DNA from: Chiloscyllium plagiosum
Lineage: Eukaryota
Assembly (NCBI RefSeq): GCF_004010195.1
Contig: NC_057759.1
Location: forward strand, 5,052,657 to 5,116,656
DNA length: 64,000 bases
Direction: 5' to 3'
In this document: positions 1 to 64,000 of the stretch, in pieces
Numbering within the stretch: the first letter of the stretch is position 1
Layout: each line of letters starts with the position of its first letter
Position numbers and translations under genes: made by a program
The notes under the pieces: generated by a model
What the model saw: the letters and a program-made list of their open reading frames with translations, nothing else
The model's database searches: none
What the model was told of the DNA's origin: nothing

Positions 1-1993
1 AAAGTCAGAGTTGATGGGTTTTAGGGCCATTTTGATTATAGCTAACAGATAATGCCTCAGGCAAAAGGCTTCCACATTTTTAAAAAGAACACTTGTACAA
101 TGAAAGGGGAGTGTCCCAGTTTTCCCAGATCCGCTTTACTCTGGTTTGATTTGGGTTTTGACTGTCTGGCTATTGACTGAAAGCAGTCAGGCAGTTGAAA
201 AAGCTGCTGAACCCAAAGAGGCAGGTCCATGATGGTACTCCTCTCTCTGACATTTCTCCCGTAAGACCAAGTTTTTGATTTTACCTATTGTGTCAAGGGG
301 TATTTATGGGGATTGCTGTAAATGTTGGAAACACCAATAAGTTGGTAAAATCTGTTGCTTTTTCGGCTTTTTAAGTTATTTAGTATTCTGTTCTCTTTTG
401 TTTGAGTATCATTCGGTAATTTTGTAAATCAAACTGTTTTGTTTAAAACTACGTGGTTTGACCAACTTCATCCCTCCTGGAATATCTTTTTTACACTCAC
501 TTTCTTGAAATGTTTGGAGGGGTCTGGCCTTTTCCAGTATTGCAGTATTTATTATGTAGTTCTGATTTGGGATTTGGTTTATTGGACTTAAAGGAAGGGA
601 GTGGTAAGTATCAGCGTTTTTTGTTCTGGGTGTTGAATTCATCGGTTTAAACAGTGCTTGGATAAAGTGAGGATGGCAGAAGCTGGAGATCAGAGACAAG
701 AATGTGGTACTGGAAAAGCAAGCGGGTCAGGCAGCATCTGAAGAGTAGGAGAATCAATGTTTTGGGCATCAGCCCTTCAACAAGAAACAGTGCTTGGCAT
801 AGCAACGGCTCTTTGAATCATCAAGCGTTTTCTGGGTTTGGAAGAAGTGACTTCAGATTTTTGCAAAAAGTGATTAAGGCCAAGCTGCTGGAATTAGCAG
901 ACAAGCTGGAGCTCAACTGCCCCCTTCCATGAGGGAAAGGGCGATAATTATAGCAATAGCTCAACATTTAAATTTGCTGGAAATGCCATCAGAATCATTA
1001 GAGATGGCTAACATTCAATTGAAAATGAAGCAACTCGAGTTAGATGCAAAATTCAAGGAAAGGGCAACAGAAATGAAACAATTTGAATTACGATTAAAAG
1101 CAGAAGAAAGAGAGGAGAGAAAAACAGAGAGGAAAGGAAGAAAGAGGGAGTTTGAACTTTGGAAATTGGCACTTAGACTGGAGTTCAAAAATTCACTTCC
1201 TGAAATAATAATAACTCATGTGGAAGAGCAGAGAATTAAAACAGCAAGACTGGCATCGGAAATGGCTGATTTTTGAGTTGATCAATAAGTCAAAACTGGC
1301 CTGCCAAAATCAATTTCAATCCATGAGGGATAATAATTGTGCAGAAGAGAAATTCTCACGTGAAAAGGGAAAAGTAGATCCCGGTGAAGACCATAAGGAT
1401 GATTTACTACAGGGTAAAAAGGAAACCCTTGAAAGGGAAAGAAAAGTGAAAAAGCTCTGGTGTTCTCACTGCAATAAAGTAGGCCACATGAAATCGGTGT
1501 TGATGGGTTAGGAAAAGCACTGAGGAGCCAGATGTAGGAAAACCGGATAAGCCAGTGAATTCTGTTGGAGTGGTAACAGAGAGCACTGTGGAGGCTAGAA
1601 AGCTGCACCAGAATGTACAAGCTGGTCTGAGGTTGTTTATGGAGGAAGTGCCAGATCTTCTTAAACCATACACGGTGAAGGTAAAGTTTACTCGCATTGG
1701 CCAGGAGCAGCAGGTAAAGAGGTAACAATATTCAGAGGTGCAATGATCCTCTCAATCTGTAATGCTAAAAGATGAGGATATATGCACCTCTGAAGAACTA
1801 TTGCCAGAAAAGGTACGAGTAACAGGAATTCACATTGAAATAAGAAATGCTCAAATGTAAGACATGAGATTAGAGTATCTAGTGAAGAGTGGAGAAGTCA
1901 TGGTAGGAGTACAGAACAAACTTTCAGCTCCAGGAATACAATTTGTCCTTGCTAATGATGTTGCTAATTCACCAGTTGGAGTGCTGCCAACTG
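1..1993 (+). mobile_element. Degenerate Gypsy (Gmr1-like) LTR retrotransposon: partial LTR, gag and protease region
   Basis: 1-540 matches the reverse complement of the TG-initiated LTR ending at 61478. Broken ORFs encode a coiled-coil gag, a zinc-knuckle remnant (CSHCNKVGH) and a protease-like segment (GVQNKLSAPGIQFVLAND). The element resumes at about 5120 after a LINE insertion. Confidence 0.75.
662..784 (-). mobile_element. Short Penelope-like terminal-repeat fragment
   Basis: Same family as 60670-60901; flanked by the 13-bp direct repeat AAACAGTGCTTGG (649-661, 785-797). Confidence 0.7.
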
Positions 1994-4900
1994 TGGGGGG
2001 GTTGCGGTGGGAGATAGTGAGGAAAGAGATCAGTCTGAGACGGCTACAGTTGAGAACAGAAGTGTGTCAGGGCAGGCAGGGACAAGGTAGGACTTATAAA
2101 TTAAACTGCATTTATTTCAATGCAAGGGGCCTAACAGGGAAGGCAGATAAACTCAGGGCATGGTTCGGAATATGGGACTGGGATATCATAGCAATTACAA
2201 AAACATGGCTCAGGGATGGGCAGGACTGGCAGCTTAATGTTCCAGGATACAAATGCTACAGGGAGGATAGAAAGGGAGGCAAGACAGGAGGGGGAGTGGC
2301 ATTTTTGATAAGGGATAGCATTACAGCTGTACTGAGGTAGGATATTCCCGGAAATACATCCAGGGAAGCCATTTGGGTGAAACTGAGAAATAAGACAGGG
2401 ATGATCACCTTATTGGGATTGTATTACAGACCCAGGAGAAAGTGAGGACTGCAGATGCTGGAGATCAGAGCTGAAAATGTGTTGCTGGAAAAGCGCAGCA
2501 GGTCAGGCAGCATCCAAGGAGCAGGAGAATCGACGTTTCTTCAGGAAGAAGAGCTCATACCCGAAACGTCAATTCTCCTGCTCTTTGGATGCTGCCTGAC
2601 CTGCTGCGCTTTTCCAGCAACACATTTTCAGCTCTTGTATTATAGACCCCTCAATAGTAAGAGGGAAATTGAGAAACAAACTTGTACGGAGATCTGTTAT
2701 CTGTAAGAATAATAGGGTAATTATGATAGGGGTTTTTAACTTTCCAAACATCAACTGGGACTGCCATAGTGTTAAGGGTTTACATGGAGATGAATTTCTT
2801 AAGTGCGTACAAGACAGTTTTCTGATTCAGTATGTGGATGTACCTACTAGAGAAGGTGCAAAATTTGTGCACTTTGGGGCCAGTGACCATAATTCTATTC
2901 ATTTTAAAATAATGATGGAAAAGGATAGAAGTTGAAGTTCTAAATTGGAGAAAGGCCAATTTTGACGGTATTAGGCAAGAACTTTCGAAAATGATTGGAG
3001 GCAGATGTTTGCAGGTAAAGGGACAGCTGGAAAATGGGAAGCCTTCAGAAATGAGATAACCAGAATCCAGAGGAAGTATGTTCCTGTCAGGGTGAAAGGA
3101 AAGGCTAGTAGGAAGAGGGAATGCTGGATGACTAAAGAAATTGAGGGTTTGGTTAAGAAAAAGAAGGAAGCATATATCAGGTATAGACAGGATAGATCGA
3201 GTGAATCCTTAGAAGAGTATAAAGGAAGTAGGAGTATACTTCAGAGGGAAGTCAAAAGGGGGACATGAGATAGCTTTGGCAAATAGAATTAAGGAGAATC
3301 CAAAGAAGTTTTACAAATATATTAAGGATAAAAGAGTAAGTAGGGAGTGAATAGGGCCCCTCAAAGATCAGCAAGGTGGCCTTTGTGTGGAGTCACAAAA
3401 ATGGGTGAGATACTAAATGAATACTTTGTATCAGTATTTACTATGGAAAAGGATATGGAAGATATAGATTGTAGGGAAATAGATGGTGACATCTTGCAAA
3501 ATGTGCAGATTACAGAGGAGGAAGTGCTGGATATCTCGATATGGGTAAAGGTGGAAAAATCCCCAGGACCTGATCAGGTGTATCCGAGAACTCTGTGGGA
3601 AGCTAGAGAATTGATTGCTGGGCCTCTTACTAAGATATTTGTATCATCGTTAGTCTTAGGTGAGGTGCCTGAAGACGAGCAAACGTGGAGCCATTGTTTA
3701 AGAAGGACGATAAAGACAAGCCAGGGAACTATAGACCAGTGAGCCTGACCTCTATAGTGGGCAAGTTGTTGGAGAGAATCCTGAGGGACAGGACGTACAT
3801 GTATTTTGAAAGGCAAGGACTGATTCCCACGCACAAAGTCAACATGGCTTTGTGCGTGGGAAATCATGTCTCTCAAACTTGACTGAGTTTTTTGAACAAG
3901 TAACAAAGAGGATTGATGAGAGCAGAGCAGTAGATGTGATCTATATGGACTTCAGTAAGGCGTTCGACAAGGTTCCCCATGGAAGACTGATTAGCAAGGT
4001 TAGATCTCGTGGAACACAGGGAGAACTAGCCATTTGGATACACAATTGGCTCAAAGGTAGAAGACAGAAGGTGGTGGTGGAGGGTTGTTTTTCAGACTGA
4101 AGGCCTGTGACCAGTGGAGTGCCACAAGGATCAGTGCTGGGTCCTCTACTTTTTGTCATTTACATAAATGATTTGGTTGCGGGTGTAAGAGGTACAGTTA
4201 GTAAGTTTGCAGATGACACCAAAATTGGAGGTGCAGTGGACAGCGAAGCTGGTTACCTCAGATTACAACACAATCTTGACCAGATGGGCCAATGGGCTGA
4301 GAAGTGGCAGATGGAGTTTAATTCAGATAAATTCAAGGTGCTGCATTTTGGGAAAGCAAATCATTGCAGGACTTATACACTTAATGGTAAGATCCTAGGG
4401 AATGTTGCTGAACAAAGAGACCTTGGAGTGCAGGTTCATAGCTCCTTGAAAGTGCAGTCGCAGGTTGATAGGATAGTGAAGAAGGGGTTTGGTATGCTTT
4501 CCTTTATTGGTCAGAATATTGAGTACAGGAGTTGGGAGGTCATGTTGTGGCTGTACAGGATATTGGGTAGGGCACTGTTGGAATGCATGCAATTCTGGTC
4601 TCCTTCATAACGGAAAGTTGTGAAACTTGAAAGGGTTCAGAAAAGATTTACAAGGATGTTGCCAGGGTTGGAGGATTTGAGCAATAGGGAGAGGCTGAAC
4701 AGGCTTGGGTTGTTTTCCCTGGAGTGTCCGAGGCTGAGGGGTGACCTTATAGAGTTTTACAAAACTATGAGGGGCATGGCTAGGATAAATAGGCAAAGTC
4801 TTCTCCCTGGGATCGGGGAATCCAGAACTAGAGGGCATAGGTTTAGGGTGAGAGGGGAAAGATATAAAAGAGACATAAGTGGCAATTTTTTCATACAGAG

Positions 4901-5118
4901 GGTGGTACGTGTATGGAATGAGCTGTCAGAGGTAGTGATGGAGTCTGGTACAGTTGCAATATTTAAGAGGCATTTGGATGGATATATGAATAGGAAGAGT
5001 TTGGAGGGATATGGGCCGGGTGCTGGCTGGTGGGACAAGACTGGGTTTGGATATCTGGTCAGCATGGACATGTTGGACCGAAGGGTCTGTTTCTATGCTG
5101 TACATCTCTGTGACTCTA
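1994..5118 (+). mobile_element. Near full-length CR1-clade LINE (HER1-like) with frameshifted ORF2
   Basis: APE motifs (CIYFNARGL, DIIAITKTWL, SDHN), RT motifs ([36 protein letters not shown]) and a HER1-type 3' tail ending CTCTGTGACTCTAT. Confidence 0.92.
2434..2634. mobile_element. Fold-back Penelope-like element nested in the LINE
   Basis: Inverted arms; 15-bp TSD TTGTATTA(C/T)AGACCC at 2419-2433 and 2635-2649. Confidence 0.85.
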
Positions 5119-5450
5119 TAAGAACATTGATGGGAAATTAGCAGAGACCCAGTTTGATGAGATGTCTGAGACAATTTAGGAACAGATAGATGACAAAGCA
5201 GACTTCTTTAGCTCAGGTATTTTAACTGAGTTACAGCAGAAAGATGAAAATTTAAAGCAATTGTATCAAAAGGCATACACATAAATAATCCAAATGTGTC
5301 CCTGAATGTTATTATCTTAAAAATGTCTTAATGAGGAAATGGAGACCATCACATATTCAGGCAGATCAGAAATGGGCAGAAATTTATCAAGTTGTATTGC
5401 CAGTGCGTTAAAGAAAGGACATCTTGCGAGTAGCGCATGAGCTACCTGCA
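5119..5450 (+). mobile_element. Continuation of the Gypsy element, integrase N-terminal region
   Basis: Translates to ELQQKDENLKQLY...LMRKWRPSHIQADQKWAEIYQVVLP...ILRVAHELP; contiguous with the protease region in the paralog at 39370-40760. Confidence 0.7.
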
Positions 5451-5732
5451 TAGATTATGTGTTTGGAATTCACATTAGTTAATTGTCATCTCTGTCTGTG
5501 ACAACTATTCAGCAAAGGATTAATTCTGTCCTTCTCAGTCATACACAAACACCATGTAAATATGCTTCATCCCGGTTGGAGGATTTGAGCTATAAGCAGA
5601 GGCTGAATAGGCTGGAACTGTTTTCCCTGGAAACAGTTTCCCTTATAGAAGTTTATACAATCATAAGGCGCATGGAGAAGTGGTGGAGGCTAGTACAATT
5701 ACAACATTTAAAAGGCATCTGGGTGGGTATAA

Positions 5733-7139
5733 TGAGAAAGCCTTAAAACTTGTCCTGAAACATTTAGTCTAAATGTAATGTTGAATTATAGAACACTTGC
5801 TGCACAGGAGAAAATAAACAGGGTAGGCAGGGAGGCATCAGGCCACAAAAGGGGGAATCCAGGATGTGCAGAAGATAAAAACATCTGTTCTCACCAAGTG
5901 ATGTCAGGATGCTCAAAAGCAATTAAGAACATTTGCCCTAACATCAATGAATCTGTGTAAAAAGAACACAGTGATAACATTCACAGTTGTTAAATTGTGA
6001 AATTAATGACAGTGTTTGACTGTGATCTCAGAAACTTTGTATCATCTTAGAAGCATGTCAAAAGCCTTGTAATAAACAGTCAGGTCCTACCAATAATAGT
6101 GGGTTCTTATTACCCTTTTGTGTGTGTGTGTGTGAGAGAGAAAGAGATGCATGTTTTGAATTTATTTGCATTTTGGACTTTATGATTTTGAGTAGCCATC
6201 GCTGATTATGAAATGTAAACTCTGTAAAATATAATATTGATGACGCTTTAACTTAGCCTTCTTACAGACCATGACTGCCCCACTGTCAATTCTAACTCAT
6301 CAGATCTTCTATCTGCTTTGAATTTGAATCACAACCCTGAAAAGAAATAATGTTTAATTTGAGACTAATGAAATCATTTAAAATTCAACCTTGTGGTAAC
6401 ATTTCAGCCCTAGATATAGAATGATGCTGTATTTAAGATAAAAAGCAGGAGTCTGCTCCCAGTTTAAAAATTATTCTAAACCTAACATTGTGTCAGAATC
6501 TCTTCAATCTGTTAGGAAGCCATTTTATGGCCAAAGCTTGCCCTGCTTGCTAAGAAGCCATTTTGTAAAACAATGATATCTGACATGTGAGCTGTGCAAG
6601 GTTACCTTATGACCTCTTACACTTAGTTTAGACTGGTACCTCTTTATGATAGGGACTTACCTCACCAATCTGACTCAGCTGGATCTGTTTTTCTCACCTG
6701 ATGGATGGTTAAGGGCCTACAGGAGTGATCAGTAAAGCGCACACAGACCTGTTAATTAACTTCTCTTCCTTACAAATTATTGCCTTTCCACTGTGTCTAA
6801 TTAAGAACATGCAGTGCTTTTTGTGAAATTTTGTAAAAAGGAAGCCTGTTTGAGACAGAAGAGTGGAGTAGCCTGTGAGGGCTCTTAAAGGAAGAGCCGG
6901 TATCCTACTCTTCTAAGGTTTTAGAACCTTAGCTAGCCCGACCATTAGGTGTCAATGTTACGTTGTAACAGTGATGCTATTGGTAAATAAAGGGGAAGGC
7001 TAAAATTAAACTAAACTGTTTGTAAGAGGTTTTCATTCCAGACTACCAAAGAGTACGATCTCCATGATGAACCAAGAGAGGCTTATAGGGCTGAGTCCAC
7101 AAGGGATTCTCTGGGATGTCTCAAATCTGTACTTTAACA
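5733..7139 (+). mobile_element. Probable solo LTR of about 1.4 kb inserted in a LINE 3' tail
   Basis: TG...CA termini; splits the HER1 tail GGGTAT|ATGAATAGG; imperfect 4-bp TSD ATAA/ATAT; AATAAA near 6986; absent from the paralogous tail near 39080. Confidence 0.7.
6118..6142. repeat. (TG)n(AG)n microsatellite
   Basis: Seen directly in the sequence. Confidence 0.85.
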
Positions 7140-7810
7140 ATATGAATAGGAATGGTTTAGAGAGAGATGGGAAAAGTGGTGGCAAATGGGACTAGATTAG
7201 GTTAGGATATCTGGTCAGCATGGACTGAAGGGTCTATTTCTGTAGATCTCTATGACTCGACGACTCTTCAGTAATTCTTGCCCTGTCGGTGACCACAGTT
7301 TCCCTCCATCTCTGTATTTAACCCCAACTTCACTGATGGTTGTTGAAACAATGCAACAATGTGGCCTATTTGTCTATCTTCATTGTAACTTTGAAACTGC
7401 CCTTAATTACTGCAAATTTTAATGCAGTTCCTGAATGTCTACTTTGGATGAGGATTCAGTTTATCTATCTTCAAAGCTGTTGTGTAAACGTCAATGGGCT
7501 ACATGCCTTCTGTTTGTTAGAGGCAGCTGGTCACTCTTTGCTTTGAACGGAGGAAGTATTACAGCGTCTTAGTCCCTCAGGTGGTTTTCTGGAGGAAGAC
7601 ACAGGGACACCACCTGTAAATCAACATGAGGCTAGTCTGGTAATATTGCACTGATCATTGTCACATTGATTGCATCTTCATTAGGATGTGTGTTGATATT
7701 TCTTTAAAGCCAACAACTTAACCAGAACCACGGATCTGACTCCATTGTTTCCCTGAGCTGCTCCTTGTCTGGGGATTGTGTTTGTTTTAATGTGATTCGA
7801 TACCAATTGA

Positions 7811-7919
7811 TTTGGAGATGCCGGTGTTGGACTGGGGTGGACAATGTTAAAAATTACACATCAGGAGCTTCCAAAAAAAAACCTTGGACTTTAACCTGGT
7901 GTTGTGTGATTTTTAAATT
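7811..7919. mobile_element. Collapsed fold-back Penelope-like element (family of 10510-10710)
   Basis: 12-bp TSD GATACCAATTGA (7799-7810, 7920-7931); single unoccupied site in the paralog near 38390. Confidence 0.8.
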
Positions 7920-8195
7920 GATACCAATTGAGTGAGACCCAGAAACTGAGCAACAACTGCCCAGTGCCATGAATGGGAGTACTCAATCACCAGGATGCTT
8001 ACACAGTTCAATATTCAACTCCCCAACTACCTGTTGGAAATAGGAAAAACGGCGCTATTTCTAATGTTTTTACCAATACCCCAGTGTATGTCCTTTTATA
8101 AGAGTATCACATTCCTACAGTTGGTCCACACAACCTCAAGAAACAGCGGGAAACAGATTGAAATTAAAACAGGGTTCAGAGCATTGAAAACCACA

Positions 8196-8537
8196 GAATG
8201 ACCCACAGCAGCTTCTTCCCGCTCTGCCTCCCTCAGCAGGCCCACACACAGCCCGAGAAAGGCCTCTCTCTTCCCCCCAGCCCGCTCACTCCAAGTTCCG
8301 GGACCAGTTCCTGCTCCGCTCGGCCTCTTACAAACAGCCCCCGGTTCTCCCTGAACTCACCCCGAATCAATCCCGGTCTCCCATCCCGATGTGCTGCTGG
8401 AAGGAGCCTGCTGTTCCCTCGCTTCCCTGGGCGCTGAAAAGGTTCGGTCCCAGACACAGTTGGGGCGGGAGTGAGCTGGAGGCAGAGCTGGATGATCAAA
8501 GCCATTTCCCTGCTCTGTCTGTCACTCAGTTTCCTCT
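8196..8537 (-). promoter_or_regulatory. GC-rich promoter/first-exon-like cassette, copy A, head-to-head with H4
   Basis: Reverse complement of 36763-37055 and 20384-20650, with internal deletions; GC box; splice-donor-like GGG|GTGAGT on the minus strand. Promoter function is inferred. Confidence 0.5.
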
Positions 8538-8539
8538 CC

Positions 8540-8600
8540 GGACCCGCCCCTCACTCTCTGTCAGCTCTTTCTCAGTCAGGTCGGGTCGGGCTGTATAAAA
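8540..8600 (+). promoter_or_regulatory. H4 proximal promoter
   Basis: GC box CCCGCCCC at about 8543-8550, TCAGTCAGGTCGG resembling the H4 subtype element, TATAAAA at 8594-8600. Confidence 0.7.
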
Positions 8601-8647
8601 AAGGAAGGGGAGGCAGCTCGGCTCCCATTCGGCAGCGATTGGAGTGA

Positions 8648-8968
<321 letters not shown>

Positions 8969-9000
8969 TCAAAAAACGACCCTTTTCCAGTGAACCCAAA

Positions 9001-9040
9001 GGCTCTTTTAGGAGCCACCCAAACCCTCCAATAGAGAGCG
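9001..9040 (+). terminator. Histone 3' stem-loop and downstream element of H4
   Basis: GGCTCTTTTAGGAGCC (9001-9016), then ACCCA and purine-rich ATAGAGAGC. Confidence 0.9.
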
Positions 9041-10509
9041 GAGACCTGAGGACGGGGAAGGCAGCGCAACACTAGTGTAGTGTTGTCGGTTATTTCACAT
9101 ATGCCGTAATTTAAAATTATTTCCATTCCGAAAATGTCCTAATACCGTGTTCTGCGGTGCGGCAGAGACCATTACGAGTGGACGGTCCACTTTTTTGCTG
9201 TTTACCGTGGCCAATGCTTTTATAATTGTAAGCATTCCTACAGTGTAGCTAAGATGCTATTCGGCGAATCGAGCCAACTGTTCTGCAACCTGGTTATTTC
9301 ATGTCCGCTATCGCATCGTGACTTGTAATTGTAAGATGTTGTAGCAGCATTCTGCCCATCCAGCTTGTCCATTCGATTATGCCTGATATTTCTCCCACTT
9401 ATTCTTGTGCCTGCTCCCCGTAACCTTCGTTTCTCTCTCGTGATTACCTGTCTGTCTCAGTAATAACATCAATGTGTACTTGGCTGTCCATGTCATGAAT
9501 CGTCTTTTATTTATTGTGGAACCCAGACATTTAATGTTACAAATTGCAGTATTCGTATTTCCGACGCATAATATTCGGCTCAGTTTTGTTTCTGGGAGCC
9601 GATGGATATCTTAATGGTGCGTTCTTTCCATCTGCCCGTTCAGACAGTGATTACAAATTGTCTTCAGGCAAGTAATAATCTGGATGAAATAAAAATATCT
9701 TGATCAAGTGTGCTTCTTTAATTTTATCGGTGTACACTGTATTAGCTCGACGGGCTTTCGATTGATTCACGGCGGATACAAGTTCGGTTGCTCATCCAGA
9801 GAGAGCAGAAAGTCATCGGTGTCATTAGTATTTCTATCGGAAGTTAGTTAAAATCAAAAACCGCAGGCAGCGGCAGTGAAATTTGCAACTAACGAGACCT
9901 TCATTCAGGGATTGTGAAATTTATGAAAAAATATAGTAATAAGTGTGATTTTAACATAAAAGTTTTGGTATTGGGTTAGATATTTGTGGAAAAACCCTAT
10001 CTCCTCATTGACTCCCTTTGCGTTAACATGGCTTGTGATGAGGTGGAGGCAGGAGAAAGAGGGGGAAAATGGCGCAGAGACCAACGGCTTATTTTCAAAT
10101 TTGTAAATGCCCGCCATCACGTATAAAAGAGCAGCAAATTTTACAGAGAACACATGAGTACGTACACGTTGACTAATTTCGTAATCGAAAAAGCAACGTT
10201 CGGACAATTTCACTTTACCCATTCCCGCATTTACAGCTGAAAAATGCCTCACTGGTGTTCAATCTGCTCTCTCTCTCTCCAGAAGCAGGGGATAAAAGAC
10301 TGGATAGGAACCGAGCAGAGAATAAAGCGCAGAGGGTCAGGGACCGTTCCTTACTATATCCTGCAGCGACACTGGGTCAACCCACCTCTTCCTAATGCAC
10401 TTAAAAGGAAATGTGAATCTAATGTGAGGTCAAACGCGATCAGGGTCATTCGAAACTCATAAGATATTATAACTAAAGACAGATCATTCAGGCAGTGACC
10501 GTTCAATAA

Positions 10510-10710
10510 TTCGGAGATGCCGGTGTTGGACTGGGGTGTACAAAGTTAAAAATCACAACACCAGGTTATAGTCCAACAGGTTTAATTGGAAGCACACTAG
10601 CTTTTTGCTATAAATTCTGTTACGATCGAGCCCTCCACAATCACCTGATGAAGGAGCGTCGCTCCGAAAGCTAGTGTGCTTCCAATTAAACCTGTTATGT
10701 GATTTTTAAC
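10510..10710 (+). mobile_element. Fold-back Penelope-like element containing a hammerhead motif
   Basis: Inverted arms; 12-bp TSD ACCGTTCAATAA (10498-10509, 10711-10722). Confidence 0.85.
10642..10676 (+). ncRNA. Minimal type I hammerhead ribozyme, family A
   Basis: CAC-CUGAUGA-A-GGAGC(GUC)GCUCC-GAAA-GC-UA^-GUG: intact core, helix I CAC/GUG, palindromic AGCU at helix III. Confidence 0.8.
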
Positions 10711-10789
10711 ACCGTTCAATAAGAAATCCTGTAGTCTAGGACACTTAGAATTTATCATAAAATGCGATTATTTCTCTGCTCCCATAGAC

Positions 10790-10913
10790 ATTCAGATGAA
10801 GGGATTTTGCACGAAACATCGATGTTCCTGCTGCTCGGATGCTGCCTGAACTGCTGTGCTTTTCCAGCACTGCACTCATCTAGACTCTGGTTTCCAACAT
10901 GTGCCCTTGTTTT
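10790..10913 (+). mobile_element. Penelope-like terminal-repeat fragment with a decayed hammerhead
   Basis: CAGATGAAGGGATTTTGCACGAAACATC; 10-bp TSD TCCCATAGAC (10780-10789, 10914-10923). Confidence 0.75.
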
Positions 10914-11027
10914 TCCCATAGACCGTAACAATATCCAATTAAATGGAGCGTGGAATTTATTGATGTCCGGGACAAGGCTAGCGCTCTCCACATTAAAAGG
11001 AAAATAAATGAATCCGACGGAAAGTTT

Positions 11028-11068
11028 AGCCCCTTTCACAGCTACTGTGAGTGGCTCTTAAAAGAGCC
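11028..11068 (-). terminator. Histone 3' stem-loop and downstream element of H2A
   Basis: Minus strand GGCTCTTTTAAGAGCC (11068-11053), then ACTCA and AAAAGGGGCT. Confidence 0.92.
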
Positions 11069-11098
11069 TTTTGGCAGTCAGATCCAAGAATGTCCGCT

Positions 11099-11660
<562 letters not shown>

Positions 11661-12345
11661 AGGGCCCGGGGAGGAGGGCGGAAAGCACCCGTGCCAAATC
11701 ATCAACCGCTTTCTTTCCAATTTGAAAAGCCCGCCAATTTCCAAACAAATGTTTTACATGAAAAATAAAGTACAAAAAACTGAGGACGTTTAAAAAACAT
11801 TAATCCAATTGTTAATTTACTTTTAGTTTACGCTCCGTGTTACTGTCCCTCATTTGCCGACATCTATCTGTCCATTTCTGATTTTGAAAGTGGGTTTTTT
11901 TCGAAACCTTGCAAAGAAGCTGAAACAAACCGGGCCAAACTGAAGTCTGCAACCGGTCTTTTCACTTCACATTTCTTTAGCACACCAAACATGCTGAGAA
12001 AGTGGCACACAACGTTCTTCCGGCTTACGATCAATAGAGAACACGGATTTTAGACGATCTTTTAAAGCCGTCCTCCCTTATCGCTCTCAATCAGATTCAA
12101 CAAAAGCTCGACATTTCAGTCCGGTAGCAGTGTTGGTGTTCTCTCGGTTCAGTTTGAAAGTCTCTCTCCGACAACAGGAAGTGGGACTGAAAGACGCGGT
12201 CACTTACTTTTTTGTCTGCCGCGGGTGAATATACAAGATGAAAAATGACTCACTTGTAAAAACAAATGCATATCGCACTAAAATTAAAAACACCTCGTCC
12301 AGAATCACATGTAAGCAAAACAATCCAATCGTAAAGAATTGATTT

Positions 12346-12383
12346 AGCTCTCAGGGATGTTGTGGGTGGCTCTTAGAAGAGCC
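12346..12383 (-). terminator. Histone 3' stem-loop and downstream element of H2B
   Basis: Minus strand GGCTCTTCTAAGAGCC (12383-12368), then ACCCA and TGAGAGCT. Confidence 0.92.
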
Positions 12384-12424
12384 TTTGGGTTGTGGATGTG
12401 TGTGTCTCAGTGCAATGCGGTCCT

Positions 12425-12805
12425 TCACTTGGAGCTGGTGTACTTGGTCACCGCCTTTGTGCCCTCCGACACGGCGTGCTTGGCCAGCTCCCCGGGCAGC
12501 AGCAGCCGCACGGCGGTCTGGATCTCCCGGGAGCTGATGGTGCTGCGCTTGTTGTAATGGGCCAGGCGGGAAGCCTCCCCCGCGATGCGCTCGAAAATAT
12601 CTTTGACGAACGAGTTCATGATGCTCATGGCCTTGGAGGAGATGCCGGTGTCGGGGTGAACCTGCTTCATCACTTTGTAGATGTAGATGGCGTAACTTTC
12701 TTTCCTGGTCCTTTTCCTCTTCTTGCCGCCCTTCACTGGCGCCTTCTTGATGATTTTCTTCGCGCCCTTCTTGGAGGCTTGCTGTGCTTTCTTCTCATCA
12801 GCCAT
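12425..12805 (-). CDS. H2B: Histone H2B, replication-dependent
   Basis: 126 aa, [17 protein letters not shown]...[26 protein letters not shown]...AVTKYTSSK; ATG at 12805, downstream of the TATA box. Confidence 0.98.
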
Positions 12806-12857
12806 AGCGTCGCTCACTTTCAGACACAGAATAAGGGAAAGCGGGCTCGGAGCTCCC

Positions 12858-12968
12858 TTTTTATAGACTGACGACGTCAGCAATGCTAATGAGGGATGGG
12901 GAAAGCCTGGTTTCTGATTGGGTAGTTTACCCGGAGTCATTCCCAAACACTCACTTTCTGTGATTGGT
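12858..12968 (-). promoter_or_regulatory. H2B promoter
   Basis: TATAAAAA at 12865-12858, CRE-like TGACG/CGTCA half sites, octamer variant ATGCTAAT (12883-12890) and two CCAAT boxes. Confidence 0.75.
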
Positions 12969-13212
12969 TAGTGTGGGACGCAATGTGGACCTGTCAGAAT
13001 CTGCAACGAAATGTGAAGTGGATGGTGATTCTGTTCCTGTCAGTCTGACTGAGGGAGATTTGTTTTGTGTCTGTCACACAGAAAGTGACTGTGGTATTGG
13101 CTCGATTTCCTTTTGCTCGTTGATGTGGGAGTGGAAGGGTGTGTTTCAAGTTCCGCATGTCTGTTTCTGGTCCTCTCTCTGGGCTGGAATTAACACTGAG
13201 CTTGCCACTTTT

Positions 13213-13540
13213 CTCAGTGGTTAGCACTGCTGCCTCACCGCGCCAGGGACCCTGCTTCGATTCCAGTTTTGGGCGACTGTCTGTGTGGAATTTGCACATT
13301 GTCCCCGTGTCTGAGTGGGTTTCCTCCGGGTGCTCAGTTTTTCTCTCACAATTCAAAGACGTGCAGGGAGTTGAATTGGCCATGCTAACTGACCATAATG
13401 TTCTGGGATGTGTAGGTTAGGTGCATTAATCAGGGATAAATGCAGAATAATGAGGATTGTGTCTGGGTGGATTACTCTTCCGAGGGTCGGTGTGGACTTG
13501 TTGGGCCGAAGTGCCTAATTCTACACTGTAGAGATTCTAA
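13213..13540 (+). mobile_element. HE1-type tRNA-derived SINE, slightly 5'-truncated
   Basis: CAGTGGTTAGCACTGCTGCCTCAC head, GTGGGTTTCCTCCGGGTGCTC core and a LINE-like tail. Confidence 0.88.
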
Positions 13541-15179
13541 GACTGTGAGTGTTTTCTAGGTTTGACGTTGATGGAATTCGTTCTCAACTGCACGGAGTTG
13601 GAGAGAAATGAGTACCTGTTTAAAACTTTTCTTGAGTCATGAGTTGAGAATGTCTGTCTTGACTGTGGGATTAGTATATTTCTGAGAACTTGATTGCTAA
13701 CTGTGGGCCCAGAGACCGACCTGTAACTGTGTTTTGCAAGTAACTACCGTGGATCAGAACCACGTTGCCGCTGTTTTTAATTTAGGAGCATTGAACTTTC
13801 CCACAGGGATTTAGAGCATTTCTCAGTCTCATACAAATGCTTGTTAACCAGCAACTGTTAGCATGCTATACATGTATCACTTTAACTTTGTATCTGTAGA
13901 GTCCTTATTTAGACATTTGGCATGAATTCAACACCTGGTCAATTGAGGCTCTGGTCCTCTGTGTAATAGTCAATTAATGTTACGTCAAGACAGGTTTTAT
14001 TCTGTATCCACCAAATACTGGTGTAAGCAGTAAAACTTTACACCGTTTGCCTGCCACTTGGAAATGTTCCTCCAATCTGTGCCTATCCATTTCTGGGAGG
14101 TAAAGCATTTTTGTTTACCCTATTTCACAGTCTTTACATGTCAGTATGTTACTGGACTGTAACTCAAATCTTCTGAAGTGTAACCTGTTGTTTTTACTCT
14201 TGAGGTGTCAGTCATTAACATAAGAATGTTTCTCATTTAGTATCTACAATTCTGAGTGTGACTAAACACCACTTTGGACAGTCTCAGGCAGGGCTCCCTC
14301 CCCTCCACACCATATCCTTTGAATATCTGCTTCTGTGCATTGACAGTAAGTTTGTATTTATAACTGCAGCATTTAGTAAGGGACAATATGTTGTAATTGC
14401 AGAAATTGGCAATAACAATGTTGCTGCTGATGTCACACTGTTCATGTCAGTTTCTCACCAGTGGATAGTTGCATTGTATCCTGACAATTCATTGTTTTGC
14501 AACTGACTCCGTATTTCATTCTGTAACTGCCAGTTTGTTGTTTCTAATCTTGTTTTTACTCAGTTTCTGTCAACCACTGGCATGTGAGAGAGCAAATATC
14601 TCAATATTTCTAACTTTCAGATGAAATGAATGTTTTTTTGACTCCATCCCTGTTATGTTCCGATGATTTGTAATTAAATCTGTCACTATGTGATCTGTGA
14701 GCACACACAGTAAGTTAGAGATAAAGTGAAAGGTGAATGATGCCTCGCATTTCTGTCATGCAGGGTATACACTAGTTATTAATTTCTTTCAGGGTTGTGT
14801 CAGTGTAAATGTCTCAAAGCTGAAGACAATAAGAAAAATGAGAAGCCTGACATTTTTATCTGCTTGTGTGTACTCAGCTCTGAGAATATGAGAGTGTTAT
14901 CAAAATGTACCTGTCAGTTGTTTTTAATGAATGTGAGAACATTGTTTTAAATCTACACCTGTCAGTTTCTGCAATGTTCTGCAATCTGTACCTGACAGTT
15001 CCAACTACATGAATGGATTTGAAAGTATCTGTACCTTTCAGTGTGTGCTTTGTTGAATAAGTGTGTACTTATAATATTTGGCTCTGTTTAACATGACACT
15101 TGCCAGAAACTGCAGGGGCTCTTTTTACTTCAAATCTCTATTGCTCAACATGAATAAGATTTTATCTATTGCCATCCAT

Positions 15180-16195
15180 GTCCGGGTAGCATGGTGGCAC
15201 ACTGGTGCCAGACACCCAGTTTCAATACTAACCTTGGCTCATTGTGCAAATTGCACTCAGACATGCTCCCCATATCTGCATTGGCTTTGTTATGGCACGG
15301 GGTAAACCCCTTTGCTAATTTAAAAGTAGCAACAGAGAAAAGATTTATCCCATGCAGCAATCTGAAAATTTGATAGGCCAAGAACTAATTAAAGTAAAGA
15401 TTAACAGCTTTATTTCTTAAAGTATAGCAGAAAGTGATTAACTAAAAACTATTGACAACTCCTTCCTCTAACTTATCTTCTATAATACTAGTCCGATAGA
15501 ACTCCTGATTAAGATTTACAAAACAAAACTTCTTTTCTCAAAACCAGGCAGCTTTCGGTTCTTTTCTGTATTCCTGTCTTTGATGTTCTTGGGGATTGTG
15601 CTTCACAGGTTACTAATCAATAAAGGTACCTTTAAGAGAGCTATTTTTTCAGGCAGTCTTGTTACATGCTGTTGGCTTCACAATTCTCCTCCCAACTGTT
15701 CAATTGTTCCTGGTCTTATACCTCCAGAGCATCGGACTATGTCATTGGCTTTTAAGATTGTCAATGTACTCAATTCGAACTGGATTGGTATTTGATATTT
15801 TCGGGATATAATTTAAACTGATTGGTTGAATTCAAATGTTTTTGTCTCCAGGTAAACAGCTACTTGGGTTGTTCGACTAAATGTTACTTTTTTTCGTAAC
15901 ACTTGGTGATGTCCGGTAGTTCTACTGGCTGAAAACTTTCTTAAATGTACAGTACACCCACATCTTCAAAACAGTTTCCTCTGGGTGCTCTAGTTTCCTT
16001 CCACAGTTGAAACATGTACAGGTTAGCTGGATTAGCGAGGGTAAATTGCCCTGTAATATTCAGAAATGTTCAGACGAGGTGGGTTAACTATGGTAAAGAT
16101 GTTGTTATGGGGGCTAGGGTGGGATCTATATCTGTGTGGGATGCACTTTGGCAAGTTATTGCAGACCAATGGGCCGAATGACCTGGAGAAATTCT
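15180..16195 (+). mobile_element. Old HE1-like SINE split by a solo LTR
   Basis: Head at 15180-15287 and body at 15974-16195; uninterrupted paralogs at 32990-33285(-) and 41600-41773(+). Confidence 0.7.
15288..15973 (-). mobile_element. Probable solo LTR of 686 bp
   Basis: TGTT...AACA termini, imperfect 4-bp TSD GCTT/GTTT, absent from two paralogous SINE copies. Orientation is inferred from AATAAA on the minus strand. Confidence 0.7.
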
Positions 16196-17104
16196 ATATA
16201 CTGTAAATGAAAGTGAGACTTTTTAATACTATTGTCAGTCTCTGACACTCTAAATCCGTTTGGATAATTTCCACAACTTTTATTCAATGGTCCAGTTTAT
16301 GATTGTAAGCTATTTTCTGGATTGGTCAGTTTCTGGTCTGAATGTGTACTTTGAATATGAGAGTTTTTTCATCCTGTGTCCAATAATCTCTGGGTATCTG
16401 TTTAAAAGTGTACCTTTTCATGTCAATGTTTGATTTTCCTTTGGACCATTTGAAAACAAAGTATTGATTCAGTCATTTTGTCTGAGATGTGTTCTGTTCT
16501 CTCCTTTTGGAAGCAAATTAAATTGCAATATTTGTTTCAATCTGGCACTTGGCCTGCTATTTAATTCCTCCAGTTTGGACAAAAAGAATTGATACATGAA
16601 TTACATAAAGTCAGAGAGTCAGACAGCAAGTTTAAGCCATGGTGAGATAATTGGATGAATAATTAGTCTGAATTTTTATTCTTTCCCTACGTAATTGGAA
16701 TACATTGTGAACATGCAATAGGTTCAGTATTTTCTAATAAACAAGTAGAATTTACTTTTTGACCAAATTGATGCCATGCATTTTATTTCTATCGGAAGTT
16801 GACTTGTACACTGGGACTAACATACTTCACTCTCACACTGTCCTGGATAACTTGTTTAATGAAATGCTAGTTCTCCCACTTGTGACATATTTGAGGTCAT
16901 GACTTCTCTATTTTTGCCTATAGACCTATTAACCTGACAGTATTTCTGTATGTTGCAACTAATTCTGTACCCACTGTGTATTGGCACCATCTCACTCTTT
17001 GTTCTGTCCAGAAATTATCAGTTTCCTTCAAGTCCTTCATGACATGGATAAGGACAATAACTGGTGCAGTCTGCAACTGTTTGTTCTTCTGTGAGTGCAG
17101 AACT

Positions 17105-19595
17105 AATCAGTTTGGATTAGGAACTGGCTTTCTGAAAGAAGGCAGCAAGTGGTGGTTGTCTGGAGTCCGCTTACTAGTGGTGTGCCACAAGGATCTGTTT
17201 TGGGACCACTGCTGCTCGTCATTTTTGTAAATGACTTAGACGCAGGCATAGGTGGACGGATTAGTAAATTTGTAGATGACACTAAAGTCGGTGGAGTAGT
17301 GGATAGTGTGGAAGAATGTTACAGGTTGCAGGGGGACTTGAATAAACTGCAGAATTGGGCTGAGAGATGGCAAATGGAGTTCAATGCAGCTAAATGTGAG
17401 GTGATGGACTTTGGGAAGAATAACAGGAAAGCAGAGTAGGTGGGTCGATGGAAAGATTCTTGGTAAGGTGGATGTGCAGAGGGATCTTGGAGTCCATGTA
17501 CAGAGATCCCTGAAAGTTGACACCCAGGTGGATAATGCTGTTGAGAAGGCATACGATGTATCAGGTTTTATTCGTAGAGGGGTTGAGTTCCGGAACTGCA
17601 ATATCATGCTGCAACTATACAAAACGCAGATGCGGCCACACTTGGAATGTTGTGTACAGTTCTGGTTCCCATATTTTGGGAAGGATGTGGAAGCATTGGA
17701 AAAGGTGTAGAGGAGATTTACCATGATGTTGCCTAGTTAGGAGGGAAAGTCTTATGAGGAAAGGCTGAAAGACTTGAACCTGTTCTCATTGGCAAGAAGA
17801 AGGCTAAGAGGGGACTTGATAGAGACATTCAAGATGATCAGAGGTTTAGATAGGGTAGACAGTGAAAGTCTTTTTCTGAATGGCGGTTAGAAAAGGTTGT
17901 AAAAAAAAGGTGTTTGGCACGCTTGTCTCCTTTGGTAAGTATGCTGAGTTTAGGAGCTGGGACATCATGTTAGGGCTGCACAGGACATGGGTTAGGACAC
18001 TTTTGGAGGACTGTGTACAATTCTGGACACACTGCTATAGGAAGGAAGTTGTTAATCTTAAGAGGGTGCAAAAAATTGACAGAGTTGTTACCAGGATAAG
18101 AGGGTTTGAATTATTGGGAGAGGCTGAATAGGCTGGGGCTATTTTCCCTGGAGCCGCGGAAGCTGAGGGGTGATTTTTACAGGTGCTTATAAAATCATGA
18201 GGGCATCGATAGGATGAAAAGCCAAGGTCTTTTCCCTTGGGTGGGGGAGCATACAGGGCATAGGTTTAAGGTGAGAGGGCAAAGATTTAAAAAATAACCT
18301 GAGGAACAACCTTTTCAGGCAGAGAGTGATGTGCATATCGAATGAGCTTCCAGAGGAAGTGATAAAGGTGGGAATAATTACAACATTTAAAAGAAGCCCA
18401 GATGGGTAAATGAAACGGAAGGATTTGAAGGGATTTATGCCAAATTTATAATCCAGAGAAGGTATAGGGTGAAAGGAAAGGCTGGTATGCATAGGGAATG
18501 CTGGATGACTAAAGAAATTGAAGGTTTGGTTAAGGTATAGACAGGCTAGATCGAGGGAATCCTTAGAAGAGTATTAAGGCAGTAGGAGTATACTTAAGAG
18601 GGAAATCAGGAGGGCAAAAAGGGACATGAGATAGCTTTGGCAAATAGAATTAAGGAGAATCCAAAGGGTTTTTACAAATACATTAAGGACAAAAGGGTAA
18701 CTAGGGAGAAAATAGGGCCCCAAGCTGAAAATGTGTTCAGGAAACCTGAAGAAGGGCTTATGCCCGAAACGTCGATTCTCCTGTTACTTGGATGCTGCCT
18801 GACCTGCTGCGCTTTTCCAGCAACACATTTTCAGCTCTGATCTCCAGCATCTGCAGTCCTCACTTTCTCTAGAAAATAGGGCCCCTCAAAGATCAGCAAG
18901 GCGGCCTTTGTGGAGCCACAGAAAATACAGGAGATATTAAACGAGCATTTTGCATCAGTATTTACTGGGGAAAAGGACATGGAAGATATAGAATGTAGCG
19001 AAATAGATGGTAGCATCTTGAAAAATGTCCATATTACAGAGAAGGTAGTGCTGGATGTCTTGAAATGCATAAAGGTGGATAAATCCCCAGTACCTGATCA
19101 GGTGTACCCTAGGACTCTGTGGGAAGCTAGGGAAGTGATTGCTGGATCTCTTGCTGAGATATTTGTTTCATCGATAGTCACAGGTGAGGTGCCGGAATAC
19201 TGGAGGTTGGCTAACATGGTGCCACTGTTTAAGAATGGTGGTAAGGACAAGCCAGGGAACTATCGACCAGTGAGCCTGACGTCGGTGGTGGGCAAGTTGC
19301 TGGAGGGAATCCTGAGGGACAGGATTTACATGTATTTGGAAAGGCAAGGGCTGATTAGTTATAGTCAACATGGTTTTGTGCGTGAGAAATTATGTCTCAC
19401 AAACTTGATTGTTACTTCTTCAAAAAACTCAAAGAGGATATGATATGGGCAGAACTAGAGGGCATAGGTTTAGGGTGAGAGGGGAAAGATATAAAAGAGA
19501 CCTTAGAGCAACACTTACACACAGAGGGTGGTACGTGTATGGAATGAGCTGCCAGAGGAAGTGGTGAAGGCTGGTACAATTGCAACATTTAAGAG
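17105..19595 (+). mobile_element. Stacked CR1/HER1 LINE fragments from at least three insertions
   Basis: [10 protein letters not shown] and KFVDDT at 17150-17440; 3' ORF2 fragment at 17885-18445; PGNYRPVSLTS region at 18446-19595. Confidence 0.9.
18722..18870 (+). mobile_element. Penelope-like terminal repeat with hammerhead motif, family B
   Basis: CTGAAGA-A-GGGC(TTAT)GCCC-GAAA-CG-TC; perfect 15-bp TSD AGAAAATAGGGCCCC (18707-18721, 18871-18885). Confidence 0.85.
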
Positions 19596-20334
19596 NNNNN
19601 NNNNNNNNNNNNNNNNNNNNNNNNNNNNNNNNNNNNNNNNNNNNNNNNNNNNNNNNNNNNNNNNNNNNNNNNNNNNNNNNNNNNNNNNNNNNNNNNNNNN
19701 NNNNNNNNNNNNNNNNNNNNNNNNNNNNNNNNNNNNNNNNNNNNNNNNNNNNNNNNNNNNNNNNNNNNNNNNNNNNNNNNNNNNNNNNNNNNNNNNNNNN
19801 NNNNNNNNNNNNNNNNNNNNNNNNNNNNNNNNNNNNNNNNNNNNNNNNNNNNNNNNNNNNNNNNNNNNNNNNNNNNNNNNNNNNNNNNNNNNNNNNNNNN
19901 NNNNNNNNNNNNNNNNNNNNNNNNNNNNNNNNNNNNNNNNNNNNNNNNNNNNNNNNNNNNNNNNNNNNNNNNNNNNNNNNNNNNNNNNNNNNNNNNNNNN
20001 NNNNNNNNNNNNNNNNNNNNNNNNNNNNNNNNNNNNNNNNNNNNNNNNNNNNNNNNNNNNNNNNNNNNNNNNNNNNNNNNNNNNNNNNNNNNNNNNNNNN
20101 NNNNNNNNNNNNNNNNNNNNNNNNNNNNNNNNNNNNNNNNNNNNNNNNNNNNNNNNNNNNNNNNNNNNNNNNNNNNNNNNNNNNNNNNNNNNNNNNNNNN
20201 NNNNNNNNNNNNNNNNNNNNNNNNNNNNNNNNNNNNNNNNNNNNNNNNNNNNNNNNNNNNNNNNNNNNNNNNNNNNNNNNNNNNNNNNNNNNNNNNNNNN
20301 NNNNNNNNNNNNNNNNNNNNNNNNNNNNNNNNNN
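19596..20334. other. Assembly gap
   Basis: Run of N. Confidence 1.
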
Positions 20335-20650
20335 ACTCAGTGAGTGCAAGAGGTTTGTTTGAAACAGACCGCAATGGAGAGATCAGCGCCCAGGGAAGCG
20401 AGGGAACAGCAGGCTCCTTCCAGCAGCACATCGGGATGGGAGCCTGGGACACAGAGGGGGCTCCGAGACCGGGATTGATTCGGGGTGAGTTCAGGGAGAA
20501 CCGGGGGCTGTTTGTAAGAGGCCGAGCGGAGCAGGAACTGGTCCCGGAACTTGGAGTGAGCGGGCTGGGGGGAAGAGAGAGGCCTTTCTCGGGCTGTGTG
20601 TGGGCCTGCTGAGGGAGGCAGAGCGGGAAGAAGCTGCTGTGGGTCATTCT
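20335..20650 (+). promoter_or_regulatory. GC-rich cassette, copy B
   Basis: Nearly identical to 36920-37055 and to the reverse complement of 8196-8432; donor-like GGG|GTGAGT at 20485. Confidence 0.5.
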
Positions 20651-21544
20651 TGTGGTTTACAATCCCCTAAACACTGGTGGGAGTTCTGTTTGTCTTCTGT
20701 TTCACGCTGTTTGTTGATGTTGGGCGGTGAATAATGGAAGCACAGACCATAATTTTGTGACAATCCTATAAAGGACACGTATTAGAGTGAACAGATTTGA
20801 AGTTTCGAGTAAAACATTAGACATAGAGTCCCTTGTTCTTTCCTTCAACGTTTAGTATTTTGGCAGCTTGGTATTGATGCATTGCAGCTGCTTCAGGAAT
20901 TCCCATTCATGGAGGTGAGCAGATATTCGTTCTGGATCTCACCCAATTGTCACAAAGTTGCAAATAAAAGAAACGGAGACCAGGAGCAACTGAGAGAAAG
21001 TGTGGAATCGAAACCTGGTTCTGTTTGAATTGCTAGGTTTGATAATACCCTAATGATTATTAACCGACTGCCAGACTGATCAGTTTAATCTTGCCTAACT
21101 TATGTTGCTTTACAGCTGAAAAATCTTCTGTCTTCCTCCAAGCAAATATTTGAATGATGAAGACAATGTCATATTTCCTCAGTCCAAAGCCAAGTGTGAC
21201 CAGCTGCTTCAAACAAACAGCAGGTATGTCAAAGCAGAGAACATCCTTTCAACAGGCACAGAGCAGATTGGATCAGACTTAGTTTGACCTCAATTTCCAG
21301 AGAGATATCCAACTGCGGAAAGACAAGTTCCTTTTTTTCTCTGCATTCTCCATAGACATCTTCCCGGTTTCAATTAATATGATGCACAGGCCATGAACAT
21401 TCACAGCATGTTTGAAAATGACTGGTTGTTTAAAGTAGACAGTTGGTGTACTAAATCAAGTTTACATTTTAAAAGGGCATTTTAAATGTCACAAACCAGA
21501 TAAACAATGACATCATACTTTTACATAGTTTCAACAGCAATGGT

Positions 21545-21855
21545 GGGCGGCACGGTGGCACAGTGGTTAGCACTGCTGCCTCACAGCACCTGAGACCCGG
21601 GTTCAATTCCCACCTCAGGCGACTGACTGTGTGGAGTTTGTACGTTCTCCCCGTGTCTGCGTGGGTTTCCTCCGGGTGCTCCGGTTTCCTCCCACAGTCC
21701 AAAGATGTGCAGGGTCAGGTGAATTGGCCATACTAAATTGCCCGTAGTGCTAGGAAAGGGGTAAATGTAGGGGTATGGATGGGTTTCGCTTCGGCGGGTC
21801 GGTGTGGACTTGTTGGGCCGAAGGGCCTGTTTCCACACTGTAATGTAATCTAATC
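21545..21855 (+). mobile_element. HE1-type SINE, full length
   Basis: A box TGGCACAGTGG, B box GGTTCAATTCC, conserved core and TAATC tail repeats. Confidence 0.93.
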
Positions 21856-22779
21856 ATATGTGAAGAGTAGTGAATCAGATTTATTCAGATTGAACCATGA
21901 TATCAACACAAGATACAGAGACTAACAGCGATGTACACACATTTACACTGTAGGAAACAGAAAAGAATATATACAAAATGTTTACATAAAAACAAGCAAC
22001 TAAATCCCATTCAGGCAGCATTCCATTTCAATAAGTGTGTTATGGCAGCAGAGGAGCTGCCAATCCCACCTTGATCTCAACATCATTCTCAACATAAATA
22101 GAAATTACATTTTCACACTGCCCAGTATTAATTTTTTCATTAAAAAGTGTGTAACTTGGTCGCCAAATTCACTTTAATCTTCTACAAAGAATCCCAAATT
22201 CCCCACCCTATAAAAATCACAAAAAAGCAAGAAAATGGAATGTCATATCGTCAATTTAACAATATAATCAAGCAATTACCCTTTAATTCAACAAAGAAAT
22301 TTAGCCAATCTTGTAATTTGTAAATTCTCTTTTTTTTTGCCAGAAGAGTTCAACTACGTTCAATACATTTGCCTGAATGATTTAAATCTTCTCCCTGTAT
22401 GACAAAAATACAAGTCTTTTCGCTTTCTTCATTGATCCATAGAGCATCAGGAGAGGACTGCTAATGGCTTGCACCATCACACCACAGAGCAGGATTATGT
22501 AACACTCACAATAAAATAATGAAGTGAACTAGCCAATTCTCTTTCCTGTAGCAGGAACATTGTGGTCAGTCGGCTACAATACAATTTATTTGTTTGTTCC
22601 CCTTTCCTTTTGACACTACCAAAGGAATGTAACACCTATCCATTTGTCAACATTCACAAAAGTATGTAGCTATGCATTGAGGAAAAACTGACGACATCCT
22701 TAAGAGCAGCCCATGGTATCATTCCTACCAGTTCGCATCTGCACTACAGGAGTTGGAAAACCCTTTAATTTTCATTACA

Positions 22780-23450
22780 CAATCCATAACTCAAATCAAA
22801 TGCACTGAGCAAAAACTAACAGGTACATATTGATAAATGCACTCGCACATTCACATAGCTGAAATTTACAGGCAAAGATTAATATCTAAATTCAGAGTCA
22901 CAAAGCAGAATATGGCATGCACAGTTTGATGACTGTACTTATACATTTACAGAGCAGTCAGATTGATAACTATATTCTGATGTTCACATTGCAGAAACAT
23001 TCATGTACAGATTGCTAACTGCACACTGTAAGCAATAACACTCAGTTTCATATTGCATAAAGTACAGCAGAATCTGACAAGTATAGCTCGATAACAATAC
23101 TCAGTTTGACAAACAAAGCCTGACAACTACACTCTCATATTCAACTCATATTCACATGGCAGAAACAGTTGCAGGTTGATATCTACTCTCACCCATTCAC
23201 ATTGCAGAAACTGACTGGGACAGACTGATGATGACACTCTTTCATTCATATGACAGAAACTAACAGAGGTTCAGCTCCATAACTAACATCACATATAGAT
23301 GTTGGAGAAGCTGACAGCTAGAGACTGATAATTATACTCTCATTCACATTGCAGAAACTGCACCCACATATTCACATAGAAACTGACAGGTACAGATTTA
23401 TAACCACAGACACACATTCATATTGCAACAACTGATACGGACAGATTGAC
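22780..23450 (+). repeat. Degenerate ~49-bp tandem repeat
   Basis: Approximate consensus ACTGACAGGTACAGATTGATAACTACACTCTCACATTCACATTGCAGAA; CAGAAAC recurs at 23205 and 23254. Confidence 0.8.
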
Positions 23451-23857
23451 CCTCCCTATGAGATATTCTAAAAAAAGTAAGAAAACAATATTATTTATTC
23501 AAATTACCAATACAGCTTCCTACAACATCATGGGATATACTTGATCAGGTCTGAGAGTTTGATACACCTTTGTTTTTTTTTACATCTGTAACACCACCTG
23601 TTTTGGCATGTGGACTGATATCAAATATTTTTCAAGATATCAATATATATTTCCCGAAGTTTCCGAGCCTCCACTCCTATGTCTCCAGGCATAGAACAGT
23701 AACTGTACTCCCATATTCATATTACAAAAAATGGCAGATTCAGATTGATAAATGCATTCATACGTTATCAAATCAGAAACTGATGGGGAGAGATTAATAA
23801 CTAATCAATTGATATTTAATAATTCATCTAGCAGAAACTTTCAGGTATAGTCTTTTA

Positions 23858-24140
23858 GTTAGAATTAGAATCCATACAGTTTCAAAACAGAATGTTCAGC
23901 CTGGCAAGTCTACACCGACCCTCTGAAGATTATCTCAACCAGGGCCATTCCCTTATCACTCTACATTTACCCCTGACTAATGCACCTAACCTGAACACTA
24001 TGGGCAATTTAGCATGGCCAATTCACCTAACCTGTTCTTTGGACTGTGGAAGGAAGCCGGGGCACCCAGAGGGAACCCACACAGACACGGGGAGAATGCG
24101 CAAGCTCCACGCAGACAGTCGCCTGGGGCTGGAATCGAAT
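23858..24140 (-). mobile_element. HE1-type SINE, diverged
   Basis: Reverse complement of the HE1 core and tail. Confidence 0.85.
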
Positions 24141-24619
24141 CTTAGAATATTATTGGCTGCCAGAGAATTAAGCAACTTTCATACATAAAAGAGTTGAAAG
24201 TAGTTGGTACTGATTCCGTACTTGACTCTCTCAGTCACACAGCAAAAACTGACAAGTATGGATCAATTCCAAAATTCTCGTGGACACAACAGAATCTGAC
24301 AGGTGTAGATTGATAGCTGCTCTCACATATCCACTCTGCAGAAAGGGAGAGAATGATACATAAATATACATGTGTGTGTGCGCACATACACACAAACACA
24401 CACAACTATTTGTTCATTTAGCAAACACTGGCAACTACAGTCTGTTTAATGCATTTGCATATTGGTCAGGGACAGATTGGTCAATCATACACACGTGCAC
24501 ATGGCAGGACATTTCAGAGGAAGACTGATAACTACATTCTCATCATCAAAACTTACTGGAACAGATTAATAACACTCCCTGTTTCAAATCGCATACATTG
24601 ACATGTACAGTTTGATAAT

Positions 24620-25265
24620 GAGGAGAAAGTGAGGTCTGCAGATGCTGGAGATCAAAGTTGAAACTTTATTGCTGGACTACATTCTGTCCAGAAAAAAATG
24701 TCCCTGAGCTTCTAGTTGCATGCCACTTCAACACACCACCCAGTTCCCTGGCCAACATCTCTGTCTCAGGCTTGCTGCAGTGCTCCAGCAAAGTTCAGTG
24801 CAAGCTGGAAGAACAGCACCTCATTTTTTGCTTGGGAACTCAACAGCCTTTTGGACTCAATATTGAATTCTACAACTTTAGAGCTAGAGCTCTCCCGTAT
24901 CATTACCCAAAACCCCTCTCACCATGCAGTGTTATCATATGGTCTTCTATTGTACACCAAAACTCACTAACAGTCTCTATTAATAGCTTTTACCATCCTC
25001 GTCTGACTGTGATCCACTAATTTATCTGTTCAACTGTTCTTCCCTCCCTTTGGTTCTATATCCATCCACCATTTACTCCCTTACCCTTCAACACACACTA
25101 TCTTCTGCAGAAAATCTAATATTTTCCTGGCTACCATCTCTTCACTAGACTGGAAATTTTAACTCTGATTTCTGTCCACAGACTCTGTCAGACCTGCTGA
25201 GCTTTTCCAGCAATTTGTTTTAGTTTCTGATTTCCAGCATCTGCAGTTCGTTTGGTTTTCATTCA
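24620..25265 (+). mobile_element. Penelope-like 3' fragment: GIY-YIG C-terminus and terminal repeat
   Basis: VACHFN...KLEEQHLIFCLGTQQPFGLNIEF; 3' end CCAGCATCTGCAG; inverted terminal-repeat piece at the 5' end. Confidence 0.8.
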
Positions 25266-25532
25266 GAGAATAATAACTACATTTTCATATTCACAGAGCA
25301 GAAACTACCAGGGAAAATTGACAACCACATTCACATGTTCACAAAAGAAAATTTGTCATGCAAATATTGATAAATGCACTCACGTTTACATTACAGAGCC
25401 TGACCGGGAAGGGTTCTTAACTAAACAAAACATTCATGAAGCAAAACCTGAAAGGGATTGTTAAAAAGTAAATTCTCATATTCACATAGCAGAACATGGC
25501 AGACTTAGATTGACAATTACCCAAACACATTC

Positions 25533-26146
25533 AGTATTGAGTACAGTTGTAGGGAGGTCACCTTGTAGCTGTACATGACATTGGTTAGGCCACTTTTGGA
25601 ATATTGCTTGCAATTCTGGTCTCCTTCCTATAGGAATGATATTGTGAATCTTGAAAGGGTTCAGAAAAGATTTACAAGGATGTTGCCAGGTTTGGAGGGT
25701 TTGAGCTATCGGGAGAGGTTGAATGGGCTAGGGCTATTTTCCCTGGAGCATTGGAGGCTGAGGGGTGACATTATAGAGCTTTATTAAATCATGAGGGGCA
25801 TGGATAGGATAAATAGACAGTCTTTTTCCTGGGGTGGGGGGAGTCCAGAACTAGAGGGCATAGGTTTAGGGTGAGAGGGGAAAAATATAGAAGAGACCTA
25901 AGGGGCACGTTTTCATGCAGAGGGTGGTACTTGTATGGAATGACCTGCCAGGAGGAAGTGGTGGAGGCTAGTACAATTGCAGCATTTAAAAGGCATCGAG
26001 ATGTGTATATGAATAGGAAGTATTTGGAGGGATATGGGCCGGGTGCTGCCAGGTGGGACTAGATTGGGTTGGGAATACTAGTTGGCATGGAAAAATTGGA
26101 CTGAAGGGTCTGTTTCTGTGCTGTACATCTCAATGACGATGACTCG
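25533..26146 (+). mobile_element. HER1/CR1 LINE 3' fragment
   Basis: LVRPLLEYCLQFWSP...ERVQKRFTRMLPG followed by the 3' tail. Confidence 0.92.
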
Positions 26147-26164
26147 ATGACATTCACCAAGGTG

Positions 26165-26700
26165 ATTTCCTCAGATGGCGAAGGGAATTCAGCATGTCCA
26201 TCAAGACTTGCAAACTTTTATAGATGCACCACAGAAAGCATTCTATTTGGATGTGTCACAGTGTACTATGGCTTCTGTCCTGTCCAAGACCACAAGAAAC
26301 TACAAAGAGTTGTGACTCAGCCCAGTTCATCACTGAAAGCAGCCTTCCACCCAGAGGCTGCATTTCCACTTCCCCCTGTCTCGGGAAAGCAACCAACAAC
26401 ATGAAAGACCCATCCGACCCCAGTTATATGCTCCTCCACCCTGGTCTGTCAGGTAGAAAATACAGAAGTTTAAATATACCATCCGACAGATTCAGCAAAT
26501 GCTTCTCCGCTATTATTAGACTTTTGAACGGACCTTACATTTTGATGCTAATCTCTGTCTGCACCTTCTCTGCAGCTTTAACACTGTATTCTGGATTCTG
26601 TTCTATTCCCTTGATGGACCTTGGATGAGATGATCTCCCTGTAAGGTGCACAAAACAATACTTTGCAATTTTTCTCAGGACATGTGGTAACAATGATCAA
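26165..26700 (+). mobile_element. Rex1/Babar-like LINE 3' fragment
   Basis: LANFYRCTTESILFGCVTVYYG...KKLQRVV, typical of the C-terminus of Rex1-type reverse transcriptases. Confidence 0.7.
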
Positions 26701-26704
26701 ATTA

Positions 26705-27620
26705 AATTAATAACTGCAGTCTTATGTTCATACAGCAGAATCTGAGGGATATAGGCTGAAAACTACAGTCACACAAACTGACAAGAAAAGATGAGTAAAT
26801 ACACTCAAAACACTGGAATTACAGAGCCTGACAGAGTAATATTGATAACTAAACTCTCACGTTCACAAAGCAGAAGCTGATAGCAACAGATGAAAACTCA
26901 GCGCTCACATTCACATAGCAGGGATAGATTGACAATTACAAACATATGAGCCAAGCAGAAACTGACAGCTGCTGATTGATAACTCTATTTATCTATTCAC
27001 GCAGCAGAGTCTGAAAGGTACAGATTGAGTTACACTCACTCTGACAAAGAAGAAATTGACAGGTTGAGAATGATAACTGTACTCCCACATTCACATCGCT
27101 GAAACTGACCACTACAGTTTGATTAGTACACCCATATTCACAGCAGAATCTGATGGGTACTGATCAGTAACTGTATTCACATATTGACAGGAAATAAACT
27201 GACAGGGACAGGTTGGTATTGATTCTCAAATTGACGTGGTAGAAACAGATTGACAAAGATACTCTGGTGTCAAATAGCAAAACCTAACAGGTACTGTTTG
27301 ATAATTGCCTTCACACATTGGTATAGCTAAAGCAAACAAGTAGAGATCAATATCTACATTCACACAGAAGAAACTGATGGGTACAATTTGATGACTGCAT
27401 TTAATATTCATGCAGCAGAAACTGACAGGTAGATACTGATAATAACATGCTTGTTCTCATAGCTGAAACTGACAGGTTAAGGTTGATAAACTACACTCTC
27501 AGATACACAGTAGAAACTGTTCAGGACAGATTGGTATGTAAACTCACACATTCACAGGGCAGAAACTGATAGGTACATATTGATGACTAAACTCTCACAT
27601 CCCCATCAGTGAAACACATA
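26705..27620 (+). repeat. Degenerate ~49-bp tandem repeat
   Basis: Recurrent GCAGAAACTGACAGG...GATTGATAACTACACTC units. Confidence 0.8.
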
Positions 27621-27731
27621 GGGACTGATTTTATTTATATAAAATGTATTTAACAACCAGTCCCTGCAAGTTTATTCAGTGTGGATATATGAGTTTAGTT
27701 ATCAATCTATACCTGTGTTCAAAGTTTGTGA

Positions 27732-27995
27732 GAAGATTTGTAGCTCGGGTGCTCGTTGTTGTGGTTATGTTCGCCGAGCTGGGAATTTGTTTTGCAGACG
27801 TTTCGTCTCCTGTCTAAGTGACATCCTCAGTGCTTGGGCGCCTCCTGGGAAGCGCTTCTGTGATCTTTCCTCCGGCATTTATAGTGGTTTGTTTCTGCCG
27901 CTTCCGGTTGTCAGTTCCAGCTGTCCGCTGCAGTGGCCGGTATATTGGGTCCAGGGTCGATGTGTTTGTTGATAGAATCTGTGGATGAGTGCCAT
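27732..27995 (-). mobile_element. Penelope (Poseidon-like) 3' end
   Basis: Minus strand encodes WHSSTDSINKHIDPGPNI, related to the 59107-59343 ORF, and ends GAGCTACAAATCTT. Confidence 0.8.
27794..27833 (-). ncRNA. Minimal hammerhead ribozyme, family C
   Basis: GCA-CUGAGGA-U-GUC...GAC-GAAA-CG-UC^-UGC; helix I GCA/UGC. Confidence 0.7.
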
Positions 27996-28107
27996 ACATT
28001 TTGATAAAGCAAACCAAGGCACGAAATCCACACTTAATGGTAGGACATTGGGGAGTGTTGCTGAACGAAGAAACCTCAGTATGCCGTTGAAGATTTCCTT
28101 GAATGTA

Positions 28108-28280
28108 CTCCAACAGGTTTATCTGGAAGCACTAGCTTTCAAAGCACTGTTCCTTCTTCAACCACCTGATGAAGGTCAGTGCTTCAAAAGCTAGTGTTTC
28201 CAAATAAACCTGTTGGACGAAAACCTGGTGTTGTGTCATTTTTCACTTTGTCCACCCGAGTCCAACACTGGCACCTCCAA
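28108..28280 (+). mobile_element. Fold-back Penelope-like element, family A, with a decayed hammerhead
   Basis: Inverted arms around CAC-CTGATGA...AAAA-GCTA-GTG (28163-28196); nested in a CR1 fragment at 27995-28510. Confidence 0.75.
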
Positions 28281-28511
28281 GTCCATGAAAGCAGTTGCAG
28301 ATAGACAGGGTGGTGAAAAAGGCATTTGGCGTGCTTGCCTTCATTGTTCAGAATATTGAGTGTCGGAGTTGGGAGTCATCTGGTGGCTGTGCAGGACATT
28401 GGTGAATCCACTTTTCGGAGATTGTGTACAATTGTCACCAACCTGCTGCAGGAAGGATGTTGTTAAACTTGAGGTGGTACAGTAAAGATTTACAAGGACA
28501 TTATTGAGATA

Positions 28512-29670
28512 TAGAGTTGTACAGCATAGATACAGACCCTTTGGCCCACCATGTCCATGATGTTCAACAAACACCAAACTGCATTCGTCCCATTTACCTG
28601 CGCTTGGCCCATAGTTGACTACACCCTGGCTTTTTAAAGGCACGTCCCGATGCTGCTTAAATGCTGTACGAGTACCCAATCACCCTCTCAGGCAGAATGT
28701 TCCTAAATTTACCCATCCTCTGGGTCAAAATATTTTTCTCACATTTCCTCTAAGCTGTTTTCTCCTCAACTTCAACTTGTGCCCTCTGGGCTTAGGTCAC
28801 GGGGAGAAAGATCCTCTCAATCTACTCTGCCTACATTTCTGGTAATCTGGTATTCTTCAGTTAGATCCTCTCTAAGCCTCCTCTGCTCCAAGGAAACAAA
28901 ACTCAGCCTATCCAGTCTTCCCTCATAACGGTGACTTTCCAACCCACTGCACCCTCTGCAGTACAATCACATCCTTCTGATAGGGTGGCAGTCAGACCTG
29001 CACACAGTATTCCATCTGTGGCCTCATCAATGTTGTATAAAGTTGTTGTAAGAGTGCCTTGCTTTTAAATTGTACAGCTCAGGTAATAAAGGCCAGCATT
29101 CTGTATGCCTTCTTCAGCAGCCTGTCTGCCTGTGCTGTTTCCTTCTGGGACCTATAGACTTGTATACCAAGGTCCCTTTGTTCCTCAGTACTCCCTAGGG
29201 ACTTACCCTTCATTTTGTAATTTTTTCCCTTGTTAGACCTCCTAAAATGCGTTATCTCAGGAATATCAGAGCCATTGTTGTGCCGGCAGTACTCATGAGA
29301 CCATCCCTCACTGTCAACAAGTGCTGCCAATTTTCATGTCGAAGAAGAAAGAACAGTACAGCACAGTCACATGCCCTTTGCCCTCCAAGCCTGCACTAAC
29401 ACATTTTACACTTCCACACTAAAATCTCATCTATGAATATAGTAATTATACATTCTACATTCACATCAAATGTAGAATGTACATAATGAACAGCAAGTGT
29501 CCCGGCACTGATCTCTGTGGGACACCGCTGGTCACAGGCTTCCAATCACAAACACAACCCATCACCATCACACTTTGCATCCTGTCTGCAAGCTAATTTC
29601 AGATCCAGTTTGCTTAAGACTCCAAGAGCCAATCTTAGACCAGTCTTTTATATGGGACTTTGTCAAAGGC
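28512..29670 (-). mobile_element. Old CR1 LINE fragments
   Basis: Minus-strand EEQRDLGIQVYRS...KKAYRMLAFI; continues at 30682-30740 beyond the LTR. Confidence 0.8.
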
Positions 29671-30681
29671 TGTCGGGGTGGCCTGTACCTGCCAGAATAG
29701 AGTGGCCCATATCTGTTAACACAAACTGGTATGTAAGTGGAAAGTAGAATTAAATAGCAGGACATGAAACACAATGACAGAAACTAAGCACATCAGCCTA
29801 TTCACACACACTGAGGCATAATGATACCATTGAACAAGCCACTCAAGAGGACAGTAAAAAGGACCCACCCTGTTCCCATTCGAAACAGTTCTGACCAGCA
29901 GACCTAAGGTCTGATGAACGAGTAACTCCAGCCACATTAAATGAAATGGAATTGTGCCAGTAAATGAACAGGCACCAGATGTTAGATACAGCCCATTAAT
30001 CCCCTAAAACAACTGAGGGGGCAACAGCTAAAGTTATCTTATACTACTCAGTTTTGTAACTGTGTGACTTTACACATTTTAACTAACTTTATAACAGAAA
30101 TTAAAATTACAAATTTATAGCAAAATTAACTTTTTTGTTTTTTCTTCATTTCTATTAAGGACTTTTGGGCATGTAAGAGGAACAATAGAATTTGATTAAA
30201 ATTAAATACAATGAATAACAGCATTCAGGATGTCCCTCAAGATAAGCTAGACCGACAGAAACCCAAAGGAGTACAGCAAGTAACTCTGGAATATGAACAA
30301 ATAGGATACATAGAAAGATCCCAAGGCTGAGCGATTACAGTATCTGCTAATCACTTTGAGATCATGTGAACCTGGGGCTGTCCAATGGATGCCTATCATT
30401 GATTAGGTGTCTCAAAGGACAGGGTATACAAAGTAAGAGAGAGGAACATATTAATCACGTTGTATGTGATTGTTCACAGAAAGTTACAAAAGATACTGCT
30501 TTTTTTTTACTGTAAAATCAGAGTGTGCCATGGATCTCTCCTCCGAGGCCAGTCTCAGGGGAAGATCCTTTGGCCCTCTCCCTGCATTAACTGGTTTCTG
30601 CTTGAATAAACACCTACCACTTGCCTGAATCCTACCTGCCTCCTGAGTCTTTCATCTCTGGTCAGGGATTAAGTTCCTACA
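29671..30681 (+). mobile_element. Probable solo LTR of about 1.0 kb
   Basis: TGT...ACA termini; interrupts the CR1 sequence GTCAAAGGC|CTTG; 5-bp TSD AAGGC/GAGGC; AATAAA near 30605. Confidence 0.78.
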
Positions 30682-30741
30682 GAGGCCTTGTTGTTGTCCA
30701 TGTAAACCACATCAACTGCACTACTCCCATCAGTATATTTT

Positions 30742-31200
30742 GTTGCCAGGACTAGAGGATTTGAGTTATGGGGAGAGGCCAAATAGGCTGTTGTTTTTTC
30801 CCCCTGGACTGTCTGAGGCTGAGATATGACCTTATTGAGGTTAATAAAATCATGAGTGACATTGAGAGGGTGAATATGCAAGGTCTTTTTTCTAATATTG
30901 GTGAGTCCAAAAATAGAGGGCATAGGTTTAAGGTGAGAGGGAAAAGATTTAAAAAGCACGTGTGGGGTTACTTTATCATTGCAGAGGGTGGTGCTTGTAT
31001 GGAATGAGCTACCAGAGGAAGTGGAGGTGGTGGGTACAATTACAACCTTATGTAGGCACCTGGATCAGTACATGAATAGGAAGAGTTTAGAGGGAGACAG
31101 ACCAAATGCTGGCAAATGGGACTTGGTCAGATTAGGATCTCTGGTCAGCACTAACAGCATGGACTAAAGGACCTGTTTCTGTGCTGTACAACTCTGTATG
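30742..31200 (+). mobile_element. HER1/CR1 LINE 3' fragment
   Basis: RGHRFKVRG, QRVVLVWNELPEE and the 3' tail. Confidence 0.88.
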
Positions 31201-32362
31201 ATACTCTGAAGGCCAGACCTTGATACTATGACACCCAATTAGATTCCGCACTATCAGAATTGGAAAAGTCCATTGCTTTTCTCACCTTGACGTTTAAGAA
31301 CAGCACAGACCTGTTTCTGTGTCAATGTGTTACAGCTTTACTTGTCTGTGAATCCTACAGATACAAACAATTACAGAAAATAAGATCTTTCCCATTCACT
31401 TCAGGAAACATGAACTGAGAACGCTCCTGTCCCACTCTGCTAACTGGCTGTCCACTTTACAGCAAACATTTAAACAGTTCAGTAACACAATGCAGGAAGA
31501 CTGAAGCAGGGTCAAGTGAGTATGGGCATCCTCCCTGTGTCATAACTGTTCCTTTCAAAAATCTTTTTTTATACATAAAATCAGTGCGTATACACAATGG
31601 AGAACAGCCTGAGTATGCTGCGTGAACTGCTGTGCTTTTCCAGGATCACAAATCCAGAAACAGCCTGAGTAGTCAACATTAAATTTTAGTTTAAGTTCTT
31701 CACTAGACAACGTGGCTCTACTCTGTGGCAGCCTGTCACATCTGAGCAGAGTTTTGAAGGAGCAGTCCCATTGAATAGTAGTAATTCCCAAGTACACAAG
31801 CTGTACAAGTGAATGGAAGAGCAGGGCAAACAGTTGCTGACTGCGCCTGTTATTGTCCTTATTCATGTAATGAAGGGTGTGAAGGAAACTGATTTCTGGA
31901 CGCAACCAAGAATGAGATAGTGACAATACACATTGGGTATAGAATAACTTGCAAAGCACATAAATACTGCCAGGTTAGTCGGTCCACAGGCAAAAATAGA
32001 AAAATCATGCCCACAAGGATCACATGGTTGGGAGAGCTAGCATTTCATTAATAAAGTTAAACAGGACAGGGTAAGAGTGAAATATGTCAGTCCCAGTGTA
32101 CGAGTGAACTTCCAATCAAATTTAAATATATGGTATCACATTGGTCAAAAAGTAAACTCCACTTGATTGTTCAGAAATACTGAACCCCCTATTGCATGGT
32201 CACAATGTATTCCAGTTAAGTAGGGAAAGAAGTAAATAAACATTCAGATTAAGTATTCATCCAATTATCTCACCATGGTTTATACTTGCTGTCTGACTCT
32301 ATGACTGTATGTAATTCATGTATCAATTCTGTTTGTCCAAACTGGAGGAATTCGATAGCAGG

Positions 32363-32584
32363 GTACAAACAATGACTGCAGATGCTGGAAACCAGATTCT
32401 GGATTAGTGGTGCTGAAAAAGCACAGCAGTTCAGGCAGCATCCGAGGAGCAGTAAAATCGATGTTTCGGGCAAAAGCCCTTCATCAGGAATACAGCCTGA
32501 TGAAGGGCTTTTGCCCGAAATGTTGATTTTACTGCTCCTCGGGTGCTGCCTGAACTGCTGTGCTTTTCCAGCACCACTAATCCA
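32363..32584. mobile_element. Fold-back Penelope-like element, family B, with a CTGATGA core on each arm
   Basis: 15-bp TSD GAATT(C/A)GATAGCAGG (32348-32362, 32585-32599); unoccupied site in the paralog near 16560. Confidence 0.88.
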
Positions 32585-33550
32585 GAATTAGATAGCAGGC
32601 CAAGTGTCAGATTGAAACAAATATCACAATTTAATTTATTTCCACGACGTGAAAACAGAACACTTCTCTTACAAAATGACTGAATAAATACATCATTTTC
32701 AAGTGGTCCAACGGGAAATCAAATATTAATATGAAAAGGTACACATTCAGACAGATTCAGAGAGATTATTGGACACAGAATGAAAAAGCTCTCATAAAGT
32801 GGTCTTGTTATAAACATGTGAACAATAAATTCAAAATGCACATTCAGAATATAACTTACAATCATAAACCGTACCATAGAATAACAGTTGTGGAAATTGT
32901 CCAAACTGCTGTATACTGTCAGAGACTGACAATGGTATTAAAAAGTCTCACTTTCATTTACAGTACATAAATTTCTCCAGTGCAGATAGAGGTCATTTGG
33001 CCCATCCCCCTGCAACAACTCTCCAAAGCAGGTCCCACGCAGATGTAGATTCCACATTTGCCACAGTTAACCCACTGACACTGCACATCCTTGAAGACTA
33101 CAGGACAATTTACCATGGCTAATCCAGCAAACCTGCACATGTTTGGACCATGCAGGAAAACAAGAGCACCCAGAGGAAACCCATGCAGACATGGGCAGAA
33201 CGTGCAAACTGCACACAGATAATGAAGCATGGTTGGAATTGAATCTGTGTCCCTGGCGTCACTGTGCCACCAAGCCATCCTGATATGGATAGCAATCAAT
33301 GAAATCTTATTCATGTTGAGCAACAGGGATTTGAAGTAAATAGAGCTCCTGCAGTTTCTTCAAGTGTCATGTTAAACAGAGACAAATGTGTAAGTACAAT
33401 CACTTATTCACAGAACACAAACTGACAGGCACAGATACTTTCAGGTACAGATGCAGTCATCCATTCATATAGTTGAAGCTGTCAGGGATAGACTGATGAT
33501 TACACAAACACATTCACATTGCAGAAACAGACAGGTACATTTTGATAATA

Positions 33551-33741
33551 AAAGGAGAAAGTGAAGTCTGCAGATGCTGGAGATCAGAGCTGAAAATGTT
33601 TTGCTGGAGAAGCGCAGCAGGCCAGGCAGCATCCAGGGAACAGGAGAATCGATGTTGAAGGGCTTATGCCCGAAACGTCAATTCTCCTGTTCCCTGGATG
33701 CTGCCTGGCCTGCTGCGCTTCTCCAGCAACACATTTTTAGC
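33551..33741. mobile_element. Fold-back Penelope-like element, family B
   Basis: 14-bp TSD ACATTTTGATAATA (33537-33550, 33742-33755). Confidence 0.85.
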
Positions 33742-34449
33742 ACATTTTGATAATATACTCACATATTCCCAGAGGAAAATCTGACCGGTATATATTGATA
33801 AGTACACTCTTACATTCACCTAGAATCTAATGAGGCAGATTGATAACTAATGTCACATTGACATAGCAAAAGCTGACAGGTAGAGACTGATAATTATACT
33901 CCTATTCACACAGCAGAATCTGACATGGGCAGATAGATAATTGGACCGTCATCTTCACATCACAGAAACTGACAGGGAGAGATAGATAACAAGACAATCA
34001 TATTCAAATTGGAGAGACTGATGGACAGATCAATAACTACACTTCCATATTCACAGATCAGAAACGGACAGGTACAGATGGATAGGCGAAAGTGAGGACT
34101 GCAGATGCTGGAGATTAGAGTCAGGAGTGTGGTGCTGGAAAAGCACAGCAGGTCAGGAATCATCCGAGGAGCACAGATTGCAGGAATATTTCTAAGTGGC
34201 TGGCAAATAGCGTAATGTATTACTGCTTACATCAGTGCTTGATGGATACAGAATAAAACCTCTCTTGAAGTAACACTAATTGACTATTACACAGAGGACC
34301 AGAGTCTGAATGGACAGATGTTGAGTTAATGCAAAATGTGTAAATAAGGACACGACAGATACAGAGTTAAAGTGACACATATATAGCAAGCTTACAGTTG
34401 CTGGTTAACAGGTATTCGCGTAACACTGAGAAATGCTATAAATCCCTAC

Positions 34450-35447
34450 ATAGAGTTGTAGAGATGTACAGCATGGAAGCAGACCCTTCGGTCCAACCAA
34501 TCCATGCCGACCAGATATCCCAACCCAATCTAGTCCCACCTGTCAGCACCCGGCCCATATCCCTCCAAACCCTTCCTATTCATATACCCATCCAAATGTC
34601 TCTAAAATGTTGCAATTGTACCAGCCTCCACCACATCCTCTGGCAGCTCATTCCATACACGTACCACCCTCTGTGTGAAATAGTTGCCCCTTAGGTCTCT
34701 TTTATATCTTTCCCCTCTCAACCTAAACCTATGCCCTCTAGTTCTGGACTCCCCGACTTTGACTATTTATCCTATCCATGCCCCTCATAATTTTGTAAAC
34801 TCTATAAAGTCACCCCTCAGCCTCCGACACTCCAGGGAAAACAGCCCCAGCCTGTTCAGCCTCTCCCTGTAGCTCAAATCCTCCAACCCTGGCAACATCC
34901 TTGTAAATCTTTTCTGAACCCTTTCAAGTTTCACAACATCTTTCCGATAGGAAGGAGATCTGAATTGCATGCAATATTCCAACAGTGGCCTAACCAATGT
35001 CCTGTACAGCCGCAAGATGACCTCCCAACTCCATTACTCAATACTCTGACAAATAAAGGAAAGCATACCAAACACCTTCTTCACTATCCTAGCTACCTGC
35101 GACTCCACTTTCAAGGAGCTATGAACCTGCACTACAAGGTCTCTTGGTTCAGCAACACTGCCTAGGACCTTACCATTAAGTCCTGCTAAGATTTGCTTTC
35201 CCAAAATGCAGTACCTCACATTTATCTGAATTAAACCCCATCTGCCACTTCTCAGCCCATCTGGTCAAGATCCTGTTGTAATCTGAGGTAACCCTCTTTG
35301 CTGTCCACTACACCTCCAATTTGGTGTCATCTGCAAATTTACTAACTGTACCTCTAATGCTCACATCCAAATCATTTATGTAAATGACAAAAAGTAGAGG
35401 ACCCAGTACCGATCCTTGTGGCACTCCACTGGTCACAGGCCTCCAGT
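34450..35447 (-). mobile_element. HER1/CR1 LINE 3' third
   Basis: From PVTSGVPQG through the 3' tail on the minus strand. Confidence 0.92.
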
Positions 35448-35621
35448 ATAAAGCTGCAGGACGCCTAAGCAGTTATTGATAGGTCACTGGGCCCACAGTT
35501 ATCAATCAAGTTCTCAGAAATATATTAATCCCACACTCAAGACGTAACTCAGCTCTTGACTCTAGAAAAGTATGACATAGAAACTCTTTTCATTTCTCTT
35601 CAACTCCATGCAATTGAGAAT

Positions 35622-36625
35622 GAAACCAAAAGAGAAAATGCTAGAAAATCTCAGCAGGTCTGGCAGCATTTGTAAAGAGCGAAAAGAGCTGACATTTCAA
35701 GTCTAACTGACCCTTTGTCAAAACTAATAAAAGGGAGATATAGGGGGGTATTTATACTAGGCTGAGAGAAGGAGAGTCATGGCTCCAGAAGCAAAGGTGG
35801 CAATAAAGAGGTGATAATGTCAGTGCATAAAGAGATTATAGGGAGATTGGGAGCTGTGAATTACCAAGGCTGAAGCCAGTGATTTGTGACATACTGTGTG
35901 GGGGATGGAGGCATGGGTGAAGTCGAGGCAAAATGGAAAACAGTGGAGAAGGGTAGCAAAGGGGGAAGAGGAGAGGAAAAAGGTGATGAGAGAGTGGGGA
36001 GCGAGAAAGAGAGAGACAATCAAGAAATAAGAGATACAGAACAGTGAAAAAAATTTAAAAAGATAAATTAGATTACTTACAATGTGGAAACAGGCCCTTC
36101 GGCAAGTCCACACCGACCCTCCGATGAGCAACCCACCCAGACCCATTCCCTTATATATACCCCTTCACGTAACACTATGGGCAATTTAGCATGGCCAATT
36201 CACCTAACCTGCACATTTTTGGATTGTGGGAGGCAGCACCCGGAAGAAACCCTCATCCAGAGAATGTACAAATTCCGCACAGACAGTTGCCTGAGGGGGG
36301 AATTGAACCCGGGTTTCTGTGAAGCAGCAGTGCTAACCAACGTGCTGCCCCAATAAATAAAATAAATGAAATAAAATTACGGAGCAGAATGAAAACAGAG
36401 GGGTCGAGATGGGATAATCAGCTGAAATTGTTGAATTCAGTGTTGAGACCGGCGGGCTGTAACGTGCCAAGTCGGAAGATAAGATGCTGTTCCTCCAGTT
36501 TGCGTTGAGCTTCCCTGGAACATTGCAGCAGGCCAAGTACAGACATGTGGGCATGGGAGCAGGATTGTGTGTTGAAGTGGCAAAACACGGGAAGTTCCGG
36601 GACCTCATTGCGTACAGACCGAAGA
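35622..36625 (-). mobile_element. Penelope-like 3' fragment with a nested HE1 SINE at 36068-36350
   Basis: PVFCHFN...RKLEEQHLIFRLGTLQPAGLNTEF; the terminal repeat carries a degenerate hammerhead-like TTGACAAAGGGTCAGTTAGACTTGAAATGTC. Confidence 0.82.
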
Positions 36626-36762
36626 ATGAGTTGCATCAACTCCAAGCGTAGAAAACACTCACGGTCAGGTTCCAGCGGATTGTCTAACTTGACAACAAAT
36701 GTAACCACAATTTCAAATGGATGAGTTTCTTTTTCACACAGTGATAAATTCTGTGTTAATTC

Positions 36763-37055
36763 AGAGGAAACTGAGTGAGAGACAGAGCAAGGAAACATCC
36801 AGCTCACTCCCGCCCCAACTGTATCTGGGACTGAACCTTTTCTCCCCAATTCTGACTGTTCCTGAGCAGAGGAGCGCATGCGTGAGGCCCTCCCCCAGCG
36901 CTGCCGTTGAGGGGCATTTACTCAGTGAGTGCAAGAGGTTTGTTTGAAACAGACCGCAATGGAGAGATCAGCGCCCAGGGAAGCGAGGGAACAGCAGGCT
37001 CCTTCCAGCAGCACATCGGGATGGGAGCCTGGGACACAGAGGGGGCTCCGAGACC
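36763..37055 (+). promoter_or_regulatory. GC-rich cassette, copy C, with the most complete 5' part
   Basis: GC box at about 36809-36816, NRF1-like GCGCATGCG at 36874-36882; cut off at about 37055 by a Penelope element. Confidence 0.55.
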
Positions 37056-38252
37056 AGGAGGGGCGTTGGAAATGTGATAGGTGGAAAGAGGTCAAGGTGA
37101 AGGTGATGGGTCGGAGTAGGATGGAGGCGGAGAGGTCAAGGAGAAGACTGCAGGTCAGGAAGGCGGTGCCGGGCTGGAGGGATCCGGCTGAGACAAGGTG
37201 GGGGGAGGGGGGATGAAGAGACTGGTGGAGTCCAAGTTCATCCCCTGCGGTTGGAGTGTTCCCAGTCGGAAGATAAGACGCTCCTCCTCCGACCGTCGGT
37301 TTGTTGTGGTTTGGCGGTGGATGAGTCCAATGACCTGCATATCCTCGGTGGAGTGGGAGGGGGAGTTGAAATGCTGTGCCACAGGTTGGTTGGGTTGGTT
37401 CGTCCGGGTGGCCCAGAGGTGCTCTCTGAATCGCTCCGCAAGTAGGCTGCCTGTCTCCCCAATATAGAGGAGGCCACACCGGCTGCAGCGGATGCAGTAG
37501 ATGATGTGGGTGGAGGTGCAGGTGAATCTGTGGCGGATATGGAAGTTTCCCTTGGGGCCTTGGAGAGAAGTGAGGGGGGAGGTGTGGGCGCAAGTGTTGC
37601 ACCTCCTGCGGTTGCAAGGGAAGGTGCCGGGAGTGGTGGTTGGGTCGGTGGGGGGTGTGGATCTGACAAGGGAGTCGCGGTGGGAGTGGTCTCTACGGCA
37701 GGCTGATAGGGGAGGGGAGGGGAATATATCCTTGGTGCTGGGGTCTGTTTGGAGGTGGCGGAAGTGACGGCGGATGATGCGCTGTACATGGAGATTGGTG
37801 GGGTGGTAGGTGAGGACCAGTGGGGTTCTGTCCTGGTGGCGGTTGGAGGGGCGGGGCTCAAGGGCGGGGGAGCGGGAAGTGGAGGAGATGCGGTGGAGGG
37901 CACCGTCGACCATGTCGGGGGGGAAATTGCGGTCCTTGAAGAAGGAGGCCGTCTGTGTTGTGCGTATTTTGAACTGGTCCTCCTGGGAGCAGATGCGGCG
38001 GAGACGAAGGAATTGGGAGAATGGGATGGCGTTTTTACAGGGGGCAGGATGGGAGGAGGTGTAGTCCAGGTAGCTGTGGGAGTCGGTTGGTTTGTAGTAG
38101 ATGTCCGTGTTGATTCGGTCGCCTGAGATAGAAACAGAAAGGTCTAGGAAGGGGAGGGAGGAGTCCGAGACTGTCCAGGTGAATTTGAGGTCGGGGTGGA
38201 AGGTGTTAGTGTAGTGGATGAACTGTTCAACCTCCTCGTGGGAACACGAGGT
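37055..38252 (-). mobile_element. Penelope-like retroelement (Neptune-like), 5'-truncated, with an open RT C-terminus and GIY-YIG endonuclease
   Basis: About 365 uninterrupted codons: LPFLDL, TDIYYKPTDSHSYL, PCNRRRCNTC, IIYCIRCSRCGLLYIGETG, FRLGTLQPQGMN; CpG-rich, consistent with a young copy. Confidence 0.93.
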
Positions 38253-39369
38253 AGATATAGCACCGTTTATCCTCTCTCCAATAGGTTGTATATTGGGAGT
38301 TGGATATTGAACTGTGTCAGCATTCCCGGTGATGAGTAGTCCCATTCATGGAACTGTGCAGTTTTTACTCAGTTTCTCCATCTCACTCAATTGGTATCGA
38401 ATCATATGAAAAACAAACACAATCTCCAGACAAAGAGCAGCTCAGTGCAGCAATGGAATCCGATCCGTGGTTCTGTTTTAATTTGCTGGCTTATCCTAAC
38501 GAATATGCAATGAATGTGACATTGATCAATATTGCCAGACTCGCTTCACGTTGATTAATAGGCGGTGTCTCTCTATCTCCCTCCAGACAAATACCTGAGG
38601 GACTAAGACACTGTGATACTTCCTCGGTTCAAAGGGAAGTGTCACCAGCTGCCTCGAGCAAACAGCAGGTATGTAGCCCATTGACGTTTACACACAAGTT
38701 TTGAAGATAGATAAACTGAATCCTCATCCAAAATAAACACTCAGGAACAGCATGAAAATCTGCATTTTAATAAGAACATTTTCTACAATGTAGATAAACA
38801 AATAGATCATACTGTTACATAGCAGCTACCTCACAGATGGTTGTTGAAACTAAGTACAGAGATGGGGGGAAACTGCTCATCAACAGTTTCTCTCTCTCCA
38901 TTCTCAGTGCAAATCACCCCCATTTCCAATAAGTGTTATTATTCACAGCCATCAAGTCACAGAGATGTACAGCATGGAAAGAGATCCTTCGGTCCAAATC
39001 GTCTGTGCCAGTCAGATATCCTAACCTAATCTAGTCCCATTTGCCAGCATATTGCCCATATCCCTCTAAACCCTTCCTATTCACATACCCATTCAGGTGC
39101 CTTTTAAATATTGTAATTGTACCAGCCATCCATGCCGTTCATGATTTTATGAACCTCTCCAGAGAAAACAGCTCCACCCTTTCGGCCACTCCCTTGAGCT
39201 CAAATCCTCCAACCTGGATGAAGAACATTTACATGTAGTTTGTCTGTGACTGAGAAGGACAGAATTACTCCTTTACTGAATAGTTGACACATACAGAGAT
39301 GATAATTCAATAATGTGAATTCCAAACAATCTCTGCAAAAGTCTGAGTTTTCCTCACTCCTAAATGATC

Positions 39370-40760
39370 TGCTAGTAGTAGCTCATGCGCTCCTTTCCGT
39401 AACCCACAGGCAATACAACTTGATAAACTTCTGCCCATTTCTCATCAGCCTGAATATGTGATGGTCTCCAGTTCTTCATTAAGACATCCGGGTGCTCCGG
39501 TTTCCTCCCACAGCACTTGTTGGGCTGAAGGGCCTGTTTCCACACTGTAATGTAATCTAATCTAATCTACATCATTTTTAAAGATAATAACATGCAGGGA
39601 TATATTCAGATTTATTTTCTTTGTATGCCTTTTGATATAATTGCTTTAAACTTTCATCTTTCTGCTGTAACTCAGTTAATTTATCTGAGCCAGAGATGTC
39701 TGCTTTGTCATCTATCTGTTCCCGATTTGTCTCAACCATCAGGTCCAACACGGTCTCTGCTAAGTTCACTTCAACTTTCTTATCTGTACTCTTTGATCTC
39801 TCCTATTTCAACCGGTGACTTTGTCACCACACAGTCAGGAAACATCCCAGGATATATGTCCAGCAATAATTCAGTTGCCTGAGTTTTCACTGGCTTTTCA
39901 ACAACAGTAGGCAGCACTCCTACCGTTCTGGCTTTTCAACAACAGTAGGCAGCACTCCTACCGTTGAATCAACAATATCATTAGCAAGGACAAATTGTAT
40001 TCCCGGAGCTGAGAGTTTGTCCAATACTCCTACCAAAACTTCTCCACTCTTCACTGGACACTCTAACCTCACTTCTCACAATTAAGCATTTCTTGTGTCA
40101 ACAAGAATTCCCGTTACTAGTACCTTTTCTGGCATTAGTCCTTTAGAGGAGCATATATCAATCTGTGATGCTGAAAGATGAGGAGAGGATCTTTGTATCT
40201 CTTAATATTGCAACCACTTTACCTGCTCCTCCTGGCCTATGTGAGTAAACTTTACCTTCAGAGGTGGATGGTTTAAGAAGATCTGGTACCTCCGACCAGC
40301 TTGTACATTCTGGTGCAGCTTTCGAGCCTCCTCTGTGCTTTCTATTACCACTCCAACAAAATTCACTGCCTTATCCTGTTTCCTACATCCGGCTTCCCAA
40401 TGCTTTTCCTGACCCACCAACACTGATTTAATGTGGCCTACTTTATTGTAGGGAAAACACCAGAGCTTTTTAACTTCTTTCCCCTTCAAGGGTTTCCTTT
40501 TTATCCTGTGGTAAGTCATCCTTACGATCTTCACCGAGATCTATCATTTCCTTTCCATGTGAGGATTTCTCTTATCCTCAATTTCTATCCCTCATGGATT
40601 GAAATTGGTTTTGGAAGCCAAACTTTGATTTATTGACCAACTCATAACCATCAGCCATTTCAGCTGTCAATCTTGTTATTTTAATTCTCTGCTCTTCCAC
40701 ATGAGTTTTCACTACTTCAGGAAGTGAATCTTTGAACTCCTGTCTGAGTGCCAATTTCCA
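39370..40760 (-). mobile_element. Gmr1-like Gypsy remnant, paralog of 1170-1993 and 5119-5450
   Basis: Gag knuckle, protease-like region, then the integrase N-terminus; contains an HE1 fragment at 39488-39568 and a 38-bp tandem duplication at 39890-39965. Confidence 0.75.
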
Positions 40761-40979
40761 AAGCTTTTATTCAATGGAACAGTTTATGATTGTAAGTTAT
40801 ATTCTGCATCTGTATTTTGAATTTATTGTTCACATGTTTATAACCAAACCACTTTGAGAGCTTTCTCATTCTGTGTCCAATAACCTGAGTATCTGTCTGA
40901 ATGCGTATCTTTTCATGTCGATATTTGATTTCCCTTTGGACGGGCATGTAAACCACAAGAATGTCCCACGGTAGCGTCT

Positions 40980-41187
40980 CCCTCAGCAGGCCCACACACA
41001 GCCCGAGAAAGGCCTCTCTCTTCCCCCCAGCCCGCTCACTCCAAGTTCCGGGACCAGTTCCTGCTCCGCTTGGCCTCTTATAAACAGCCCCCGGTTCTCC
41101 CTGAACTCACCCCGAATCAATCCCGGTCTCCGAGCCCCCTCTGTGTCCCAGGCTCACATCCCGATGTGCTGCTGGAAGGAGCCTGCT
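40980..41187 (-). promoter_or_regulatory. GC-rich cassette, copy D, internal fragment
   Basis: Nearly identical to the reverse complement of about 20408-20613. Confidence 0.5.
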
Positions 41188-41773
41188 TTTGCCATGTCAA
41201 TGTGATTTTAGTTATCAATCTGCCCCATCAGGTTCTAGTTGAATGTAAAAATGTAGTTATCAATATATACCTGTGAGATTCTCCTCTGGGAATGTGGGTG
41301 TTATCAAAATGTACCTGTCAGTTTCTGCATTGTGAATGTTTGAGTGCAGATTTCAGTCTGTACCTGACAGTTTCTGCAATGTGAATGTGTGCAATCATCA
41401 GTCTATCCCTGACAGCTTCAACTATATGAATGGATGAGTGCATCTGTACCTGAAAGTATCTCTACCTGTCAGTTTGTGCTCTGTGAATAAGTGAGTTACC
41501 TCTGTTAAACATGACACTTGCAGAAACTGCAGGAGCTCTATTTACTTCAAATCTCTGTTGCTCAACATGAATAAGATTTTATCTATTGCCATCCATATCA
41601 GGATGGCATGGTGGCACAGTGGTGCCAGAGACATAGATTCAATTCCAGTCTTGGTTCATTATCTGTGTGCAGTTTGCACATTCTGCCAGTGTCTGCATGA
41701 GTTTCCTTTGAGCGCTCTAGTTTCTTTGCATGGTCCAAACATGTGCAGGTTTGCTGGATTAGCCATGGTAAAT

Positions 41774-42273
41774 NNNNNNNNNNNNNNNNNNNNNNNNNNN
41801 NNNNNNNNNNNNNNNNNNNNNNNNNNNNNNNNNNNNNNNNNNNNNNNNNNNNNNNNNNNNNNNNNNNNNNNNNNNNNNNNNNNNNNNNNNNNNNNNNNNN
41901 NNNNNNNNNNNNNNNNNNNNNNNNNNNNNNNNNNNNNNNNNNNNNNNNNNNNNNNNNNNNNNNNNNNNNNNNNNNNNNNNNNNNNNNNNNNNNNNNNNNN
42001 NNNNNNNNNNNNNNNNNNNNNNNNNNNNNNNNNNNNNNNNNNNNNNNNNNNNNNNNNNNNNNNNNNNNNNNNNNNNNNNNNNNNNNNNNNNNNNNNNNNN
42101 NNNNNNNNNNNNNNNNNNNNNNNNNNNNNNNNNNNNNNNNNNNNNNNNNNNNNNNNNNNNNNNNNNNNNNNNNNNNNNNNNNNNNNNNNNNNNNNNNNNN
42201 NNNNNNNNNNNNNNNNNNNNNNNNNNNNNNNNNNNNNNNNNNNNNNNNNNNNNNNNNNNNNNNNNNNNNNNNN
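41774..42273. other. Assembly gap
   Basis: Run of 500 N. Confidence 1.
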
Positions 42274-42757
42274 CTGCATTGCACCTTGTAGACAACACTT
42301 GAGAAGCCAAACACCATCCAGAGGCAACACAGCCCATGCTTGATTGGCACCACATCCATAAACATCCACTCTCACCACCACTGGTGCTCAGTAGCAGCAG
42401 TGTGTACCATCTATGAGATGCACTGCAGAAATTCAAAAGTCCTCAGGCAACACCTTCCAAACCCACAACCACTTCCATCTCGAAGGGCAAAGACATGAGA
42501 ATACCACCTTCTGCAATTTTCCCCCTGAGCCACACCATCTCAACTTGGAAATATATCAACTGTTCATTTAATGTTGCTGGGTCAACATCCTGGAATTCCC
42601 TCTCTAATGGTATCGTGGGTCTACCTACTGCACAAGGACTGCAGTGGTTCAAGAAGACAGCTAACTACCTCCTTCTCAAGGGGCCAACGAGGGATGGATA
42701 ATAAATTCTCGGCCCAGCCAGTGATTTCCACAATCCACAAGTGAATTTAAAAACAAA
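42274..42757 (+). mobile_element. 3' end of an unclassified LINE-like repeat
   Basis: A second copy lies at 48395-48892 plus 49417-49480; both have an A-rich end. Confidence 0.65.
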
Positions 42758-43013
42758 TAGTAAAACACTGTGGGAACGTGCTTTGTGAGGATGTGGGCAG
42801 GCTGAACAAGTGGCAGATGAAATTACTTGGGGAGACATACAAAGTAATGTGTTGTGTTCAGAGGAGTGGTCAGCTCAGATATAAACTAAAGGTTAAAATT
42901 GGAATAATTGTTACTTGCGCATCAGTCAAATCAGTCAGATTCATTTGCAAGCAGGTGAAGCTGAATATCTACAGTAAAACTTTCCCATGTTCTTTCTCCC
43001 TCATTTTCTCCAG

Positions 43014-43044
43014 CTAATTCTTCCAACAGTTCTCGGCGGCACAG
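43014..43044 (+). other. Candidate 31-nt exon
   Basis: Strong acceptor TTCTTTCTCCCTCATTTTCTCCAG and consensus donor CAG|GTAAGT in apparently non-repetitive DNA. Confidence 0.45.
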
Positions 43045-43548
43045 GTAAGTTAGTGAGATGGTTAGCAACTTCGAACAGCATTCAAACACTGTCCAAATGG
43101 GCTGAAAATCACTCTGGGGTGCAAACCCAGCAATTGTACATTTGTTAGACAAATGGGAGCAAATGGATCATTGTGTCTGACTCGTTTGCAAATCTAAAGC
43201 ACAACAGTTCAAATCGAGGATGTACTATCAATTTCCGTTAGACACTGAACTGAGCTTTGGTCAGTCCCATCAGTGGTGAGGCTATCCATTGTAGTTGGAA
43301 GAATTGAAAAAGGCAAGTTGTCATCTGAATGCGAGAGAAAGTTTAAATTATGTCAATGCAAAGGGATCAGGGTGTCCTTGTGCATGAATCTCAAAGTAGT
43401 GTACAGCTACAGTGGGTCATAAGGAAGGCATTTATTGCTAAAGGAATGGAGTATGAAAGTAGGGAAGTGTTACTACAACTGTATTGGGGTTTCCATATCC
43501 AGACTACTGCAGACAGGTTTGGTCCCCTTATTTGAGGAGGGATGTAGT

Positions 43549-43865
43549 TTAGATTAGATTACTTACAGTGTGGAAACAGGCCCTTCGGCCCAACAAGTCC
43601 ACACCGCCCTGCCGAAGCGCAACCCACCCATACCCCTACCCCTACATTTACCCTTACCTAACACTACAGGCAATTTAGCATGGCCAATTAACCTGACCTG
43701 CACATCTTTGGACTGTGGGAGGAAACCGGAGCACCCGGAGGAAACCCACGCAGACACGGGGAGAATGTGCAAACTCCACACAGTCAGTCGCCTGAGGCGG
43801 GTATTGAACCCGGGTCTCTGGCGCTGTGAAGCAGCAGTGCTAACCACTGTGCCACCGTGCCACGC
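43549..43865 (-). mobile_element. HE1-type SINE nested in an old CR1 fragment (43230-44440)
   Basis: Near-complete reverse-complement HE1. Confidence 0.92.
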
Positions 43866-44831
43866 TTGGGTTCAGAGGAGATTCACTGAATTGATTGCCA
43901 AGATGAAAAGTTAATCTTGTACAATTTTGATCTCTTGAGGACAGATGCAGTTACACTGGAGGCAGTTCTGAAGAGATTCACTCAATTGTTTTCAGAGATG
44001 AAGGGTATCTTAGATGAAAGATTGAGCAATTTCTCTGGAGTTTGGAAGAGAGGCGAACTAACTGAGGATTATAATATGTTAAAGTGGGGATTGACAAAGG
44101 ACAAATGTTTGCTTATTTGGGAGAACCCAGAAAGAGACGGTATTGTTTCAGGATAAGGGGCTGGACAGAATGAAAACAGAGATAAGGAGGGATGAATTCT
44201 CTCAAATGAGGATGGGGTTTTACATCTGAGGGAACACCCCTCACCCCACCACCAACGTCATCACCCAGGACACTGCATAAATTGAAGGAGGAGACAGACA
44301 GATTGTTAGTCAGTGATGGGTTAAAGAGAATGTGGGCTGGTAGGTGGATTTGATGCTGAAATGGGATCAACTACGACCGTATGGAATAGGGGAGCAGTTT
44401 CCTGAGGGGCCAAATGGACTCAACTTGTCCTAGCCTGTATGTTTTTGTGGAGTTATTTTGTTAGTTAATAGCAAGGAAATGAAACCGAACTACGAGGAGG
44501 GAGAAAATGAAGTTTGACTTAACAAAATAGGTTCTAATTTGTGAACATTGGAAAATAAAGACAAAAATGATTTAATACAAATTTGGTGAAGGACGTTGGA
44601 TGAAAGAAATGAAAAGACAATACAAAGTAGCGGGGTAAAATTCTAAAGGAGGTGCAGGAACAGAAGGAGCTGGGAGTATATGTGCACAGATCAGTGAAGG
44701 TGGCATATCAGGGGAAGAGGGGTTAATAAAACACACAGCATCCTCAGCTTTATTAACCAGGGCATAGAGTCAGAGAAAAGGGAGGTAATACTGAACTTGT
44801 ACAAGACACTTGTTAGACCTCAGCTGGAGTG

Positions 44832-45005
44832 TCAGAGAGAAAGGGAGAGAGAATGACAACTGATAGGTGTTGGTTTAACTCGAGGGTTACCATGCCTCAG
44901 ATAAAGGGCGCAGTGGAGAAGGAGACTCATTTATGGTAACCTCAGTCATGAGAGATTCAAACCCACGTTGTCGATGTTACTCTAAATTCCAAACTAGCCA
45001 TCCAG
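44832..45005 (-). mobile_element. Possible second tRNA-derived SINE family
   Basis: Minus strand GCTGGATGGCTAGT...GGGTTTGAATC (B-box-like) with a (TC)-rich end. Confidence 0.4.
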
Positions 45006-45658
45006 CATCTGCAGTCATTGTTTTTACCTACCCTTTTTATCAAGCCAATCCAACACCCAACACAAAGCAAAGAGCAGGAAACAAGCTAATTCTGGTGACA
45101 GCACAAGTATTGAATGGAGTATATTATATCATATTGGAGATAAGCCTTTGATGTATTTCTTTGTATGTGTGCAACACCTTACCTTCACAGGCAACAGAAG
45201 CTGGATTTAGAAATACATTTGACAAAGGGAGTTGGCCTTCTATTACCCAGGCTGGTTTTGTTCTGTTCTGGACACCTTACTTAAGGAAGGATGTTTAAAC
45301 CCTGGAGACAGTGTGAAGGAGATTTACAAGAATGATACCAGTGGTGAGGGATTTTAGATAAAGGGAAAGGTTCAAGAGATTGAGCTTATTTTCTTTTGTG
45401 CAGAGAAGATGAAGTGGTGACTTTATTGAGGTGTTGAAAGTTATGAACAATTCTGACAGGAGAAACAAAGTTATTGTTTCCCACTCGTTGGTCTGTTAGT
45501 AACTGGCTGGTCAGAATTTCAAGATTGTCAGTGAGAGTGTGAGATGAGGAGAAACTTATTTGGGTTGTTGGGTTTGGAATGTGCTGCTTGCGAGAGTGGT
45601 GGAAGCGGATTCCATAGGAGGTTTGAAAAGAGAGCTGGATATAAATTTGAAAGGGATG

Positions 45659-45932
45659 ATTAGATTAGATTACTTACAGTGTGGATACAGGCCCTTCGGC
45701 CCAACAAGTCCACACGGACCCTCCGAAGAGCAACCCGTCCAGACCCATTCCCCTACACCTAACACTACGGGTAATTTAGCATGGCCAATTCACCTAACCT
45801 GCAAATTTTTGGACTGTGGGAGGAAACCATAGCACCCAGAGAAAACCCACGCAGACACGAGGAGAATGTGCAAACTCCACACAGACAGTTGCCTGAGGTG
45901 GAACTGGCGCTGCTAACCACTGTGCCACCGGC
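45659..45932 (-). mobile_element. HE1-type SINE nested in an old CR1 3' end (45260-46030)
   Basis: Reverse-complement HE1 with an internal deletion. Confidence 0.88.
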
Positions 45933-46197
45933 CATGTTAGAGGGCTACGGAGATAGGGCTGGAGAGTGGGACTAGCTGGGTAGCTCATCAGGAGCTGGAT
46001 AAGACAGCAAAATTTTATGATTCTATGAACATAGAAGTTCTGAGCCACATTCTGGACAATTCCAGGAGGTCATTCGTTGGGACCTTGGCTCAGTGACCTT
46101 GTTGCCAGAGGTTTTTGTACACACACAGCAGCAAATTGTTATTGAGAGTGGGGTTGGAACTTGGTTGGGTAATGATGTGGAAATATTCATTTCAAAG

Positions 46198-46286
46198 GAG
46201 GCGGTGGGAAATCGAGCTGAGGGCACAAGTGAGGACAGACCTGAAAGAAATTTCCAATACAGAGATCGGGTCAAGCCGATTGAATG
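46198..46286 (+). other. Candidate 89-nt exon
   Basis: Acceptor TATTCATTTCAAAG, donor ATG|GTGAGT, open frame RRWEIELRAQVRTDLKEISNTEIGSSRLN. Confidence 0.35.
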
Positions 46287-46399
46287 GTGAGTATGAATCT
46301 GTGAGCTGCTGATCCTACACCATCACGTGTTGGTCAGTGTTCATGCTGGTATACATCTGATTGGGAAGATCAACAAAAAAAAATCTCTTCCTGGAAGTG

Positions 46400-47935
46400 T
46401 TGGCTTGTTTCTTTTCCAACAGAGAAGGTTGATGGGGGAGGGGGACATGATAAAGGTGTGTAAGATCGTTACTGTTGTAGAGCAGAGAGCCCAAGGGATT
46501 CAGGTCCATAATTCTTTGAGGTTTGTGTCGCAGGTAAACAGGGTGTTTGAGGTGTTTCGAACATATGCGTTCATTGCTCAGATCATCGAATGTTGGAGTT
46601 CGGACACCCTGTTGTTGGGACTGGAGCATTTGAGTTATAAGGAGAGGCTGGATGGGCTGGGATTATTTTCACTGGAGCATAGAAGTTGGAGGGATATAGA
46701 GGTTTATGAAATCATGATGGGCATAGATGAGGTGAATGGCAGGTGTCTTTTCCCTCGGGTAGGGGACATCAAGACCAGGTGACATATTTTCCAGGTGAGT
46801 GGAGAAACATTTTTAAAAATGACATGAGGGGCAACATTTTTTTGACGGAGAGTGGTTCACGTGTGGATTGAACTGAGAGAGGAAGTGGCAGATACAGGGA
46901 CAGTTACAATGTTTAAATGACATTTAAGTAATGAAAAGAATAGGGACAGTTTGGAGATATATGGGCCAAGTGCAAACAAATGGGACTAGTTTAGTTTGAG
47001 ATTATGGACGGCATGGACTAATTGGATCCAAGGGTCTGTTTCCTTGCTTAGTGACTCTGTTATGAGGGACATGGACAGAGGGACAGGAAGCAGCTGTTTC
47101 CCTTAGTCGAAGGGTCAGTAACATAGTGAAGGGCATCATTTTTAAAGTGAAGGGCAAGAGGTTTAGAGAGGGATTTGACGATTGTTTCACCCAGAGGATG
47201 GTGGGGATCTGGAATGGGTGAAAATAAAGTATTTGGACTTTCAGTTTCTATTTGAAATCACTAATTGCTCTGGTGTGTGGAAATGCCATTTTGTAACTGC
47301 ATGCGGTTCCATGATGTATTAATGTGGAATAGTCGTATCCAGGAGCAAGAGGAGGCCATTCAGCCCCTTGAGCGTGCTCCACCGTTCAATGGCTGATCTG
47401 TGACCTGACTCCACAGACCTGACTTTGGCCCCTATCCCCTTAATAACTTTGCTGAACAAAAAATGTATCTCTCAGATTTAAAATCTGCAACTGACCCAGC
47501 AGTGCTTGCTGTTTGTGGAAGAGAATTCCAAACTTTTCCCAGCATTTGTGCACAGTAGTACTTCCTAACATCTCTCCTGAACAGCCCGGCCCTAATTCTC
47601 CGGCTATGCTCTCCCTAGTTCTAGGATCCCTAACCAGTGGAAACACTTTCAATTTATACACCCTGTTAATATCTTCTATCAGATCATCCCTAAATTCTGG
47701 CAAGAAAAAGCTTAATTTGGGTAATCTCTCCTCGTAACTTAACCCCTGAAGACCAGGTATCATTCTTGTAAACTCACGCTGTACTCCCTCCCAGGCCAAA
47801 CTATCCTTCCTCAGGTGTGGTGCCCAGATCTGCTCCAAGTGGGGTCTAACCAGGGTTTTGTATAACTACAGCATCCCTTCTGCATCCTTGTACACCTGAT
47901 CTTTCAATATAAAGGCCAGCATTCCATTAGCTTTC
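46400..47935. mobile_element. CR1 LINE fragments, 46400-47220 (+) and 47330-47935 (-)
   Basis: LSYKERLDGLGLFSLE and WAPHLRKD...FTRMIPGLQGLSYEERL. Confidence 0.82.
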
Positions 47936-48892
47936 TTCAGGCAATGAATGACACAAATAAAAGGAAACACAGAAATTGTTGGAGAAACTCAGCAGGGACA
48001 GATATTATTTGCCACCTGGGGACTGACTGTTTACTGTAAAACACCTTTCTATCTTTTCTTTTGATCCTTTATTTTTGCTGGGGCCGTGTACTGTTCAGTA
48101 AAGAACATGGGCACACGATGGCAACTATTCATTTTGTTTATAAACCTTGAGATTCTCGAACAAGGGGGTGTACTCTGAGAATTATTATTAAAGGGTGGAA
48201 AATCAAAGGCTTTCTGTATATCTGAGAGAGGCTGTGTGTGATGGGTATGACTCAACTTGGAATTTGTAGGGTAGACCCTGGGTTCATTCTGAGGAAGACA
48301 GAACAATATTGATGCGTCGTGATTTCATTCTTTTATTCCTTAGAGGGATATATACATATATAATATATATATATAGATTGAGCCATTCCAACTACTTCAG
48401 TCTCAAGTCAGAAGTGAGATGGAATGCTCCCACTTTGCCTGAATAGTTGCAGCTCCAACAACACTCGAGAAGCTTGACATCATCGCAGGACAAAGCAGCT
48501 CCACTTGATTGGAACCACATCCACAAGCATCTACTCCCTCGACTACCCATGCTCAGTAGCAGCAGTGTGTACCATCTACAAGATGTACTGCGCAAATACA
48601 CCAGAGATCCTCAGGCAGCACCTTCAAAACCCACAACCACTTCCACCTAGAAGGACAAGTGCAGCAGATACGTGGGAACACCCATCCTTTACAAGTTCCC
48701 CTTCCGGCCACTCAGTGTCCTGACATGGAAATATAACACTGTTCCTTCAGTGTCATTGGGTCAAAATCCTGGTATTCCCTCCTTCCGGACAATTTGTGTC
48801 TATCTACAGCATGTGGACTGCAGCAGTTCAAGAAAACAGCTCATCCCTACCTTCTCAAGGGGGCAACTTGGGATGAATTGGGCAATAAATGC

Positions 48893-49416
48893 AGGGAGAA
48901 AGTGAGGACTGCAGATGCTGGAGATCAGAGCTGAAAAATGTGTTGCTGGAAAAGCGCAGCAGGTCAGGCAGCATCCAAGGAGCAGGAGAATCGACAGTTC
49001 AGGCATAAGCCCTTCTTCAGGAATCGCTAGTGAGAAAGGCCAATTTTGATGGTATTAGGCAAGAACTTACAAAAGCTGATTGGGCGCAGATGTTCGCAGG
49101 TAATGGGACGGCTGGAAAATAGGAAGCCTTCAGAAATAGGATAATGAGAATCCAGAGAAAGTATACTCCTGTTAGGGTGAAAGGAAAGGCTGGTAGGTAT
49201 AGGGAATGCTGGATGATTAAAAGAAATTGAGGGTTTGGTTAAGAAAAAGAAGGAAGCATATGTAAGGTATAGACAGGATAGATCGAGTGAATCCTTAGAA
49301 GAGTATAAAGGAAGTAGGAATATACATTCCTGAAGAAGGGTTTATGCCCGAAACGTCGATTCTCCTGCTCCTTGGATGCTGCCTGACCTGCTGCGCTTTT
49401 CCAGCAACACATTTTT
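48893..49416. mobile_element. Fold-back Penelope-like element, family B, enclosing a 300-bp LINE piece
   Basis: Arms at 48893-49024 and 49326-49416; TSD CAATAAAT(G/T)C. Confidence 0.82.
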
Positions 49417-49773
49417 CAATAAATTCTGGGCCCAGCAGGTGATGCCCATGTATCATAAGTGAATAATAGTAACAAAAAAAATTGTAAATTACCCTGGGGC
49501 CTCTATGTGAGCTTGTTCTGGGAGGGTGGGCACAAATGTTGTAGTGAATGTTGATGCAAAATACACATTCGATGTTATTGAGTCACCTGGTTTGCGAACT
49601 GCTTTGAAATGGTCGATATATATAGCTAAGAGCTTAGGTTTATATTCATGCTGGGTTGGGGCTGTGATCTTATTTGTTGCTCCATATTTAAGTTTGAGGC
49701 ATTGTTTGCTGTTGGTTTAACCTTCTGATCACTAACCTTTCGGTTCCCTTTGCTTATTGTTTCTTGACTATAG

Positions 49774-49839
49774 ATGACTCCAAAATGGATAGCAGTTTGG
49801 TGTACTCAGTTTTCACCATCTCAAAAATAAGAAACGCTG
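49774..49839 (+). other. Candidate 66-nt phase 1-1 exon with an ITIM-like motif
   Basis: Acceptor TTATTGTTTCTTGACTATAG, donor CTG|GTAAAG; encodes DDSKMDSSLVYSVFTISKIRNA. Confidence 0.4.
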
Positions 49840-49949
49840 GTAAAGGATACAGTATGTATACTTTCATAACATTTCTGCTTCAGTGAAAGTGGAGATTTTC
49901 TCTAGTTTACCTTAACCCTCTAAAACCCAGCCACTTTTAAACATCGCTA

Positions 49950-52145
49950 GTGAGAAATGAGATAATGAGAATCCAGTGAAAGTATATTCCTGTAGGGTGA
50001 AAGGAAAGGCTGGTAGGTATAGGGAATGCTGGATGATTAAAGAAATTGAGGGTTTGGTTTAGAAAAAGAAAGAAGCATATGTAAGTTATAGACAGGATAG
50101 ATCGAGTGAATCCTTAGAGTATAAAGGAAGTAGGAATATACTTTAGAGGGAAATCGCTTTGGCAAATAGAATTAAGGAGAATCCAAAGGGTTTTTACAAA
50201 TACATTAAGGACAAAAAGGGGTAAATAGGGAGAGAATAGGGCCACTCAAAAATCAGCAAGGTGGCCTTTGTGTGGAACCGCAGGAGATGGGGGAGATACT
50301 AAACGAGTATTTTGCATCAGTATTTACGATGGAAAAGGACATGGAAGGTATTGAATGTAGGGAAATTTTTAGATTAGATTACTTACAGTGTGGAAACAGG
50401 CCCTTCGGCCCAACAAGTCCACACTGACCCGCCGAAGCGCAACCCACCCATACCCCTACATTTACCCCTTTAACCTAACACTACGGGCAATTTAGCATGG
50501 CCAATTCACCTGACCTGCACATCTTTGGACTGTGGGAGGAAACCGGAGCACCCGGAGGAAACCCACGCAGACACGGGGAGAATGTGCAAACTCCACACAG
50601 TCAGTCGCCTGAGTCGGGAATTGAACCCGGGTCTCTGGCGCTGTGAGGCAGCAGTGCTAACCACTGTGCCACCGTGCCGCCCACATGTTAGAGGGCTACA
50701 GCGATAGGGTTGGAGACATCTTAAAAAATGTCCATCTTACACAGGAGGAAGTGCTGGATGACATGAAGTGCATAAAAGTGGAGAAATCCCCAGGACCTGA
50801 TCAGGTGTACCCTAGAACTCTGTGGGAAGCTCGGGAAGTGATTGCTAGGTCTCTTGCTGAGATATTTGAACATTGATAGTCATAGATGAGATGCCGGAGA
50901 CTAGGAGGTTGGCTAAGGTAGTGTCACTGTTTAAGAAAGGTGGTAAGGACAAACCAGTGAGCCTGACGTCGGTGGTGGGCAAGTTGTTGGAGGGAATCCT
51001 GAGGGACAGGATGTACATGTATTTGGAAAGGCAGGACTGATTAGAGATAGTCAACATGGCTTTTTGTGTGGGAAATCATGTCCCACAAACTTGATTGAGT
51101 TGTTTGAAGAAGTAACAAAGAGGATTGATGAGGGCAGAGTGGTAGATGTGATATATATGGACTTCAGTAAGGCATTCGACAAGGTTCCCTATGGGGGGCT
51201 GATTAGCAAGGTTAGATCTCGTGGAACACAGGGAGAACTAGCCATTTGGATACAGAACTGGCTCAAAGGTAATAGACAGAGTGTGGTGATGGAGGGTTGT
51301 TTTACAGACTGGAGGCCAGTGACCAGTGGAGTGCCACAAGGATCCACTACTGCTGGGTCCACTACTTTTTATCATTTATATAAAATGATTTGGATATGAG
51401 CAGAAGAGGTACAGTTAGTAGGTTTGCAGATAACACCAAAACTGAAGGTGTAGTGGACAGCGAAGAAGGTTACCTCAGATTACAATGGGATCTTGATTAG
51501 ATGGGCCAATGGGCTGAGAAGGACAAATGTGAGGTGTTGCATTTTGGAAAAACAAATCTTAGGACTTAGACGCTTAATGGTAAGGACGTAGGGAGTGTTG
51601 CTGAACAAAGATACCTTGGAGTGCAGGTTCATAGCTCCTTGAAAGTGGAATCACAGGTAAATAGGATAGTGAAGAAGGCATTTGGTATGCTTTGCTTTAT
51701 TGATCAGAGTATTGAGTACAGGAGTTGGGAAGTCATGTTGCGGCTGTACAGGACATTGGTTAGCCCACTTTTGGAACATTGCGTGCAATTCTGGTTTCCT
51801 CCCTATCAGAAAGATGTTGTGAAACCTGAAAGGGTTCAGAAAAGATTTTAAGGAATATGCGCGAGTTGGAGGCTCTGGGGTGACCTCATAGAGGTTCATA
51901 AAATCATGAGAGGCATGGATAGAATAAATAGACAAAGTCTTTTCCTGGGGTTGAGGAGTCCAGAACTAGAGGGTACAGGTTTAGGGTGAGAGGGGCAACC
52001 TTTTCATGCAGAGGGTGGTACGTGTATGGAATGAGCTGCCAGAGGAAGTGGTGGAGGCTAGTACAATTGCTACATTTAAAAGGCATCTGGATGGGTATAT
52101 GAATAGGAAGGGTTTGGAGGGATATGGGCCGGGTGCTGGAAGGTG
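49950..52145 (+). mobile_element. HER1/CR1 LINE, degenerate ORF2, with a nested HE1 SINE at 50370-50682 (-)
   Basis: KSPGPDQVYPRTLWE, DFSKAFDKV, GVPQG, RVWNELPEE. Confidence 0.92.
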
Positions 52146-52151
52146 GAGCTA

Positions 52152-52567
52152 ATGCAAAACTTGCGCCCACACCTCCCCCTTACTTCCCTCCAAGGCCTCA
52201 AGGGATCCTTCCATATCCGCCACAAATTCACCTGCACCTCCACACACATCATTTACTGCATCCGCTGCACCCAATGTGGCCTCCTCTATATTGGGGAGAC
52301 AGGCCGCCTACTTGCGGAACGTTTCAGAGAACACCTCTGGGACATCCAGACCAACCAACCCAACCACCCCGTGGCTCAACACTTCAACTCCCCCTCCCAC
52401 TCCACCAAGGACATGCAGGTCCTTCGAATCCTCCATCGCCAGACCATAGCAACACAATGGCTGGAGGAAGAGCACCTCATCTTCCGCCTCGGAACCCTCC
52501 AACCACAGGGGATGAACTCAGATTTCTCCAGTTTCCTCATTTCCCCTCCCCCCACCTTGTCTCAGTC
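52152..52567 (+). mobile_element. Penelope-like GIY-YIG fragment
   Basis: IIYCIRCTQCGLLYIGETGRLLAERFREH...FRLGTLQPQGMN. Confidence 0.92.
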
Positions 52568-52769
52568 CAAAATGCATTTCATTACATTTCTCTGCATTGG
52601 AATTCATCTGCCAAGTTTCTGCCCATTTGGCCAACTTGTCATCTACCTGTGAAGTCACTCAGCATCATCCTCACAATTCACTCTTCTCCCTGGGTTAGTA
52701 TCAACTGCGAATTTAGAGATTATATCCTCAACACCCAACTCCTAATCATTTATATAACAATGTAGTTTT

Positions 52770-53405
52770 CAACGTGTACTTGTCAGTTTCTTTTATGTGC
52801 ATGTAAATATTAATCTCTACCTAACCGTTACCGCTATGTGAACCAGTCTGTTCCTGCTCTGTGAATTGAGACAGTCAATATTGGCCTGTATTTGCCCGTT
52901 GTGAATGTGTGAGTGTATTTACTGGTTTGTCCCTGCTATGTTTTGAGACTGTCGATATTAAACTGTACGTCATTTTCCCCTATGTCAAAATGTGAATGCA
53001 GTTACCAATGTTTGCCTCTCAATCTCTGCCTTGTCAATATGTGAATTTACTTATCGATTTCTACCTGTCAGCTCCTGTTTGGTCAATGTGAACATTGCAG
53101 GTACCAATATGTATCTGTGAGATTCTGCTCTGTGAATATGAGAGTGTCGTTATCACACTGTACTTGTCAGTTTATGCTGTGAAACTGGGCGTGTAGTTAT
53201 CACTCTGTTCCTGTCAGTTTTAGCTTTGTGAATGAGAATGTAGTTATTAATCTGGCCCTGACAGTTACTGAAATGCTCATATGTGACTTAGAAAATGGAG
53301 ATTAATAGTCACACATTTGCATCGCAGAAACTGTGTCGTCATCATTTGTTTATCTGTTTCTGCAACATGAATGTGTGTGTAGTTATCAGCCTGTACTTAT
53401 CCATT
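52770..53405 (-). repeat. Degenerate ~49-bp tandem repeat in reverse orientation
   Basis: Recurrent CCTGTCAGTTTCTGC...GTGAATGTGAGAGTGTAGTTATC units. Confidence 0.75.
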
Positions 53406-53985
53406 TCTACTCTTTTGTATCTAAGTGGAAGCCAGTAATATTCTGTGTCTGTGTGATAGTTGTTATGAAGGTGTTGAGACTGGGTCTTAATCTTTTCTGC
53501 ATTTTGTGATTTCTGAGTTGACTGTCAGTCTGTGGGGGTGGGTGGGTGAGAGAGGAGAAAGGGCGATGGCAGAAGGGAAACTGCTTTATTCTGAGAACCA
53601 TTCTGAATTATGGTCACACGTTTCCTATTTGGGGAGAGAGTCTAGGATCTGTGGTATCACTGAGACATTTAGTTTTAATTTGTCCCCAGACATTGTTGGT
53701 ATTTTTTTGTGAAAGAGTTTTATTCTGCATGTCAGTCCATTTTTGTATTTTTTTATACCAATATGCAATACAACAGCATGTCATCCCTTTTCTCACCAAA
53801 ATCAGAATCACTGATATGGTACAGCTCAGAAGCAGACCATTCAGCTCATTGTATCTGTACTAGGACATTCTTTTATGCATCAATTCTGCAGTAATTGTTG
53901 GGAATATGAACTTCATCCACTCATTGCCAGTGTCTATATGGAAAGGACAATTTGACATCAGTTCTGTAGGCATCTGACTTTTAAT

Positions 53986-54239
53986 AACTGTAGTCCTTGG
54001 TTGGTCAGATCACATTTGTGTTCAGTTCTGGGCACATTATCTCAAGAAAGATCCTCAAGCTCTGGAGAGGGTTCACTGGAGATTTACTAGATCTCAATCA
54101 CCTATGTTCAGTTGTGGTTTTGTCTGAGTGTAGCATAAACTCTGTAAATAAACTCTTTTCAATGATGTTTAATTGTATTGTATTTCAGTCTGTTTATTTT
54201 TACATTGTGTGTGCGTGCATGTAAAGTAGACTATATCAG
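53986..54239 (+). repeat. 254-bp direct repeat, second copy at 55908-56161
   Basis: Identical by eye except for one base near the 3' end. Confidence 0.92.
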
Positions 54240-54759
54240 GCGCTGCTGGGCACTTTATATCCTCAGCTGTGATAAGTGATGTTGCAGATATGGGCGGAGA
54301 AATGGCAGATTGAGCTTAATCTGACAAAGTGTAAGATGCTGGACTTTGGGAGATCAAATGTTAAGGAACAGTATACAGTTAGTGGTTGGACTATGAGCAT
54401 CTTTGATGTACAGAAGGATCTTGGGGTTCAAGTCTATAGCTCCCTGAACGTGGCCACACAAGTAGATAGGGTGGTATCTCGAGGACGACATTTGGCATGC
54501 TTGCCTTATTGGTCGGAGAATTGAGTCAGGATATCATTGCAGCTTTATAAGACTTTGTTTAGGTCATACTTAGAGTATTGTGACAAAAGATTAATTCTGT
54601 CCTTCTCAGTTACTAAGAGCTGAAATGTTTCCTTCAATACCTGTACTCACTATCTACTTCATATATGGTTGTTCAAGCTACCAGCATCGTCTCTTTGTTC
54701 ACCTCAATTGTAATGTTATATCAATTCTAAAGTTCAGAATCCATGAGGATGGCCTCAAT

Positions 54760-55480
54760 TGGGACCTAGGGTTCCTGTCACACTACAGGTGTCTCCAATA
54801 AACCATACACTCTCTCTCACGCACACACTCACACAGACCCTCTCTCCTCCACATGCTTCCTCTCATACACACACACACACACACACACTCCATCACACTC
54901 ATACACACACTTTACCAAGCATGCGCACACACATTCTCAGGTGCATTCACACTGACATGCACACACTCTCACATGTAGTCACACATAAGTGACTGGGGTG
55001 AATTTGCATTTGCAGAATTATATTTGCAGATACATTCTGTTTTGCTCAATCTGCAGGCAGTCAATCCATGTAATATTTTATAAATTCCCACTTTGGAACT
55101 AGAACCAGCCTTACTTAAGATTGGGATAGAGTCAGACTCTAACCTCACACCTTTAATACATTTTCTGAGCTGAGATGTCACCCTTTTTAAAATAAAACCT
55201 TAAAATAAAACCTTAAGTGATTTTGACAATGTGACTTTAAACAAGTTCTGGGATGTATATATTAATGAACTGCAACCCATTCGAAAAGATGAATTACTGA
55301 ACAGTAATCTAGATTTGTTCAATATATCATTTCAGTTGCATGACACTGTAATCTTTTGCTATAAATTCTGTGTCTTACGATCCTGTTTCACAGCTACCTG
55401 ATGAAGGAGCAGCGCTGTGAAAGCTCGTACTTCCAAATGAACCTGTTGGACTGTAATCTGGTGTTGTGTGATTTTTTATC
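54760..55480 (+). mobile_element. Longer family-A Penelope-like 3' region with a CA-rich tract and hammerhead motif
   Basis: Shares TGCTATAAATTCTG...TACGATC and the terminal repeat with 10510-10710; TAC-CTGATGA...GAAA-GC-TC-GTA at 55395-55429. The 5' boundary is uncertain. Confidence 0.7.
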
Positions 55481-55670
55481 TTAAGAGTATTGCATTCAGT
55501 TGTGATCGGCACATTACAGGAAAGATGTGGTGGTTTTAGAGAGGGTGCAGAAGAGGTTTGCCAGAATGTTGACCAGATTAGAGGGTATGAACTATAAAGA
55601 GGAGCTAGAAAAACCCTTCTGAGTGGCAGAGGTTGAGGGCAGACTTAATAGAAGTCTATAAAGGTTTGAG

Positions 55671-55865
55671 AAGATTTGTAGCTCAGGTTGAGGTTCTGGA
55701 TCCAGTTTTGCTCGCTGAACTGGAAGGTTCATTTTCAGACGTTTTGTCACCATACTTGGTAACATCATCAGTGAGCCTCCGGATGAAGCACCAGTGGTAT
55801 AGCCTGTTTCTATTTGTGTGTTTAGGTTTTCTTGGAAAGGTGACATAATTTCCTGTGGTGATGTC
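55671..55865 (-). mobile_element. Penelope (Poseidon-like) terminal repeat with hammerhead motif, family C
   Basis: Minus strand TCA-CTGATGA-T-GTTACCA...TGGTGAC-AAAA-CG-TC-TGA (55774-55735); ends GAGCTACAAATCTT. Confidence 0.75.
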
Positions 55866-58800
55866 GAGTCATAGAGATGTAGAGCACGGAAATGAACTCT
55901 GTGGTCCAACTGTAGTCCTTGGTTGGTCAGATCACATTTGTGTTCAGTTCTGGGCACATTATCTCAAGAAAGATCCTCAAGCTCTGGAGAGGGTTCACTG
56001 GAGATTTACTAGATCTCAATCACCTATGTTCAGTTGTGGTTTTGTCTGAGTGTAGCATAAACTCTGTAAATAAACTCTTTTCAATGATGTTTAATTGTAT
56101 TGTATTTCAGTCTGTTTATTTTTACATTGTGTGTGCGTGCATGTAAAGTAGACTTTATCAGCCGACCATGCCGACCAGATATCCCAACCGAATCTAATCC
56201 CATCTACCAGCACCTGGTCCATATCCCTCCAAACCCTTCCTATTCATATGCCCATCCAGATGCCTTTTTAATGTTGCAATTGTACCAGCCTCCACCACTT
56301 CTTCTGGCAGCTCATTCCATACAAGTACCACCCTCTGAGTGAAAAGGTTGCTCCTTAGGTCTCTTCAATATCTTTGCCCTCTCACCCTAAACCTATGCAG
56401 TCTAGTTCTGGACTCTCCCCACCCCAGGGAAAAGACTATTTTTCCTATCATGATTTTATAAAACTCTATAAGGTCACCCTTCAGCCTCCGACGGTCCAGG
56501 GAAACTAGCCCTAGCCTATTCAACCTCTCCCAAGAGCTCAAATGCTGCAAACCTGGAAACATCCTTGTAAATCTTTTCTGAACCCTTTCATTTTTCACAA
56601 CAACTTTCTGATAGGAAGGAGACCAGAACTGCACGCAATATTCCAACAGTGGCCTAACCAATGTCCTGTACAGCTGCAACATGATCTCCCAACTCCTGTA
56701 CTCAATACTCTGACCAATAAAGGAAAACACACCAAATGCTTTCTTCATTATCCTATGTACCTGCACTCCAAAGTCTCTTTGTTCAGCAAACCTCCCTAGA
56801 ACCTTACCATTAAGTGTTTAAGTGCTCCTAAGATTTGCTTTCCCAAAATGCAGCATCTCAGATTTATCTAAATTAAACTCCATTTGCCAATTCTCAGCCC
56901 ATTGGCTCATCTGATCAAGATCCCGTTGTAATCTGAAGTAACCTTCTTCGCTGTTCACTACATTTCCTATTTTGGTGTCAACAGCAAACTTACTATCTAT
57001 ACCTCTTATCAACACATCCAAATCATTTATATAAATGATGAAAAGTAGTGGACCCAGCACTGATCCTTGTGGCAATCCACTGGTCACAGATCTTCAGTCT
57101 GAAAAACAACCCTCCACCACCACGCTCTGTCTTCTACCTTTGTGCCAGGTCTGTATCCAAATGGCTAGCTCTCCCTGTATTCCATGAGATTTAACCTTGC
57201 TTACCAGTCTACCACAGGGAAGCCTTACTGAAGTCCGTATAGATCACATTTACCCCTCTGCCCTCATCAATCCGTTTTGTTGCTTCTTCAAAAAATTCAA
57301 TCAAGTTTGTGAAACATGATTTCCCACGCATAAAGTCATGTTGACTATCCCTTATCAGTCCTTGCCTTCCCAAATACATGTACATCCTGTCCCTCAGGAT
57401 TCCCTCCAACAATTTGCCCACTGCCAACGTCAAGCTCACTGGTCTGTACTTCCCGGACTTATCCTTACCACCCTTCTTAAACAGCGGCACCACGTTAGCC
57501 AACCTCCAGTCTTCCAGCACTTCACCTGTGACTATCGATGATACATATATCTCAGTAACAGGCCCAGCAATCACTGCCCTAGCTTCCCACAAAGTTATAG
57601 GGTTACTGGGGATTTATCCACCTTTATACATTTCAAGACACCCAGCACTTCCTCCTCAGTAATACGGACATTTTTCAAGATGTCACCATCTATTTCCCTA
57701 CGTTCTATATCTTCCATGTGTTTTTCCACAGTAAATACTGATGCAAAAATATTCCTTTAGTATCTCCCCCATCTCCTGCGGCTCCACACAAAGGCCACCT
57801 TGCTGGTCTTTGAGGGGCCCTATTCTCTCCCTGGTTACCCTTTTGTTCTTAATGCATTTGTAAAAACCCTTTGAATTCTCCTTAACTCTATTTGCCAAAG
57901 CTATCTCATGTAGCCTTATCGCCCTCCTGATTTCTCTCTTAGTGTACTCCTAATGCCTTTAAGCTCTTCTAAGGATTCACTCGATCTATCCTGTCTATAC
58001 TTGACATATGCTTCCCTCTTTTTCTTAACCAAACTCAATTTCTTTAGTCATCCAGCATTCTTTATACCTACAGCCTTCCCTTTCACCCTAGCAGGAATAT
58101 ACTTTTTCTGGACTCTCGTTATCTCATTTCTGAAGGCTTCCCAATTTCCAGCCATCCCTTTACCTGCGAACATCTGCCCCCAGTCAGCTTTCGGAAGTCC
58201 TTGCCTAATGGCATCAAAATTGGCTTTCCTCAAATTTAGAACATCAACTTTTAGATCTGGTCTATCCTTTTCCATCACTATTTTAAAACTAATAGAATTA
58301 TGATTACTGGCCCCAAATTGCTGCCCCATTGACACCTCAGTCACCTGTCCTGCCTTATTTCCCAAGAGTAAGTCAAGTTTTGCACCTTCTCCAGTCGGTA
58401 CTTCCACATACTGAATCAGAATTGGTTTTTTTTGCGTACACTTAAATTCTTCTCCATCTAAACCCTTAGCACTATGGCAGTCCCAGTCTATCTTTGGAAA
58501 GTTAAAATCCCTACCATAACCATATGGGCGGCACGGTGGCACAGTGGTTAGCACTGCTGCTTCACAGCGCCAGAGACCCGGGTTCAATACCCGCCTCAGG
58601 CGACTGACTGTGTGGAGTTTGCACGTTCTCCCCGTGTCTGCGTGGGTTTCCTCCGGGTGCTCCGGTTTCCTCCCACAGTCCAAAAGATGTGCAGGTCAGG
58701 TGAATTGGCCATGCTAAATTGCCCGTAGTGTTAGGTAAGGGGTAAATGTAGGGGCATGGGTGGGTTGCGCTTCGGTGGGGCGGTGTGGACTTGTTGGGCC

Positions 58801-59135
58801 GAAGGGCCTGCTTCCACACTAAGTAATCTAATCTAATCTAAACCTCCTATTATTCTAAGATAACTGAGATCTCCTTACAAATTTGTTTCTCATTTTCCCT
58901 CTGACTATTAGGGGGTCTATAATACAATACAATAAGATTATCATCCCTTTCTTATTTCTCAGTTCCACCCAAATAACTTCCCGGATGTATCTCCAGGAAT
59001 ATCCTCCCTCAGCACAGCTGTAATGCTATCCCTTATCAAAAATGCCACTCCCCCTCCTCTCTTGCCTCCCTTTCTGTCCTTCCTGTAGCATTTGTATCCT
59101 GGAACATTAAACTGTCAGTCCTGTCCATTCCTGAG
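55866..59135 (-). mobile_element. Near full-length HER1/CR1 LINE, degenerate, with a nested HE1 SINE at 58525-58841 (+)
   Basis: APE, RT and the 3' tail on the minus strand. Confidence 0.92.
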
Positions 59136-59139
59136 TCAC

Positions 59140-59432
59140 GTTTCTGTAGTTTCCTGTGATGATGGCATTTCTGGTTCTTTTTCTCAAGGGGTGGTAAATG
59201 GGATCCAAGTCAATGTGTTTGTTGATTGATTTCCGGTTGGAATGCCATGCTTCTATGAGTTCTCGTTCATGTCTCTGTTTGGCTTGTCCTAGGATGGATA
59301 TGTTGTCGCAGTCAAAGTTGTGTCCTTCCTCATCTATATGCAAGGATACTCGTGAGATTGGGTCATGTCTTTTCGTGGCTAGTTGATGTACATGTATCCT
59401 ACTGGCTAGTTTTCTGCCTGTTTGTCCAGTGT
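59140..59432 (-). mobile_element. Penelope (Poseidon-like) GIY-YIG fragment
   Basis: GQTGRKLASRIHVHQLATKRHD...HNFDCDNISILGQAKQRHERELIEAWHS. Confidence 0.85.
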
Positions 59433-59900
59433 GGTGGACTCATATCCACAAGTCTCTAAAATTGAGATGATGCTCAGAATCTTTTTCCAGGAGTTGAAAT
59501 ATTGAAAACTAAGAGGCATGTATATAATGCGAGAGGGAGAAAGTTCAAAGGACACATATGGAGCAGTTTCTTTTAAACATAGAGAGTCGTAGGAGTGGAA
59601 CGCACTTCCAGGGGTGGAGATGCAGATACGATAAGGACTTTTAGGTAAGCAAATGAATATGCAAGAAATGGAGGGTTATGGACCAAGGGCAGGCAGAAGG
59701 GATTAATTTCATTTGGCGGCATGTTCAGCACAACTTCATGGGCTGAAGGACCCATTCCTGTGCTGTACTGATCGATGTTCAGATTTAATGCAGTGTATAT
59801 TTCGGATGAGGATGAAGGGCTTTTGCCCGAAACGTCGATTTCGAAGCTCCTTGGATGCTGCCTGAACTGCTGTGCTCTTCCAGCACCACTAATCCAGAAC

Positions 59901-60272
59901 CTTTGAGTACTTGCCTGGAGGAAGACAGAAGAGATACCTCCTGTAAATCAACATCAGCTGTGATTGACAACATCAATGTAACATTCAGTTCCTCACCCTT
60001 AAGAGTTTTTATTTAAAGCCAGCAAATTAAACAAAACCACAGGTCTGATTCCACCCCTCCCCTGAGCTGCTCCTTGTCCATTTTTTCTTCAAATTGTAAG
60101 ACCAATTGAGTGAGATCCAGAAACTAAACCACATCCACACAGCTCTGTGAATGGGACTACCTGATGCAAGTGGGTATGTGGATATGTGAGTTCAGTTATT
60201 GATCTATACCTGCCAGTTCCGGCTTGGTGAATGTGAGAGTGTAGTTATTAAACTGTAACATACATTATATGG
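59901..60272 (+). repeat. Arm of a ~370-bp inverted repeat, partner at 62787-63162
   Basis: Reverse-complement match; also homologous to the spacer at 7570-7990. Confidence 0.82.
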
Positions 60273-60294
60273 AGAGTTGTTGTAGGGGGATGAG

Positions 60295-61478
60295 CCAAAA
60301 GTTCAAACCCCTCTCTTCCTTTCTTTTCTATATATTTCTCTCTCTTCTCCATTTAATCATAATTCAAATGGTTTCATTTCTGTTGCTCTTTGCTAGTCTT
60401 TTGCCTCTAACTCAAGTTGCTTCATTTTCCATTGAATTTTAGCCATCTCTGAAGATTCTGATGGTGTTTCCAACAAACGTAAATGCTGAGCTACTGCAGT
60501 AATTATCTCTCCTTTCCTCATGGAAGACACGGACTCAACCCCAGCAAGTCCAACAACCCTAATCCCAAATCAGAACTACAGAACAAATCCTACAAAGAGC
60601 CCCCTAATTGGTATGGACCAATTTGAGGATCCCCTCAAAACATTTGAAGTAGCCCGGATCCTAACTTTGAGGAGAAAGTGAGGTCTGCAGATGCTGGAGA
60701 TCAGAGCTGGAAATGTGTTGCTGGAAAAGCGCAGCAGGTCAGGCAGCATCCAGGGAACAGGAGAATCGACGTTTCGGGCATAAGCCCTTCTTCAGGAAGA
60801 AGGGCTTTTCCTGAAGAAGGGCTTATGCCCGAAACGTCGATTCTCCTGTTCCCTGGATGCTGCCTGACCTGCTGCGCTTTTCCAGCAACACATTTACAGC
60901 TCGGATCCTAACTTTGCTAGTTGTTTTAAGCAGGTGTAACACAGATATTCAAGGAGTGATGTAGCTGGTCAAACCACATTTAAACCACTTTTAAACAAAA
61001 CAGAACTGATTTCCAGGATTATCAAATGAAACACAACCAAATGCTCCTATGCCTTAAAAGAGAACAGAATATTAAATAACTTTACCTATCCAAAAACCCT
61101 ACAGATTATACAAACTTAATGATGCTGTTCCCAATACTTGCAATAATCCCGACAAACAGCCGTTGGCACAAAAAGATAAAATCAAACACAGGGTCTTACA
61201 GGAGAGCTGTCAGAGAGATAGTACCAGCATGGACTTGCTTCTTTGGGTTCAGCAGCTTTTTCAACTGCCTGACTGCTTTCAGTCAATAGCCAGACAGCCA
61301 AAAACCACATCAAACCAGAGAAAAGCTGAGCTGGGAAAACTGGGACATTCACGTTTCATTGTATAAGTGTTCTTTTTAAAAATGTGGAAGCCTTTTGCCT
61401 GAGACATTACCTGTAGCTATAATCAAAATGTCCCTAAAACCCATCAACTCCGACTTTTCGGAGCCTATGTCTTTTACA
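60295..61478 (-). mobile_element. Gypsy LTR and start of gag, same family as 1-1993
   Basis: Minus strand begins TGTAAAAG at 61478; 60330-60478 is the reverse complement of about 975-1125. Confidence 0.78.
60670..60901. mobile_element. Fold-back Penelope-like element, family B, with a hammerhead motif on each strand
   Basis: Near-perfect ~90-bp arms; perfect 15-bp TSD CGGATCCTAACTTTG (60655-60669, 60902-60916). Confidence 0.9.
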
Positions 61479-61499
61479 AGCTTGTTAAAGGATCAGCAT

Positions 61500-62730
61500 C
61501 ATCACAGCAGACTGGTTCAAAAAGTAAAAGCTGTGGGATACAGGGTAATGTGGTGAATTGGATGCAAAGTTGGCTTAGTAACAGGAAACAAATGGTAATG
61601 GTTGATGGCTGCTCTTGTGAATGGAAAGCTGTTTCAAGTGGTGCTCTGCATGGCTCAGTGGTGGGACCTCTGCTGTTTGTTTTATACATTAAGGATTTGG
61701 ACTTGAATGTGGTGGGCAGATTTGTGAAATTTGCAGATGACACAAAAATTGGCCATTTAGGGGACAGCTATCAGCTCCAAAAGTATTACAGATGGTTTGG
61801 TGGAGTGGGCAGGAAAGGGGCAGGTGGAGTTCAGCTCTGAGAAGTGTGAGGGAATGCATTTTGGGAAGTCAAACAGTAAATGGGAACAGACAATAAATGG
61901 GAATATATTGAGGGGGCAGGGTAAGTGAGAGATCTTGGTGTGCAAGTGCATGGGTCCCTAAAGGTAGATGGGGTTGTAAAGAAGGCACGTGGAATGCTCT
62001 CCTTCATTGGCACAGGGATGGAATTCAAAAGTAAGGATATAAGAACGAAACCGGATAAGGCACTGGTGAGGCTACAACTGGAGTATTGCGTGCAGTCGGG
62101 TCACTACATCACAGGAAGGACGTCATTGCTCTGGAGAGAGTGCAGAGGAGATTTACTGGAATGTTGCCAGGGCTGGTGAATTGTAGCTATCGGGAGAGAT
62201 TGGAGAGGTTGGGGTTATATTCTTTAGAACAGAGGTGCCGTGATTAAGGAATATTAAATAGTGAATACTAAATAGTGAGCTACTAATGAAGGAGTAGAAC
62301 TCCGAAAGCTTGTACTTCCAAATAAACCTGTTGAACTATAACCTGGTGTTGTGTGATATTTCACAAAATAGTGAGGGGGAGAGATTAGAGTACACAGGAG
62401 GAACCTGTTTCCTTTGGCAGAGAGTTCAAATACCAGGGATCATTGATTCAAACAAAGCGATGTTGGATTACAAGATATGTGAGGAAAATGTTTTTTTATG
62501 CACAGAGTGGTGGGTATCTGGAATTTGCTGCCTGATTTGGTGGTGCAGACAGAGACCCTAAACTCTTTTAAACAAAAATCCTTGGAACTGCACCTCAAGT
62601 TCCGTTAACTGCAAGGCTACAGTCTGCAGCTAGAAGATGGGATGAGGAAGGGCATCTGGGGGTCTTTGGGTTGGCATGGACAAGATGGGCTGCATAGCCC
62701 CCTTTGTGCTGTATTATTTTTATGATTCAA
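61500..62730 (+). mobile_element. Old CR1 LINE 3' part with a nested family-A Penelope terminal repeat at 62280-62365
   Basis: SGALHGSVVGPLLF, KFADDT; the nested repeat is flanked by AAATAGTGAG on both sides. Confidence 0.85.
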
Positions 62731-63454
62731 CAGTTATCAATTGGACCCTGCCAGTCTTTGCAGTGTGAGTATGGAAATATATTGACCATATAATGAATGT
62801 TACAGTTTGATAACTATACCCACACATTCTCCAAGCAGGAACTGACAGGTATAGATCAATACCTAAACTCACATATCCACACACCCACTTGCATCATGTA
62901 GGCCCCATTTATGGAGCTGTATGGGTGTTGTTTTGTTTCTGGATCTTATTCCTTTGGGCTGAGAATTTTAATAAAAGAGTGGACAAGGAGCAGCTCAGGA
63001 CAGGAGTGGAATCAGACCCGTGGTTCTGTTTAAATTGCTGGCTTTAAATAAAAAAAACCTTAATGATGAGGAATTGAATGTTACATTGATGTTGCCAATC
63101 ACAACTGATGTTGATTTACAGGAGGTATCTCCTCTGTCTTCCTCCAGGCAAGTACTCAAAGGACCAAGATAATGTAATATTCCCATGGTACAGAGTCAAG
63201 TGTGACCAGCTGCTTCGAACAAACAGCAGGTATGTTACTGCTGTCAGAGCGAAGAACATCCTTTCCACAGTCACAGAGTGAATTGAGTCAGGTTCACATT
63301 GAGTTCCATTTCCAGAGAGATTATGTTCAAACCAAGAGTCAAACACCACCGAGGAAACGGAAGTTTATATTTTTAAATTTATATTCTCAATGCATCCTAC
63401 CCAGTTTCAATCAACTTGAATGAATCCTCACCCAAAATATACACTGTATTAAAA

Positions 63455-64000
63455 TCTGAACATCGAGCAGTACAGGACAGGAAAGGTTTCCTTCAACCCA
63501 CGATGTTGTACCGAACATGCCGCCAAAATGCAAGTAATCTCTTCTGCCTTCCCTTGGTCCATAACCCTCCATTTCTTGCACATTCATTTGTTTACCTAAA
63601 AGTCCTTACAATACCATTATCATATCTACCCCCATCTCCACCTCTGGCAGTGTGTTCCACTGCTACCTCTCTCTTTGTTTAAAAATAAAACTGCCCCTTA
63701 TGTCTCATAGAGTCGTACAGCATGGAAACAGACCCTTTGGTCCAACCCGTCCAGATATCCCAACCCAATCTACTCCCACCTGCCAGCACCTGGCCCATAT
63801 CCCTCCAAACCCTTCCTATTCATGTGCCCATCCAAATGCCTCTTAAATGTTGTAATTGTACCAGCCTCCACCACTTCCACTGGCAGCTCATTCCATACAC
63901 GTACCATCCTTTGTGTGAAAACATTGTCCCTTAGATCTCTTTTAAATCTTTCCCTTCTCACTCTAAACCTATGCCTTCTAGTTCTGGACACCCCGACCCC
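63455..64000 (-). mobile_element. Two CR1/HER1 3' ends
   Basis: Tail sequences and QRMVRVWNELP on the minus strand. Confidence 0.88.

Follow-up and report, generated by a model that had tools for sequence, protein, structure and literature searches.

The window, i.e., the whole 64,000-nucleotide stretch of Chiloscyllium plagiosum DNA analyzed here, contains confirmed reading frames of histones H4, H2A, and H2B. The H4 and H2A genes converge, and the spacer between them holds a hammerhead motif inside a palindromic insertion of a Penelope-like element (PLE). An Rfam search places a further histone stem-loop at 12342–12388 on the minus strand. The features of this region are as follows.

8657–8968, plus strand: histone H4 gene, with a stem-loop at 8996–9041 (plus)
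10498–10509, plus strand: left copy of a 12-bp target-site duplication
10510–10710, no strand assigned: palindromic PLE insertion, 201 bp
10575–10604, plus strand: arm perfectly complementary to 10667–10696; in the predicted fold it covers the cut site together with helices I and III
10642–10676, plus strand: minimal type I hammerhead motif of family A; sequence intact, cut predicted after 10673
10711–10722, plus strand: right copy of the 12-bp target-site duplication
10791–10822, plus strand: family B motif, older and broken, also within this spacer and common to the paralogous locus L130
11099–11491, minus strand: histone H2A gene, with a stem-loop at 11028–11073 (minus)

A non-coding repeat is seen at approximately 8285–8520, upstream of H4, and again at 20300–20650 and 36900–37060, the latter two without H4; the shared copies are possibly remnants of decayed histone units.

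The motif at 10642–10676 reads CAC-CUGAUGA-A-GGAGC-GUC-GCUCC-GAAA-GC-UA-GUG, with a CUA triplet at the cut site. A generic hammerhead core pattern matches the window eight times, whereas 100 shuffles average 0.01 matches and none reaches eight; the hammerhead motifs of the window are, as sequence patterns, real. The core CUGANGA...GAAA...UH with an open helix I is present, and is broken at 62281 and 55735. The extra base after A9, the G10.1–C11.1 pair, and the palindromic 15.2–16.2 are present as well, some of these letters being fixed by the search patterns. On re-reading, the letters and coordinates of the motifs given in a preliminary description of this DNA are correct, as is its account of helix III as a loopless AGCU or ACGU palindrome, the exception being AUGU at 32497. 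Rfam covariance models yield no hammerhead family among 23 matches to the window at E up to 10, which the loopless helix III may explain. Further motif copies and PLE fragments of the window are the following.

18744–18775, plus strand: family B with an intact core; helix I has lost its 5′ strand (1–2 bp left)
27794–27833, minus strand: family C, G-C variant of helix I, A·A mismatch in helix II
32458–32489, minus strand, and 32495–32526, plus strand: family B head-to-head pair, helix III non-palindromic in both
37155–38345, minus strand: PLE fragment with RT-thumb and GIY-YIG, from the family in which motif B is found at other genomic sites
49328–49359, plus strand: family B, core intact, 2-bp helix I
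52152–52652, plus strand: second GIY-YIG fragment, same PLE group as 37155–38345
55395–55429, plus strand: family A, subfamily with U-A in helix I, helix II broken (GGAGC/GCUGU), same damage in paralog L215
55735–55774, minus strand: family C, U-A variant of helix I, core G12 changed to A, AAAA in place of GAAA
60766–60797, minus strand, and 60809–60840, plus strand: family B head-to-head pair, motifs intact
62281–62313, plus strand: family A, core broken (CUAAUGA); the core of paralog L218 is also broken, and it lacks the U-A pair of helix II

The minus-strand family B copies at 32458–32489 and 60766–60797, which stand head-to-head with their neighbours, were absent from the preliminary description. 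In the plus-strand copies near 32497 (the one with AUGU) and 60811, the 5′ strand of helix I is cut off, leaving 1–2 bp. Further family A stubs at 28106–28278 and 7810–7919 are palindromic or broken and have no intact motif; the stub at 28110–28217 gives a spurious Rfam microRNA match. The blocks 54282–55815 and 61057–64000 have segmental paralogs elsewhere on the same contig (L215, L217, and L218 on C50), 77–86% identical and carrying the same old family A and C insertions, so the histone cluster probably expands in blocks together with its repeats.

Exact patterns for the intact core and helix II give 22,591 family A, 125,831 family B, and 1,732 family C matches in the 3.56-Gb genome (approximately 150,000 intact copies for the three families); the reversed-pattern control gives zero for each family. 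The ascription of the motifs to minimal hammerheads of PLEs is borne out by their position: in all three families the motif lies on the same strand as frames with RT and GIY-YIG, just downstream of them. In family A loci (L012, L017/L061, and others), RT and GIY-YIG come after an inverted end and are followed by a 3′ region with the sense motif, approximately 0.5 kb past the frame in L061; a protein search with the family A RT returns 22,103 candidates, 150 scored at 86–100% identity. Motif B lies approximately 180 bp past a PLE frame of the 37155–38345 type (L071, L074, L075, and L086, among 30 family B loci), and motif C approximately 190–220 bp past a Poseidon-like frame (L104, L112, L113, L117, and L118, among 30 family C loci). 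The A and B proteins are approximately 30% identical, and identity across the three families is approximately 30% or less. A CX4CxxC linker occurs in the A and B proteins and is absent from the C fragment examined. In the accessible part of Craig et al. (2021, PMC8557442), a CX2-5CxxC linker marks the Neptune/Nematis clade vs. Penelope/Poseidon; from the linker motif alone, A and B would be of the Neptune/Nematis type and C of the Poseidon type.

All core catalytic letters, the G10.1–C11.1 pair, and the palindrome are kept in these three distant families, and the persistence of the core, the extra base, and the palindrome despite the distant proteins is the best sign of selection. Helix I of family B has 2 bp in most copies and 4–5 bp in one subfamily. 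Among 33 loci, no full-length single open frame with partial-tandem repeats or two tandem motifs is found, the copies being broken or gap-containing. Long "open frames" considered as full-length elements proved to be assembly gaps or simple repeats and were rejected. In one locus (L191:5300–9400) a perfect short-period tandem array of approximately 4 kb interrupts the family A PLE frame. In our search of the hammerhead, PLE, shark, and elasmobranch literature and of large ribozyme surveys, which did not extend to one key paper and to some supplements with possible shark motifs, none of the papers retrieved describes these families.

The palindromic insertion that encloses the 10642 copy had been missed previously. 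Its left arm (10510–10604, minus sense) is the reverse complement of the element 3′ end, tail included; its right arm (10602–10710) is the forward 3′ end without the tail; the arms join at a TTT overlap, and the 12-bp target duplication on either side is perfect. Ends with and without the tail are both common: a tail of 30–40 bases is present on 33 of 79 distinct 3′ ends (L003–L060). The insertion has the 5′ truncation, the adjacent inverted copy, and the tail at one end that are described for EN+ PLEs (Craig et al., 2021, partial text), and it agrees with the two reverse-transcription starts demonstrated for the anole PLE (Frangieh et al., 2024, PMC11167929, likewise seen in part). The forward arm 10602–10696 is 100% identical to copies on many contigs, so this family A subfamily is young. 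A search for empty sites with the left flank of the insertion gives 41 matches, of which the best 20 were examined. Two of the 20 spacers carry the insertion, namely the window and a duplicate approximately 1.08 Mb away on the same contig with a 99–100% identical spacer; it occurs in none of the other 18, where the target is single and uninterrupted in 12, has small deletions in 3 and larger ones in 2, and is not reached in 1. The insertion, missing from these paralogous histone spacers, is recent.

Between the two units that carry it, which lie 1.08 Mb apart, the spacer 9050–11027, insertion included, is 99–100% identical (L063/L126 at G000:C50, approximately 3.986 Mb). The H2A genes (96%) and the H4 genes (98.7%) of these units are below the spacer in identity. 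The high spacer identity is likely due to the assembly or to a tract of recent gene conversion or recombination.

On the H4 strand, 10575–10604 and 10667–10696 form a perfect 30-bp hairpin across the cut site. The predicted fold of the insertion has −84.9 kcal/mol (z = −8.25), and none of 200 shuffles is as stable. The cut-site bases pair with the left arm with a probability of approximately 1.0, while helix I forms with 0.0 and helix II with 0.06; the ribozyme fold would cost 18.4 kcal/mol in the whole insertion, but 6.6 once the left arm is removed and 3.3 when the motif is taken by itself, all these figures being equilibrium predictions. Hence the 10642 motif, though intact in sequence, is predicted to be shut by the structure of its own insertion, an example of how a motif that looks intact can be predicted dead through its surroundings. 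The left arm is transcribed first, which would leave the ribozyme little time to fold. The nearest motif on the same strand is the broken family B copy at 10791, and there is no tandem partner.

Compensatory changes had been proposed for both helix I and helix II; they appear to hold for one helix I pair (2.3:1.3) in families A and C and are not supported for helix II. The four A and C variants cited as evidence (55395, 62281, 27794, and 55735) are all damaged. In 27 distinct family C motifs, the 2.3:1.3 pair is CG in 15, UA in 8, GC in 2, and unpaired in 2; double-change cells number 10 vs. 3.1 in shuffles (0/500), and double change is seen in only 1 of 11 pairs. In family A, 31 of the first 100 UAC copies (1,447 in all) end with GUA, and 56 of the first 100 GUA copies (779 in all) start with UAC. 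Scaled counts give 31% vs. approximately 2%, an odds ratio of approximately 20, with the CAC/GUG cell estimated from 20/30 loci; this change marks one subfamily change rather than many events. A set of 49 distinct family A motifs, enriched for UAC on purpose, has 8 double-change cells vs. 5.1 (33/500 shuffles). The search patterns fixed most helix II letters, leaving this helix only partly free to vary, and the statistics ignore phylogeny. The helix II compensation claimed at 62281 was rejected: its paralog L218 (83% identical over 1.3 kb) has a broken core and C opposite A, so the U at 62281 is likely a later product of decay in a dead copy. None of the 49 distinct family A motifs is doubly changed at that pair. 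Overall, compensatory change appears real but thin.

From the literature, self-cleavage, present or past, is reasonably expected of these families. According to the accessible parts of Cervera and De la Pena (2014, PMC4209133), a single minimal motif gives no cleavage and dimers cleave weakly, and the anole motif is reported to cut only with protein (PMC11167929, partial text); as far as these two sources are available, they describe the in vivo role of animal minimal hammerheads as unshown and cleavage in vitro as weak. A crude genome test of one young family A subfamily shows no excess of copies starting at the predicted cut: 61 matches start there, compared with 23 and 173 at the positions 4 bases upstream and downstream of it, respectively. 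Of the 20 cut-start matches inspected, 11 are junctions; the other 9 are whole copies with small indels or substitutions. In the listed downstream (+4) controls, about half the matches share a single fold-back joint at the palindromic letters of helix III, which recurs as a minimal palindromic insertion of family A. Three loci (L238, L244, and L249) have family A copies of approximately 55 bases beginning at the predicted cut or beside it, with apparent target duplications on either side.

We read the motifs as type I hammerheads of the minimal kind, carried by the end repeats of three PLE families, with the 10642 copy lying in a recent 201-base palindromic insertion, predicted to be folded shut and likely a neutral passenger; we give this reading a probability of approximately 0.9. 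Being recent and predicted to fold shut, the 10642 copy is likely harmless and no cutter of histone RNA. Mechanistically, the PLE protein would make a 12-base staggered cut in the target; each target strand would prime reverse transcription, from one start site that includes the tail and another that does not, and the resulting pair of short cDNAs would be joined at the TTT overlap. In the full element RNA, the motif may cut weakly, as a dimer or with the help of the PLE protein, and selection would act on the full element, between subfamilies, while the scattered stubs decay; both points follow the literature. The dimer context in particular is taken from there, since no full-length open-frame element with two tandem motifs occurs among the loci examined.

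Could the copies instead be non-autonomous, retrozyme- or SINE-like ribozyme elements that spread by their own cleavage and circularization? Most copies are indeed short and have no reading frame, and retrozymes are reported in one chondrichthyan genome (bioRxiv 10.64898/2026.07.22.740005, partial text). The 5′ ends of the copies, however, are ragged, and there is a gradation from them to copies of like sequence that contain RT; neighbouring motifs of the window stand head-to-head on opposite strands, without the tandem units of at least two same-strand motifs that characterize retrozymes; and young family A copies starting at the cut are not in excess. Such an origin is thus very unlikely. 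It is unlikely, to a lesser degree, that the motif has lost its cutting activity in these families and is retained for some other function, for instance to bind a protein or to signal reverse transcription. The 2-bp helix I of most family B copies and the lack of a footprint at the cut in young family A would agree with it, as would two observations on the anole element in the available part of PMC11167929: ribozyme mutants leave insertion in vitro unaffected, and no RNA-seq ends fall at the cut. Against it stands the retention of the catalytic core, the G10.1–C11.1 pair, and the palindrome in three distant families.

The preliminary description suggested further that the 10642 copy could cut H4-strand read-through RNA; such cutting would help to insulate the convergent H4 and H2A genes. 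The intact motif is on the same strand as H4, 1.67 kb beyond the stop of that gene, and occurs also in the second unit with the 99–100% identical spacer. Read-through from histone promoters is known from the lampbrush loops of newt oocytes. Yet the proposal is unsupported, as the insertion is young and monomeric, without a tandem partner, and its cut site is predicted to be hairpin-locked, captured by the inverted arm that is made first; moreover, H4 has its own stem-loop. The motif is missing in all 18 other spacers (best 20 of 41), and the conservation among gene copies expected of a domesticated genic hammerhead of the Clec2 or RECK kind is accordingly not seen. Among 34 wider regions, 12 have converging H4 and H2A, and none of these 12 further complete pairs, four of which overlap the 18, has an intact spacer motif; broken family B motifs occur in two spacers (on both strands in one, on the H2A strand in the other). 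Based on the genome density of intact motifs, the chance of at least one intact family A motif on the H4 strand in 20–40 spacers is 0.11–0.21, and that of at least one intact motif of any family is 0.55–0.8. The literature searched on histone read-through and on histone clusters with ribozymes describes no histone role for these families. Cutting of H4 read-through RNA by the 10642 copy is, in sum, extremely improbable. A related idea is highly improbable as well: the young stub would give two histone units a latent H4 read-through cut site, should a PLE protein or a second copy open the hairpin, and it would be one of approximately 150,000 intact motifs that could dimerize in trans, cutting germ-line host transcripts.

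A bias of spacer insertions toward the H4 strand was considered and rejected, as it is not upheld in the 12 complete H4–H2A pairs. At three further loci (L217, L225, and L227), the regions examined contain the spacer, H2A, and an intact A or B motif, and H4 is missing from them; in these and in the window, all intact motifs 3′ of H2A lie opposite to the H2A strand, and none is intact on the other. This strand skew in four units, small in numbers and unexplained, counts against the passenger reading.

The reading of the motifs as PLE hammerheads with a passenger copy at 10642 extends a known feature of PLEs to another genome. The very high copy number offers material for studies of covariation and of the insertion mechanism; the finding would matter more if the stubs cut host RNA in cells.

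Compared with known systems, the motifs resemble most closely the minimal hammerheads of PLE pLTRs, as far as the accessible text of Cervera and De la Pena (PMC4209133) describes them: both are of type I, with the extra base between 9 and 10.1, G10.1–C11.1, palindromic 15.2–16.2, a short helix I, and several families per genome, and the copies are mostly single and truncated, with pairs on opposite strands. Differences are the shorter helix II of families A and B (4–5 bp) and the approximately 150,000 intact copies here vs. 4,000 in coelacanth and 9,000 in Xenopus, counts obtained by different search methods; no shark is named in the part of that text examined or in the searchable supplement. 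The retrozymes of the bioRxiv preprint, in its available part, are likewise hammerhead-bearing, PLE-derived, and non-coding (animal non-LTR retrozymes), but form tandem repeats with same-strand motifs, whereas the window copies are single or head-to-head. EN+ PLEs of the Neptune/Nematis and Penelope/Poseidon groups share with our insertion the truncated and inverted copies and the one-end tail; the linker of PMC8557442 (partial text) is matched in A and B and absent in the C fragment, so that the clade is given by the linker only. The Anolis Poseidon element PAc, in the accessible part of PMC11167929, similarly has a hammerhead followed by two 3′ end points a 30–40-base tail apart and an AT-rich target; for PAc, protein-assisted cleavage was shown biochemically. 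Judged by its testable features, the motif is one of the minimal hammerheads that Cervera and De la Pena describe in PLEs.

Follow-up and report, generated by a model that had tools for sequence, protein, structure and literature searches.

Here, we present an analysis of a histone gene unit and a histone-free paralog of it in Chiloscyllium plagiosum. The window, i.e., the whole stretch of 64,000 nucleotides that was analyzed (NC_057759.1, positions 5,052,657 to 5,116,656), lies on contig C50 (8.08 Mb; genome, 3.56 Gb). Based on BLAST collinearity, it contains one filled unit copy (1157..17083, plus strand) with intact frames for histone H4 (8657..8968, plus strand), H2A (11099..11488, minus strand), and H2B (12425..12805, minus strand); Rfam matches place the 3′ stem-loops of H2A and H2B at 11028-11073 and 12342-12388, respectively. 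In the subfamily to which this filled copy belongs, a SINE-like repeat (13215..13530, plus strand) stands in place of part of the right flank. The copy has also undergone a separate 127-bp deletion (8436..8437) that removed the start region of a divergent transcript, and this loss is the mirror image of that in the histone-free copy. tRNA genes were not found in the window, and of its two assembly gaps (19596-20334 and 41774-42273), the first interrupts a cassette copy and hides what comes next, be it H4 or an empty join.

The second unit copy in the window is histone-free (referred to as empty; 31827..40763, minus strand). In a BLAST self-comparison of the window, 40763→31827 is an inverted collinear paralog of 1157→17083, with nine inverted blocks in order that comprise 4154 aligned bp at a mean identity of 79%. 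These include 1157-1994/40763-39942, 5118-5730/39783-39085, 7140-7820/39086-38379, 13577-13729/35624-35470, 13805-14082/34447-34171, 14982-15287/33495-33177, and 15974-17083/33180-31827, in agreement with the original prediction that 40760 to 31818 on the minus strand follows 1170 to 17090 in order. The label of a Gypsy remnant received no support from Pfam in the three ORFs tested there. At the join (36762..36763, minus strand), the equivalent of 8537 is fused to the equivalent of 13187, exactly as had been read, based on the sequence, the paralog alignment, and contigs. In filled units, the left flank of the join (36763..36842, minus strand; homologous to 8436-8537) is situated far upstream of H4, and the right flank (36623..36762, minus strand) past the H2B promoter. 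In the window alignment, the intervening module (8538..13186, 4649 bp) has no match in the paralog apart from short common repeats, which bears out the claim that 4.65 kb with the three histone genes and their promoters is missing; the deletion leaves exon 1 of a divergent spliced RNA. In the five filled units with both ends measured, the module spans 4046-4649 bp. In the window alone, the match to the right of this join consists of 10 bp at 13187-13196 plus 44 bp at 13541-13584 (36666-36623), and it is this thin because the SINE-like repeat in the filled copy replaces ~85 bp of flank. The full homology of 36623-36762 to the filled-unit flank is evident from 19 other copies.

When the genome was searched for the right flank, 38 matches were returned, and each of them was scored; the copy counts are lower bounds. 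Twenty-six begin at the join, and the count of filled versus empty copies that had been suggested stands at 19 to 7 among them. The 19 filled copies with an intact flank start (class F) have H2B upstream DNA in front, and some have partly lost H2B through other events. The seven empty copies are that in the window, four others on C50 (at 1246k, 2097k, 5348k, and 5894k), and one each on C80276 and C82184. The remaining 12 matches form a divergent class, and a further filled class with a SINE in the flank (class S; 14 rows used) includes the filled copy in the window. Based on the join alignment, all seven empty copies have the same breakpoint. They are similar over many kilobases: four reach or partly share the left end at 40763, and three extend 8-10 kb rightward; for the copy in the window, the homology to other empty copies extends at least 10 kb further, to about 26200. 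In a search with the left breakpoint (8490-8660), 29 of 39 matches cross it well, two cross it shortly, five stop there (four empty copies and one other rearrangement), and three start beyond it.

In a tree of the right flank (895 projected columns), all seven empty copies fall to the same side of a branch (93/89), and there are 10 diagnostic columns. We also used a reference-free MAFFT alignment of 24 rows, with 6 of the 7 empty copies, 9 of the 19 F copies, 5 of the 14 S copies, and 4 divergent ones; the empty copy at 5348k was omitted, as its flank stops after 276 bp. Here, the six empty copies form a starred clade (100/99) and have a 53-column gap in common, i.e., a second deletion of 53 bp, which is absent from the nine F and five S rows. 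Empty copies are about 9% apart (Jukes-Cantor [JC] distance of 0.088 in the right flank). In the left-flank tree, which contains the five empty copies with enough columns, four form a starred clade (99/96) nested among filled copies; a single clade for all five is rejected (AU test, p = 0.0003), and C80276 groups with filled units. Because both the join and the 53-bp gap are present in C80276, its left flank appears to have been exchanged. The units are mosaics, and the flank trees are not clean histories. Altogether, we consider it highly probable that the 4.0-4.7 kb module was lost through end-joining from one ancestral copy, which went on to be duplicated at least six-fold. Duplication probably occurred by the same segmental process that spreads filled units, with a later duplication with inversion, neutral decay through retroelement insertions, and the left-flank exchange in one copy as plausible subsequent steps. 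The deletion proposed for the twin in the window is real, but it is not private to this twin, being in all likelihood one old event common to seven copies. Nor is the filled copy in the window the parent of the empty one, as its JC distance from the empty copies is 0.23 compared with 0.16 for the nearest filled class. A date for the event was discarded: at a pedigree mutation rate of 7e-10 per generation (PMC10587355), the JC distance of 0.088 translates to about 6e7 generations, which we judged too old to be credible.

The GC cassette next to the join is not a spacer. Based on RNA reads and splice sites, it is the first exon (exon 1) of a multi-copy, spliced RNA directed away from H4, the strand of which we infer from mate orientation and the splice sites. 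In the window, the exon 1 homolog of the empty copy lies at 36900..37059 (plus strand); 101 RNA reads from the same species (run X21, ~2% of which was read) pile up on this stretch. The 5′ ends of the family, as judged from loose read ends, lie near 36907 and 36967. We presume that the loose ends at these two positions are adaptor-like. The reads leave the sequence at 37059, and the loose letters past this position match an 82-nt exon with an AG acceptor and a GT donor that intact units carry 0.6-0.9 kb farther along. The exon-2 motif has 25 exact matches in the genome, of which 19 are on C50, and the window contains an 82-nt copy with an AG acceptor and a GTATGT donor (38587..38668, plus strand). 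In three empty copies (L089, L092, and L093), an exon-2-like copy also occurs in the right flank, at a depth of ~8 kb, pointing toward the join. The letter of the window copy at 36906 is present in 0 of 22 RNA reads, a count that has no power given dozens of copies. In the window, exon 1 copies are located at 36900-37059 (plus strand), 20335-20484 (plus strand), 41120-41193 (minus strand), and 8371-8437 (minus strand). Exon 1 is present in many copies on C50, stands head-to-head with H4 or H3-H1 units, and is much better conserved than its flanks; it also heads H3-H1 and H2A-H2B units. Cassette copies that are 92-94% alike over 2-3 kb occur on other large contigs (L127 on C39, L128 on C18, and L023 on C101069), and no histone match was found in the 10 kb examined at L127 and L128. 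In searches for a product, Rfam gave no match for the GC cassette, the hits being histone stem-loops plus one snoR12 match far below the cut-off; a 34-codon frame in exon 1 had no homolog in a weak search (none of 14 candidates at E 0.1); and for a zinc-finger product, the downstream stretches had no finger array but isolated motifs of one or two fingers, and none of the best 150 of 12657 candidates maps to C50.

It could be argued that the histone-free unit spread under selected retention because it still carries exon 1 of the divergent RNA together with the promoter. The breakpoint lies ~145 bp from the first mapped RNA 5′ end, and exon 1 is on average 94-99% alike across unit types where the far introns are 72-94% alike. 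Moreover, four of six empty copies have only one to three exon-1 changes each, i.e., 10 in total compared with ~27 under neutral decay for a subset chosen after the fact; this low number could derive from conversion or past selection. However, gene conversion among many copies accounts equally well for the conservation, and exon 1 is more damaged in the empty copies (29/937 changes relative to the majority, 3.1%) than in the other classes (34/2086, 1.6%; 15/1288, 1.2%; and 4/782, 0.5%). In the window copy, the splice donor is lost to a retroelement piece (37060..38345, minus strand) that starts 10 bp before the exon-1 donor position and has a frame of 396 aa with a weak GIY-YIG match at its end (E 2.9e-4, which does not reach the curated cut-off); we take this element to be Penelope-like. 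In addition, the donor is mutated in C80276, C82184 has no match to exon 1, and the copy at C50:2097k has a G-run insertion. The reverse loss, in which the histone genes are kept and exon 1 is lost, is seen in the filled copy in the window, L098, and L108. We therefore regard selected retention as unlikely. Similarly, we give little credence to a scenario of head-to-head two-gene units (histones in one direction, the spliced multi-copy RNA in the other) in which a function of the RNA half led to amplification of the histone-free form and the work was split among copies by reciprocal loss. Rather, the sparing of exon 1 by the deletion would be incidental.

Under recurrent deletion, several filled units would independently have lost the module at one fragile site. 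In favor of this idea, the join varies, with a tandem CTGAATT-type 7-mer across it in five of the seven empty copies; it is missing in the copy in the window and the copy at 5894k, as well as in a contig from a second organism, and the tree is silent on the older state. Also, C80276 has a different left-flank history, and at C50:1230362, the break of an unrelated rearrangement falls ≤3 bp from the left breakpoint of the join. On the other hand, the diagnostic right-flank letters and the second deletion are common to all empty copies examined, and a tandem repeat such as this 7-mer can be gained or lost by slippage and may have arisen later in this way. We consider independent losses very unlikely and favor a single loss. 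In the rearrangement at C50:1230362 (L144), the cassette is broken 3 bp from the left breakpoint and fused to the left-end retroelement remnant of the unit; it could represent another event in almost this position, or it could derive from an empty copy.

TCCTCTC is present at both places named in the original prediction, i.e., at the left breakpoint (8532..8538, plus strand) and near the right one (13171..13177, plus strand); however, it does not have the role at the breakpoint ascribed to it because the right copy ends 9-10 bp short of the true right breakpoint (9 bp in the window). At the right end, F copies have TTCCTCT, 10 further bases, and then the flank, and the filled copy in the window has TCCTCTC and nine further bases. 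Joining at TCCTCT would retain these 9-10 bases, which are missing from all seven empty copies, and simple MMEJ is therefore not supported. At the true join, the sequences overlap exactly by 0-2 bases. The 7-bp repeat TCCTCTC has a frequency in the window of 1.7e-4 per position, and the chance of such closeness is ~0.3% for a 20-bp span, by arithmetic made after the fact. We suggest that a double-strand break was repaired once, using this overlap of 0-2 bases, and that the nearby 7-bp repeat possibly guided a first annealing step. In SD-MMEJ, the join can be blunt or can contain a few inserted bases that create a direct repeat (PMC5728401). The tandem 7-mer over the join in five of the seven empty copies could be of this kind or a product of later slippage; the 7-bp repeat here lies away from the right breakpoint. 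None of the one- and two-step annealing models that we wrote yields the observed letters exactly.

We also considered that the empty form is ancestral and acquired the module by a single insertion, for which the 7-bp repeat would be the target-site duplication. In the right flank, the JC distances are 0.088 among empty copies, 0.158 between empty and F copies, 0.229 between empty and S copies, and 0.224 between F and S copies. The distances to S exceed that between empty and F copies, arguing that the filled class S lies outside the other two. On the right side, H2B upstream DNA lies beside the same flank in four of eight stretches examined from the divergent, still older class. On the left side, three copies on contig C47 run from the left flank across the breakpoint into a decayed H4 at ~81% identity, compared with 91% between empty and filled copies over the same region. 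With filled outgroup copies on both sides, loss is the economical reading, and these comparisons of sequence support loss over insertion, as the original prediction had favored; it most likely happened a single time in the distant past. For insertion speak the 7-bp word at or near both module ends and one tree that was rooted inside the empty copies. That rooting, obtained with a short divergent outgroup (97-130 columns; rows filling 11-15% of columns), carries little weight and was replaced by the distance and MAFFT analyses; in the latter, the root is not inside the empty copies and the root fork is left open, and the divergent rows align credibly over about the first 170 bases alone. Moreover, with a target-site duplication, the 10 bases that follow the right repeat should persist in an empty site, and 0 of 7 empty copies have them; the 53-bp gap in the empty copies is derived; and a module starting exactly at the left breakpoint, free of the left flank, was found in 0 of the 39 matches (one, preceded by an N gap, does not allow a judgment). 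On the right side, the two H2B-upstream matches that end near the breakpoint end in a SINE. Insertion thus seems highly improbable, and loss from a filled ancestor is the reading that we retain.

Misassembly of a scaffold that is repetitive and has gaps is refuted for the join itself: notwithstanding the two N gaps in the window, the join is bridged by independent contigs and by a contig from another organism, and it recurs in seven copies that are about 9% apart. In line with the suggestion that reads should cross the junction, contigs bridge it in three of the four runs compared (from two studies, one possibly the assembly's own sample; 24 runs were listed), with at least 31 letters on each side: X1 (36554-36889, two other letters), X2 (36654-36827, no other letters), and X4 (36651-36841, no other letters, depth 3.4). 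X4 is probably an RNA run, since a spliced join is visible, with DNA carry-over being possible. The X3 contig has merely 23 letters on one side of the join, and X8, X17, and X21 gave no bridging. In the second organism (organism C), one X10 contig bridges the join (depth 5, 15 other letters, and 7 gap letters), suggesting that the loss predates a species split.

C50 carries many H1, H3, H2A, and H2B matches spread over megabases, arguing for a dispersed histone cluster. Distinct unit types lie on this contig (L122, L123, L124, L160, L163, and others), comprising H4-H2A-H2B, H3-H1, and H2A-H2B with no H4 match, and at C50:3.55 Mb, two unit types abut in inverted order, resembling a quintet. A small second cluster of decayed histone genes on C47 (L205, L207, and L208) has a frameshifted H4, one H2A, and one decayed H3, as well as an H4 upstream region but no exon-1 match. 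Among intact copies, H4 is 100% identical and H2B mostly 95-98%, as opposed to flanks with JC distances of 0.09-0.23. H4 or H2B is partially deleted at L021, L028, L038, and L074. More broadly, independent deletions or repeat insertions destroying H4 or H2B were observed at L021, L028, L013, L014/L020, L017/L019/L030, L038, L074, and L045.

Conserved proteins, divergent flanks, pseudogenes, and seven empty copies uphold the proposal of birth-and-death evolution acting on a multigene cassette, and this turnover is ordinary birth-and-death in a dispersed histone cluster. Histone and ubiquitin families are described as well-defined examples of this process (PMC3123226, citing Nei & Rooney 2005, Piontkivska 2002, and Eirin-Lopez 2004). 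The shark units resemble these families in their near-identical proteins, many copies, divergent flanks, and broken or lost members; they differ in that the unit is multigene and at least 15 kb and in that the histone-less form kept duplicating. A preprint reports a large H1/H2A/H2B/H3 cluster on chromosome 28 of the red stingray (bioRxiv 10.1101/2025.06.08.657570). As there, many histone genes in the shark lie on one small chromosome-scale piece (C50); in the shark, H4-H2A-H2B, H3-H1, and H2A-H2B units share an upstream exon, and the stingray passages at hand are silent on units and deletions. We found no published account of the unit or its empty form in a search that mostly did not cover subscription journals; bioRxiv supplements may list the loci.

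The loss of the histone trio is one among many death events in the cluster and leaves the established view of histone families unchanged. It provides a clean example of birth-and-death hitting an entire histone trio, and the common join is a usable marker with which to order duplications in the shark histone cluster and compare species. The finding would have greater import if the divergent RNA is functional and expressed from histone-free copies.
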